Part shown: piece after piece, positions 1 to 64,000 of the stretch
Layout: each line of letters opens with the position of its first letter
How positions within the stretch are numbered: position 1 is the first letter of the stretch
Assembly (NCBI GenBank): GCA_014905635.1
Contig: JABVCE010000007.1
Location: 186,001 to 250,000, forward strand
Direction: 5' to 3'
Origin: Scenedesmus sp. PABB004
Lineage: Eukaryota
DNA: 64,000 bases
Program-made: the position numbers and the translations under genes
The notes under the pieces: model-generated
What the model was told of the DNA's origin: nothing
Database searches by the model: none
The model's input: the letters and a program-made list of their open reading frames with translations, nothing else

Positions 1-1737
1 CGGGGGCCCTACCGCCCCGCTGCGGCCGCCGCCAGGCCGGGCGGGCGCCCCTGACCGCGCGCCCGCGCCGCCCGTGACGCGGCCAGGCCGCGTGCTCGCT
101 GATCCGCGCCAAAGACAAGGAGCTGGACGCCAACCGCGCCCGCCTCAGGGCTGCGGCGGCGCTGGAGGCGCGCGTGGCGGTGCGGCGCGGCACGGCGCGG
201 CGTGGCGCCGCTGCGGTGCCGCTGCGTCGCCAGCCGCTCCACGCCGCCGCCCCCGCTCCGCGGCCAGGCCCTGGAGAACGAGCTTGCAGCTGCCAAGAAG
301 GAGGTGGACGCGGCGGGGTCCGAGATCCGCACGCTGCAGCAGGCGCGGCGCGGCTGCGGCTGCGAGGCCGGCAGCGCGCGAGTCCGGGCGCGGGGCCACG
401 GCTGACGCTGGCGCGCGGGCGCGCGTGCACCGCGCAGGTCGCGCGCGGCAAGGATGGTGACATCGCGTCGCTGACCAAGGCCCAGGCGGCCGCCAACAAA
501 ACGCTCGAGGGCGCCCGCCAGGAGCTGAGCGCCGCGCGCGCGACGCTCAAGGTGCGCCGCGCCGCGGCCGCCAGGAGCGGCGGCGCCTGCCGCGCTCGCC
601 GCCCAGCGCCGCCCCGCGCTCCGCCGCGCGCAGGCAACCGAGGCGCGCGCGGCAGAGCTGGCGGCGGAGCTGTGCGTGAAGCGCGACGAGCTGGCGCGCG
701 CGAGCGCGGTCGCGGGCCGCGCCGCCGCCGCGGACGCGCGGCTCGTGAAGGGCGAGGGCACGGTGCCGGCGGGTGAGGGCCGGCCAGCTGCAGAGAGCCC
801 GCCGCGTGGCCGGGGGCCCTCAGGTGCCGCGCCCCGACCCTGCTCCCGCCCGCCGCGCCCGCCTCGCAGGGCAGCACCTTGCGGAGGTCAAGGCGCTCAA
901 CGGCCAGCTTTCCCGCGTGCGGGAGCGCCTCGCGCTGGCCGAGCGGGACCTCGCTGTGGCGCACGTGATCAAGGCCGGCGCGCGCGAGCGGCAGCGCCGG
1001 CACAGGCCGCCGCCGCGCGCGGCCCGGCGGCGGCCGGGCGGCTGGCGGGCTGACGCGCCGCCCCTGCCGCCGCCGCTGCTCCCCGGCCGCAGGAGAAGTA
1101 CCGCACTGCGCTGGAGTTTGCCAACATCAGCATCGGCGACCTGGACGCCGCAGCGGCCGCGGCGAGCGCGGCGGGCGCGGCCGCGCCCGGCGGCGCGTCG
1201 GCCGCGCGCAGCGCCGCGCGCCGCTCGCTGGGCGGCTCGAGCGCGCACCAGCTGATGGGCCTGCCCTCGCCCGCGGGCCGCGGCGCGGCGCGCGCCGAGC
1301 CGGCGGCGGCGCCCGCGCCCGCGGACGACGCCGCGGCCGCGGCCGCGGAGCTCGGCGGCGCCCTGGCCGGCCTCGCGCTGGGCGGCGCCGCGACCGAGGC
1401 GGCTGCGTCGGAGGCGGCCGCACCCGTGGCAGCTGCCCCGGAGGCGGCCGCCCCCGAGGCGGCGCAGCCGGCGGCGGAGGAGCAGCAGGCGGAGGAGCCG
1501 GCGGGCGCGCCGGACGCGGCCGCCGGCGACGCCGCCGGCGCCACGCCGGCGAGCAAGAACGCCAAGAAGCGCGCGCGCGCCAAGAAGGCCAAGTCCAAGG
1601 CAGCCGGGCAGCCGGCGGCGGAGGCGGGCCAGGCCTGCGACGACGACGGCAAGGCCAAGGCCGTGGCTGTGGCCGAGGAGACCACGCGGCGCAGCACGCG
1701 GCGCACGCGCCGCGACCAGGCGGCCGGCGAGGCGTGA
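1..1737 (+). CDS. Coiled-coil hypothetical protein, 5'-truncated, multi-exon
   Basis: Spliceable exons ALENELAAAKKEVDAAGSEIRTLQQ / VARGKDGDIASLTKAQAAANKTLEGARQELSAARATLK; last exon 1093-1737 (EKYRTALEFANISIG...KNAKKRARAKKAK...EA*); TGTAA at 1797-1801. Confidence 0.7.
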
Positions 1738-1990
1738 AGTGCGCGACATGACCTGGGGTGACACGTGGGGTGACACGTGGGGGTGACTGCAGCGACTGTA
1801 AGCCCGGCTCGGCGAGGCGCGCGTTGCGCGACGCGCCGGCGGCACGCTCGCGGCGCCGCCAGCGCCAGGCCGACGCCAGCCCGCCGCGGCGGCTGCGACT
1901 GCGACCGCGCGAGCTGCCACGCGAGTGTGATCCTGCCAGCCGTCCTCCTCGCGCTCGGGCGTGAGCTGCGGCGGCGGCTCGACCGCGCGT

Positions 1991-2001
1991 GTACAGCGTA
2001 C
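1991..2001. promoter_or_regulatory. Paired GTAC cores (candidate copper-response elements) upstream of CTR
   Basis: GTACagcGTAC ~190 nt before the CTR ATG. GTAC is the CRR1/SBP-bound CuRE core in Chlamydomonas. Confidence 0.55.
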
Positions 2002-2189
2002 CGTCTGCCTGCCGCCGTCCTTGGGTCTCAGCAGGTCAGGCCTATCTTGCTCGTGCCCGCGTTATCGCGCTCGCCACACCGCCCGCCGGGGCTGGCGCGC
2101 GCGCGCCGCAATCGGGGACAGGCACCGCGCAAACGGCCCCGAGTTTGGCGAGCGACGAGCCCCGGCCCCGGATCCGCGCCCGCGGCCCC

Positions 2190-3639
2190 ATGAGGGCGGT
2201 CGCCATGCTGCTGGTGGCACTGATGGCGCTCTCGAGCGTCACGGGGCAGCAGCACGGCGCGATGCACGCAGCTGCGCCGGCTGCCAGCAGCGGCGGCGGC
2301 CGGGCCCCTGCGGCGGCGGCGCAGCTGGACAGCTGCGTCGCGGAGCCGCTGGCGGCCAACTGCAGCGCCTACGAGTTCCCCCTGGCCGCGGCGGCGGCGG
2401 ACGCGCAGCGGCTGTGCGGGGCGATGCACTTCATGGCCGCCTGCAGCGTGGCCAAGGCGTGCAACGCGAGCGGCGCGGGCCCGCTCACGCCCCGCGCGCC
2501 CGGCGCGGCGCGCGTGAGCGCCAACGACCCGGACGTGTGCCAACCGTTCAACCACGTGGCCACGGTGTGCAGGCTCGACACCGGCATGGGCCGCATGGCG
2601 GGTGAGCGCGCCGCGGCGGCGGTTGCGGTTGCGGCGGCGGCAGCCGCTGCTGCGGGGGCCGCGAGCGCGCGGTGACTGGCGGGGTGCACAGCCAGGGCGC
2701 GCTTCGCTTGCGTGCGACCGCGCGCCCGCGTGCTCGCCCCGCACGCCAGGCTGCGCCCACTTTGCCACGATGTGCGTGCCGGGCAGCCGCGTGCCAGCGT
2801 GCGCGGAGCTGCCCGGCCTGTCGGCGCTGCCCACCTCGGAGGCCGTCAACAAGCAGGTGGGCGGCCGGCGGCGGCGGCAGGGCGACGGCGGCAGGGCGGC
2901 GGCGGCGGCAGGGCGGCGGCGGCGCCCGCGCCGACCCCGGCCGCGCCGCGCGCAGGTGCGCAGCATCTGCGAGGAGATGACCATGGATGGCTGCGAGCGC
3001 TGCATGCCCAGCTGGGCGGCGGGGCGCACCTGGGCCGACTGCGACTTGCTGGACACGTACGGGCAGCTCTGCTACGCCATGCCGGGTGCGGGCGCGCCGC
3101 GCGGGCCGGCCGCCGCTGGCTGCGGGGGCGGCAGCCGCCACGGCCGCAGGCGCCGCGCCGGCGGCGGCCGGCCGCCGACCTGCACGCCGCCGCACGCGCG
3201 CCTGCCGCGGCGCAGAGATGCCGCAGTGCGCCGAGTGGCACGCGATGTGCGGCGCCGACGCGTCGCTGGCCTTCTGCCACGGCGCCGGCGGCGGGGCCCC
3301 CGGCGGCTCTGGCGGCGGGTCTGGCGGCGGCGGGCCTGTCATGAAGATGTACTTTTTCAACGAGCTGCCCTTTTACCTGCTGTTCAAGTCCTGGACGCCC
3401 CGCACGCCCGCGGGCCTCGCGGGCGCGTGGTTTGCCGTGTTTGCGCTCGGCCTGCTGTACGAGGCGCTGCAGATGGCCTACGGCAGGCTCGAGAGCGCCG
3501 CGTGGGCGCGCGTCGCGGCGGCGCGCGGCAGCGCCGGCGACGCGCGGCCGCCGGCGGGCGTCGGCGGCGCGTTCCCGCCCGACCTCGAGGCCGCGGCGCC
3601 GCTCGCGGACGGCGACGACGCGCGGGGCACGTGCTGCGG

Positions 3640-3670
<31 letters not shown>

Positions 3671-4123
3671 AGCTACGAGCCGCCCCCGCTCGCGCCGCGC
3701 GGCGCGTGCTGCGGCGCCGGCGCGCTCGCGCTGGCGGGCGGCGCCGGGCTCAAGGGCGGCCTGGGCCTCGGCGGCGGCGCACGCATTGTCGCGAGCAGCA
3801 CTGGCAGCAGCGGCGTCAGCGGCGTCAGCGGCGTCGTCGCTGCGCGCGGGCGGCCGTGCTGCGCCGGCGGCGCGCCGCCGCCGCGCCGCCCGCCGGCGCC
3901 CCTGCGCCGGCAGCTGCTCGTGCTGGACGTCGCGCGCGGCGCCGCGCGCTTTGTGCTGGCGGGGCTCGCGTACCTGCTGATGCTGGCGGCCATGTCGTAC
4001 CACGTGGCCATCTTCTTCGCCGTCATCACCGGCGTCGGCGTCGGCAGCGCGCTGTTCGGGCGCTGGCGCTTTGCGGCGGGCACGGCCGAGGGCTACAGCC
4101 ACTGCGGCTGCGGGTCGAGCTGA
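2190..4123 (+). CDS. CTR: CTR-family copper transporter with signal peptide and Cys/Met-rich extracellular N-terminus (4 exons: 2190-2601, 2750-2856, 2956-3085, 3216-4123)
   Basis: Signal peptide MRAVAMLLVALMALS; Ctr motifs MKMYFF...LLFKSW, TM1 FAVFALGLLYEAL and YLLMLAAMSYH (MxxxM), GxxxG in TM3, C-terminal HCGCG; all three GT-AG introns phase-consistent. Confidence 0.92.
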
Positions 4124-4603
4124 CCGGACACCGCCCTCCATCCCTTGCGCGGGCGGGCGTGGGCGCGCAGGCGGGGCGCAGGGGTTTCGTCTCTGGGTGG
4201 TGCCGCGTGACGCGGGGCTGTGCGCGTGTGTGCAGGGCGCGCGCGCCCCGAGAACCCAGCGCCAGGCTGCACAGCGGCAGCGCGGTAGCGCAGCGTGTCT
4301 TTTGAGGGGGGGGGGGGCACTGCGAACCGGGGGCGCGCGGCGCGCGAGTAATGCGGGCCCGGGGCGCTGTGCGCGTGCCGCGGCCGGGGCAGCTCGCTCC
4401 TGTTACTCGCCGGCCTCCGCCGTGCTGCGGCGGCGGCCGGCCCGCGCGCGCCAGCTCAAAATCGCCGCGCGTGGCCGCGAAAAAACGCGCGCCCCTCCTG
4501 CCACTGCCTGACCAGCCCGTGCACGCCCACTCGCTGCACACACGCGCGCTGGGGTGCGCCGCGCGTGTGGGCGCGCCAGGGCGCCGCGCCCAGCAGCCCC
4601 CCG

Positions 4604-6243
4604 TCACTGCAGGTTGGCGGTCTGCCGCTCCATTGCCGCGAGCGCCTCCACCAGCTCCGCGCGCCGGCGCTCGCTGTCGCGCAGCCGCGCGAGCTCGCCC
4701 CGCCACGCCGCCTCGAGCGGCTCCACCTGCGCCAGCACGCGCGCCGCCGTGTCCTCCACCGCCGCCTCCGCCTCCTGCGCACACGGCGCGGCGCGGCGCG
4801 GCGCGTGGGCCGCAGCGGCCGTGGCGCGTGCGCGGCGTCATGCTGGGCGCGCAGCCGCGCCGCGCCGCGCCGCGCCGCGCCGCGCGCGCCTCTGCCATCG
4901 CGCCGGTCACGGTGTCGGCGAAGCCGCCGGCCACGCGCGCGACCTTGGCCTTGATGTCTGACCGGCGCAGCGGCAGGTTGAGCACCGCGACGTAGCTGGC
5001 CAGCCCAGCCACGGTGAGCGCGAGCAGGTCCTCCAGCGTGTTGCCCAGCCAGCCAGCGGCGAGCAGGCCCAGCCCCTGCGCGCCTGCGCAGGGCGAGCGC
5101 CGCGGCGGCGCAGGCGGACGGCGGCGGGGGTCGCGCCGGCGGGCATGCGCGCGCGTGCGGGCGGCCGGCGCGGGCGCGCACCCGCCGCGGAGCCGGCCGT
5201 GCCCAGGAACGCCTCCCGCAGCTCCGCCTCCAGCAGCGTGCGCGCGGCGTCGGGCTTGAACTCCGCGACCGCCGCGAGGCTCTTGCTGCCCGCCGCCGCC
5301 GCCACCGCGGCCGCGGCCGCGCCGCCGCCTGCGGCGCCGCTCGCCTGCGTCTCGGGCGCGCCGCCGGCGGGCGCGCCGTCGCCGTCGCCGGCCGCGGGCG
5401 CCGCCGCGCCGGGCAGGCGGTGCTGCGCCAGGTAGGAGGCGTAATAGGAGAGCTGGTTGCCGCAGTTGGTGGCCAGCCACGCGGCGTGCTCCGCGACCTG
5501 CGCCGCCGGCGGGCGGGGGCGGGCGCACGGGGGTGGGCGCGCGCGCCGCCGCCCGCGCAGCGCCGCCGCCCGCGGGCGCCGCCGGCGCCGCCGCCGCCCG
5601 CGAGCGCGGCGCGGCGCGCGCCTGCTTTCCGAGCTGGTCGAACGAGCCCGCCACGACCTCGCCGTCCCAGTTGGCCGCGACCGCGCTGCCGCCGCTGCCG
5701 CCGCCGCCGCCGCCAAAGAGGTACCCCGTGAGGGCGGGCAGGTTGGAGAGCTGCAGCGTGCGGTCGACAAACCTGGCGTTGCGCACGAGGGCCTCGTTGA
5801 CGAGGCCCGTGCACACGGCGCGCTGCGCCTCGGCGTCCTTGGCCATCTCCACCTGCCGCCGCGGCAGGCCAGCAGCTGGGCGGGCCGCGGGGCGCCGGCG
5901 CCGGCGGCCGCGCCGCGCCGCGCGGCGCGCGCCGGGCGCTGCCGCGCGCGGCGGCGGACCTTGAACTTTGCGAGCTGCCGCCGCACCGCCTCGAGCGCGG
6001 CGAGCTCGCCCTCCGCCGCCGCGACCTCCGCCGCGAGCCGCGCGCCCGCGGCCTGCATGAGCGCGTCAGCGACAAACAGCGGCGTCTGCAGCTTGAGCCG
6101 CAGGCCCTCGCCGCCGCGCGCCGCGGGCGCGCCGTCGGGGCCGGGCGCGCCGACCAGGAAGTCGTAGATGAACTTTTCAAACTCGCCAAACCTGCGCCGG
6201 GGTTCAAATGTGTGCGGAACAGCGGCGGCAGCAGCCTGAGGGC

Positions 6244-6292
<49 letters not shown>

Positions 6293-8997
6293 TGCCGCCC
6301 CGCGCGCAAGCCGCGCGCCGCGCCGCGCCTGCTGCCGCGCCAGCCGGGCTGCTCCGCGAGCAGGTCGTCCTCCCAGCTGTCCAGCACGCCGCCGCGCGAG
6401 CCCGAGCCGCACGCGAGCTTCGCCGCGAGCGCGGCGCGGCCGCTGATGGGCAGCACGGCGGGCGCGTCGAGCTGGAGCAGCTTGGCGGCGTTGGACGAGA
6501 CAAAGCTCAGCACCTGCTCCACCTCCGCCTCGCTGCCCAGCATGTCGACCTGGCCGCCCGCGGCGACGCGGACGCGGGTCGGGCCGCGGCGGCGCGCTCA
6601 CGCGGCGGCCGGCGCTGCGCGCCGCGCCGCGCCGGGGTGTGCACTACCCCCCGCGCCGCCGCTGCGGCCGCCGCGGCCGCCGCGGCGGAGCAGCGCGTCG
6701 CACCTTGTTGACCACGAAGACGACCTTCTTGCGCCACTGCCTGATGTAGCGCAGGAACGCGAGCTCGCTCTCGCTCAGCGGGCGGTCGGCGCTGAGCACA
6801 AAGAGCACCAGGTCGGCGCGGGGGACGTACTCCTCGGTCAGGCGCTGCTGGCGCTCGAGGATGACGTTCGTGCCCGGCGTGTCCACGATCGCCATCTCGC
6901 GCAGCAGCGCCGCGGGCAGGCTGCGCACAAACAGCCCGTCCGCCTGCTGCACCAGCTCCGGCGCGCCGCCGCCGCGCGGCCCGGGGTCGGCGTACCTGCG
7001 CGGCCGCGCGCGCGGTGCGCGGGGCGCGGCGTCGCCCCGGGCGCGCGCGCGGGGCGCGGTGCCGCCGCGGCGCGCGCGGCCGGCGGGTGCGCCGCGCCGT
7101 GCCGCGCCGCGGCAGCGCCGCCGCGCCGCGGCCGCACCGCAGCACCGAGATCTCGTTCGTTGTCGGCAGTATGCCGTCGGCGAGGAACTTTTCGCCGAGC
7201 AGCGCGTTGATGACGGTGCTCTTGCCGCTGTTGAACTCGCCGACCACGACGACCAGGAACGCGTCGTCCAGGTTGGCGATCGCGTCGCGCAGCAGCGGAA
7301 GCTCGTCCATCTGCGGCGCCCGCGCCGCGGCGGCGGCCTCCGCGCCCGCGCCCAGCGGCGGCGCGGCGGCGCCCGGCGGCGGCGGCGGCGCGCACCTGCG
7401 GCGCGATCTCCTCGAGCAGTGCCGCGGCGCGCTGCAGCAGGCCCCGCTCCTCGCCGATGAGGGCGGTCTTGTCGGCGCTCAGCAGCCGCCGCAGCGTGCT
7501 GCCGCCGACCTTGACCGTGGCCGGCGCCGCCGGCGCGGCGGTGCCGGCGGGCGCGGGCCCGCCCGCGCCGCCGCCGGCCGGCGTGCGGCTCTCGGTGAGG
7601 CACTGCAGCAGCAGGCCGACCGCCGCCGCCATCGGCGGCGCCTCCGGCGCCGCGTCGCCTGCGCGGGGCGCGCGCGCGGGGCGGCGGCGAGCGTGGGCAG
7701 CGGGGGCGCTGCGGCGCGCCGCCGAGGCAGCTGCCGCCCGCGCCGCGCGCGCCGGTGCCCCCCCCCTCGCGCCTGTTGCGGCGGCGGCGGGCTGCAGCAG
7801 GCCGAGCGGCAGGCAGAAGCCGTCGGCGGGGCCCGCGAGGCGCGGCAGCGCCTGCTGCAGCGCGTCGATGGCGGCGCCGGGCGCGGCGGCGGCGATGACG
7901 GGGATCGCGTTGCCGCTGCGCTGCCGGCTGCGCGCCGACGACAGCTCCTCCGCGCCGGGCAGCGAGCCGTCGGCGGCCTGCGCGCGGCGGGCGCAGGTGC
8001 ACGCGCGCGGGGGGCGGCGCGGACGTGGGCCGCTGCGCCGGCGCGGCGCCGCCGCCGCCGGCTCGCCGTCGGCCCGCCGCCGCCGCGAGCCCTCCTGCCC
8101 GCCGCTGCCGCGAGCCCTCCCGCCCGCTGCCGCCGTGGGCCCTCCCGCTCCCCCCGCCCCCGTCGCACCTGCAGCAGCACGAAGTTGGCGCCGTCGGCGG
8201 CGGCCGCGACCGCCGCGTCGGCGCCCGGCACGAGCTGCCCCAGCAGCATCGCGCCCGCCGCCATCTTGCGCGCGACCACGAGCGGCACGCCCGCGGGCGA
8301 GAGCACCACGCCCTCCGCGCCCACCGCCGACGCGATGTCCAGGCGGTCCAGCAGCAGCAGCGGCGCGCGCTCGCGCAGCAGCTCCTTGAGCTTCACCGCC
8401 GCGTCGTACAGCGCGGACGCGCTCTCGCTGCCGTCCAGCACGACCGCGGTCGCGCCCGCGGTCACGGCGTCGTTGACCGCCTGCGGCGGCGCGCGGCGGC
8501 GCGGGGGGGGGGGGGGGGGGGGGGGCGGCGCGGCGGCGCGTGGGCGCGGCGCGCCGGCGGCCGCCGCGCGCGCGCCGGCCGCCCGCGGCGCGCTGGCCGC
8601 GCACCGCGAGCAGCGGCGCCGCGGTGGCGGTGTCCAGCAGCAGGCCCGCCTGCACCGTGACCAGCAGCGCCGGCAGCTCCATGCGCGCCGCGCGCTGGCC
8701 CGCGGGGAACACGCCGACGCTGCCCGCCACCGGCGGGGTCGCGCGCGCCCGCAGCCGGCCGAATCGCTGCTGCGGGTCAGCCGCCTGCGCCGGCTGGCGG
8801 GCCTGCTGCGGCGCAGCCTGCTGCCGCCGGCTGTGGCCGACGCACGCAGCGGCGCCGGCAGCGCCGCCGCCGGCGCGGCAGCACGGCGTGCTGCCGCAGC
8901 GCGGCGTCGCGCGGGGCGCGCGGGGCAGGGCCGACGAGCCTCCGCCTGCGCGCCATCGGCACCGCTCCTGCGCGGCGGGCGCGGCCGAGCGCTTCAT
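4604..8997 (-). CDS. FZL: FZO-like dynamin-related chloroplast GTPase, multi-exon
   Basis: Transit-peptide-like N-terminus; thiamine-phosphate-synthase-like region (LKELLRERAPLLLLDRLDIASAVGAEGVVL); G motifs VVGEFNSGKSTVINALLG, ILPTT, IVDTPGTNVILERQQRLTEEYVPRADL, FVVNK; C-terminal TM pair ending LNLPLRR; stop at 4604-4606. Confidence 0.93.
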
Positions 8998-9334
8998 CGT
9001 GCTGCCCGGCGCGCGTGCGGCCAGACAACGCGCCGCGCGCCGGCTGCGGCCCGGGATCTCGTTCTGGCACGCGTCGGGGGGCCGTGCGACTCGCCAAGTT
9101 GCGAGCGGCAGCGGGACCGCCAGCGGCGAAAGTGGCTGTCGCTGTGCCCGCACTGCTCCGCTCCCCGGGCCACACACGCACCCGGCGCACGCGCGCGTGG
9201 CGAGCTGGAGCAGCGACCTCACCGCCGCCGCCGCCACGCGCCACCGCCCGCTCGCCGACCGGCGCGGCGCGGCGCAGCGTCGCCAGGGGCACGCCCCCGG
9301 GAGCGGTCCCTCCGCGTCGAAAGCAGGGCAAGCG

Positions 9335-11153
9335 ATGGCCGACGACGGCGAGGACGGTGCGCACCAGCTCGCCGCCTCGCCCTGCCCGGCGCCCGGCGCC
9401 CGGCGCCGCCGCTGCTCTCCTGCGAGCGCGGCCGCCGCCGCGTGCAGAGCGCGGCGCGGCGCCCAACACCGCCTTCCTGGGCAAGTACCTGGCGGGCCTG
9501 GAGTCGGGCAACAAGCGGGCGATCGCACGCAACGCGGCGCGCGGGGCGCAGCAGGTGCGGCGACCGCCGCGACCGCCGCTGCCCGCGGACACAGCGGCGG
9601 CGCGGCGCGGCCGACCCGGCGCGCCGCGCCGGCGCAGGCGGTCGGTGCGAGCGGCGCGGCGGCGCTGCGCCCCAACCTGCACAGCGCGGCGAACCGGGGC
9701 GTCGACTCGGTGCGCCGCGCCGCGGTGCGGTCGGCGGAGCAGTCGAAGCACACGCTGTGCGTGGCGCTGCTGCGGGAGGTCGCGCTCGTGTTTGGCTTCA
9801 CGCTCGCGGTCGTGGTGGACGGCGAGGAGGTGGAGGAGGAGGCGGCGCCGCCGGCGCCGCGCCCGCTCGACGCGCTGCGCGTGCGCATGTCGAGCGGCGC
9901 GCCGGCCGCCGCGGCGGCGCGCACGCGCGCGCACAGCGCGGCGGCGACGGCGGCGGCGATCGTCGGCCGGGTGCGCCGCCGGGGCGGCGGCCGGGGGCAG
10001 CGGCAGCGCGGCGCGGCGCGGCACCCTCCGCCGCCCCGCCCCGCGCCGCCGGCCGACGGCCGCCCCCGCCGCCGCGCCGCAGGCGCGCGTCGCGACGCAC
10101 CACCGGCTGCAGCTGGCGGCGTTCCGCCACCTCGGGCTGCGCGGCGCGGCTGCGGCGGCCGCGGGCGGCGGCGCCGCCAAGCGCGCGCCGGCAAAGGCGG
10201 CGGCGCCAAAGCAGCGGGCACAGCAGGCGCAGCAGGCGCAGCCGCCGGAGGAGGCGGCGGAGGAGGAGAGTGAGTACGATGAGGTGGACCAGGGGGGCGA
10301 GGAGGACGAGGAGGAGGCCGAGCTGCAGGCCGCAGCGGCGGCAGCGGCGGCAGCGGCGCAAGAGGAGGAGGAGGAGGAGGCGCAGCTGGAGGAGGGCGGC
10401 GAGGAAGGAGAGGAGGAGGAGGAGGCCGCCCCGGCGCAGCGCGGCGGCGCCGGGGCCAAGAGCAGCGTGTTTGCGCGCCTCGGCGGCGGCGCGGCAGCGG
10501 CCGCGCCGGTGGGCGCGGCGGCCAAGACGACGCGGACAGCCCCGGCGGCGCCCGCGGCGGCGCCCGCCGCCAGGGCGCCGGCCAGCGCTGCGCGCACGCC
10601 CCCGGCGGCCGCGCCGGGCGGCAGCGGTCGCAAGTCCGCGGCGGCCAACGGCCACGCGGCGCCGGCGGTGACGGCGGCGGCGGCAGCGCGCACGCCCTCC
10701 CGGCCGGCCGGAGGCCTGCGCGCGCCTGCCGCCGCCGCGGCGTCCGCCAGTGTGAAGCGCCAGCGCGGCGGCGGCGACGCAGCGGACGCGGCGGACGCGC
10801 CGGATGCCCAGCGCGGGCGGGGGCGCGTCAGCGGCAGCGGCGGCGCCGCGGCGGCGGCGCCACCGCGCAAGGCGGCGCGGGTGTCTGGCGCGTCGGGCGG
10901 CTGGGCCGACCGCGGGCTGGCGGCAGACGACGACGGCTGGGAGGAGGTGCCGCAGGACGATGAGGACGAGGAGGAGCTGGCCGGCGCCGCGCCCTCGGAC
11001 GAGGGCGAGCCCGCGGACCAGGCACGCGCGCCGGCGCAGCGGCAGCGGCCGCCGCAGCAGCAGCAGCGGCCGCAGCAGCGGCAGCAGCAGCAGCAGCAGC
11101 AGCGTGGCGGGGGGCGCCCGTCCGTGATGCAGCGCCTGGGCGGCAAGGGCTGA
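9335..11153 (+). CDS. Hypothetical protein with acidic, low-complexity C-terminus (4 exons)
   Basis: MADDGED|ERGAAPNTAFLGKYLAGLESGNKRAIARN|...HTLCVALLREVALVFGF...|ARVATHHRLQLAAFRHLG...poly-E...SVMQRLGGKG*; canonical GT-AG junctions. Confidence 0.7.
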
Positions 11154-11241
11154 GTCGGGCGCGGCGGCGCGCGAGCAGCGCTCGCGCCGGTGTGTGAAGT
11201 GTCGCGGTTAATCAAACGCGACGGCAATCGCGTGCGCGCCA

Positions 11242-13507
11242 CTACCGCCGCTGCCGCTTGCGGCCGGGGCCCTCGCTCTCGCTCCGCTGCCGCTGCTGCT
11301 GCTGCTGCTGCCGCCGCCCCTGCTCGCCGCCGCCGCCCGCCGCCGCGCCGGCGCGGCCCGCGGCGTCGCGGCCGCGGTCGCGGCCGCGGTCGCGGCCGCG
11401 GCTGCCGCCGCCGTTCTCCTTCCGCCTCTTCCTGCTGGCAGCCCGCCGGCGGTCGCTGCCGCCGCTGCGGCGCGAACCGTCCCGCTCGGCGGCCTCCGAG
11501 TGCTTGCGCCGCTTGCCGCCGCCGCGCCCCTCCTCGGTGCGCCGCTTGCCGCCGCCGCGCTCCTCCTCGTCGCGGCGCTCGCTGCGGTCGTCCTCGCCGC
11601 GGCGCTCGCCGCCGCTGCGCTCCTCCTCGGCGCGCCGCTCGCCGCCGCTGCGCTCCTCCTCGGCGCGCCGCTTGCCGCCGCCGCGCTCCTCCTCGGCGCG
11701 GCGCTTGCTGCCGCGGTCGCCGCGGCCGTCCTTGCCCGCGCCGCGCCGCTCGCCGCCGCTGCGGCTGCGCCGCCGCGCGTCGCGCTCGCGCTCGCGGCCG
11801 CGGGCCGGCGTGTGCGCCGCGGGCGGCTCGTGGAACCACGCCGGCACGGGCCGCCCCGCGACCACGGGCGCGAGGTGGATGATGCGCCCCAGCAGGCTCT
11901 CCCCGCCGCCGCACGGCGCGGTCAGCAGCTGGTACGCGTGGTCAAACACCTGCGGCGGTGCAGCGGCGGCGGCGCACGGGTCGGCGGGTCGGCGGCGCGC
12001 GGTGCGCGGCGCCAGCCGGGCCCGGGCGCGGCGCGGCGCGGCGGCGCGTCGGCGGCGCACCGTGCGCACGGTCTTGATGTTCCAGCTGTTGGCGGCCGTG
12101 TCGTTGCGCGTGTCGAGCGGGTCGGCCACGCTCAGCATCCAGGGGCGGTCGCAGTTGGCAAAGCCGCGCGCGGCCTTGCTGTAGAAGCCCCCCTCGCCCA
12201 CGCAGCTCACGCCGACCTCGCCCACGTTGAGCGCGCGGCCGTAGAGGCGCAGAAAGTCGACCAGCAGCAGCCCCAGGTTGGCCTCCAGCGCCGCGGCGGG
12301 CTCGCCGCCGGCGGCGCCGCCGCGCGCGCGCTTGCGCGACCCGCCGCCGCCGGCGCCGCCGGCGCCGCGGGCGCCCGGCGCGCGCGAGGCGTGGAGCTGC
12401 AGGAAGGCCGTGACCATGACGATGAGGGAGTAGCTGCCGATGCCGCCGGTGTAGACCTCGTTCAGCTCGCGCTGCGTCAGGAAGACCTGCGGCGCGGCCA
12501 CACAGGCAACGGCGCGGTGGCGCGGCGCGCTCTGCGCGGGCGCAGCGCGGCGGCGCGCGAGGCCCCCCCCCCCCCCCCGGGCGCCCGCGCCGCGCCGCGC
12601 GCACCTTGAGGACGAGGACGAGGGGGCGCAGCACGGGCCACTGCGCGAGCAGGGCGCGCACGAGCGCCGCGCCCGCGGGGCCGCTCGGGACCTCCCAGCT
12701 CACGTCAAACGCGAGGCCGCTGTCAAGCATCTCAAACTTTATGATCGGCACGCGCGCGGTCAGCACCTGCTGCATGTTGCGCACCAGCTGGCGCTGCGTG
12801 AGCGCGTGCGCGAGCGCCTTGAGCCCTGCCGCCGCGCGGGGCGGGGGTGGGGGCGGGGGCGGGGGCGGGGGCGGCGCGCCCGCGTGAGCGCGCGCCGGCC
12901 GGCCGGCCACGGGACGCCGGGCGCGGGGCGCTCGCGGGCCCGCGCTCGCGTGCCGCCCGCCCTCGGCGCGCGCACCCGTGACGGCGTTGGCGAGGCCCGA
13001 GCCCATGACCACGACGTCGGTGTCGCTCGCGGGCGTGTAGAGGCCCGTGGCGTAGCTGCCGAACACGTCGACGCGCGCGGACGGCCAGATGCCGACGACG
13101 ACGTCGCGCAGCGCCGCCAGGCTGCGCGCGCGGCTGTCCGCCTCCTCCGCCGTCGGCGCGAGCATCGCCGCAAAGGCGACGACCTCGTTGTGCAGGCGCA
13201 GCAGCGGGCTGGCAAAGCGCGGCAGGCGCGGCAGCCAGGGCGGGCGGTAGCCGGGCGTGCGGCCGTCGGCGGCGCCGCCCGCTCCGGCGCCGCCCGCGTC
13301 GGCGGCGGCCGCCGCGGCGCTCGCGCTCGCCGCGGGCGGCAGCAGCTCGATGAACTCCGCCTGCGCGGGGGGGGGGGGGGGGGGCGGCGGCGGCCGGCGT
13401 CAGCGCCGGGCGCGCCTGGGCGGGCTGCGAGCGCCCGATCGTCATGGCCCTCGCCTCGCTGTCGCAGCCGCCGCCGCTGCCGTCGTCGCCGTCGCCGTCG
13501 TCGTCCG

Positions 13508-13545
<38 letters not shown>

Positions 13546-14231
13546 TCGTCGGCCGCCTCGCGCCCCTCCTGCTCCGCCTCGTCGCCGCTGCCGCTGGGCG
13601 CGCCGCCGTCGCTGCCGCTCGCGCTGCCGCCGGCCGCTGCCGCTGCAGCGCCGGCAGCGCCGCCCGACTCGCTGCCGGGCTCGCCGCCCGAGGGCGCCTC
13701 GTCGGCGCTGCTCTCGCTGCCCACGAAGGTGATGTCGGGGCGGCCCTCGTCGCCCGCCCGCCCCTCCGCAGCGGCCGCGGCGCCGGCGCTCGTGGCGGGC
13801 GTCTTGAAGTCGAGCAGCTGGTGCTGCTCTCGCGCGAGCTGCGCGGCGCCGCCGTGTTCGTCTGGCACCGTCAGGCCGGCGCAGAGCTTGGAGGCCACGT
13901 AGTCCTGGGCACCGCCGGGCGCGACGCGGCGGCGTCTCGCGGCGGCGCTGCCGCGCGGCCGGCGGCCGACCGTGGCGCGCGTGCGCGGCGGGCCGTCCCG
14001 CGGCGCAGCCGGCAGCTGCTCCGGCCCCCCCCCTCCACGCACACGCTGGCTGCTCACCTGCGGCTGCAGTCCCAGCGCGCGGCTGAGGGGGTTGAGCGCC
14101 ACCAGGCTGCTGCACGCCGGCGCCCGCTCCGCCACGGGCTCGCGGCCGCCCGTGCGCCGCCCCAGCGTCTGGCTGGGGTTGGGATAATACGCCACCCGCT
14201 GCGTGCCGGGCCCCCAGTCCACGCGCTCCAT
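11242..14231 (-). CDS. TRF4: TRF4/PAPD5-like non-canonical poly(A) polymerase with Arg/Glu-rich tail, multi-exon
   Basis: LLRLHNEVVAF, VDVFGSYATGLYTPASDTDVVV (GS + DxD), ARVPIIKF, LRPLVLVLK, RELNEVYTGGIGSYSL, NLGLLLVDFLRLYG, LSVADP. Start codon is tentative. Confidence 0.9.
11500..11710 (-). repeat. ~33-bp coding repeat, (K/E)RRAEEER(G/S)GG, about 6 copies in the TRF4 tail
   Basis: Repeated cgctcctcctcggcgcgccgct units on the + strand. Confidence 0.8.
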
Positions 14232-14488
14232 GTTTGCTGCGAGTCTGCTGCCGGCCGCCTGGGCAGGCGCGCGAGCGGCCGGGCTCGAGGCGGCTGACTC
14301 GTAGGGCGTGCGGTGAAGGTGCTCGCGCCGCCCGCGGAGCGGCTGAGCACTGAGCGGCTCGGCGCTCGGTGCTGCTGACTGCCGCGCGGCCACAACTGGC
14401 GGCGGCGCGCTTGCGGGCGCCGCCAGGGCGCGGTTCTTGCAATACCTGGGGACGGCCCGCCTCTCGGCGGCCGCGCCGCTGACGACGA

Positions 14489-15176
14489 CTAAACCTTGCG
14501 CCCTGCGGCGCGCCTCGCCGCCACGCCCGCGACGAGCGCCTCCTGCGCGGCCGCGAGCTCCGTCCGCGCGGCCTCGGCGGCGGCGGCACGGGAGGTCGCC
14601 TTGGCCGCCGCGTTGGCCGCGGCCTGCGCGTCGAGCGCCGCCCGGTAGCCGGCCTGCTGCGCGCGGCGCTGTGCGGCGAGCGCCGCGGGGTCCGGCCCCC
14701 AGAACGGGGACGGCGCCGCGTCGCCGCCGCTGCCCCATGCGCCCAGGCTGGCCAGCTGCCGCCGCTCTGCGACCTGCTGTGCCAGCGCGTCCTGCGTGCG
14801 CACGGGCGTGCGGCCGGGGGCGGTGGGCGGCACAGGGAAGGCCCGCGCGCCGGCCGCGCAGCACGCAGCGCCTCACCGCGAGCTGCTGCTTGCGCGCGCC
14901 CGCCGCCGCGCGCGCGGCCGCCGCTTCTGCGTCGAGCCGGGCGTGCAGCGCCGCCGCGTGCGCGGCGCACGCCGCCTCGCCGGCCGCCACCGCGTCGGCG
15001 GCAGCCGCGGCCCGGGCGCCGCCGGCCGCGAGCACCTGGGCGTGCACCTGCGGCCGGCCCCTGCCCTGCGGCACGCGCTGCTCCGGCGCCTCGTCCGGCC
15101 CGCCCGCGGGCAGCACAAACGTCGCCGGCCGCGCACGGGCGTTGGCGACCGTCGCCGCGCGCGCCGCGTGAGCCAT
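14489..15176 (-). CDS. Ala/Gln-rich helical hypothetical protein (at least 2 exons; 5' end uncertain)
   Basis: ...[33 protein letters not shown]...YRAALDAQ...RKV* joined by a GT-AG intron. Confidence 0.55.
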
Positions 15177-15592
15177 GTGGCCGCGCTGCTGGGCGACGCC
15201 GCCCGCGAGCTGCTGCCGCTGAGCGGGTGGGCAGTGGGAAGCAGCAGGGCAGGGCGGGCGCGGCTGTTGACCGACTGCTGCTGCGGCCGCGCGGGTGTGC
15301 CGGCCGGTCAACGCCCGGGGTGCTGCAGGTTGACCGGCGCCGTTACAGTGCTGGCCAGACCACGGCCGCCCTCTCAAGCCTGACGACGGGCCCCTCTCGC
15401 CCTGCCCGTCACATATACGCAGTGCGGCAGTGTGCGCCAGCAGATCATCGCCCGAGAATGAATGGTCCGCTCCCAACCAAACGACGACAACTGCTTGGCG
15501 CACAGCACAAGGGGCCGCGGCGCGTTGACCAACCCCTCGCCCTCGCATACCTGGCCTGCCCCCTCCCCGTGTTGGCAAGATGCTGCGCCTAA

Positions 15593-18500
15593 CTACGCAG
15601 CTGCCTCGCTCGCCGGCGTAGCGGGAGCTGGCTCGGGCGTCGGCGCCGGTGCCGGCTCCGCCGGGGGCGCTGCCGCAGCAGGCTCGGGCGTCGCCGCCGG
15701 CGTAGCGGGAGCTGGCTCGGGCGTCGGCGCCGGTGCCGGCTCCGCCGGGGGCGCTGCCGCAGCAGGCTCGGGCGTCGCCGCCGGCGTAGCGGGAGCTGGC
15801 TCGGGCGTCGGCGCCGGTGCCGGCTCTGCCGGGGGTGTTGCCGCAGCAGGCTCGGGCGTCGCCGCCGGCGTAGCGGGAGCTGGCTCGGGCGTCGGCGCCG
15901 GTGCCGGCTCCGCCGGGGGCGCTGCCGCAGCAGGCTCGGGCGTCGCCGCCGGCGTAGCGGGAGCTGGCTCGGGCGTCGGCGCCGGTGCCGGCTCCGCCGG
16001 GGGCGCTGCCGCAGCAGGCTCGGGCGTCGCCGCCGGCGTAGCGGGAGCTGGCTCGGGCGTCGGCGCCGGTGCCGGCTCTGCCGGGGGTGTTGCCGCAGCA
16101 GGCTCGGGCGTCGCCGCCGGTGCAGCAGGCGCAGGCTCGGGCGTTGCCGCCGGTGCCGGCTCCGCCGGGGGCGCTGCCGCAGCAGGCTCGGGCGTCGCCG
16201 CCGGCGTAGCGGGAGCTGGCTCGGGCGTCGGCGCCGGTGCCGGCTCCGCCGGGGGCGCTGCCGCAGCAGGCTCGGGCGTCGCCGCCGGCGTAGCGGGAGC
16301 TGGCTCGGGCGTCGGCGCCGGTGCCGGCTCTGCCGGGGGTGTTGCCGCAGCAGGCTCGGGCGTCGCCGCCGGTGCAGCAGGCGCAGGCTCGGGCGTTGCC
16401 GCCGGTGCCGGCTCCGCCGGGGGCGCTGCCGCAGCAGGCTCGGGCGTCGCCGCCGGCGCAGCAGGCGCAGGCTCGGGCGTTTCCGCCGGTGCCGGCTCCG
16501 CCGGGGGCGCTGCCGCAGCAGGCTCGGGCGTCGCCGCCGGCGCAGCAGGCGCAGGCTCAGCCGTCGCCGAAGGTGCGGGGCTCGCGTCGGCCGGCGCGGG
16601 GCTTGCCTTGGCAGCGTCGCCGGCAGGCTCTGTGGGAGGCGCGTCGGCCACAGGCGCGGGGCTCGCCTCAGTCGTCGCGTCGCTCGCAGGCGCGGGGCTC
16701 GCCTCAGCCGCCGCGTCGGCCGAAGGTGCGGGGCTCGCCTCGGCCGCCGCGTCGGTCGCAGAAGCGGGGCTCGCCTCAGCCGCCGCGTCGGTCGCAGGTG
16801 CGGGGCTCGCCTCGGCCGCCGCGTCGCTCGCAGGCGCGGGGCTCGCGGCGGCCGTCGCGTCGCTCGCAGGCGCGGGGCTGGCCTCAGCCGTCGCGTCACT
16901 CGCAGGCGCGGGGCTCGCCGCGGCCGCCGGCTCGGGCGAAGCGGAGGGCCCCGGCGACGCCTCCGCGTCGGGGCAGGGCACAAACGTGCCGTTCACGTAG
17001 CACAGCACCGAGGTCGCCGGCGAGGGGCTCGACTCGGTGGCGTTGCTCGCCTCGGGGAGCGTGGTGTTGCCGTCCGCGGTCGCATTGCCCGCGGCCAGCG
17101 TGGTGGTGTTGGCGTCCGCGGTCGCGTTGCCCGCGGCCAGCGTGGTGTTGCCGTCCGCGGTCGCGTTGCCCGCGGTCGCGTTGCCCGCGGCCAGCGTGGC
17201 GTTGGGCGCGGGCGAAGACTCTGTCGAGTTGGCGGCGGTGGTCGTGTTGAGCGCCGCGCCGGTGTAGTTGCAGGGCGAGCCGGCGATGGCGTAGGTACCG
17301 TTGGCCTGCGCGGGCGCGGCGCGGCGCGGTGCTTGAGCGCGCGCAGCGGCCTGGCTGCCCGGCAGCAGGCTGCGCTGCGCGGCGCGGCGCGGCGCTGTCG
17401 GGCACGCGGCGCACCGTGCAGGGCCCTAGCGCCGCGCACGCGGCGGAGTTGATGACCGCGCCCTCCTTGTTCAGGCGGCAGGGGTCGGCGGTGCGGTTGT
17501 ACACGGTGCCATTGTAGCAGCTGACCGTGACCAGCACGGTGCCCAGGATGCGCCGACGTGAGCAGCAGGGCTCGCCGTCGGGCAGCGTGCCGTTGATGCA
17601 GGGAGGCAGCGCGCCGCCGTCGCAGGGGCTGCCGTCGGGCAGCGTGCCGTTGATGCAGGGAGGCGGCGGCGGCGCCGTCTCGTTGCAAGGGCTCCCGTCG
17701 GGCAGCGTGCCGTTGATGCAGGGAGGCGGCGGCGGCGGCGCCGTCTCGTTGCAGGGGCTGCCGTCGGGCAGCGTGCCGTTGATGCACGGGGGCGGCGGCG
17801 GCGCCGTCTCGTTGCAGGGGCTGCCGTCGGGGCGGTACCCGTCCACGCAGGGCGCCACGGCGTCGCCGCCGCCGCTGAGGGGCACGTACAGGTCGTCCGC
17901 GGCGAGGCGCTCCGCGAAGCTGTCGACCGACTGCGCGTCGCCGCCGGCCGGCGACGCGCCGGGCACGACGTTGACAAAGCCGGGCCCCTCCTGCGCGGCG
18001 GGGTTGAACGAGGGGATGTAGTTGGACGCGCCAGACTCGGTCGTCTTGGCAGCGGTCGACCCCGAGGCGCGGCCAAGGTAGCTCTCCACGATCGACCCGA
18101 CCGTCTTGCCTGCGGAGGGGCGGCGCGCGGCGGCGGCGAGAGGCCGTGAGCAGGCCGGCACGCGGGCTGCGTCGGCGCCCGGCGCCCGGCGCCCGGCGCG
18201 GCGCGCACCCTCGGCGGAGGAGGACGTCTGGCGGAGGGCCCTGCGGAAAAGCGCGCCGTCCGCGTCGCCGCCCTCGGCCGCCGCGGCGACGACCGCGTCG
18301 CGCAGGCCGTCGCGCTGGCCCAGCAGCGCGCGCGCCAGCGCCGCGCCCGGCGGCGCCGCGCCGCGCAGGCGGCGCCCCGACGTCCAGCTGAGCGAGTTGA
18401 CGAGCGGGACGAGGCCAGACGTGTTGGCCGCCGTCAGCACGCACGTGCGCTTCTTGAGCTGCGCGGCGCCGCGCGGGGGACGCGCGCGCGCGGGCGGGCG

Positions 18501-19439
18501 GGCGTGAGCTGCGTCATGAGCCGCGCCGCGCGGGCCGCGCCGCGCGGGCCGCGCCGCGCGAGCAGCACCGCGCGACAGCCACAGCGATCCCACCGCGGCC
18601 GCGCGGTCACCTGGGACTGGCCGTACGCCGCGATCTCGGCGGCCATGGCGACGACGGTCGTGTTGGTCAGGTTTTGGTAGCGCGGCGACGCGAGCGGCAG
18701 GCTCGCGAGGCGCTCGAGGTCGTCCAGCTGCAGCGCCATGAGCGCGTTGAACACGGCCGCCGACGTGAACACGCGCGGGAGCGACGTCGTGATCATCGAC
18801 ATCGCCATCGTGCGCCGGAAGTTGACCGCGCGCACCGACTCGAGCAGCTCCGCGAGCTCCGCGTCGGTCTGGTTGCGCAGGAACGCGAGCGACGCGCCGT
18901 CGAGGCTGTTGAGCTTGGAGCGGCTGCGCGGCGAGAGCAGGAGCAGCTGCGAGAGCGCCGCGCTGCCGGGCTGCAGCGTCGCCGGCAGCTTGGCCTGCAG
19001 CTCCTTCAGCTCCGCGTCGGCGACCGTCTGATTCACGGGGTAACTGCGCACGACGTCGACCGTGGGCGTGGCCTTGAAGTTCTGCGCGGCCGCCGGCGGC
19101 ACCGCCGAGAGCGCCAGCAGCGCGAGTGCGAGCGCCGCCGCCGCGCCGAGCTCTGCGCGGCGGCGCGGCAGCAGCACGTGGGAGCGCCGCGGGGCGGTGC
19201 GGAGCGGCGTGAGCGGCCGGCGGTGGGCGCGGCCGGCACGGGCCGGGGGACCTGGGGCACCGGCGCACCGCGCTGCCGGCAGCTGGCGCGCGCGGCGCAG
19301 GCAGGCCCGGTCGCGCCGCGCGACGCGAGCAGCGTCCCCGCGCGCAGCTTTGGGCGTGCTCAGCGGGCCCCGGCACGGCCGCGCGGTGCCGGGGTGGCGC
19401 CGAGCAGCAGCTCTCACTTGCGCCGGCGCGCCCCGGCAT
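15593..19439 (-). CDS. Large secreted cell-wall/ECM-like glycoprotein with Cys/Pro repeats and a Pro-Ala-Glu-Thr tail (start uncertain)
   Basis: Hydrophobic segment AAAALALALLALSAVPPAAAQ; helical domain; RRLR/RALL/RRALRQ motifs; CINGTLPDGSPCNETAPPPP repeats; many NxT sequons; long PAPE repeats; TGTAA on the - strand at 15343-15347. Confidence 0.8.
15611..16560 (-). repeat. 84-bp coding tandem repeat (~11 copies, 28-aa unit) with 252-bp higher-order period
   Basis: Unit starts at 15611 and 15695; variant tgttg recurs at 15836, 16088 and 16340. Confidence 0.95.
16650..16925 (-). repeat. 36-bp coding repeat (SDAxAEASPAPA-like), ~7-8 copies
   Basis: Repeated gcaggcgcggggctcgcctc units. Confidence 0.85.
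17560..17850 (-). repeat. ~60-bp Cys-rich coding repeat CINGTLPDGSPCNETAPPPP, ~5 copies
   Basis: Repeated ccgtcgggcagcgtgccgttgatgca. Confidence 0.9.
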
Positions 19440-19932
19440 CTTGGCTCTCCGCGGCCCCCCGCCGCGCTGCGGGTGAGAGTCGTCGCTCTGGTCTACAGCT
19501 CCAGCCGGCACTCGCGGGCTGGCGGCGAGCGGACGGCGGCCAGTGGCCGATGGCGAGCGGAGGCGGGCGCTGGCGCGGGCGGGTCTCTCTCTTTCGTGGC
19601 GTTCCGCGGTGGTGCACGACGAAGGAGTACCGCGCGTCGTCGTCGGGGAGGCCAGCGGGGACGGCGGCGGCGAGTTTTTGTCGCGTCCAGCTCCGCCGCC
19701 TGTCGTCCGAAGCTGGACCAACCGGCGGCGCGAGTGCCGCCGCGGCGGCGCGCGGCAGCGGCGGCGGCGGCGCGCTGCAGGCCATGCATCTAGCCGCACC
19801 AATCCCCCGCCGCGCCGCCGCGGCGCAGCGTCACCGGCCTGGATCGGCCGCGGTCAACGGCGCCCGCACGCCGGCGAGCGAGTGTCGCTCGACCTTCACA
19901 CGCGCCCGCCGCCGCGCCGCGGTGCTGAGCGC

Positions 19933-21276
19933 TCAGCCCGCGGCAACCTCGGGCGCGCGGTAATGGAAGAAGTAGAGGCGCAGCGCGAGGCCGACGCCCG
20001 CGTGCAGGCCCGCGATGACGCACAGCAGCAGCACCGCGCGCCCCGGCGCGGCGCTGTAGATCGTGGCCTGGCGGCGCGCGCGCGGGCGGCGCGGGGCGGC
20101 GGAGCGGGGCGGCGCGGGGCGCGTGGGCATGGCTGCACGGCGCGGCGCGGCGGCCGCGGCGGCCGCGCGGCGCGGGCGCCCTCACTTTGAGGTTTGCCAC
20201 GATGAAGAGGCCCGACAGCCCCGTCGCGCCCGCGACGGCGAGCCAGCGCACCCAGCCAATGGGCGCGATGCAGACAAAGGCCATGGGGATGAAGATGGTC
20301 AGGCTGTAGCCGTAGATGCACCACACGTTGGCGAGCTTGATCTCAGACCTACGCCGACGGCGCCGGCGGCAGCGGCACGGCGGCGGCGGCGGCGTGTCGC
20401 GCGGCGGCGGCGTCGGCGACGGGGAGGGAGGGGAGCAGGGCGGCGCGCGCGCGCGAGCGGGCCCGGCGCGGCGCGCGGCGGCAGCCGGCGCGGCGCACTT
20501 GAACCAGCGCAGCGCGGTCGTGAGCACGAGGCCGAGGCCGAAGACGTAGCCGTAGAAGAGCAGCGCGCTGAAGCTCATCTTGGCGTAGTCGGTGTACCTT
20601 GGCAGTGGCGTGTGGGTGTGTGGTGTGGGGTGTGTGGGTCGGGGGGGGGGTGCGAGCGGAGACAGGGCGTGCTTTGTGTCAGCGGCGGCGCCGCGCGGGC
20701 CCGCCCGTCCGCGCGGGCCGCCCGCCCGCGCGGGCCCGCCCGCCCGCGCGCCCGCCCGCCCGGGGGCGCGCACCACTGGCGCTCCACGAAGCTGCCGGCC
20801 GCCCCCGGGTCGGCGCCGGGCGGCGCGCCGCCGCCGGCCTTCTGCTCGCTGCGGAACGCGATCATGTCGGCGTAGTTGCCAGCGACTGCGGCACCCGGCG
20901 GCGCGCGGCGGGCGCGGCGGCGGCCGTTGCGAGCGCGGCGCGGCGAGCGCGCAGCGGCGAGCGCGCAGCGGCGAGCGGCGCGGCGCGCGTGGGCGCGGCG
21001 CGTCGGCGCCGCTGGCGGCGTTCGCGCACACCGCGCCGCACCGGCTGTGACGAAGATGAGCGTCGTGGCGACCCAGAACGGCCCGTACAGGTCGGGGCTG
21101 CTCAGCGTGACGGCCATAAAGTCGGGCTTGAACGGCCCCAGGAAGCTGCTGCCCACGCGCCACACCACGTCCTGCGCGCGCGGCCGGCCGGCGCAGCGCG
21201 GCGCCCCGCAGCGCGCGGGCGGGGTGGGGCCGGCCGCGGGCGGGGCGCGCGCGCGCTGGCCCGTGGGCCCGTGGGC

Positions 21277-21321
<45 letters not shown>

Positions 21322-22125
21322 TGCGCGCCTTGGTGTCCACGTTGAACAGGGGGCGGTAGCGGCGCACGTTGTAAAAGGGATACGACGCCGGGTCGTCGGG
21401 GTCGCCCGGCAGGCTCGCCGCGGCGGGCGGCGGCGCGCCGCCAGCCTGCGGCGCGGTGCCTGCGCGGGCGCGCGCGGGTGGCGGTCGGCGGCCGCGCGGG
21501 CGGGCGGGCGGGCGGGCAGGCGGGCGCGGTCGGCGACCGTGCCGGGGAGGCGGGCGGCCGCGTGCCGGCGTGGCTCACCTGGCCGCCCGATGTTGCCGGA
21601 CACTGGTAGGCTTGCGTTGAGCGTAGACTCTGCGGCGCGTGCGGCGGCGCCGCGGCGTTGGGCCGGCGGCCGTCGCGCGCGTCCGCCCCTTGCCCCGCCC
21701 CACGCCCCACGCCCCGCGCGCGCCGGCTGCGCACCCGTGAACTGCAGCGGCGCCGCTGCCGGCACGGCCGGCCCGGCGGCAACGGCCGGCGCCGCCGGCG
21801 CAGGCGCGGGGAACGCTGCGACCGGCTGCTGCTGCGCACGCGCGCCGCCGCCGCTGCCCGCGCCGCCTGGCGCCACCGGCACTGCCGGCACCACGGCGTC
21901 CACGCTGCCGGTGTCGCCGATGTCCGGCGGCACGTAGGTGGTGTTCAGCTCATAGAGCCCGCTGTCCGCAAACGGGTTGTCCTGCGGGCGGCGCAGGCGC
22001 CGCTGCTGTCGGCGGGGCGCCCCGCCCTCTGCGCAGCGACGCCGGCGCCCCCGCCCTGCTGGCTGCGGCTGCGGCCTTCGCGTCGGAGACCCGCGACGCA
22101 CGCTTTGGCGGCCGTACGGCTGCAT
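19933..22125 (-). CDS. Yip1-domain Golgi membrane protein (YIPF1/2-like), multi-exon
   Basis: FYNVRRYRPLFNVDTK|DVVWRV, PDLYGPFWVATTLIFV, GNYA, WCIYGYSLTIFIP, LALRLYFF. Confidence 0.9.
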
Positions 22126-22720
22126 GCTGCGCAGCGGCGCGCCGCTGCTCGACGTTCGCGTGCTGGGCGAGGGGGGCTCCTGGGCGCCAGGCGTGCGAGA
22201 CAGACAGACGCGCTGATCACTCCGGGCGCGGGCGCAGGGGTGGGGAGGGCGAGCGCGGGCTGCATTCATTCGCGGCGGTTGTCAACCGCAGTTCAATTGC
22301 GGGCGCCCGGCCGGCAGCCGGCGCAGCCTCGGCGCTAAAGATTCCCCACAACGCACGACATACATGCTGATAGGTTAGGTCCACCCCGCAGGCGCGAAGC
22401 CTCCATGGGCCGCCGCCTCACGCGTCGCGCACAGCACGACGCTGTCGCTCCCAACTTTCTCATGCGCGCCACTCGTGCTGTGCCGCGCGCGGCAAACACG
22501 GTGACCGCTCCGCCGTCGGCTGCTGTGCCAGACCGACCCCAAAATCAACGTCACGCTCGTCGCCGTAGCCTCGTCACGCTGGCCGGTGATGTTGGTGATG
22601 TGGTGTGCTGGGAAACATATGTGATGCATGGAGGACACACGGCGCGCGACGTTGCAGGGCACGCGCCGCACGGGCACGCGCCTGGCCGCGCACCTAGCGC
22701 ACGGCGCGCCGGCGCGCAGC

Positions 22721-25700
22721 TCAGTTGTACGACTCCGGCACGCCGCCGGGGACGGGGAAGGTGAAGTTGGGGCAGGGGCCCGCTTGCTTGTCCTCTGCCA
22801 GCGTGGGGCACTTGTACCAGACCACCTTCATGCAGCCGATGTCCTCGTGCTGCGCGGGGCGGCGATCAGACGGGGAGCGCAGGGGTGAGAGCAGAGTGAG
22901 CAACGTTTTGCCCCTGCAGTGGCACCGCGGGAGTCGGCCGGAACGGCCAGCACCCCCGCGGTGTGGCGGCGCGGCGCTCACCTGCAGGAAGTGGCAGTGC
23001 ATGACCGTGTAGCCGCTGTACTGCCCCGGCTGGAAGCGCAACGGGATGGGGGTCTCGGTGTACTCCACCGCGACCATGGGCAGGTTGAGCGTGTCGTGGA
23101 AGTCGCCAACCTCAAACCAATTGGTGAAGCGGCTGCCCGGCATGAGGATGGTGTTGTTGAGTGCCTGGATCTGATAGGGGTTGATGTGCACGTGCATGGG
23201 GTGGAAGCCCATGTCATAAAAGTTCCACTGCACCACCTGTGGCGGGGCAGCAGCGGTGAGCGGCGACGGACAGCGGCAACGGACAACAACCGACGGACAA
23301 CGGCCGACCGACAGCGGCCGGCGGCAACAGCGGCGGGGAGCGGCGCTGGCGGCACGGCGGTCACCTTGCCCAGCGGCAGCGTCAGCGGGTTGCTGTCAGG
23401 CAGGGAGAACGTCTCGACTGCGTCCCTGTCGTCGCCGCTGGTAACGCCGCACGCGATGGCAAACAACTCCTGCGGCTCGGGCGTGTTTGGCAGGAAGATG
23501 GCACCGAAGCCCAGCGTGTAGGCGTAGATGTCGGCGGGGTCGTAGCCTGGCGCGCGCGCGGGCAACACGGGAGGGGACAGCAGGTGGGGGGCAGCGTGGG
23601 GAGGGGCGTGGCGGACCCTGCGGCCGCGCAGGCACGCGCGCTAGCGTGCCGCGCGCGCCCTGCACCCACGCCCCTCCGCGCTGCCGCGCGCGGCGCACGT
23701 GCGGCTTTCAGGGCCTCGTCGCGTAGGTCGGTGGCGTACGCGGGGCGCAGCGGCGTGCAAGCGCGCTCCACGAGCGGCGCCGTCAGCACTTTTGGCACGC
23801 CAGGCGGCCGCGCTGTGAGCTTGATTGTGAAGATCTTGTCCTGCAACCCGGGCAGAGGGCAGGGGTGTTTTTTTGGGGGGGGGCACATGCGGCCCCCTCA
23901 AGGGTAAAGGAGTGCGGCAGGCCCCAACGCTGAGCCCGATTCACACCTGGAACAAGTGGATGTGCTGGAAACGGCCGACAGGAAAGTCGTCGCCCTGCCA
24001 GCCGAAGCAGTTGTCTGAAAAGGGCTGGCATTCGCGCGCCGTGGCGACAAACGTGTCGCCCGGGCGGCCGCGGCAGCGCACGAGCAGCTCGGCGCGGTTG
24101 GCTGAGGCAAAGAACATCGCGTCCACGCGGCGGGGCAGAGACATGAGGTACACGCCGTCCTTGGCGTACAGCTGCAGCTCGCACGCGTTGGTCGTCTTGT
24201 TTGTGGCCGCGTCATAAAAGGAAAACACCATGAAGCCCTGCGCGCGCGTGCGTGGCGGGCGTGCGCGCGGGCGCGTCAACAGGGGCGGCCGCGGGACGAG
24301 CCTGCGCCGTGCGCGCCCAGGCGAGCCCGCCTGTCTGCTGCCGTGCCTTGATCCCGCTGAACAGCATCCGCCAGCGCTGCCACACGCCCTCCGGCATGTT
24401 ATGCACCGGCTGGTAGCCACTGTGTGGCGCGAGGGCGGCAGCGGGCGCACGACGGGGCTCAGCGCGGCCAGTGCAAACAACCAACGCCCTCGGCGCGGAC
24501 GCGCACGTGCGCGTGTCCATGGGCTGGGCGGCGCGCCCGCCGCGGCTGCGCCTCGCCGCCCGCTCTTGGGCGCCGCCGCAGCCCTCCCCGCGCACGCGGT
24601 CAACCCGCGCACCCGTTGACCATCAACACGTCTTGGCCGCGCCCGCGCACCGCGGTGCCGCGCGGGCGGTTGGCGCCGGTCGAGTAGCGGTCCGCAGGGT
24701 CACTGATGTTGCCATAATACTGGAACGGGCCTGAGGGGGCGGGGGCAGGGGCGGGGGCGGGGGCGGGGGCGGGGGCGGGGGCGGGGGCGGGGGCGGGGGC
24801 GGGGCGGGGGCGGGGGCGGGGGGGGCGGGGGCGGGGGGGCGGGGGTGGGGGCGGTGCGACGTCTTGAGACAGTGTCGGGCTCGCAGCAAGCGGCGGCGCG
24901 TGTGCACCCGCAGACGTGCACTGCGCGCCGCCGGCTAGCGCGACGCCACACGCTGTCTGGCGCCCAGGCAGCAGCGCGCCCGAGTGCGCCTCAAGCACAC
25001 ACGCCCACACGCACGCACCGTTGTTGACCTGGTCGGCGTAGCGGCTGAACGTGGTGTACCTCTTGGGTATTTGCGGCGGCAGCGGCGGCGCCGTCGCACG
25101 GGGCGGGTCGGCGTTGCGGAAGTAAAACAGGGTCATGTCAAACAACACCTCCTGGGCGGCCTCGATCACGGTGCGGAAGTTGGCACAGCCGGTGCGGGGC
25201 GGGAGCCAAAAGTCGTTGTCATCCTCAACGATGATCAGGCCGTGGGCGGTGCCGACCTGGCGGCGCGGCAACGGCGGCGGGCGGCGGTGGTTTGGCCACG
25301 GCGCGGCAATGCATGGGCTGGGGCGCGCACGCAGCGCGCCTGCAGCGAGGTCGACCCGTGCTGGTGGGGGTGCATCCAGTGGAGGCCGGGCAGGTGGGTG
25401 GTGGGGATCTGCGGCCGCGGGTGGTGACGCTCGCGGGCGAGCGCGCGCGCCGCGTGCCGTCGCCCCCGCCGCCTCGGCTCGCCCGCCGGCGCTGTCAAGC
25501 CGAGCAGCTGTCGCGCAGCGCACCTTGAGATTGAAAATCCTGGTGTCTCCCTTCTCCCTGGTGCTGTTGCGGGCCTTGATGGTGAAAAATGGGTTGTCGC
25601 CCAGCACGTACGTGCCCGCCGTGTCCTGAGACGGCACGCCCAGCTCGGCGTGGATGCCGTGGGTGTGCACGTTGGTGTTGCCGGGGTTGTGGTAAAAGTC

Positions 25701-26580
25701 CTCCGTGTCCGACTGGGTGTCCTGCACCAGCATGTTGGTGACCTTGATGCTGCGACGCGGCAGTGGGCGTGGGGCGTGGAGCGTGGGGTGCAGGCGCGTG
25801 GGTGCGCAGGCGCGGAGCACACCGGAGCGGGCGCGGTGGCCGAGGGACCCCAAGGGCGAGGCAGGCCCCGGGGCCTCCGCGCGGCGCGGCACAGCGCGGC
25901 GCAGCGCGGCGTCGAGTGACTCACACGTAGGGCGAGCCGCGCTTGACGCGCATCGTCGGCGCAAACATCTGCATGCGTGCACACGGGCGGGGGGATTGAG
26001 CACGTGAGACGGTGGGCCGCGCGCGCGGGTACCGCGGGGCGCAGCCGGCGCGTGCGTGTGCGCCTCACGTGGGCACGGCCCGTGAGGTCGTCCACATAGG
26101 CCGCTGCCGTCATCCTGAACAGCGGCGTGCCCGGCTGGTTGACGGGGCCCTGCGCCCAACGCGCGCGCGTGCGGGGTGGGTGGGGTGGGTGGGGTGGCGG
26201 GGGCGTCGCGGGCGCGCCCCGCGGAGGGGCTGCGACGCGTGCCGCCCGCCCGCGTCCCCTCGCCGATACAAGCACACACAAGCCCACCCTCAGCCACGCG
26301 CCTTGAACGTCACCGGCGCGAGCGTGAGACTGAGAAAGTTGACCGGGGTCTTTGGTGCCAGCGAGTCGGCGCCGGGCAGGCGGTCGAGGTCATACTCGGC
26401 AGGGAACTCATACGTGTGGTACACCTCGGCCGGGGCCCCCAGAGGCTCGCTGCCCGCCTGGGCCAGCTCCCGGAGGAGCGCGCGGTGATGCGCGGCGCCC
26501 GGCGCCGGCGCCGATGCGGCCGCCAGCAGCAGCAGCAGCAGCAGGCGAGCGCGCCCGTGGTGTGTGGCCGCGCAGTCCAT
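22721..26580 (-). CDS. Secreted multicopper oxidase, copy 1, multi-exon
   Basis: Signal peptide LLLLLLLAAA; four Cu motifs NTNVHTHG, WMHPHQHG, HPMHVH, MHCHFLQ|HEDIGCM; also LMVNG, KDG and NRAELLV. Confidence 0.93.
24735..24853. repeat. (GGGGGC)n hexamer tract in an oxidase copy-1 intron
   Basis: Direct reading; copies 2 and 3 have only ~2 units at this site. Confidence 0.9.
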
Positions 26581-27741
26581 GCCGGTCGCCTGCGCGGACT
26601 GGCTAGGCGACCATAGGGACGACGTGTGCTGGCTGGTCATGGAGCGCAGGTGGCCGGGCTGCGCGCGCCAGGCGGCGGCAGCAGCAGCAGCAGCGGCGGC
26701 CTGGCTGGCCCAAAGCAATATGAGCGCTGCAGAGGCGCCGAGATGCGCAAACGGTGAATATCCGCTTTCGCCGCGCGGGGGAGCAGGAAGGTGCGGGAGG
26801 GCAGAGAAAGAGGCTTGTTCTAACATCGTTCCCGCTGGCAGGCCACTGCCGCCCGCAGCTCGCCGTACGGTCGGCCGGTGCGACAGTGAGCTGCACGTCA
26901 CCATGGGCACACTGCGAGGCGCGATCGCCGCCGAGTCACCGCCGCTGTCGGCGCGCGCGGTGCTGATGCGGGGGCAGCCCGCAGCACACGGGCGGCGGCC
27001 GCTCGGCGGTGGCAGCGATGCCGCTGCGCGCGTGTTGCACAGCGCTGTAGCCGTTCGCCGCGCCGCCCACCGAGCCACTCGCTACGCCGCCTGCCGCCCT
27101 CACCGCGGAGAAGCGCGGCATGCCAGCGGGCCCCGCAGCGAACGACCGTTCTGCGCCGCTCCAGCACTGCCCGGCGACCACCAGGCCAGGAGCAGCCCGG
27201 CACCGCGCCGCGCCTCGAACCCAACGCGCCGCTTGGCCGCGGTAGCCCCGGCGCGCCGTTCTCGCGCGCCGGGCCCCGGCGCGCCGTTCTTGCGCGCCGG
27301 GCGTTGTACTCCGCCATGCCCACCCGCGCACCAGCGCCGGCGACAACACAAGCGTCAGCGCCGCACAAGCCTTGCGCGCGCTGAGCCCGAGCCTAAAACG
27401 CGCGAGCCGACCAGCCAACTCACACGTGCCTGGTACGGCATTCAGCGGCGCGGACCCAGCAAATGCATGCAGCCCCTGCCTGGGGTCAGGGATCAGTGCG
27501 CGACTGTTTGACGTGTGTATGCACTAAAAGCGCTGTTCGAGCGCCGTTCGAGCGCTGTTCTAGCGTTGTTCTTGCGCGTAGCGAGCCGGGTGCTCCTGCA
27601 CGCCAGCCCACGATTCTGCCGTCCCATGTTGTGCACAAAAGAACGCAGCAAACAAAGCCTTTGCGGATCTCTCCGTAGCGCCCGCAACACCGAGCAAAAC
27701 CAACGGCCGCCGCCCGCTCCGCCGCGCGGCGCTGCGCGCGC

Positions 27742-28908
27742 TCACGCGCCGCTGAGCACGTAGCCGGACGGCTGGGTGCAGCTGACGCCGTTGGGGAACT
27801 TGGAGCGCGGGTAGCCGAGCGCATACGTGTTGCCCGGCTCGACGTTGAACACCGGGCAGTAGCAAGTGTAGGGCGAGCCGTCAAAGGCCCGGCGCCTGTA
27901 GCACGCCGCGGTCATGCAGTCGGCCAGGATGCTGGAGCCATCCGCCGCGCCCGTGCAGACCGCCGCGCCCTGCGGGCACACGGCGTGGCGCGGCACGCGG
28001 CGCGCGTGGGGCGCGCACGAGCGCGCATGCGGGGCCGGGCGGCCGCTCGCGCGGCAGGCCCTGCCGGGAGGGGCCAGGCCGCGGCGGGCGCACCTGGTCG
28101 GCGTACGCGGTGAACGTGGAGATGAAGGGCCACTTGCCGCCATAGATCGTGCTGCGCGCGGCAGGGCGGCGGGCCGGCACTGGTCAGCGACTGGGCAGCG
28201 GCGTTCGGCGGGGCGGCGCGTGCGCGCGCCGCGCCGTCCGCGGCCGGCGGCGCGCACCCCTCGTTGATGGCCTTGCACACGGGCGCCGAGTTCACGGTGA
28301 CGCAGGTGTTGTTTGCGGTCGTGATCGGGTCCTGGCCACCGAAGCAGGCCGTGACGGTGGCGTTGTACACGCTCGCGCTCTTGATGATGTTGGGCGTCAC
28401 CAGGCTGATGCCGACCGGCGCCGTGACGGTGCGCGTGGGGCTTAGGCACCCGCACGCCGCCTGGAGGGGCACGTTGGCGGTGCCGGTGCCGGGAATAATG
28501 GTGCAGTTGGCCACGCTGCACAGCACGAAGGGGCCTTCGCAGCGTGGCCAGTTGTTGGGGTTGACTGCGGCGCAGGGTGGCGGGCGCTGCGTGAGCAGCG
28601 GCGGCAGGCGAGCGGGGAGCGCGCTGCGCTGTGCACGCACTCGGGGGGTCGAGCACTAGGCGCGTGTAGTCCTGGTAAGTGGGGATGCAGGGCCGCCTCC
28701 AGGGCGCGGAGCCGCACTCGCGGCCCCTGCCGCCCTTGTGGTGGTCCTTGTGGCCGCCATGGCTCCCATGCGCCGGCTGGGCGGCCGCGACGGAGGCCGC
28801 GTCATTATCGGCGGGCGAGGGCTGGGCGTGCGCGGCCAGGAGCGCGCACAGGAGCGCGGCAAGGGCGAGCGCATTGCGCCAGACGGCGGTGCGGCGAGCG
28901 CCCGCCAT
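27742..28908 (-). CDS. Secreted His-rich/Cys-rich protein of unknown function, copy 1 (4 exons)
   Basis: Signal peptide; HGSHGGHKDHHK; CEGPFVLCSVANC, CGC, NSAPVCKAIN, ISTF, ADCMTAAC, CYCP; 16 Cys in the mature chain; three phase-consistent GT-AG introns. Confidence 0.9.
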   Translation of the reverse strand: MAGARRTAVWRNALALAALLCALLAAHAQPSPADNDAASVAAAQPAHGSHGGHKDHHKGGRGRECGSAPWRRPCIPTYQDYTRLVLDPPSACTAQRAPRSPAAAAHAAPATLRRSQPQQLATLRRPLRAVQRGQLHHYSRHRHRQRAPPGGVRVPKPHAHRHGAGRHQPGDAQHHQERERVQRHRHGLLRWPGPDHDRKQHLRHRELGARVQGHQRGVRAAGRGRRGARTRRPAERRCPVADQCRPAALPRAARSMAASGPSSPRSPRTPTRCARRGLAPPGRACRASGRPAPHARSCAPHARRVPRHAVCPQGAAVCTGAADGSSILADCMTAACYRRRAFDGSPYTCYCPVFNVEPGNTYALGYPRSKFPNGVSCTQPSGYVLSGA

Positions 28909-29862
28909 GGTGGAGGCTAGGATGGCACGTTTCTATTTCAGTATAAGGAAGGGAATGGCCTACGAGGCGTGCGCGGCGAAGGCGCGTGGCTGTGCGCCGC
29001 GCCGGCCGGGCGCTCGCTGATGTTCAGCGTTGCGCCCCGCCTTCCACGGGAAGTTCTGCCCGGCCGCCTCGCCAGCTCTGCTGGCTGGCGATCATCTGCC
29101 GGTCGCAATGGGCGCGCTGCGAGGCGCGATTGCCGCGAGTCACCGGCGCGGCGCGGCGCCGCCCGCTACGCTCGAGCTGGCGGCGCGCCCGGAGCTTGCG
29201 CGAGGTTGCAGCGCCGCCGGCGGGGCCTCGGCGGGTGGCAGCGGTGGCGCGCGCGGCAGCAGCCAGCACGCGCCGCGCACCGCGCTGCTAGCTACTGCGG
29301 TCACCGGTGCATGCGCCGCGCACCACCAGCGCGCGCGGCGGCGCTGGAGCACGGCACGCACTGCAGCTGGGCGCTGTCCGCGCACGCAGCGAAACAGCGG
29401 TGCCCGCCACAAGCGCTCATCCGTGACCGCCTGTCCCGCAACAAAGGCAAACCCTATGCTGACAAATGTCGACATTCCCTTACAAATCGCTTAGAAATCA
29501 CGCCACAACGTTCGTGAGGCAACAGGCATCTCTGATTCCTGTTCAAGATCCCCCCTCCCCCCGCGTAGGCGCGAAGCGCACATGAGCCGCCTGCGGCCAA
29601 TGTGCACAGGAAAGCCGACACGCACAGCGCGCGCGTGTCGCGGTCGGGCGGCGCACGCTGTTTGCCGCACGTTCCGTTTAGTGACGTGCGCCTTGCGGCA
29701 ACACTCTGCCCGACCCTGAAGCGTGACAAATACAGATATGTGACGTGCCCGCGCCTGCACCCGAGCCTCAAGAGCGAGTCATGCTATCATTGCGTTTGAG
29801 ACCGCGCGGTCACGCTCACGCGCCTGGCCGCGCACCTGGCGCATGGCGCGCCGGCGCGCAGC

Positions 29863-32800
29863 TCAATTGTACGTCTCCCGCACGCCGCCGGGGATGGGGA
29901 AGGTGAAGTTGGGGCAGGGGCCCGCTTGCTTGTCCTCTGCCAGCGTGGGGCACTTGTACCAGACCACCTTCATGCAGCCGATGTCCTCGTGCTGCGCGGG
30001 GGCGGCGATCAAACGGGGAGCGCAGGGGTGAGAGCAGAGGTGTGAGAGCAGGAGTGAGCAACGTTTTGCCCCTGCAGTGGCGCCGCGGGAGTCGGTCGGA
30101 ACGGCCTGCACCCCCGCGGCGGGGCGGCGCGGCGCTCACCTGCAGGAAGTGGCAGTGCATGACCGTGTAGCCGCTGTACTGCCCCGGCTGAAAGCGCAGC
30201 GGGATGGGGGTCTCGGTGTAATCCACCGAGATCATGGGCAGGTTGAGCGTGTCGTGGTAGTCGCCGACCTCAAACCAGCTGGTGAAGCGGCTGCCCGGCA
30301 TGAGCATGGTGGTGTTGAGCGCCTGGATCTGATAGGGGTTGATGTGCACGTGCATGGGGTGGAAGCCCATGTCATAAAAGTTCCACTGCACCACCTGTGG
30401 CGGGGGTAGCAACGGTCCGACACGGCGTACAGCGGTCAGCGGCGACCGACAACAGCCGACGGACAGCGGCCGGTGGCAACAGCGGCGGCGAGCGGCGGCG
30501 CTGGCGGCGCTCAGTCACCTTGCCCAGCGGCAGCGTCAGCGGGTTGCTGTCGGGCACGGAGAACGTCTCGGCTGTCTCCCTGTCGCTGCCGCTGGCAATG
30601 CCGCACGCGATGGCGAACAACTCCTGTGGCTCGGGCGTGTCCGGCAGGAAGATGGCACCGAAGCCCACCGTGTAGGCATAGATGTCGGCGGGGTCATAGC
30701 CTGGCGCGCGCACGGCAGCACGGGGGGGGGGGGGCGTGGGAAGGGGCGCGGCGACTCGAGTGGCAGCACGGGCGCGCGCTGCCGCCCTGCGCCCTGCGCC
30801 ACGCCCGGCGCACGTGCGGCCTTCAGGGCCTCGTCGCGTAAATCGGTGGCGTAAGCGGGGCGCAACGGCTTGCAAGCGCGCTCCACGAGCGGCGCCGTCA
30901 GCACTTTTGGCACGCCGGGCGGCCGCGCCGTGAGCTTGATCGTGAAGATCTTGTCCTGCAACCCGGGCAGAGGGCAGGTGTGTGTGTGTGGGGGGGGGGG
31001 CAAGGCGGGCTCGAACATGCTGCCCTTGGGGGCTGCATGGGGCGGCGCGCCCACCCCACACTGACATTCACACCTGGAACAAGTGGATGTGCTGGAAACG
31101 GACGACAGGTAAGTCGTCGCCCTGCCAGCCGAAGCAGTCGTCTGAAAAGGGCTGGCATTCGCGCGCCGTCGCGACAAACGTGTCGCCCGGGCGGCCGCGG
31201 CAGCGCACGAGCAGCTCGGCGCGGTTGGCTGAGGCAAAAAACATCGCGTCCACGCGGCGGGGCAGAGACATGAGGTACACGCCGTCCTTGGCGTACAGCT
31301 GCAGCTCGCACGCGTTGGTCGTCTTGTTTGTGGCCGCGTCGTAAAAGGAAAACACCATGAAGCCCTGCGCGCGCGTGCGTGGCGGGCGCGCACGCGGGCG
31401 CGTCAACGGGGGCGGCCGCGGGACGCGCTGGCGCCGTGCGCGCCGCGCGTGAGCCCGCCCGCCCGCCCGCCGTGCCTTGATCCCGCTGAACAACATCCGC
31501 CAGCGCTGCCACACGCCCTCCGGCATGTTATGCACCGGCTGGTAGCCACTGCGCGGCAAGGGGGCGGAGGCACGACGGGGCTCAGCGCCGACCACTGCAG
31601 ACAGCCAGCGCCCTCGGCGCGGACGCGCGCGTGCACGCGTCCAAGGGTTGGGCGGTGCGCCCACCGCGGTTGCGCTTCGCCGCCCGCTCTTGGCTGGGCG
31701 GCGCCGCAGCCCTCCCCGCGCACGTGGTCAACCCGCGCACCCGTTGACCATCAACACGTCCTGGCCGCGCCCGCGCACCGCGGTGCCGCGCGGGCGCTTG
31801 GCGCCGGTCGAGTAGCGGTCCGGGGGGTCACTGATGTTGCCATAGAACTGGAACGGCCCTGAGGGGGCGGGGGCGGCGCGTGTGCAAGCGCAGACGTGCA
31901 CTGTGCGCCGCCGGCTAGCGCGCAGACACACGCTGTCTGGCGCCCAGGCAGCAGCGCGCCCGAGTGCGCCTCAAGCACACACGCCCACACGCACGCACCG
32001 TTGTTGACCTGGTCGGCGTAGCGGCTGAACGTGGTGTACTTTGTGGCATATTCTGGCGGCGGCGGTGCCGTCGCACGGGGTGGGTCGGCATTGCGGAAGT
32101 AAAACAGCGTCATGTCAAACAACACCTCCTGGGCGGCCTCGATCACGGCGCGGAAGTTGGCACAGCCGGTGCGGGGCGGGAGCCAAAAGTCGTTGTCGTC
32201 CTCAACGATGATCAGGCCGTGGGCGGTGCCGACCTGGCGGCGCGGCAATGGCAGCGGGCGGCGGTGGTTTGGCCACGGCGCGGCAATGCGTGGGCTGGGG
32301 CACGCACATGCAGCGCAGCGCGCCTGCAGCGAGGTCGACCCGTGCTGGTGGGGGTGCATCCAGTGGAGGCCGGGCAGGTGGGTGGTGGGGATCTGCGGCC
32401 GCGGGTGGTGACGCGCGTGGGTGAGCGCCCGCCGTCCGCCGTCTGCCGCCGTTCCCGCCCCCGCCGCCTCGGCTCGCCCACCGGCGCTGCCAAGTCGAGC
32501 AGCTGTCGTGCAGCGCACCTTGAGATTGAAGATCTTGGTGTCTCCCTTCTCCCTGGTGTTTTTGCGGGCCTTGATGGTGAAAAACGGGTTGTCGCCCAGC
32601 ACGTACGTGCCTGCCGTGTCCTGAGACGGCACGCCCAGCTCGGCGTGGATGCCGTGCGTGTGCACGTTGGAGGACTTTTACCACAACCCCGGCAACACCA
32701 CGACGGAGGACTTTTACCACAACCCCGGCAACACCGTGTCCGACTGGGTGTCCTGCACCAGCATGTTGGTGACCTTGATGCTGCGCGGCAGTGGACGTGG

Positions 32801-33592
32801 GGCGTGGAGCGTGGGGTACAGGCGCGTGGGTGTGCAAGCGCGGAGCACGCCGGAGCGGGCGCGGTGGCCGAGGACCCCGAGGGCGAGGCAGGCCCCGGGG
32901 CCTCCGCGCGGCGCGGCGTCGAGTGACTCACACATACTTCGAGCCGCGCTTGACGCGCATGGTCGGCGCAAACATCTGCATGCGCGCGCACGGGCGGGGG
33001 GAGTGAGCACGTGGGGCGGTGGGCGGCGTGGCGCGCGCGGGCGCTGCAGCGCGCAGCCAGCGCGTGCGCAGCGCCTCACGTGGGCGCGGCCCGTGAGGTC
33101 GTCCACATAGGCCGCTGCCGTCATCCTGAACAGCGGCGTGCCCGGCTGGTTGACGGGGCCCTGCGCCCGGCGCGCGCGCGTGCGGGGTGGGGTGGGGTGG
33201 CGGGGGTGTCGCGGGCGCGTGCGCCGCGCGGCGAGGGGCTGCGGCGCGCGCCGCCCGCCCGCGTCCCCTCGCCGATACAAGCACACACAAGCCCACCCTC
33301 AGCCACGCGCCTTGAACGTCACCGGCGCGAGCGTGAGCGCAAGCGTATCGACCAGGGTCTTTGGTGCCAGCGAGTCGGCGCCGGGCAGGCGGTCGAGGTC
33401 ATACTCGGCAGGGAACTCATATGTGTGGTACACCTCGGCCGGGCTGGCAGCCTGGGGCTCGCTGCCCGCCTGGGCCAGCTCCCGGAAGAGCGTGCGGCGA
33501 TGCGCGGCGCCCGGCGCCGGCGCCGTCGCGGCCGCCAGCAGCAGCAGCAGCAGCAGGGGCGCGCGCCCGCGGTGCGTGGCCGCGCAGTCCAT
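29863..33592 (-). pseudogene. Multicopper oxidase copy 2, premature stop from a local inversion-duplication
   Basis: Same exon structure as copies 1 and 3, but reads QSDTVLPGLW* (stop 32714-32716) just before the first Cu motif HTHG. Confidence 0.8.
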
Positions 33593-34776
33593 GCCGGCCG
33601 CCGCCGGACTGGCGAGGCGACCGCGGGGACGACGTGGGCCGGCTGGGCGTGGAGCGCAGGCGGCCGGGCTGCGCACGCCAGGCGGCGGCAGCAGCGGCCT
33701 GGCTGGCCCAAAGCAATATGATTGCTGCCGAGTCGCCGGGATGGGGCACGAACGGCGAATATCCGTATCGCAGCGCGGGGCAGCCCAGAGCGCGCGGGAG
33801 GGCAGAGAAAGAGGCTTGTTCTAACATCGTCCCCCCCCCCCCCCACCGTGCACTGCCGCCCGCAGCTCGCCGTACGGTGCCCGGTTACCCAGTGAACTGC
33901 CGGGCGCCACAGGCGCACTGCCAGGCGCGATCGCCGCGAGGCACCGGCGCGGCGCCGCTGTGGCTCGCGGCCTGCGCGCGCGGCCTGCGCGCGCAGGCCG
34001 CAGCGCACGGCGGCGGATCCCCGGCGGGTGGCAGCGGTGCCGCTGCACGTTTCGCAATAGCGCTGTAGGCGCTCGCAGCGCCGCCCACCGAGCCACACGC
34101 CGCCCGCCGCCCTCGCCGCGGAGCGCTCTCCGCGGCGTGCTAGCGGGCCCGCAGCGGACGACCGCTCCAGCGCTGCCCGGTGGCCACCAGGCATGGCACA
34201 CGGGGCGACAAGAGTAGGCCGGCACCGCACCGCGCCCCGGACGCGCCCCGGACGCGTCTCGGACGCGCCTCGGACGCCCCACAACAACGTGCCGCTTGGC
34301 CGCGGTAGCCTCGGCTCGCAGTTCTCGTGCGCCGGGCGTTGTATTCCGCCAGGCCCACCCGCACGCCAGCCCGGCGACAACACAAGAATCAGCGCCGCAC
34401 AAGCCTTGGGCCGGGCTGAACCAAGCCTAACACCGCGCGAGCCGACCAGCCAACTCACGCGTGCCGGGGTGTGGCGTTCAGCGGCGCGGACCAAGCATGC
34501 ATGCAGCCCCTGCCAGGGGTCAGGGATCAGTGCGCGACTGTGTTGACGTGTGTATGCACTAAAAGCGCTGTTCGAGCGCCGTTCGAGCGCTGTTCTGGCG
34601 CTGTTCTTGCGCGCAGCGAGCCGGGTGCTCCCGCACGCCAACCCACGCTTCTGCCGGCCCATGTTGTGCACAAAAGAACGCAGCAAACAAACCTATGCGG
34701 AGCTCTCCGGACAGCCCGCAAAACCGAGCAACAACCTACGGCCGCCGCCCGCGCCGCCGCGCGGCGGTACGCGCGC

Positions 34777-35914
34777 TCACGCGCCGCTGAGCACGTAGCC
34801 GGACGGCTGGGTGCAGCCGACGCCGTTGGGGAACTTGGAGCGCGGGTAGCCGAGCGCATACGTGTTGCCCGGCTCGATGTTGAACACCGGGCAGTAGCAG
34901 GTGTAGGGCGAGCCGTCAAAGGCCCGGCGCCTGTAGCACGCCGCGGTCATGCAGTCGGCCAGGATGCTGGAGCCATCCGCCGCGCCCGTGCAGACCGCCG
35001 CGCCCTGCGGGCACACGGCGTGGCGCGGCACGCGGCGCGCATGGGGCGCGCACGAGCGCGCACGCGGGGCCGGGCGGCTGCCGCGGGCGCGGGGAGGGGC
35101 CAGGCCGGGGCGGGGCGCACCTGGTCGGCGTACGCCGTGAACGTGGAGATGAAGGGCCACTTGCCGCCATAGATCGTGCTGCGCGTGGCAGGGCGGCGGC
35201 GTTCGGCGGGGCGGCGCGTGCCGCGCCGCGCGCCGCGCCGTCTGCAGCCGGCTGCGCGCACCCCTCGTTGATGGCCTTGCACACGGGCGCCGAGTTCACG
35301 GTGACGCAGGTGTTGTTTGCGGTCGTGATCGGGTCCTGGCCACCGAAGCAGGCCGTGACGGTGGCGTTGTACACGCTCGCGCTCTTGATGATGTTGGGCG
35401 TCACGAGGCTGATGCCGATCGGCGCCTCGACGGTGCGCGTGGGGCTGAGGCACCCGCACGCCGCCTGGAGGGGCACGTTGGCGGTGCCGGTGCCGGGAAT
35501 AATGGTGCAGTTGGCCACGCTGCACAGCACGAAGGGGCCCTCGCAGCGCGGCCAGTTGTTGGGGTTGACTGCGGCGCAGCGCGGCGGGCGCGCTGCGTGA
35601 GCAGCAGCGGCAGGCGAGCGGGGAGCGCGCTTGCGCTGCGCCGCACTCGGGGGGTCGAGCACCAGGCGCGTGTAGTCCTGGGACGTGGGGATGCAGGGCC
35701 GCCTCCAGGGCGCGGAGCCGCACTCGCGGCCCCTGCCGCCCTTGTGGTGGTCCTTGTGGCCGCCGTGGCTCCCATGCGCCGGCTGGGCGGCCGCTACGGA
35801 GGCCGCGTCATTATCGGCGGGCGAGGGCTGGGCGTGCGCGGCCAGGAGCGCGCACAGGAGCGCGGCAAGGGCGAGCGCATTGCGCCAGACGGCGGTGCGG
35901 CGAGCGCTCGCCAT
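34777..35914 (-). CDS. Secreted His-rich/Cys-rich protein, copy 2
   Basis: Near-identical to copy 1; start context GCCGCCACCATGG. Confidence 0.9.
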
Positions 35915-36922
35915 GGTGGCGGCTAGGATGGCACGCTTCTATTTCACTATAAAGGAAGGGAATGGTCTAGCAGGCGTGTGCGGCGAAGGCGCGTGGCTGT
36001 GCGCCGCGCCGGCCGGGCGCTCGCTGATGTTCAGCGTTGCGCCCCGCCTTCCACGGGAAGTTCTGCCCGGCCGCCTCGCCAGCTCTGCTGGCCGGCGATG
36101 ATCCGCCGGTCGCAATGGGTGCGCTGCGGGGCGCGATAGCCGCGAGTCACCGGCGCGGCGCGGCGCCGCCCGCTGCTGTCGCGCCGGCCGCGCCGCCCGC
36201 TGCGCTCGAGCCGGCGGCGCCCGGAGCTTGCGCGGGGTTGCGGCACCACCGGCGGGGCCTCGGCGGGTGGCAGCGGTGGCCGGTTGCCGCGCGCGGCAAC
36301 AGCCAGCAGGCACCCGCCGCGCACCGCGCTACTCGCTTCTGCGGGCACCCGAGCGCCCGAAGCATCAGCAGCACCCCGCCGTCCACAACCACACACACGC
36401 GGCTGCATGCGCACACCACCAGTGCGCACGGTGGCGCTAGAGCACGGCACGCTCTGCAGCTGGGCGCTGTCCGCTCATGCATCGACATCAGCTTTGCCCC
36501 GCCAGTGCTGCATCAAAGGCAATCCTAAGATGACATGTCATCCCTCAGAAATCCCTCAGGGATCACGCCGCAACGTTCGCGAGGCAACGGGCCTCTCCGA
36601 TCCCTGTTCAAGATGCCCCACCCCCAAAGCGCTGCCACGCGCACATGAGCCGCATGCAGCCAATGTGCACAAGAATGCCGGCGTGCACAGCGCGCGCGTG
36701 TTGCGGCCGCGGGCGGCGCAACCCCCATGTTTGCCGCATGCTCCGTTGAGTGACGCGCGCCTTGCGCCAACACTCAGCACTGTGCCCGACCCCTGAAGCG
36801 AGACAAATACAGTTATTGACGTGCCGCGCCTGCGCCCGAGCCTCAAGAACGAGTCATGCTGTCACTGCATTTGACACCGCGCGGTCACGCTCTGCCTTGC
36901 GTCTGGCGCGCCGGCACGCAGC

Positions 36923-39900
36923 TCAGTTGTACGTCTCCCGCACGCCGCCGGGGATGGGGAAGGTGAAGTTGGGGCACGGCCCCGCTTGCTTGTCCTCTGC
37001 CAGCGTGGGGCACTTGTACCAGACCACCTTCATGCAGCCGATGTCCTCGTGCTGCGCGGGGCGGCGATCAGACGGGGAGCGCAGGGGTGAGAGCAGAGTG
37101 AGCAACGTTTTGCCCCTGCAGTGGCACCGCGGGAGTCGGCCGGAACGGCCAGCGCCCCCGCGGCGCGGCGGCGCGGCGCTCACCTGCAAGAAGTGGCAGT
37201 GCATGACCGTGTAGCCGCTGTACTGCCCCGGCTGGAAGCGCAGCGGGACGGGGTCCCCGGCGTACTTCGCTAAGATCATGGGCAACTTGAGCGTGTCGTG
37301 GTAGTCGCCGACCTCAAACCAGCTGGTGTAGTTGCCGTCTGGCATGAGCGCGGTGGTGTTGAGCGCCTGGATTTGATAGGGGTTGATGTGCACGTGCATG
37401 GGGTGGAATGCAATTGTGTGAAAGTCCCACTGCACCACCTGTGGCGGGCGGGGGCAGCAGCGGTGAGCGGCGGTGGACAGCAGACAGCGGCGGCGGCGGC
37501 GGCAGCGGCGGCGGCGGGCAGCGCTGGTGGCGCGGGGGTCACCTTGCCCAGCGGCAGCGGCAACGGGTTGCTGTCGGGCACGGAGAACGTCTTGGGCTCC
37601 CCGTCGCTGCCGGAAACAGTGCACGCGATGGTAAACAACTCCTTTGGCTCGGGCGTGTTCGGCAGGTAAAAATTGTCGAAGCCCACCGTGTAGGCGTACA
37701 CGTTGGCGGGGTCGTAGCCTGGCGCGCGCGCGGGCAGCGCGGGAGGGGGCGGCAGGCGGGGGGCGGCGTGGGGAGGGGCGTAGCGGACCCTGCGGCCGCG
37801 CAGGCACGCGCGCTGGCGCGCCGCGCGCGCCCTGCACCCACGCCCCTACGCGCTGCCGCGCGCGGCGCACGTGCGGCTTTCAGGGCCTCGTCGCGTAAAT
37901 CGGTGGCGTAAGCGGGGCGCAGCGGCGTGCAAGCGCGCTCCACGAGCGGCTTCGTCAGCACGGCCGGCACGCCAGGCGGCCGCGCCGTGAGCTTGATCGT
38001 GAAGATCTTGTCCTGCAACCCGGGCAGAGGGCAGGTGTGTGTGTGTGGTGGGGGGGGGGGGCAAGGCGGGCTCGAACATGCGGCCCTTGGGGGCTGCATG
38101 GGGCGGCGCGCCCACCCACACTGACATGCACACCTGGAACAACTGATTGCGCTGAGCCCGATTCACCGGATAGTCATCACCCTTCCAACCGAAGCAGGTG
38201 TCTGAGAAGGGCTGGCATTCGCGCGCCGTGGCGACAAACGTGTCGCCCGGGCGGCCGCGGCAGCGCACGAGCAGCTCGGCGCGGTTGGCGGCGGCAAAAA
38301 ACATCGCGTCCACGCGGCGGGGCAGGGACATGAGGTACACGCCGTCCTTGGCGTACAGCTGCAGCTCGCACGCGTTGGTCGTCTTGTTTGTGGCCGCGTC
38401 GTAAAAGGAAAACACCATGAAGCCCTGCGCGCGCGTGCGTGGCGGGCGCGCACGCGGGCGCGTCAATGGGGGCGGCCGCAGGACGCGCTGGCGCCGTGCG
38501 CGCCGCGCGTGAGCCCGCCCGCCCGCCCGCCGTGCCTTGATCCCGCTGAACAACATCCGCCAGCGCTGCCACACGCCCTCCGGCATGTTATGCACCGGCT
38601 GGTAGCCACTGCGCGGCAAGGGGGCGGAGGCACGACGGGGCTCAGCGCCGACCACTGCAGACAGCCAGCGCCCTCGGCGCGGACGCGCGCGTGCACGCGT
38701 CCAAGGGCTGGGCGGTGCGCCCGCCGCCCGCTCTTGGCTGGGCGGCGCCGCAGCCCTCCCGGCGCACGCGGTCAACCCGCGCACCCGTTGACCATCAACA
38801 CGTCCTGGCCGCGCCCGCGCACCGCGGTGCCGCGCGGGCGCTTGGCGCCGGTCGAGTAGCGGTCCGGGGGGTCACTGATGTTGCCATAGAACTGGAACGG
38901 CCCTGAGGGGGCGGGGGCGGCGCGTGTGCACCCGCAGACGTGCACTGCGCGCCGCCGGCTAGCGCGCAGACACACGCTGTCTGGCGCCCAGGCAGCAGCG
39001 CGCCCGAGTGCACCCCCCAAGCACACAAAAGCACACGCGCCCGCCCACACGCACCGTTGTTGACCTGGTCGGCGTAGCGGCTGAACGTGGTGTACCTCTT
39101 GGGTATTTGCGGCGGCAGCGGTGCCGTCGCACGGGGCGGGTCGGCGTCACGGAAGAAAAACAGCGTCATGTCAAACAACACCTCTTGTGCGGCCTCGATC
39201 ACGGCGCGGAAGTTGGCACAGCCGGTGCGGGGCGGGAGCCAAAAGTCGTTGTCGTCCTCAACGATGATCAGGCCGTGGGCGGTGCCGACCTGGCGGCGCG
39301 GCAATGGCAGCGGGCGGCGGTGGTTTGGCCACGGCGCGGCGATGCGTGGGCTGGGGCACGCACATGCGGCGCAGCGCGCCTGCAGCGAGGTCGACCCGTG
39401 CTGGTGGGGGTGCATCCAGTGGAGGCCGGGCAGGTGGGTGTGGGGGATCTGCGGCCGCGGGTGGTGACGCTCGCGGGTGAGCGCGCGCGCCGCGTGCCGT
39501 CGCCCCCGCCGCCTCGGCACGCCCACCGGCGCTGCCAAGCCGAGCAGCTGTCGCGCAGCGCACCTTGAGATTGAAAATCCTGGTGTCTCCCTTCTCCCTG
39601 GTGCTGTTGCGGGCCTTGATGGTGAAAAATGGGTTGTCGCCCAGCACGTACGTGCCCGCCGTGTCCTGAGACGGCACGCCCAGCTCGGCGTGGATGCCGT
39701 GGGTGTGCACGTTGGTGTTGCCGGGGTTGTGGTAAAAGTCCTCCGTGTCCGACTGGGTGTCCTGCACCAGCATGTTGGTGACCTTGATGCTGCGACGCGG
39801 CAGTGGGCATAGGGTGTGGGTGCGAGCGCGTGGGTGCGCAGGCGCGGAGCACGCCGGAGCGGGCGCGGTGGCCGAGGACCCCGAGGGCGAGGCAGGCCCC

Positions 39901-40593
39901 GGGGCCTCCGCGCGGTGCGGCGTCGAGTGACTCACACATACTTCGAGCCGCGCTTGACGCGCATGGTCGGCGCAAACATCTGCATGCGCGCGCACGGGCG
40001 GGGGGAGTGAGCACGTGGGGCGGTGGGCGGCGTGGCGCGCGCGGGCGCTGCAGCGCGCAGCCAGCGCGTGCGCAACGCCTCACGTGGGCGCGGCCCGTGA
40101 GGTCATCCACATAGGCCGCTGCCGTCATCCTGAACAGCGGCGTGCCCGGCTGGTTGACGGGGCCCTGCGCCCGGCGCGCGCGCGTGCGGGGTGGGGTGGG
40201 GTGGCGGGGGTGTCGCGGGCGCGTGCGCCGCGCGGCGAGGGGCTGCGGCGCGCGCCGCCCGCCCGCGTCCCCTCGCCGATACAAGCACACACAAGCCCAC
40301 CCTCAGCCACGCGCCTTGAACGTCACCGGCGCGAGCGTGAGCGCAAGCGTATCGACCAGGGTCTTTGGTGCCAGCGAGTCGGCGCCGGGCAGGCGGTCGA
40401 GGTCATACTCGGCAGGGAACTCATATGTGTGGTACACCTCGGCCGGGCTGGCAGCCTGGGGCTCGCTGCCCGCCTGGGCCAGCTCCCGGAAGAGCGTGCG
40501 GCGATGCGCGGCGCCCGGCGCCGGCGCCGTCGCGGCCGCCAGCAGCAGCAGCAGCAGGGGCGCGCGCCCGCGGTGCGTGGCCGCGCAGTCCAT
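36923..40593 (-). CDS. Secreted multicopper oxidase, copy 3
   Basis: All four Cu motifs intact; divergent blocks such as WDFHTIAFHPMHVH and WKGDDYPVNRAQRNQLFQ. Confidence 0.93.
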
Positions 40594-41438
40594 GCCGGCC
40601 GCCGCCGGACTGGCGAGGCGACCGCGGGGACGACGTGAGCCGGCTGGGCGTGGAGCGCAGGCGGCCGGGCTGCGCACGCCAGGCGGCGGCAGCAGCGGCC
40701 TGGCTGGCCCAAAGCAATATGATTGCTGCCGAGTCGCCGGGATGGGGCGCGAACGGCGAATATCCGTATCGCAGCGCGGGGCAGCCCAGAGCGCGCGGGA
40801 GGGCAGAGAAAGAGGCTTGTTCTAACATCGTCCCCCCCCCCCCACCGTGCACTGCCGCCCGCAGCTCGCCGTACGGTGCCCGGTTACCCAGTGAACTGCC
40901 GGGCGCCACAGGCGCACTGCCAGGCGCGATCGGCGCGAGGCACCGGCGCGGCGCCGCTGCTCGCGGCGCGAGCGAGCGCGGCACTGCGCGCGCAGGCCGC
41001 AGCGCACGGCGGCGGGGCCTCAGGCGGGGGCAGCGGTTGCTACTGTTGCCCCAACAGCGCTGTAGGCGCTCGCCGCGCCGCGCCGCCCCGAACAGGAGCA
41101 ACCAGAACCAACCACGGCTGACCAGCCGTCTCTATGCAGACGAGTGCGGCGCGCGCGCCAGCGTCGCTTTCGTGAAGGCTCCCCACGCTCCCCATAATCC
41201 ACACACAATGCTGAAGAAAAAGAAAACTAAGCCGGCTCCCGCACGCATGCGCTCCAGCCCACGTTCCGTCAGACCACGTCCCCCCATACCTCGTTCTGCC
41301 AGCCCACATTCTGCCAGCCAGCCCACGTTCTGCCAGCCCCATTCCCGCCAGCCCGTGTGGTGAGTGCATAATTACTCCAGCGAGCAAAGCCCATGCGGAC
41401 GAGGCCGCGCCGCCGCCGCTTTTCTTGTTGTCATTGTT

Positions 41439-42591
41439 TTATCCCCCGCTGAGCACGTAGCCGGACGGCTGGGTGCAGTTGATGCCGTTGGGGAACTTGG
41501 AGCGCGGGTAGCCCAGCGCGTAGGGGGTGTTGGGAGCGAGCTTGAACACCGGGCAGTAGCAGGTGTAGGGCGAGCCGTCAAAGGCCCGGCGCCTGTAGCA
41601 CGCCGCGGTCATGCAGTCGGCCAGGATGCTGGAGCCATCCGCCACGGCGCTGCAAAGCGCCACACCCTGCGGGAACGGTGTGGCGCGGCACGCGGCGCGC
41701 GTGGGGCGCGCACGAGCGCGCACGAGCGCGCACGCGGGGCCGGGCGGCAGCCGCGGGCGCGGGGAGGGGCCAGGCCGGGGCGGGGCGCACCTGGTCGGCG
41801 TACGCCGTGAACGTGGAGATGAAGGGCCACTTGCCGCCATAGATCGTGCTGCGCGTGGCAGGGCGGCGGCGTTCGGCGGGGCGGCGCGTGCCGCGCCGCG
41901 CGCCGCGCCGTCTGCAGCCGGCTGCGCGCACCCCTCGTTGATGGCCTTGCACACGGGCGCCGAGTTCACGGTGACGCAGGTGTTGTTTGCGGTCGTGATC
42001 GGGTCCTGGCCGCCGAAGCAGGCCGTGACGGTGGCGTTGTACACGCTCGCGCTCTTGATGACGTTGGGCGTAATTAGGCTGACGCCGAGCGGCACAGCGT
42101 CGCGCGTGGGGCTGAGGCACCCGCACGCCGCCTGGAGCGGCACGTTGGCGGTGCCGGTGCCGGGAATAATGGTGCAGTTGGCCACGCTGCACAGCACGAA
42201 GGGGCCCTCGCAGCGCGGCCAGTTTCTGACGTCGACTGCGGCGCAGCGCGGCGCGGCGCGCGCGGGTGTGAAGGAACGGCGGCAGTTTCGGTTCCAGCTG
42301 GGCACGCAGCGCTGCGCACGCACTCGGGGCTGTGAGCACTAGGCGCGTGTAGTCCTGGGACGTGGGGATGCAGGGCCGCCTCCAGGGCGCGGAGCCGCAC
42401 TCGCGGCCCCTGCCACCCTTGTGGTGGTCCTTGTGGCCGCCGTGGCTCCCATGCGCCGGCTGGGCGGCCGCTACGGAGGCCGCGTCATTATCGGCGGGCG
42501 AGGGCTGGGCGTGCGCGGCCAGGAGCGCGCACAGGAGCGCGGCAAGGGCGAGCGCATTGCGCCAGACGGCGGTGCGGCGAGCGCTCGCCAT
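41439..42591 (-). CDS. Secreted His-rich/Cys-rich protein, copy 3 (most divergent)
   Basis: Same Cys scaffold; variant segments DVRNWPR, RDAVPLGVSLIT, FKLAPNTPY; ends VLSGG* (TAA). Confidence 0.9.
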
Positions 42592-43018
42592 GGTGGCGGC
42601 TAGGATGGCACGCTTCTATTTCACTATTAAGGGGAGGAGTGGTCTAGCAGGCGTGCGCGGCGCGCGGAGGCGCGGCTGGATGGGAGGGTGAGGATTTGTT
42701 TGTGAGCGTTCGCCTGTGCGGCGCACAAAGTGCACCCGCACCTCGCCACCGTACGATTGGTACGACAGTAAGCTGCCGGCCGCCATGCGCGCTGCGGGGC
42801 GCGATAGCCCCGAGTCACCGGCGCGGCGCGGCGGCGCCCGCTGCTGTCGCGCGCCTGCGGCGCCCGCGGCTTGCGCAAGGTCGCAGCGACGGCGGGGGGC
42901 CTCGGCGGGTGGCAGCGGTGGTACCGCTGCGCGTGTTGCACACACAACGCTGCAGCCGCGGCCCGCACACGCACACGCGCGATCGCTGCGCACGCTTGGT
43001 GGCGCGGGGCGCACAGGC

Positions 43019-45179
43019 TCAGATGCCGGCGCCGTCGGCCTCCTCGCCGGTCGCCGCGAGCGCGTCCAGCTCCTGGCACACTGCGTCGGCGGCGGGCGGC
43101 AGCGGGCATCAGCAGGCGGCCGGCGGCCGGCCGCGCGCGCCTGCACGGGCGCACGCGCTCGCGCGCAGCCGCGCACGGCGCGGCGCTCACGTGAGTAGGC
43201 GTCGGGAAGGTAGGGGAAGCTCAGCACGTACGCGGTGGCCAGCTGGCGGCGCGAGAGCGCGTTGACAAACTGCAGGCCCTGCAGGAAGTGCTGCAGCTTC
43301 ACCGCGTGGTTGATGCGATCCAGCGCCCGCTCGAGCGCGCGCTGCTCCTCGCAGCCGACCTGCGCGGCGCGCGCGCGCGGCGCTCGGGCGCGCGCGGGCG
43401 CCGCTCGCAGCGTGCGGCGCGGCGGCACGCCTGCGCTGGCGGCGCCGCGGCCGCGCGACGCGCACACACCTGCAGCAGCACCTCCTCGTGCGCGCTGCGC
43501 GGCCCGGGCGGCTCCTCCGCCTCGATCGGCCGCAACGAGGGCGGCGGCCGGCCTGCGGAGCCCGCGCCCGGCTGGTGCTGCAGTGCCGGCAGCACGGGGC
43601 TCGTCGCGCCGGGCGTCGCCAGCGACGCGAGCACGGGGCTGGCCTGCGCAGGCGCGCTCGAAACCTCGCCCCCCACGCCGCCGCACGTGCCGCCGCCGAA
43701 CGCCGAGCCCTGCTCGCCGGCCGACAGCGCCGGCAGCGGCTCCAGCAGCGCCGCGTCCAGCGGGCCGTCGTGGCGGCTGAAGCTGTCGAGCAGCTCGAGC
43801 ATGCTCGGCGCGGCGGGGCCGGTGAAGCTGGGCAGCTGGTCGAGCGCGAGCGGCGGCGCCGCAGCGGCACCGCCGCCGTCGGCGGCCGCCGCGGCCGCCG
43901 CCATCTCCTGCTGCAAGCTGCCGCTCAGCGCGGCGCCGTCGCCGCCGCCGCCGGGCAGCGACGCGCGCGGCCGCGCGGCGGCCTTCTGGCTGCTCGCCGC
44001 GGCGAGCTCCGGCAGCATCGCCTGCTGCGTGGCCTCCTCGAAGCGCCTGAAGTGCGCCGACTGCGCGGCCTGCAGCTGGCGCAGGCGCGCGATGAGGGCC
44101 TGGTGCTGCGCGGTCAGCAGCGAGCCCTGCGTCGCGACGCGCCGCCACGACGCGCGCAGCGAGGCCGTCTGCTCCGCGCTCAGGCTCAGGCCCTGCGCGC
44201 GCCGCCGCGGGCGCGGTGAGCGCGTGCGTGCAGACGCGCCCGCGCCGCGCCGCGCCGCGCCGCGCTTGGGGTCGCACGCGTCGCCCCGCGCGTGTGCGCG
44301 CACGCGCACCCGCGCGACGTTTTGCCACCAGTTGGCTGGCTGCGCCTCGGCGCGGCCGCTCTCGAGGTTTACGTGCAGGCTCTCCAGGTGCGCCTGGGGC
44401 ACGTCGAGCAGCCCCGCGATGAGCACGCGCGTCGCCGCGGCGTCGACGAGCGCGTCGACGCGCGCGCGCACGCTCGCCGCGGGCGCGCCGCCGGGGCCGA
44501 CGAGCGCCGACAGCGCGCCCCGCCCCGGGCCGCCGGTCGAGCCGGGGTCAAAGTCGTACTTGGGCAGCAGCAGCGCGAGCTGGTTGACCGTGGCGCACCA
44601 GAATGCCGCGCGCGCGCCGGCGTCGAGCTCCAGGTAGGCCAGCGCGGGCCCGGGGTCGGCCGTCGCGGCCCGCAGCAGCACGGTGGAGTAGAGCTCATCG
44701 TACGGCGCTGCGCGACGCCGGCGCCGCGGCGGCCGCGGCGGGTGTGAGCGAGCGAGCGCGGCGCAGCGCAGCGAGCGAGCGGGGTCGGGCGTGCGAAGCC
44801 GCGCCGCACGTGCGCGTGTGCGCGCGGTCGCGGCCGCGCGCACCCGAGCCGAGCTGCTGCAGCACGCGCTGTATCGCCGCCTCGCGCGCCTCGATCTGCG
44901 CCAGCAGCGCCGCCGCCGCGGGCGCGGGGCTCGGCGGCCGCGGCTCGCCGCCGCCCGGGCGGCGCCGTCGCCGCTCGTGGCGGGCGACGACGCCTGGCGC
45001 TTGAGCAGGTGCGCCTGCAGGCTCACGCCGCCCTCCACGCCGCCGATGAAGGTGCTCAGCGCGCGGTCCTTCTGCCGCAGCGCCGCGTTCTCCTCCTGCA
45101 GCAGCTTCACCTCTGCGAGCTTGCGGCTCAGCTGCGCCTCGAGCTCGTTCACGCTGCGCGTGTACTTGTTGCCCGACAT
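43019..45179 (-). CDS. bZIP-like leucine-zipper protein of chlorophyte type (one apparent frameshift near 44955)
   Basis: N-terminal heptads ELEAQLSRKLAEVKLLQEENAALRQKDRAL; WWQNVAR|GLSLSAEQ; C-terminal LSRRQLATAYVLSFPYLPD; GT-AG introns. Confidence 0.65.
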
Positions 45180-46188
45180 GGCCGCACGGGCGACGGGGCG
45201 GCGGCGACGCCGACGGCAAAGGCGGCCGCGGCGATGGCGCGCGGGCCCGCGCGGCCGGCAGCGGCGGCCCGCGCGCTGGCCGCGCCGGCGTCCGGCGCGG
45301 GCGGGCGGGGCGCGGCGGCGGCGCGCCTGCGCCGGCGGACACGGCCAACGCGCCACCAGGGACGCGTCAGGGCGCGCCCACGCGCGGCCTGGGCGCCTGC
45401 CGCATGGCACGGCGGCAGCAGCAGCAGCGGCGCGGCGCGGCCGCTGCCCGACGCCGCAGCGCCGCCCGGCGCGTGCGGGCGGGCCGCCCGGCGCGTGCGA
45501 GGCGCCCAGGCCGCACCTCTCACGCGCCAGCGGCGCCGAGCGCGATGTGTTCGCCCGGCCACGTGGGCGGGCGTCCAGAGTGTGAACGAGCGCCGGCGCG
45601 GTGGGGCGTCTGGGCGTGCCAAAGCCGGTCTCTCTCACGCGGCGCAGGCCCAGGGGCGCGGGCGCAGGACCGCCGTCGCAGCACCGCGCCGCTGCGCCCG
45701 CCGAGCTGGCGGCGGTGGGCGGGGTCCTTCCGTGTGCTGCCCTCCACTCCCCCCGCGCGCATTGGAGCAGCCCGTGTCACCGCATCCCCCCAGCGACCGA
45801 CCGACGCCGGAGCGGCCACCCGCACGCCCTCGCCTTCCAGGTGAGCTGCGCGAGCGGCCTGGGGCGAGGACGCGCGCGTGATGCGCATTACGCTCACGGG
45901 TCGCATTAGGGGGCTGCGCGGCGCGATCGGGCGCCCCGCGGTGAGGGGGTCGAGGATGCCGGCCCCCGACAGCCTCCCCCGCCGCCCCTGGGCGCCGGGC
46001 GATTGCGCGGGACGGCCGTGACGCCTGCCCGGGGCGGGTCGCATGCCTTCGGGCGGCGCGGCCGATCCGGCGGGCCCCACGCGCGCCGCGGCGGGCCGAC
46101 GCCGACGCGCTGCCGTGCCGCGCCGCCCGCCGCCGCCCGCAGGCGCCCCCACCACCTCCCCCCTGCCCCCCTTCACGCAGCCAGCGCG

Positions 46189-47033
46189 ATGGGCCTGCTG
46201 AGCGGCTGGTTCTCCGGCTCGTCCTCGGCGGCGGCGGCCGGGGGGCGGCGGCGCGCCCGGCGGGCGGCCCCGCGGCGGCGAGCAAGAAGCCCAACGTGTG
46301 GCGCTCCGTGTTCGACCCCGGGAGCAACCCCAACCTCGACAAGGTCGGCAGCTCCTACTACGACACCGTCAAGGCACGCCGCACGCACGGCGGCGCGCGC
46401 GCCCTGGCGCCGCTGCTCCGCGCGCGCGCGCTGGCGCCGCCGCTGCTGCGCGCGCGCCGGGGCGCCGCGGAACAGGGCCCGGCACGCGAGCGCGCGCCGC
46501 TGCGCCGCCCGTGTCTCTCGCAGGACCCCAAGAGCAGCCAGACGACGTGGGACATGATCCTAAAGGCGCACGACTACAAGCGCCGCTCCTTCAGCGACCT
46601 CGACCGCGACAAGGACGGCTTCGTCGACGCAAACGTGCGGCAGCACGCCCGCACGACCGCGCGCCTCGCGCGCGCCGCCGCCGGCCGCCGCCGCCGGCCG
46701 CGCGCGCCGCTGGCCGCGCGCGGCAGGCCGCCGCCGCCGCAGCAGCCCCGCCCACCGCGCTGCGCCTGCGCCGCGCAGGAGCTCAAGGCCGCGCTGCCGG
46801 CGTCGGTGAAGACCGCCGACACGGCGAGCCTCATCGCGCAGGCCGCGCCGGCGCAGCCCGGCAAGCTCAGCCGCAAGGAGTTCAACGAGGCGCGCGCGCG
46901 GGCGGGCCCGCACGGGCCGGACCGCGGCAGCGCCGCGCACACGTGGCCGCCGCGCGCTCGCACGCCGTCCCTGAACGAGCTTGCCGCCCCCCGGCCGCTG
47001 CCGCAGGTCCTGGACAAGTACTTCCTGGCGTGA
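46189..47033 (+). CDS. Small protein with DRM1/auxin-repressed (ARP)-like motif fused to EF-hands (4 exons; apparent 1-nt slip in the G run at ~46240-46245)
   Basis: MGLLSGWF...KKPNVWRSVFDPGSNPNLDKVGSSYYDTVK|DPKSSQTTWDMIL, then EF loop DRDKDGFVDAN|E and degenerate ...PGKLSRKEFNE|VLDKYFLA*; TGTAA at 47314-47318. Confidence 0.8.
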
Positions 47034-47538
47034 GCCAGAGGCCTTGCCTCCGCCTCGCGGGCGCGGCCCGCGCCGAGCCGTGTAGAGACACGCACGTACT
47101 ACGAGGGCCTCTCGCGCCCTCGCCTCTCGCGCCCGCCGCAGCGTGTACCAAGTTTTTTGCCGCCGCTTGCCGAGTTATGTGTCGCACGCGCGCCTGTGCC
47201 TTGTGTGCCCGTCCCCCCGCGCGCCTGTACCCCGCTTTTGCTGCGCCGCTGCACGCGCCGCCACCACCACCACCACCACCACCACGCTGCTTCTCAGGCT
47301 GCGGCTGTCTCCGTGTAAAACCAGGGGAGGTTTGATGCTGACGCGCGCGAGCGTTCGAACGGCGCACAACGCGGCGGCCGCCGCACCTCGTCCCACTCCC
47401 CACCGCAGCCGTGCACCCCCGCCGCGATCGCGCCGCTCGCGGGGCCGCACCAGCAGGGGCTGAGCCGCCAGGCGTGGGGCCGGCCAGGCGCTGCGCAGCG
47501 GCGCCGCTGCGCGTGCAGCCGCGGGCAGCGCAGGCGCG

Positions 47539-48416
47539 ATGCCGGTCTACAGCATTCGCGGTTACGATGTCGACTTCCCGCACGAGGCGTACCCCTGCCA
47601 GGCGAGCCGCCGCCGGGCGGCGTCGCTGCGCCGCAATGGGGGCGCGCCGCCGACGCTGCCGCTGCTGCGCGCCGCGGCCGTCGCGGCGCGCCGCGCCGGC
47701 GCCGGCCGGCCCCCGTCCATGGCCCAGGATCGCCTGGAGGAGCTTTCCGGCAGCGCAGCCGCGCGGGGGAGCGCCGTGCGCGCATGACACGCTGCGCCGC
47801 GCGTCTCGAGCGCGCGCCGACCCGCCGCCGCCGGCGCTGCCCGCCGCGCTACAGATCACCTACATGGAGCAGGTGCTCGCGGCGCTGGACCAGGTGCGTG
47901 CGGCGCGGCGCGCGCGTCGTGAGTGCGAGCGCAGAGCGCGCAGCGCACGCGCTCACCGCCTGCGGCCGCCGCGGCGGCGGCGCGCAGTCTGAGAACGCGC
48001 TGCTGGAGAGCCCCACGGGCACGGGCAAGACGCTGTGCCTGCTCTGCGCCACGCTCGCCTGGCGGGAGGCGTTCATGAAGCGGGTGCGCCGCGCCGGCCT
48101 GCCGCCCTTGGCCGGCCGGCCCAGGGGGCCGGCGCCGCCGCCGCCGGCGCGCGGCGCAGAGACACCGAGCGGCGCGCGCCGCGCGGCCGGCGCCCACGCG
48201 CCCGCAGGGCGGCGGCGGCGCCGGCGGCGCGGCGGCGCCGGGGTTGAGTGACTATGAGTACAAGCAGCAGCAGGCGGGCATCGGCGCGCCCGCCGACCCC
48301 GCCGCCGCGCGGCACCGCGGGCCGGCCATCATCTACTCCTCGCGCACGCACAGCCAGCTGGCGCAGGTCGTGCGCGAGCTGCGCAACACGAGCTACAGGC
48401 GCGGCGGGCGGCGGCA

Positions 48417-48483
<67 letters not shown>

Positions 48484-51400
48484 GTGCGCACATGCGGGCG
48501 AGCGGCGGCCGCCCCGCGCGCGTGTGCTTGCGCCGCAGGGTGCGCACGACGGTGATGGGCTCGCGGCAGCAGCTGTGCCTGCACGAGAAGGTCTCCAAGA
48601 TGCCGGCGCAGGCGGGCAACTTCACCTGCCGCGGCCTCGTCACGCACAAGCAGTGCCGCTGGTGCGCGGCGCGGCGGCGCCCGCCGGCGCGCGCCGGCAC
48701 GCGCCGCCGCCCACGCGCCGCCGCCGCGCTCGGCCCCCGCCCCGCCAGGCACGCGCGGCATCGCCACGAGAAGGTGGTCCGGGAGCTCAACGCCGCGGTG
48801 CCGGCGCCAATCGACATCGAGGAGCTGATGAAGGTCGGCCGGCACACCGAGGTGCGGTGGCACCCCGCCGCCCGCTGCCCCGCGCCGGCGCGCACGCTGC
48901 GCCCCCCGCGCTCCCCTCCCCCGCGCCGCCGCCCGCCGCCGCCGCGCTCTCGCACGCGCGCACATCCGCACCCCCCTCCCTCCCTCCCTCTGTGCCCTCG
49001 CCCCCAGACCTGCCCCTATTTCCTCTCCCGCGACCTCGCCGAGTCTGCTGACGTCATCTTCATGCCCTACAACTACCTCATCGACGCACACGTGAGCGGG
49101 GGCGGGTGTTACTTTGATCTTGTTGTATTGTTACTTTGACTGTCACTTTGACTTGAGCGCGAGCGACCCACCACGTGCGTGCCGACGGCTCGCGCGGCGC
49201 CCGACGCGCGCGCCGCGCGCCGCAGTCGCGGGGGCAGATCAACGGCGTGGATTGGTCCAACGCCGTGGTCATCATCGACGAGGCGCACAACATCCAGGTG
49301 CGACGGCCGAGGCGGGCGCGGGCGCGCCGCGCAGCGGGCGACTGGCGGGGCGTGCGCCGAGCCGCTGGCCGCCGCGCCCGCCCCCGCCGCGCGCCCGCGC
49401 CGCGTGCAGGACGTGTGCAACAGCAACGCGTCGTTCGACCTCGGCAGCGACCAGGTGCTCTCGGCGATCAGCGAGATCGAGGGCGCGGCGGCGCTCGTGC
49501 GGGTGCGGCGCCCGGCAGCGGGGCGGCGCCGCGCGCGATTGATTGGGCACCCCGCGGCGCCGCCGCCAAGGCCAAGGCGGCAGGGCTGGGCAGGGCGGGG
49601 GTGGCCCACGCACGTGCCGTCCGCGCCCGGTGCAGGACAACATCTCGTCCAGCCGCGCGGCCGAAGGCCTCACCGTGTACCACGAGGGCGGCGGCCTCGT
49701 GCCAGGCGCGCGGCGCGGCGCGGCACGCGGCGCGCGCCACGGGGCCTGGGCGGGCGCCGTTGGCGCCCCGCGCGCTGCGCGAGCGCGCCACAGACCGCCG
49801 CGCGCGCGCGCGCGCCGCGCCAGGCGCCGACGGCGACACCGTGGGCGCGGGCGACCTGCTGGAGCGGCTGCAGTGCGGCGTGAAGATCCTCAGCGGTGCG
49901 CGCCGCGCGCCCGCAGCGCGCCCGCGCGGCGGCGCCGCGCGGCAGTGCGCCCACCCCGCCGCATCGCCCGCCGCGCATGGCGCTGTGCAGCTCTGTACCA
50001 GCGGCTGTGCGAGCTGGACCCCGGCCCTGGCCCGGCTGCCGCCGCGGGCGGCGGCGGCGCTGGTGGCGGCCGCGGCTTCAGCCTGGCCTCGCTGGAGGGC
50101 TCGGTGCACAAGGGCGAGGCGCTGCTTGCGCTGCTGGCTGAGCTGGACATCACTCCGGACAGCTACGGCCAGCACCTGCAGCAGCTGCTGCTCGACGTGC
50201 GCGCCGCGGCGACCGCGGGCGACGCCGCGGGCTGGGCTGACGCCGCGCGCGCGGCGGGGGCAGCGGGCGGCGCGCCGACGCCGACGCTGGCGCCCGCCGC
50301 GGCCGCCGCGCGCCGCAGGCGGTGGGCGTGCTGTCAGACCACGAGCTCGCCAGCGGGCGCGCGATGGCGGCCAAGGGCGCGGTCGCGGGCGGGTGCGCCG
50401 CCGGTGTCACGCGCGCCGCCGCCGCGCGGGCCGTCGCCGCCGCGCCCGCCTACCGCAGCCCAGGGCACCCCCGCAGCCCAGGCGCCGCCCCGCCGCGCTC
50501 TTCCTCAGGCTGGCCGCCATCACCGCCGCGCTGGACGTCGCGATGGCGAGCGCGCTGCCGCTGTGGACCGACCCCGTGCGCGGCCGCGTCGGCCCGCCGG
50601 CGCACCGGGGCTATCGGATGTACGTACACCGCGGCGAGGCGGGCGGCCGCGGCAGGGTGCGGCGCGCGACGCCGCCGCACGCGACGCCGCCCGGCCCGCC
50701 CCGCGCCGCGCCCGCCGACTGCGCCGCCCGCGCCGCCACGCCGCGCCGTGCCGCGCCGCGCCGCCGGCCGCGCCGCGCTTGCGCACCCGCCGACCGCGCC
50801 GCGCTCCCGCGCCGCGCCGTGCCGCGCCGCAGCGCCGGGCCGCGCAGCAGGCCGTGGGCGGGTGCGCGCCGACGCTGAGCTACTGGTGCTTCATACCTGG
50901 TGGGCGCCGCCGCGTTTGAACGCGCGGGGGCGCACATTTGAAAATGCTGGCGCAGCAGCCAGCGGCGCCCGGGCCGCGGGCAGGGGTTGGAGGGTGGCTG
51001 ATGACCGTCACCGCCGCCGCCGCCGCCGCCGCCGCCACTGCGCCGCCAGGCGTGTCGATGGCGGCGCTGCGCGCGCTGCCGCTGCGCAGCGTGCTGCTCA
51101 CGAGCGGCACGCTGAGCCCGCTGGAGAGCTTTGCGCACGAGCTGCAGCTCGGCTTCAAACACACGCTGGAGAACCCGCACGTCATCGACGCCAGCCAGGC
51201 ACGCGCGCGTGCGCCGCAACGCACGGCCAATGCCCGCCGCGGTGCGCGCCGCGCGCTGCCCGCGGCGCCGGCCGCGGCGGCCGGCCGACGGCTGGGCCCG
51301 CCCGGCGGCGCAATCGCAGGTGTGGGTGGGCGTCGTGCCGTCGGGCCCGACCGGCGCGCCGCTCAACTCGAGCTTTGCCAACCGCAGCAGCGAGCGCTAC

Positions 51401-52963
51401 AAGGACGACCTGGGGCACGCGATCGTTAACTTTGCCCGCGTCGTGCCGGACGGCCTCCTCGTCTTCTTCCCCTCCTACGCCGTGCTGCAGTCCTGCCTCG
51501 ACCACTGGAAGGCGCCCAGCGGTGCGCTGCGCGCGCTGTGCCGCCCGCCCGCCCGCCGCGCCGCGCGCCCGCCCGCCGCGCCGCGCCGCGCCGCGCCGCG
51601 CGGGCCGAGCCCCGCGCCGCCGCGCCCCCGCGCAGGTGGCGGCGCGAGCGTGTGGGAGCGCATCCTGCGCCACAAGGCGCCCGTCATTGAGCCGCGCGAC
51701 GCGGCCGCCTTCCCCGCGGCCATCGCGGACTACAACGCAAAGCTCGACGCCCCCGGCGGCGGCGGCGCGGTGCTGTTCGCGGTCTGCCGCGGCAAGGTGC
51801 GGCGGGCACAGACCGCGCGCGTGGGGCCGCCGCCGCCGCCCGCCAGCACCGCTGGCGCCGCCCCCGGCGGGCCCTCGCCCAAGCCCGGCCGCCGCCGTCG
51901 CCGCTGCTGCCGCCGCCGCCACCGTGGCCCCGTGCGTGGCGTGTCGTGGCAGGTGTCTGAGGGCATCGACTTCAGCGACCGCGCCGGCCGCGGCGTCGTC
52001 ATAACGGGCCTGCCCTTCCCCGCGGCGCACGACCCACACGTGCGCCTGCAGCAGGCGCTACTGGACGAGGAGGCGCGCGCGGGCACGGGCGGCGTGACCG
52101 GCGGCCGCGGGCTCACGGGGCAGCAGTGGTGCGCCGCCGCCGGCGCGCGCGCGCGCGCGCGCGAGGCCCGCCGCCGTGCCAGCGGCCGAGCGCGGCGGCG
52201 GCGCCGCCGGCGGCGCCGGCAGCCCACCGCTGCGACCTGCGCGGCGCGACTCGCGCAGGTACGTGCAGGCGGGCCTGCGCGCCGTCAACCAGGCCATGGG
52301 GCGCGTCATCCGGCACCGCTGGGACTTTGGCGCGGTGCTGCTCGCGGACGAGCGCTTTGCGGCGCCGGGCAACCACCGCCAGCTCAGCCGCTGGCTGCGC
52401 GAGCACGTCGTGGCGCACCCGAGCTTTGGCGCCGCGATCGGCAGCCTCACCAAGTTCTTCAAGGTCGGCGCAGCGGCGCGGCGCAGCGCTGCAGCGGCGC
52501 GGCGCGGCGCGGCGCGGCGCGGCGGCGGCCAGCCGCGCGGCGCGGCGCGGCGCGGGCCCCGCACCCCGGCTCCGCGCGCCCACACGCCCACGCCCCGCGC
52601 CGCGCGCGCGCCGCGCCGCTCGCAGGACAAGGGCGAGCTGGCGGCGGTGGCGGCGGCGCGCCCGGGCGCCGCGGCGGCCGGCGCCGGCGTGTTTGGGCCC
52701 GGCGCGCAGGCCGCCCCCTCCGCGCTGCAGCTCGTCGGCGGCAGCGACGGCGGCGCGCGCGGCGCGGCGACGGCGCGTGTGCAGGCCGAGGTGTCTCGCC
52801 GCGCGGCGCTCGCCGCGGCGCCGCGGGCCATCGACCTTCACGGCATTGTGCCGGGCGGCGGTGCGGCGGCGGGCAGGCGGGGCGCCGCGCGCGCGTGCGC
52901 GGCGCGCGCGCACTGCCCTGCGCCGCTGACCACGCTCCCGGGCGCGCCGATGCTGCGCCGCAG

Positions 52964-52997
<34 letters not shown>

Positions 52998-54257
52998 GCG
53001 GCGGCGGCGGCAGCGGCGGCGGCGACGGCGGCGGCGACTCGACGCTGGACGACGTCCTGGCGGCCATCCAGCCGGCGGCCGACGTGGCGCGCGCGAAGGT
53101 CCTGCAGGAGCAGGCCGGCGCCGGCACCGCGGGCGGCGGCGGCCGCGCGGGGCGCGCGCCGGCGCGCGCGCTCGCGCGCAGCATCCAGCCGGCGTACGAG
53201 GACGACGCGGCGGGGCAGCGCGCGCGCGAGGGGCCGCGCGCCCCCCAGCAGGCGGCGGCGGCGGCGCAGCAGGGCGGCGGCGGCGGGGCGCGCAAGGAGG
53301 CGCTGCGCATGGGCCAGTTCCTTAAGACCTGGAACGCGACGCAGCTGGCCAAGGAGGCGGCGGCGCGCGACGAGGCGGAGCAGCAGCAGGCGCAGCAGGA
53401 GCAGGAGCGGCAGGCGCAGCAGCAGGAGCAGCAGCAGCAGGCGCCGCCACTGCAGCAGGCGCAGCCGAAGCAGGCGCAGCCGGCGCAGCAGCGGTCGTCA
53501 GCTGGGGCGGGGGGCGGCGGCCCGCCGGGCGCCGCCGCCACGGAGGCGGGCGGCGGCGGCGAGCAGGACGCGGCGCCGACCGACCCCCGGGCGTTCCTGC
53601 GGCGGCTGCAGCAGGAGCTGCCGCCGGAGCAGCTCGCGGCGGTGAAACAGCTGCTTGGAGGCTACAGGTGGGCTGCCGCGGGCGCGTGCGCGGCGCCGGG
53701 CGGGGCGGCTGGCGCTGGGCGCCGGCTGCGGCCGGCAGGCGCGCGGTGCGTCGCTCACGCCGCCGCCGCCGCCGCCGCCGCCGCCGGTCGCGCGCGCGCG
53801 CGCCGCAGGGCGAGCCGCGACCTCACCGCGTTTGCGGACGGCCTCATCGCCGCGCTGGGCAGCGCCGCGCCGGCGCACCTGCTGGCGGGGTTTGCCGCGT
53901 TCATGCCCTCGCGCGACCAGGACTGGTTCCGCCGCCTCGTCGTCGCGCGGGGGGGCGTCAGCGGCGCCAAGGCGCGCCTGCTCGCGGCCGCGCGGGCGGG
54001 CGGCGCCGACGCCGACCCCGACGCCGGCGCGCGGCGCGCCGCGCGGCCGGGCGGCGCCGCCGCGGCGGGCGCCAAGCGCGGCGACCGCGGCAGCGCGGGC
54101 GGCCCGGGCGGCTCGCAGGCGGCGCTGGACGGCAGCGCGCAGGCCGCCAAGAAGCACAGACCCAGCGGCGGCGGCGGCGCCGCTGCAGCCCCGGCCGAGC
54201 CCAACCCTCGCCTCGCCGCGGTGGCGGCCCAGCAGCAGCTGGCGCCGCCGCCGCCGC

Positions 54258-54290
<33 letters not shown>

Positions 54291-54619
54291 TGCAGCAGCA
54301 GCAGCAGCAGGCGGGCCAGCGCCGGCCGGTGGCGGTGGCAACCGTCGCGAGCGCGAAGCCGCGCCTGCAAGTGGCGGCGGCGGCGGCGGCCGCCGCGCGA
54401 GCGGGCGTGCCCGCGCCGGGCGCGCCGGGCACGGCGTGCAAGCCTTGCGCGGTGTGCCGCAAGGCGCCGATGGCCTCGGCGCACCGCGCGCTGTGCGGGC
54501 ACATGGCGTGCTACGGCTGCTGGGCGGAGCTCTTCGCCGCCAACCTGCGCGGCGTGGCGTGCCCCGGCTGCAAAAAGCCGGTGCGCCGGGCGCAGCTGGT
54601 GGGCGTGCCGTTTGCGTGA
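47539..54619 (+). CDS. RTEL1: RTEL1 Fe-S DNA helicase with C-terminal harmonin-like helical domain and RING finger, multi-exon
   Basis: [40 protein letters not shown], four Fe-S Cys ending [69 protein letters not shown]; terminal CxxC..CxH..CxxC..CxxC. Confidence 0.95.
48421..48480. repeat. (GGC)n microsatellite in an RTEL1 intron
   Basis: About 20 uninterrupted units; similar tracts at ~6246-6290 and ~21278-21320. Confidence 0.9.
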
Positions 54620-54905
54620 GAGCGGCGTCGTCGATCCGATCGGCGAGCGGCGTTTGCGCGTATCCGGCCTGCGCCGCCGGCTGCCCGGGGAACCGATTCG
54701 CCGCGGCCATGAGCTCGATACAAGCCGTCTCGACCGCGCACGGCAGTCGCACGAGCTCAGGGCGGGCTGCCGCGGACGCAAAAGCCGCGCAGTTGTGCGG
54801 CCGGCCTTGCGCGCGATCGACCGGCCCCGCGGCCACCGCCCTCACTATCTATCTATCGAGCTACCTACGTACGTAAGCCGTTCGCGCGCGCGACCAGCAC
54901 GCGGC

Positions 54906-56762
54906 ATGGCGCGGCAAGGCGCGGAGCAGCTGCCGGGCCAGGTCGAGGCCGCGAGCGGCCAGCAGCGCCTCCACTGCGCCGGCCCGCAACGCGGGGAGGT
55001 CGACAAGGGCTCCTGGGTGGAGGAGGAGCCAGCGCTGAGCTCAGCAGCGCAGGAGCGCAAGTGCTGGCGGGCGGCGGCGCGCGCGAGCGGCGACGAGGAC
55101 CGCGCCTGGTGGATCACGTCGGCGCCCGTCGAGGGGCGCGGCGGCGCCAGCGCGCTGGTGCAGGACCTGAGCCCCACGTTTGACCGCGCCGCGCGGCACA
55201 GCGCCGCCAGCCGCGGCCGCGGGGCGAGCGCCTGCAGCGACGCGCGGGGCCTGCGGCTGCGCGCCTGCGAGGCGGAGCTGGAGCGGCTGCGCGGCATGGA
55301 GGAGCTGGTCGCGGGCACGGTGGCGGCGAGCATGGGGCGCCTGGCGGAGCTCGTGGCCGACCCGGACCGCGCCTGGGAGCTGGGCGCGGGCAGCTACGGC
55401 ACCGTGTGGCAGGTGGTCGCGCCGTGGCCGAGCGCGGCGGCCGCGCGGGCCGCGGCGGCGGCGTTCCCGAGCGGCGCGCTGGACGCGGGGCTGCCGCTGG
55501 TCGTCAAGTGCGTCGAGCACGGCGCCGACCCGGAGTGGGGCCGCGGCGCGTGCGAGCGCGAGGCGGCGGCCTGCCGCGCCGCAAGCGGCTGCCGGCACGC
55601 GCCGGCGCTGCTCGCGGCGTCGCACGACGGCGGCGTGAGCTGGCTGGTGTTTGAGTCGCTCGTGCCCGACCCGGTCAACCTGGAGGCCTTTGTCGCGGCC
55701 TTCCCCGACCTCCCCGCGCCGACGCTGCTGCACGTGCTCGGCGAGCTCGGCCAGGCGCTGCACGACCTCCACCACGTGCGGGGCCTGCTGCACAACGACC
55801 TCAAGCCGGAGCAGGTCGTGCTGTCGCGCGCCGCGGCGGCGAGCGACGACGCGCCGCCGTACGCGCGCGGGCGGTCGCAGGACCTGCTCCCCCGCGTCTA
55901 TCTGGTGGACATGGGCATGTCCAGCCCGCCCCACACGCCCGTGGCGGACTGGGGCTTTGGCGGCACCCTCGGCTACATGGCCCCCGAGCTCAAGGCCGGC
56001 GCGCTGCTGCCGGCGGGGGTCGCGTTTGACGCCGAGAGCGAGCAGATGCTCGCGCAGGTGCGCCAGGCGCAGGCGGGGCGGCGGCGCGGCGGCGGAAGGT
56101 GCAGGCCGGGGCGGACGGCGGCGGCCGCGGGAGGCTCACGGGCGCGCGCGCGCCCACCCGCCTGCCCGCCTGCCGCCCGCGCGCCCGCGCGCCGCCGCCG
56201 CCGCCGCGGCCGCGCGCAGCACCTCCTGCGCGCCGCGCCGGAGGCCGCGTACGCGCCCGCGCAGGACTGGTTTTCGCTGGGCCTGGTGCTGGCGTACGTG
56301 ATCGCGCGCGGCGACGCGGCGCTGCACCAGCAGGTCGTCTGCCTCGCGGCCGCCGCGCACCGCGCGGGCGGGCATGCCGCCGACTACGCGGCGGTGCGCG
56401 CCGTGCTGCGCGGCCAGCCGCTCGCCACGCGGGGCATGCTCGACCTGCTCGTCGCGCTGCTGGGCCCCGCCGAGGCCCGGCCGGCGAGCTGGCGGCAGTT
56501 CAAGCGCCTGCTGGCCTCCGCGCGGCGCGACGACGCGGCCGAGCCCGACGCGCCGGGGCCGTGGGAGGCGGTCGGCCGGCTGCTGGCGAGCGGCGCGTAC
56601 GTGGAGTACGACGACGAGGTGCTGGTCGGGCAGGAGGGCGAGGGCTCAGGCGACGGCGCCCGCGCGGGCGGCCTGCCCGCGCGCGCGGCCGCGGCGCTCG
56701 CGGCGCTCGCGGCGCGCCTCAGCCCCGCCCGCCTGCCGCTGCGGCGGCGGGCGGCCGCGTGA
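54906..56762 (+). CDS. Atypical Ser/Thr protein kinase (probable intron 56058-56219)
   Basis: LGAGSYGTV, VVK, HNDLKPEQV, DMG, GTLGYMAPE, DWFSLG. Confidence 0.85.
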   Translation: MARQGAEQLPGQVEAASGQQRLHCAGPQRGEVDKGSWVEEEPALSSAAQERKCWRAAARASGDEDRAWWITSAPVEGRGGASALVQDLSPTFDRAARHSAASRGRGASACSDARGLRLRACEAELERLRGMEELVAGTVAASMGRLAELVADPDRAWELGAGSYGTVWQVVAPWPSAAAARAAAAAFPSGALDAGLPLVVKCVEHGADPEWGRGACEREAAACRAASGCRHAPALLAASHDGGVSWLVFESLVPDPVNLEAFVAAFPDLPAPTLLHVLGELGQALHDLHHVRGLLHNDLKPEQVVLSRAAAASDDAPPYARGRSQDLLPRVYLVDMGMSSPPHTPVADWGFGGTLGYMAPELKAGALLPAGVAFDAESEQMLAQVRQAQAGRRRGGGRCRPGRTAAAAGGSRARARPPACPPAARAPARRRRRRGRAQHLLRAAPEAAYAPAQDWFSLGLVLAYVIARGDAALHQQVVCLAAAAHRAGGHAADYAAVRAVLRGQPLATRGMLDLLVALLGPAEARPASWRQFKRLLASARRDDAAEPDAPGPWEAVGRLLASGAYVEYDDEVLVGQEGEGSGDGARAGGLPARAAAALAALAARLSPARLPLRRRAAA

Positions 56763-57433
56763 CGGCCGGCGCCTGGGTCGAGTGAGGCGAGCGGGCGGGG
56801 CTGGCGATCTGTGCCGGAGCACTGACCGCTCCGAGGCGTGTGCCAGTCTCGAGTCGGTCTGAGATGACGCTGTCGCGGCCCCAGGCCAGGGGCCGCTGTG
56901 CATGCTGGCGACGATCGTAGCGAGCGCTCTGCATAGTCCTCTGCACATTATTGATCTGCACAGTGGTGATCACGCATAGGGGTGAGTCTGAAGCACCATC
57001 ATAGAGCCTGGTAGTTCAGCAGTTCAGCGCCTGTGCATGCAGCGGGGTGGCGCCCCGGCAGAGGGTCAACGATGCCCCAGCGCGTGCCCACCAGCGCTCG
57101 CGGCAACGGCCGTCTGCAGCTAAAGAGCACTTTGGCGCGCTCTCTCAGCTTGAGACGCACGCCAACACGCAGCAGGGGCGCCCCGGGCAGCTGCCGGCGG
57201 CTCGTCAGTAGCGCTCGCGCGATGGCGCGGCGCGGCGGATCAGGAGAGCGCCGCTGCAGCAGGCGCGCCGCGATTGAGTTTTCTGCAATGTGCTCTCACG
57301 CAGCGCACACACGCGGTAGCCTCCCGACAGCCCACGACAGCTCCCAGAGTCGTCGTCGCCGCCGAACATCCCAGCTCGCCCCGGCCTCCCCGCGGCCGCT
57401 GCGCGTCTCGCTAGCCGTCAGAGCAGCGCAGGC

Positions 57434-59742
57434 ATGATGATGTCGTTCTCGCCCTCGGCCGCGCTGGAGGGCCAGTCGGTCCTGCTCACGGGCGGGCTCG
57501 GCTTTGCGGGCAGGGTCATCGCAGAGCAGCTCCTGCGTCTCACGGGGGTGCGTGCGCTAGGTCAAGACAAATAGACCGCCATATCCTGCGTCTGCGGGCC
57601 ACATGGCGGCGCGTGCGGGGCCGCGGGCGCGTACGGAGGTCGCGGAGATGCTCGGCAGCGCGCGACAGCGCCAAACTGCTGCGCAGGTCGAGCGCCGCCG
57701 CTGGCACGCACGCGCAGGTGCGCAGGCTCTACCTGCTCGTTCGCGACAAGCGCGGCAAGAGCGCCGACGAGCGCGTCGCCGAGGTGCGCGGCCGGCGGCA
57801 GCCAGCTGCGGCGCGGCCTGCGCGCGCTGGGAGCTCCACCCAGCTCACACGCCCCACCCCTCCCACCCCCCGCAGCTTCTGGCCAGCCCCCTGTTCCACC
57901 TCGTCCCGCCGGCCGACCGCGCGTGCGTGACGGCGGTGCGCGGCGACCTGCTCGCGCCGGGCCTTGGCCTCGGCCGGGGCGACGCAGCCCAGCTGCGCGC
58001 CGAGGTCACGGTCGTGATACACTGCGCCGCCAACATCGAGCTGGACGCCGAGGTGCACAAAACGCTCCGGTGGGCGGCCGCGCCGTCTGGGTGCTGCTGG
58101 CCCGTCTGGCGCCGGCGCCGAGCCGCGCGCACAGCCGCGCGCCAAGCCGCGCGCCGCGCCGTGCCGCAGCACCAACTACGTGGGCACCGAGGCGCTGCTC
58201 GCGCTCGCGGCCGGCATGCCGCGCCTGTCGGCGCTCGTGCACGTGAGCACCTACTACGTGAACAACCACGCCCCCCGCGGCAGCACCGTGGCGGAGGCCA
58301 TGTACCCCCTGCCGCTGCGCCTCGGCGGCGGCGCCGAGCTCGACCACGCCGCCTTTGTCGCCGCCCTGCTCGCGATGCCGCCCGTGGAGGCGGACGCCGC
58401 GGCGGCGTGCGTGATGGAGGACGCGGGGTTCACATCGACCTACGCGCTGGGCAAGCACCTCGCCGAGCGCCTCGTCGCCGCCGCGCCGCTGCCGCGCGGC
58501 GCGGCGCGCGCGATCGTGAGGCCCAGCCTCATCGCGAGCGTCGCCGGCGCGCCCTACCCGGGGTGCGGCGGCAGGGGGTTGGGGGCACCGCGGCCGCCCG
58601 GCGACCGCGCTAGGACGCGGCGCGCCAGCGCGGCTCAGCCCCGTCGCCGCCGCCGGCGCGCCGCTGCGCAGGTTCATCAGCGGCTTTGCCGGCGCGGGCG
58701 GCTACATGATGGGTGCGCGGCGCGCGCCGGCCCCGCGCGCCGCCAGGGACCCGCGCCCGCGCCCCGCGCCGCGCCGAGCTGGCCGGCCGCCCTCACTCGC
58801 CCGCTTGCCATCCGCCCGCCTCACCCACCTGACCCTGTGATCAGGATACGCGCTGGGCTTCATGCCCTCCCCGCCGGCATCGCGTACGCGGCCGACGCGG
58901 TGATGGACCTCGTGCCCGCCGACGTCGTAGCCGCGCTGGTGCGCGGCGCGGGCTGCGGCCGCAGGGCTTGAGGGCTGCGGGGCGGCTGCCAGGGCCGGTC
59001 CGCGCCGACGCCGCGCCGCACCGCGCCGCGCAGGTCATCGCCGCCGCGGGCGCCGCGGCAAGCGGGGCGGGCCCGGCGCCGCGCGTCGCCGCCGGCGGCG
59101 GCGCGGGCGGGCTGGTGATCTACCACGCCACGAGCGCGCAGAGCCACCCGCTGACCATCGAGCGCTGCTACGCCGCGATGCGCGAGTTCTGGTCGGCCAA
59201 CGCGCCGCCCTTCCGCCTGCCCGGCTCCAGGTGGGCGCGGCGCACGGCGCGGCGGCCGCGCTGACCGCCAAACGCCGAGCACGCCGGGCTCGCCGGGCAC
59301 AAGAGGGCCGCGCCGAGCGCGCGGCGCCGCCGCGACATGCGGCACACGCGCGCGCGCCGCAGGTACGTGACGATGCGCCCTGGGCACGTGCCCAGCCAGG
59401 CGGCCATCGAGGCCGCGCGCGCCGGCGTCGCGCGCAAGGTGTCGGCCGTGTGCCGCCTGCTCGCGCTCGCGCGCTGCCGCCGCGCGGCGCGCGCGCTGTC
59501 GACCGGCTTCCGGGCCTTTGGGACGTTCAACTCCATCGCCTACGGCAAGAGCTTCGTCTGCGCCGTCGACAACGCGCGCGGCCTCGCCGCCGCGCTCGCG
59601 CGCGGGCGAGGCGGCGCGCTGGCGCCTGGTGTGGGAGCCCGCGGCGATGGACTGGGAGACCTACGGTGCGCACAGCGGCGGCGGCCGAGGGGAGGGGGGG
59701 GGGGCGCCACGGGCGCGCGAGCTGCGTGAGCGGCGCGCTCAG

Positions 59743-59777
<35 letters not shown>

Positions 59778-60341
59778 ACACACACACACCACACCACCAC
59801 CACACCACCACCACCACCACCACCACCACCACCACCACCACCCGCGCCACCACCACCCGCGCGCGCGCAGGGTACACCTTCCAGGCGGGCGTGCGGCGGC
59901 TGCTGTTCGGCGTCACCAAGCCCAGCGCCGTGCCAGGGCGGCGCCACCTGTTTGTCGCGCTGAGCCCCGCGCCCGCCCCGCGGCGGAGGCCGGCCACGCG
60001 GCGGCCAAGGCGCGCGGCCTGCCGACCGCCGGCGGCGCTGCCGCGCCAGGTGCGCGGGCGGCGGGGCGGCCGGAGGGTCACGCACAGCTGTGCCGAGCGC
60101 CTCGCGCAGGCGCCGCGGCCGCGCCCGACCCCGTCCCCGCCCGCCCCGCGCCGTGCCGCGCGCAGTCATCCGCCGCCGCGGCTGCTGGCCCGTGGCGAGC
60201 TGCTTCGGCGGCGCGCGCGCGGCGCGCGCGTCCGCCTCTGGCTGCTCGCTGGCCGACTCGGCCGCGTCCGCCGCCTCTGTGGCTGACGTGCGGGCGATCG
60301 TGGTGGAGGCGCCCGACGCGCCGAGCGGCGGCGCCGCGTGA
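57434..60341 (+). CDS. FAR: Fatty acyl-CoA reductase (male-sterility/extended SDR family); 2-3 apparent single-base frameshifts; 3' end tentative
   Basis: LLTGGLGFAG, LYLLVRDKRG, VRGDL, IHCAANI, HVSTYYV, TYALGK (YxxxK), IVRPSLI, DLVPADVV, MDWETY. Confidence 0.88.
59744..59857. repeat. Compound poly-C / (CA)n / (CAC)n tract in a FAR intron
   Basis: Direct reading. Confidence 0.9.
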
Positions 60342-60842
60342 AATGCTGGGGGCGAGCGCCGGACGAGGTGGGGGTCTGGGGACGCCGCCGCTGCACGCCA
60401 TTGCTGCCTGCGCGCGGCGGGCTGGGTTGTTGGTTGCTGGCGGGGGGGGGGGGGGGGCAGCAGCTGCGCTGCGCGGGACTGCGCTGGCGCCCGAGGCTGC
60501 GAGACGCCCGGCAGCCGTTCACGTTGGGAGCGGCCATGCTGGGCAAGCATGATGATCCAGGCTGCTGCTGTTGTTGCTTTGCACTCGTGTCTGGGCCTTG
60601 TTGACCTGTATTCGTTGACCGCGCGCGCACCTCCCCCGGCGCCAGCGCACGCACATATCCTGTCGCACGTTTCACCCTCGTCCCTGATGGCGTAGAGCCC
60701 TGGCAATCTCTCTGCCTCGCGAGCGCGCTCGCTCGAGCTGGGGCGTGCGCTGTGTTATGTTGTGTGTTATGTTGTGTGACGGCCGGCCGGGGGCGCCCCG
60801 CTGAGTAACACCGGGCCGCACAGCGCCGCCGCTCGCGCGCGC

Positions 60843-62833
60843 TCACGCCGCCCTGTCGCCGCCGCCGCGCCGCCGCGCGGCGGCGCCGGTGCCGGCCTCG
60901 CGCAGCAGCGCGCCGAGCGCGCCGGGCGCCGCGCCGGGCGGCGCGTTGGCGACCTTGAGCAGCCAGTCCAGGAAGAAGCGGGCGAACTCGGCGTTGCTGT
61001 CGCGGGCGAGGACGGGGTATGTGATGAGGCTGACGTCGCGCGCGGCGTTGACAAGGCCGACGGTCGCGATGTTGCGCGCGTGCGCCTCGCGCACGGCGAC
61101 GCTGTTCTTGGTGGTGTCGAGGAAGACCACCAGCCGCAGCGACCGCGGCTGCCCCCGCAGCGAGCCCGCGGGCTTGAACCTGGCGCGGCGCGGCGGCAGA
61201 CGCGGCGGCGGTCGGCGGCGGCGCGGCGGCGCGGCGGCGGTCGCCGGGGCACGGGCCGGGCGGCGCGGCGCGGGGCGCCCGCTCCCCCGCGCCGCCGCCG
61301 GCGCGCCGGCCGGCCTGCCGCACCTGTGCAGCTTGTCCTCAGCGTGCAGCAGCTCCTCCAGCAGGCGTCGGTAGCCCGGCCGCCGCGTGCGCGCCTGCAG
61401 GAGCCACTTGTCGGCCCAGCTCAGCCGCGGCAGCGGCGCCGCGCTCGGCGGCGGCGCCGGGCAGAGGGGGTTGACCATGCGGTACCCCTTGGTCGCCAGC
61501 AGCCTGGGCCGCGCAGCGGCGCGCGGGGCGGGCGCGGACGAAGGCGTCGGGCGTTGGGGCGGGCGGGAGGGGCGGCGGGGCCCGCAACACGGGACTCGCA
61601 GGCGCGCCCGGCGGCGCGCGGCGCGGCGTCGCGCGGCAGTGCGGACCTGCGGTTGGGCTGGTGTGCCTCCTTGAAGAGGCGCCTGTGGCTCGCATAATTT
61701 GTGAGCATGCCGGGGGACCAAGTGCGGCCGTACCACCAGACGTTGGGGTTGAGGCACGCCCGCGCCGCCGCCTGCACCAGCGGCGCGAGCAGGCGGTTGG
61801 TGCCGACGACGTAGACGTGACCGTCCTGCGACGCGGCGTGACGCGGCATGGCGCGGCATGCGGCGGCGGGGGCGGCGCGTGAGCGCGTGCGGTGGCGCGC
61901 AGCGGCGCTGCGGCGCAGTGGGGACGTGCGGCGGGCCTGCCGCCGCGCCGCGCGCGCCGCGCGCGCCTGCCGCCGCACCTCCTGCAGCACGCCGCGTATG
62001 ACGTGCAGCGCGCGCAGCACCGACAGCAGCACCGCGCTGGGCTGCAGCAGCAGCTGCTCGTTGACCTGCAGCAGGTAGGGCGACAGCTGCGCGTTCCACG
62101 CCGGCGCGCGCGGCATCGGGTGCAGCAGCACCTGCGGCGGCGGCACGGGTGGCGGCGTGGCGTGAGACATGGGCGGCGCGAGGCATGGGCGGCGTGCACG
62201 CAGAGGCCCCCCGCCGCCGAGGCCGAGGGCGTCTGCTGTCAGCCAGCCACGCGTGGCGGCGCACCTGCAGCAGCTTGTCCAGCTCCTGCTCGTCCGGCGC
62301 GCCGGCAGCGGCCGCGGAGCCGCCGCCGACCGGCGGCGGCGCCGCCTTCCTGGGCGCCGCCGCTGCAGCGCCCTCGGCCGCCGCTGCCGCCGCGGCCGCC
62401 AGCGCGCCCGCGCTGCTCGCCAGGCCCCGCCGCGGCGCGCGCTGCGCCGGCCAGTGCTGCTGCTGCTGATGGCGGGGCCACGGCTGCGGCTCCGGCAGCG
62501 CCTGCTGCGCCTGCTGCTGCTGCGGCTGCTGCTGCGGGGCGGCGCTGCCCAGGGCGCGCAGGCCCGCCGCCGCGAGCGCCCTACGAGCGGCGGCGGCGCG
62601 CGTGAGGCCCGCGCAGCGGCCGCGTGCGCGCGGACGGCTGGCGCTGCTCCCCCCTGCCTCGCGCACCTGACGCCGGACAGGCCGTCCTGCGCCAGCGAGC
62701 GCGCGCCTGCGGCGGCGCGCGGTGCATCCGGGCGGCGGCCGCGGCCGGTGAGCAGCGGCCGCGGCAGCGGCGGCAGCAGACCGCGGCGGGGCGCACCCGC
62801 GGCCAGGACGGCCCGAGAGCCCGCAGGAAGCAT
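60843..62833 (-). CDS. RPS2: Ribosomal protein uS2 family, probably nucleus-encoded mitochondrial, multi-exon
   Basis: Arg/Ala/Leu-rich presequence; GHVYVVGTN, WSPGMLTNY, VVFLDTTKNSVAVREAHARNIATVGLVN, ITYPVLARD. The ATG at 62833 is the phase-consistent one. Confidence 0.85.
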
Positions 62834-63343
62834 CGTGGGCCGACGCCCGCCGGGCGTTGGGCGTCGGGCGCGCGGCCTGGGGCGGGGGCGAGGCGATCGC
62901 AGGCCGGCTGCGACGGCTGCGCGCGCGCCTGGGGCCCTGCCGATGCGTCAGATGCGGCGTCCGTCGAGGAGCGCACTCTGCCAGCTGTGCGGGCGGCGGC
63001 GTGGCGTGCTCGCGCGCTGAGAGGGCGACGAGGGCGCAAGGGCTCCGCAGGCCGCCCGCCCCGCTCCTCTCCTGCCCAGCCGGCGCTGAGCTGATGACTG
63101 AGCCACCCCGCGCTCGCTGGCTGCTGCTGCTGAACTGCCGGGCCTGGTGCCGACACCACCACCGCTCGGCCGCAGCCCCTCCACAGGCCCCGATCGCGCG
63201 CGCCCACCGCGCTGCCCGGGTGGCTGTGCCGTGCTGACAGCGGGCCAGCGGCGGGCCGCGGCGAGCGGAGGCGCGGCGGCGCCGGCGCCGCGTCGCTGCT
63301 GCTGCTCGCGGCGCGCGACACCGCCGCGGGTGTGGCGGCGGCG

Positions 63344-63911
63344 ATGGAGCCGGCCGCCCCCGATCCCGACCGCCTGGCGCTGTTTGACGACGCGCTGGAT
63401 GCGCTGCTGGATGCGCTGCAGCCGACGCCAGAGAGCGACGCGGTGCGGCGCGGCGTGGTCGCCGAGATGGCAGACCTGGTCGCCGAGGTGCTGCCGGCGC
63501 ACCTGCACCCCGGGCTGGAGGCGTTTGGCTCCTTCCGCGCGGGGCTCCACCTGCCGGGTGCGCGCTGGAGCGGGGTGCGCGAGCGCCGCGGCCGCGCCCG
63601 GCGGCCTGGAGCCGTTTGCGCGCCCGTGCCCCGCGCCCACGCCCTCTCCGCCCTCTCCCCCCCCCCCCTCCGCGCAGGCAGCGACCTCGACTTTGCCGTG
63701 ACCGGCTGGGTGCCGGCGGCGCCGCCGCAAGGCCCCGACGAGCCGCCGCCGCCGCCGCTGGAGCTGCACGAGTGGTCGCCGCACGAGCAGTGCTGCCTGC
63801 TGGAGGACCTCGCGGACGCGCTCGAGGCGCGCGGCCTCGTGGACGGGCAGGTGCGGCCGCCGCGCCGCGCGGGGCGCGGCGCCCGCCGCTGCTGCTGCTG
63901 CTGCTGCTGCC

Positions 63912-63962
<51 letters not shown>

Positions 63963-64000
63963 GCCGCGCAGCGCCGGCGCCCACGCGCCGCCGCCGCCGC
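63344..64000 (+). CDS. HESO1/TUTase-like terminal nucleotidyltransferase, 3'-truncated
   Basis: LDALQPTPESDAVRRGVV...LEAFGSFRAGLHLPG|SDLDFAV (GS + DxD), followed by LLEDLADAL. Confidence 0.8.
63888..63960. repeat. (CTG)n intronic microsatellite
   Basis: Direct reading, one interruption. Confidence 0.9.

Follow-up and report, generated by a model that had tools for sequence, protein, structure and literature searches.

A triplicated pair of a multicopper oxidase gene and a small cysteine-rich protein gene, each behind a common upstream element, in Scenedesmus sp. PABB004

In multicopper oxidases (MCOs), electrons pass from the type-1 (T1) copper through a His-Cys-His motif to the trinuclear centre, and the axial residue of the T1 site is usually Met, Leu or Phe. 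Some of these enzymes have small or membrane partners: plant laccase is a secreted oxidase found with dirigent protein, a small secreted protein of non-enzymatic appearance, and in Fet3/Ftr1 and algal FOX1 an extracellular multicopper oxidase goes with a partner gene. In algae, GTAC is the core of the copper-response element. In Bacillus, the oxidase gene of MnxG is accompanied by MnxE and MnxF, small genes of no characterised family, according to the excerpted text of PMC5622069. The fifth copper site of E. coli CueO consists of M355, D360, D439 and M441, plus a Met-rich helix (PMC7186830). As far as the excerpts of PMC7036934 and PMC6890756 go, laccase and Mn-oxidising activities are known in green algae and the genes largely are not; the extracellular laccase of Tetracystis aeria shows true laccase activity to be secreted in green algae (cited in PMC7036934), and algal Mn oxidation needs unidentified extracellular proteins, for which multicopper oxidases are named as candidates (PMC6890756). 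Sphaeropleales carry a fungal-derived FETC, according to part of PMC11811186.

Here we analysed a window of 64,000 nucleotides from Scenedesmus sp. PABB004, whose own positions are used throughout. An earlier note had described a ~7 kb unit with a co-oriented gene pair amplified three times, and three head-to-tail units of ~7.0 kb were indeed found between ~22,660 and ~42,960, with DNA identity of 84-88%. In each unit a small Cys-rich gene lies upstream of a multicopper oxidase gene, and all six genes are on the minus strand. The features are as follows:

22721..26580, minus strand: MCO1, intact three-domain multicopper oxidase, 13 exons, 708 aa (gene model, motifs, Pfam Cu-oxidase_2)
26850..27055, minus strand: element before MCO1, about -271 to -473 from the ATG
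27742..28908, minus strand: small gene 1, 286 aa in 4 exons, with a hydrophobic leader, a short patch of His and a Cys-rich domain whose family has no name
29090..29250, minus strand: element before small gene 1, about -183 to -342
29863..33592, minus strand: MCO2, probably a pseudogene, with 92% identity to MCO1 apart from its lesion (gene model, copy comparison)
32670..32735, minus strand: lesion in exon 4 of MCO2, where a 30-nt piece has been inverted and doubled, bringing two TAA into frame
33857..34075, minus strand: element before MCO2, about -266 to -480
34777..35914, minus strand: small gene 2, 286 aa, 98% identical to small 1
36095..36290, minus strand: element before small gene 2
36923..40593, minus strand: MCO3, intact with 705 aa; its loops in domains 2-3 have diverged, among them the one that precedes the T1 His (gene model, copy comparison)
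40858..41045, minus strand: element before MCO3
41439..42591, minus strand: small gene 3, 285 aa, 90% identical to small 1
42733..42960, minus strand: element before small gene 3, about -143 to -368, outer edge of the array

The tandem amplification itself is ordinary. The three copies are not an assembly artefact, since the oxidases differ from one another by 8-10% at the protein level, pairwise comparison of the units shows mosaic divergence, and unit-specific pieces are present in contigs of three freshwater metagenome runs from two studies (none of these pieces spans the whole array, and the MCO2 lesion has no visible coverage in them). Each of the 45 modelled introns has AG at its 3' end (36 GT-AG and 9 GC-AG; the shortest is 76 nt). 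Values of dN/dS were below 1 in all six pairs for both genes (range 0.23-0.70), and both genes are most diverged in unit 3. Homology between units stops 20-60 bp beyond the MCO1 stop. Kyte-Doolittle hydropathy agrees with the signal peptides previously claimed for both proteins: all six proteins have an N-terminal hydrophobic stretch (9-mer score 3.0-3.4) starting at residue 13-16, and no membrane-length stretch could be observed after this leader in any of them (19-mer maximum 1.28). We infer that all six are of secreted type and share a compartment.

The oxidase gene models comprise 13 exons and encode 705-708 aa. The copper ligands are complete in MCO1 and MCO3, with 10 His and one Cys in four copper-binding motifs (in MCO1 numbering, His 163/165, 223/225, 593/596/598 and 661/663/667, and Cys662). 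MCO2 is probably a pseudogene; its rescue by splicing is unlikely, as the insert would have to act as a ~60-nt intron, below the minimum of the modelled introns. The three-copy cassette therefore stands for the number of units and not for their integrity, only two being intact owing to the in-frame TAA codons of MCO2. Changes in MCO3 are concentrated in codons 451-670; positive selection was considered and rejected, since pN (0.13) is below pS (0.24) despite this cluster. Family-wide, the loop before the T1 His is highly variable and has no constant acidic residue. Profile searches of the PDB gave bacterial-type, laccase-like enzymes with three domains as the best matches (E 1.8e-39). Three cupredoxin domains in the laccase arrangement could be recognised in the predicted model of P0014, a homologue with 36% identity (pLDDT 78), which aligned with the Thermus laccase 2xu9 at a Foldseek E of 1e-28 and a VIA Z of 29.2 (rmsd 2.8 Å, 403 residues aligned).

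The T1 axial position is occupied by Cys in all three window oxidases and in 30 of 33 hits, axial Met being present only in the three most distant ones. The window oxidases thus depart from the usual Met, Leu or Phe, which marks a variant and not exclusion from the multicopper oxidase superfamily, and they can be assigned by sequence to an algal subfamily with Cys at this position. In 14 of 17 near-full-length members, as well as in both intact window proteins, the count of non-T1 Cys is even only if the axial Cys is included; this Cys is probably tied up in a disulfide, which would leave a three-coordinate T1 site. No description of a naturally occurring axial Cys at T1 copper could be found in open-licence papers. 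Such a site poses a directly testable question of copper chemistry, concerning both its redox potential and whether the Cys is a ligand or part of a disulfide.

The partner had been called His/Cys-rich, of which the second half is justified: the small protein (286 aa) has 17 Cys, 6 His (five of them in residues 47-57) and only 2 Met. Its gene has 4 exons in each unit, for a product of 285-286 aa. The His patch occurs in three of 63 family proteins with 180 aa or more, whose median is 2 His, and the residues conserved across the family are Cys. The family extends over green algae, a fungus and 161 bacterial loci, and the metagenome scan gave two loci only; a metagenome locus considered as a member (L014) was rejected as a chance match opposite an acetyl-CoA-synthetase-like frame. 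No match was found to a Pfam, NCBIfam or PHROGs family, to a PDB sequence or to a usable named Atlas cluster, and no relative in the viral collection. Two proteins named pherophorin in UniRef (P0124 and P0130, both in alignment A8) gave no pherophorin match in Pfam at E up to 1. The small-protein model P0007 was of too poor a quality (pLDDT 49) for a comparison with the dirigent beta-barrel; with such a low-confidence model there was no Foldseek match at E ≤0.001 and no VIA match of Z at least 2 among 48,161 chains, blanks which are no demonstration of a new fold.

A non-coding element of 150-230 bp lies upstream of all six array genes, at promoter distance from their start codons. Upstream regions of small genes and oxidases matched each other at 39-86 bits (composition-adjusted), whereas 686 background windows averaged ~18 bits and reached 28-36 bits at most. 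Element identity is 80-88% between the two gene classes and 80-94% within them; homology ends at both borders, and none was found in the 3' flanks. When the small-1 copy was searched against the DNA of the whole genome, these six places and no others came up, a result that does not prove rarity because the search passes over very common words. A 22-nt pattern is exact in five copies and has one mismatch in the sixth; it has eight one-mismatch matches elsewhere in the genome, six of which were checked and scored 16-25 bits. A dispersed repeat was rejected, as the 13 outside matches that were retrieved score 16-37 bits; it should be noted that the weakest cross-class pairs (39-45 bits) are little higher than the best of these 13 (37 bits, on C39). 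As far as searched, the element is unique in the genome at comparable similarity.

The element precedes the first gene of the array and none follows the last, a polarity softened by the end of unit homology so soon after the MCO1 stop. No copy was found before two oxidase-free small-gene paralogues on contig C4, before the CTR importer gene discussed below, or in eight 10-kb stretches around other MCO hits. A structured RNA was rejected, given the absence of an Rfam match and the differences between predicted folds of the copies (folds without a shuffle control), and so was an oxidase 5' UTR derived from a small-gene start, which scored at background. The copy before small gene 3 begins ~60 bp past the stop of the upstream gene and overlaps DNA that must also serve as the 3' region of that gene. 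This distribution points to a lineage-specific co-regulated pair, whose genes would probably be switched on together. As the element is common to six genes and missing from the oxidase-free paralogues and from CTR, the pairing in this lineage probably goes beyond passenger duplication.

The statement that the pair is never split is true within the window and fails elsewhere in the genome, the two paralogues on contig C4 having no oxidase alongside; there the small gene was duplicated alone. The idea of a conserved oxidase-accessory module was not sustained by the refutation test named beforehand: homologues were unlinked in every testable case. An adjacent oxidase was absent from the two same-genome paralogues, two named algae, one metagenome alga and all 80 bacterial loci, and the closest small-protein homologues (60-65% identical) had no oxidase beside them where testable. 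One contig of Monoraphidium minutum carries two same-clade oxidases under consecutive accessions, which means that the oxidase was duplicated there without an annotated small gene. In eight of the 80 bacterial loci an MCO gene lies 3.6-5.5 kb downstream of the small-family gene; an association was rejected, since these loci form one syntenic block in which the MCO is paired with SCO1 and stands behind genes of the opposite strand, and the MCO is missing from three loci of this block. A small cupredoxin protein is encoded 2.2 kb off, on the other strand, in two Nitrospira loci. Prediction of a complex of MCO3 with small protein 3 scored 0.01 against a mark of 0.34 (P0004 parts, with oxidase exon 5 missing and custom alignments unused), a score that speaks neither for nor against contact.

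The CTR importer reported ~18 kb from the array was identified by Pfam (Ctr, window 3,347-4,057) and is one of two CTR loci found in the genome. The copper-homeostasis slant given to the locus is nevertheless weak: the His patch is not conserved, and CTR is parted from the array by unrelated genes (FZL-like, poly(A)-polymerase-like, repeat-protein and Yip1). In MCO1/2 and three close relatives, the residue at -4 relative to the T1 His is Asp, as at D439 of CueO, so metal oxidation may be possible; MCO3 has Thr and the residue is not family-conserved. Met at -2 is absent, and the window oxidases have 18-20 Met overall. With the NCBIfam CueO model, P0014 scored 37 bits against a cut-off of 525 and P0004 had no match. 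GTAC cores numbered 0-3 per 600 bp, about the background of 1.6 per kb.

The explanation that we put first, tentatively and with a little less than even confidence, is a young, lineage-specific pair, co-regulated and co-secreted, with laccase-like chemistry and a small protein that is not a bound subunit. Two unrelated genes in tandem each stand behind a copy of one upstream sequence, and amplification of the pair has given three units, between which sequence was later exchanged. A local duplication might have set the upstream region of the small gene before the oxidase, or the reverse, so that both genes would answer to the same signal; unequal crossing-over would then have multiplied the unit, after which one oxidase copy died and another presumably acquired different loops where its substrate enters. 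The oxidase would most likely be an extracellular laccase-like enzyme for phenolic or other small organic donors, passing single electrons from the donor by the established route to the trinuclear centre, where O2 would be reduced to water. The small protein would most likely be a disulfide-stabilised wall or matrix protein of the same response, neither a bound subunit nor a copper carrier; substrate, disulfides and matrix role are what we infer. A common sequence is not proof of common regulation, as it is GC-rich and may be a rearrangement scar. Indeed, two chance neighbours might have been co-duplicated with only one gene under selection, the scar perhaps seeding amplification as a direct repeat. 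The missing linkage in any other tested case, the separate duplications in M. minutum and on C4, the position of the element on the outer border of the repeat and the dead oxidase copy all agree with this. However, the element is 80-88% identical between classes while the flanking DNA is unrelated, it stands at promoter distance from six start codons and from neither oxidase-free paralogue, and dN/dS is below 1 for both genes, so we regard such passenger duplication as rather unlikely.

A direct partnership, with the small protein as accessory, guide, copper donor or wall cross-linking substrate of the oxidase, seems still less likely. The inferred common compartment, the 1:1 gene dosage, the common element and the precedent of MnxE/MnxF as accessory subunits of unknown family (in the part of PMC5622069 concerned) would fit it, as would the divergence of both genes in unit 3, which duplication order alone could account for; against it stand the oxidase-free loci of the closest homologues and of most of the family, including the 80 bacterial ones, together with the rarity of the His patch, the 2 Met and the conservation of Cys. 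We consider it similarly improbable that the recent wiring by element copying arose because an as yet undescribed algal oxidase subfamily, with axial Cys (ligand or disulfide), has in the small protein a partner or substrate, which would be the first to be described for it. An extracellular module in which Cu(I), Fe(II) or Mn(II) is oxidised, the His patch catches metal and CTR imports it appears the least probable. It agrees with a fold nearest CueO-type and Thermus enzymes, with the Asp of MCO1/2 and relatives, with the nearby CTR and with the candidacy of multicopper oxidases in algal Mn oxidation (excerpt of PMC6890756), but not with the missing Met at -2 and CueO-level match, the Thr of MCO3, an oxidase without membrane anchor, near-background GTAC cores, or a CTR gene that lacks the element and is separated by unrelated genes.

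If the partner or substrate reading were true, a cross-kingdom secreted Cys-rich family that matches neither Pfam nor PDB entries would gain its first function, and the birth of a eukaryotic two-gene module would have a dated example. Even if the two proteins never touch, the oxidase subfamily would be a concrete candidate for the green-algal laccase and Mn-oxidising activities, its axial Cys would keep its interest, and one element before two unrelated neighbours would offer a clean small case for the origin of eukaryotic co-regulated pairs.

Among described systems, the oxidases resemble Thermus thermophilus laccase 2xu9, E. coli CueO and Bacillus CotA in their four copper motifs and three cupredoxin domains. 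They differ in having axial Cys instead of Met, about ten extra conserved Cys, a Cys-containing C-terminal tail, a spliced eukaryotic gene and a secretory-type leader, with identity of ~20-25%. The fifth copper site of CueO is not reproduced, the D439 place holding Asp in MCO1/2 only and the M441 place having no Met. None of the partner types named earlier (laccase/dirigent, MnxG/MnxEF, Fet3/Ftr1) could be recognised, there being no dirigent domain, no permease and no oxidase of MnxG size. The likeness to MnxG/MnxE/MnxF, as the excerpt of PMC5622069 presents it, is an oxidase gene adjoining a small gene of an uncharacterised family; however, P0004 and P0014 do not match NF041487 (~700 aa against a model of 1,894 positions), adjacency is not kept across species, and the pair is known here from its genes. 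Unlike Fet3/Ftr1 and FOX1, the oxidase has no C-terminal membrane anchor and its partner is soluble, not a permease. As with plant laccase and dirigent protein, an oxidase and a small protein are both of secreted type, but 38 family members gave no dirigent match in Pfam at E up to 1, and the oxidase is of bacterial type, with no match to the plant laccase model. To the laccase of Tetracystis aeria the likeness is that of a secreted green-algal oxidase, by described activity rather than by sequence.

The window covers positions 186,001-250,000 of host contig C67. The host genome (40 Mb, 80 contigs, 70-83% GC) has short spliceosomal introns, and the closest named relatives of both array proteins were found in green algae: Monoraphidium, Micractinium, Chlorella and Parachlorella. 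Self-comparison of the window revealed the three units of ~7 kb that the earlier note had claimed. They lie head to tail and share 84-88% identity, and each has a small gene and then an oxidase gene on the minus strand. Gene models were built by hand and then transferred between units by mapping. All small genes have 4 exons and encode 285-286 aa; the oxidase genes have 13 exons, encoding 708 aa in unit 1 and 705 aa in unit 3. In exon 4 of MCO2 (unit 2), a 30-nt piece is inverted and doubled, giving two in-frame TAA codons; thus the triplication held for the array structure but not for an intact oxidase in each unit. Splicing-out of this lesion is unlikely, since the intron needed (~60 nt) is below the shortest of 45 modelled introns. 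Values of dN/dS were 0.23-0.70 across all six pairs of array gene copies, and the degree of similarity between copies changed from one part of a gene to another, a pattern that gene conversion or unequal crossing-over would produce. Near-identical pieces of every unit were present in contigs of three metagenome runs (two studies), the longest (1,049 bp) covering the end of MCO2 together with the linker between units; no matching contig spanned the array. Other features are as follows.

Features within and around the array (window positions)
~2,190-4,081, plus strand: copper transporter (CTR) gene, one of two CTR loci found in the host genome
~15,400-19,140, minus strand: gene whose product starts with a hydrophobic leader; it contains long tandem repeats of coding type (84 bp x 11, 36 bp x 8, 63 bp x 4)
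22,721-42,591: the modelled introns; 9 of 45 are of the GC-AG type, and the three oxidase copies have them at the same three sites
24,735-24,854: MCO1 intron 6, with a run of ~20 GGGGGC units that the other two copies lack
36,923-45,180: public gene model P0004 (1,476 aa), a fusion of small gene 3 and MCO3 with the gene upstream
~43,019-45,180, minus strand: upstream neighbour of the array, with an N-terminal coiled-coil, bZIP-like by eye

P0004 lacks oxidase exon 5, which carries a copper motif. Small gene 3 ends in a stop of its own and MCO3 begins with a separate leader, so the fusion is apparently an error of annotation. The upstream neighbour had only a weak ZapB match in Pfam. The repeat gene, one exon of which had no Pfam match, is possibly a wall protein. 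Two sites with GTAC, the core of the algal copper-response element, lie ~195 bp ahead of the presumed CTR start. The distance of 18 kb between CTR and the array was correctly noted before, but at least four unrelated genes lie between.

The small protein, described earlier as His/Cys-rich, contains 17 Cys, 6 His and 2 Met. A profile search gave 89 representatives (E <= 0.001) from several green algal classes, from bacteria and from the fungus Hyaloraphidium, and no family in Pfam, NCBIfam or PHROGs fitted it. The cysteine frame is the conserved part; the histidines are not conserved, and the His patch occurred in only 3 of 63 members, so the first half of that description did not hold. Two tandem paralogues on host contig C4 (~839.5-843.0 kb; locus L010:4,545-8,035) have short His/Gly/Lys leaders and extra introns, and the next gene also has a secretory-type leader.

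Every linkage test went against a conserved two-gene module; the proposal of an oxidase-accessory module was supported in part, the evidence in its favour being the upstream element described below. No oxidase was found near the C4 paralogues in the 40 kb examined, and eight 10-kb stretches around other host oxidase matches contained no small-family gene except one marginal match (E 0.034). In Monoraphidium minutum, judged from annotated records that may miss a neighbour, the closest small homolog was on a 74,273-bp contig, and two oxidases with consecutive accessions were on another of 698,557 bp. The two genes were also on separate contigs in Chlorella ohadii, whose small protein belongs to another subclade. 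A metagenome alga (64% identical) had no oxidase in 10 kb downstream, with 0.8 kb covered upstream. Among prokaryotes, 161 stretches with the small family were confirmed and 80 fetched (60 of them with 6 kb or more covered downstream, 55 with 3 kb or more to each side); an oxidase adjoined the small-family gene in none of the 80, and in 8 it lay 3.6-5.5 kb away, all in one syntenic block. These Dadabacteria-like loci (L045, L048, L049, L051, L059, L067, L069 and L080) have a SCO1-MCO pair 3-5 kb downstream, which was absent from three loci of the same block.

Self-comparison also revealed that the upstream regions of small genes and oxidases match each other. The shared element is 150-230 bp long and on the same strand; it lies roughly between -143 and -368 in the small genes and between -266 and -480 in the oxidases. 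Composition-adjusted scoring gave 39-86 bits for pairs between the two gene classes, the weakest being close to the best outside match; among 686 background windows the maxima were 28-36 bits. With the small-1 copy as query, a genome-wide search, which passes over common words, found only the six array places; two other copies gave extra short GC-rich matches (24-37 bits once fetched). Outside the array, the small-gene form is matched best on contig C39 at ~91.3 kb (30-37 bits), by what may be a partial relative or a chance similarity. No element was found upstream of the C4 paralogues or CTR. TGACTC occurs in four of the six copies, and any tie to the bZIP-like neighbour is speculative. Flanking DNA is unrelated between classes. 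Element identity between classes is similar to that within class, which dates the copying of the element to roughly the origin of the array, unless the element is constrained. A copy precedes the first array gene and none follows the last; that before small gene 3 starts ~60 bp past the stop of the upstream gene. As the element marks the edge of the repeat unit, it may have acted in recombination instead of, or in addition to, controlling expression.

The oxidase subfamily is represented in the host by these three copies, plus a weak match to two C27 genes. Scoring of 8,000 database candidates gave 33 matches, mostly 30-38% identical, and 16 sequences including the window oxidases formed a supported clade in FastTree, separate from bacterial outgroups and with Monoraphidium beside the window copies. 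All eleven canonical copper ligands are present in MCO1 and MCO3. The best solved relatives, by comparison with a model of homolog P0014, were Thermus laccase and CueO. Five residues past the last type-1 (T1) His, 30 of 33 matches have Cys and the three most distant Met; at this column Thermus laccase has Met, its axial ligand, and T1 axial residues are usually Met, Leu or Phe. Axial residues in other host oxidases (including C18 and C67 ~857 kb) were Leu in the duplicated C27 pair, Gln at two loci and Met at two more. Further Cys columns showed no variation among the 24 aligned subfamily rows. Including the axial Cys, both intact window oxidases and 14 of 17 near-full-length members had an even count of non-T1 Cys; from this parity, the axial Cys is probably tied in a disulfide, leaving T1 three-coordinate.

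In sum, the locus couples an unusual algal multicopper oxidase to a protein from an unnamed family, a local pairing made through an upstream element that was copied. Our leading reading, held somewhat short of even chances, is a young co-regulated pair in which the small protein is not a bound subunit: both proteins would be secreted under common regulation, the small one probably with a matrix role. Passenger co-duplication agrees with the unlinked homologs and is a weaker though serious contender, with the element shared by both gene classes on the other side. That the small protein is a direct partner or substrate of the oxidase would suit their pairing in every unit, but is rather unlikely given the same lack of linkage. 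A metal-handling role, which overlaps the other readings, appears the least probable; the small-protein histidines vary.

In literature searches, which covered open-licence papers, no title or abstract dealt with the pair, the subfamily of its oxidase or Cys as a natural axial residue. Features of dirigent proteins, Fet3/Ftr1 and FOX1 were used for comparison. The loop preceding the T1 His is highly variable across the family, and MCO1 and MCO2 differ from MCO3. In CueO, a fifth copper is bound via D439 and M441 in this loop (PMC7186830); MCO1 and MCO2 have the Asp without the Met, and MCO3 has neither. Based on these differences, a laccase-like activity on organic substrates would be the first choice for the oxidase and metal oxidation the second.
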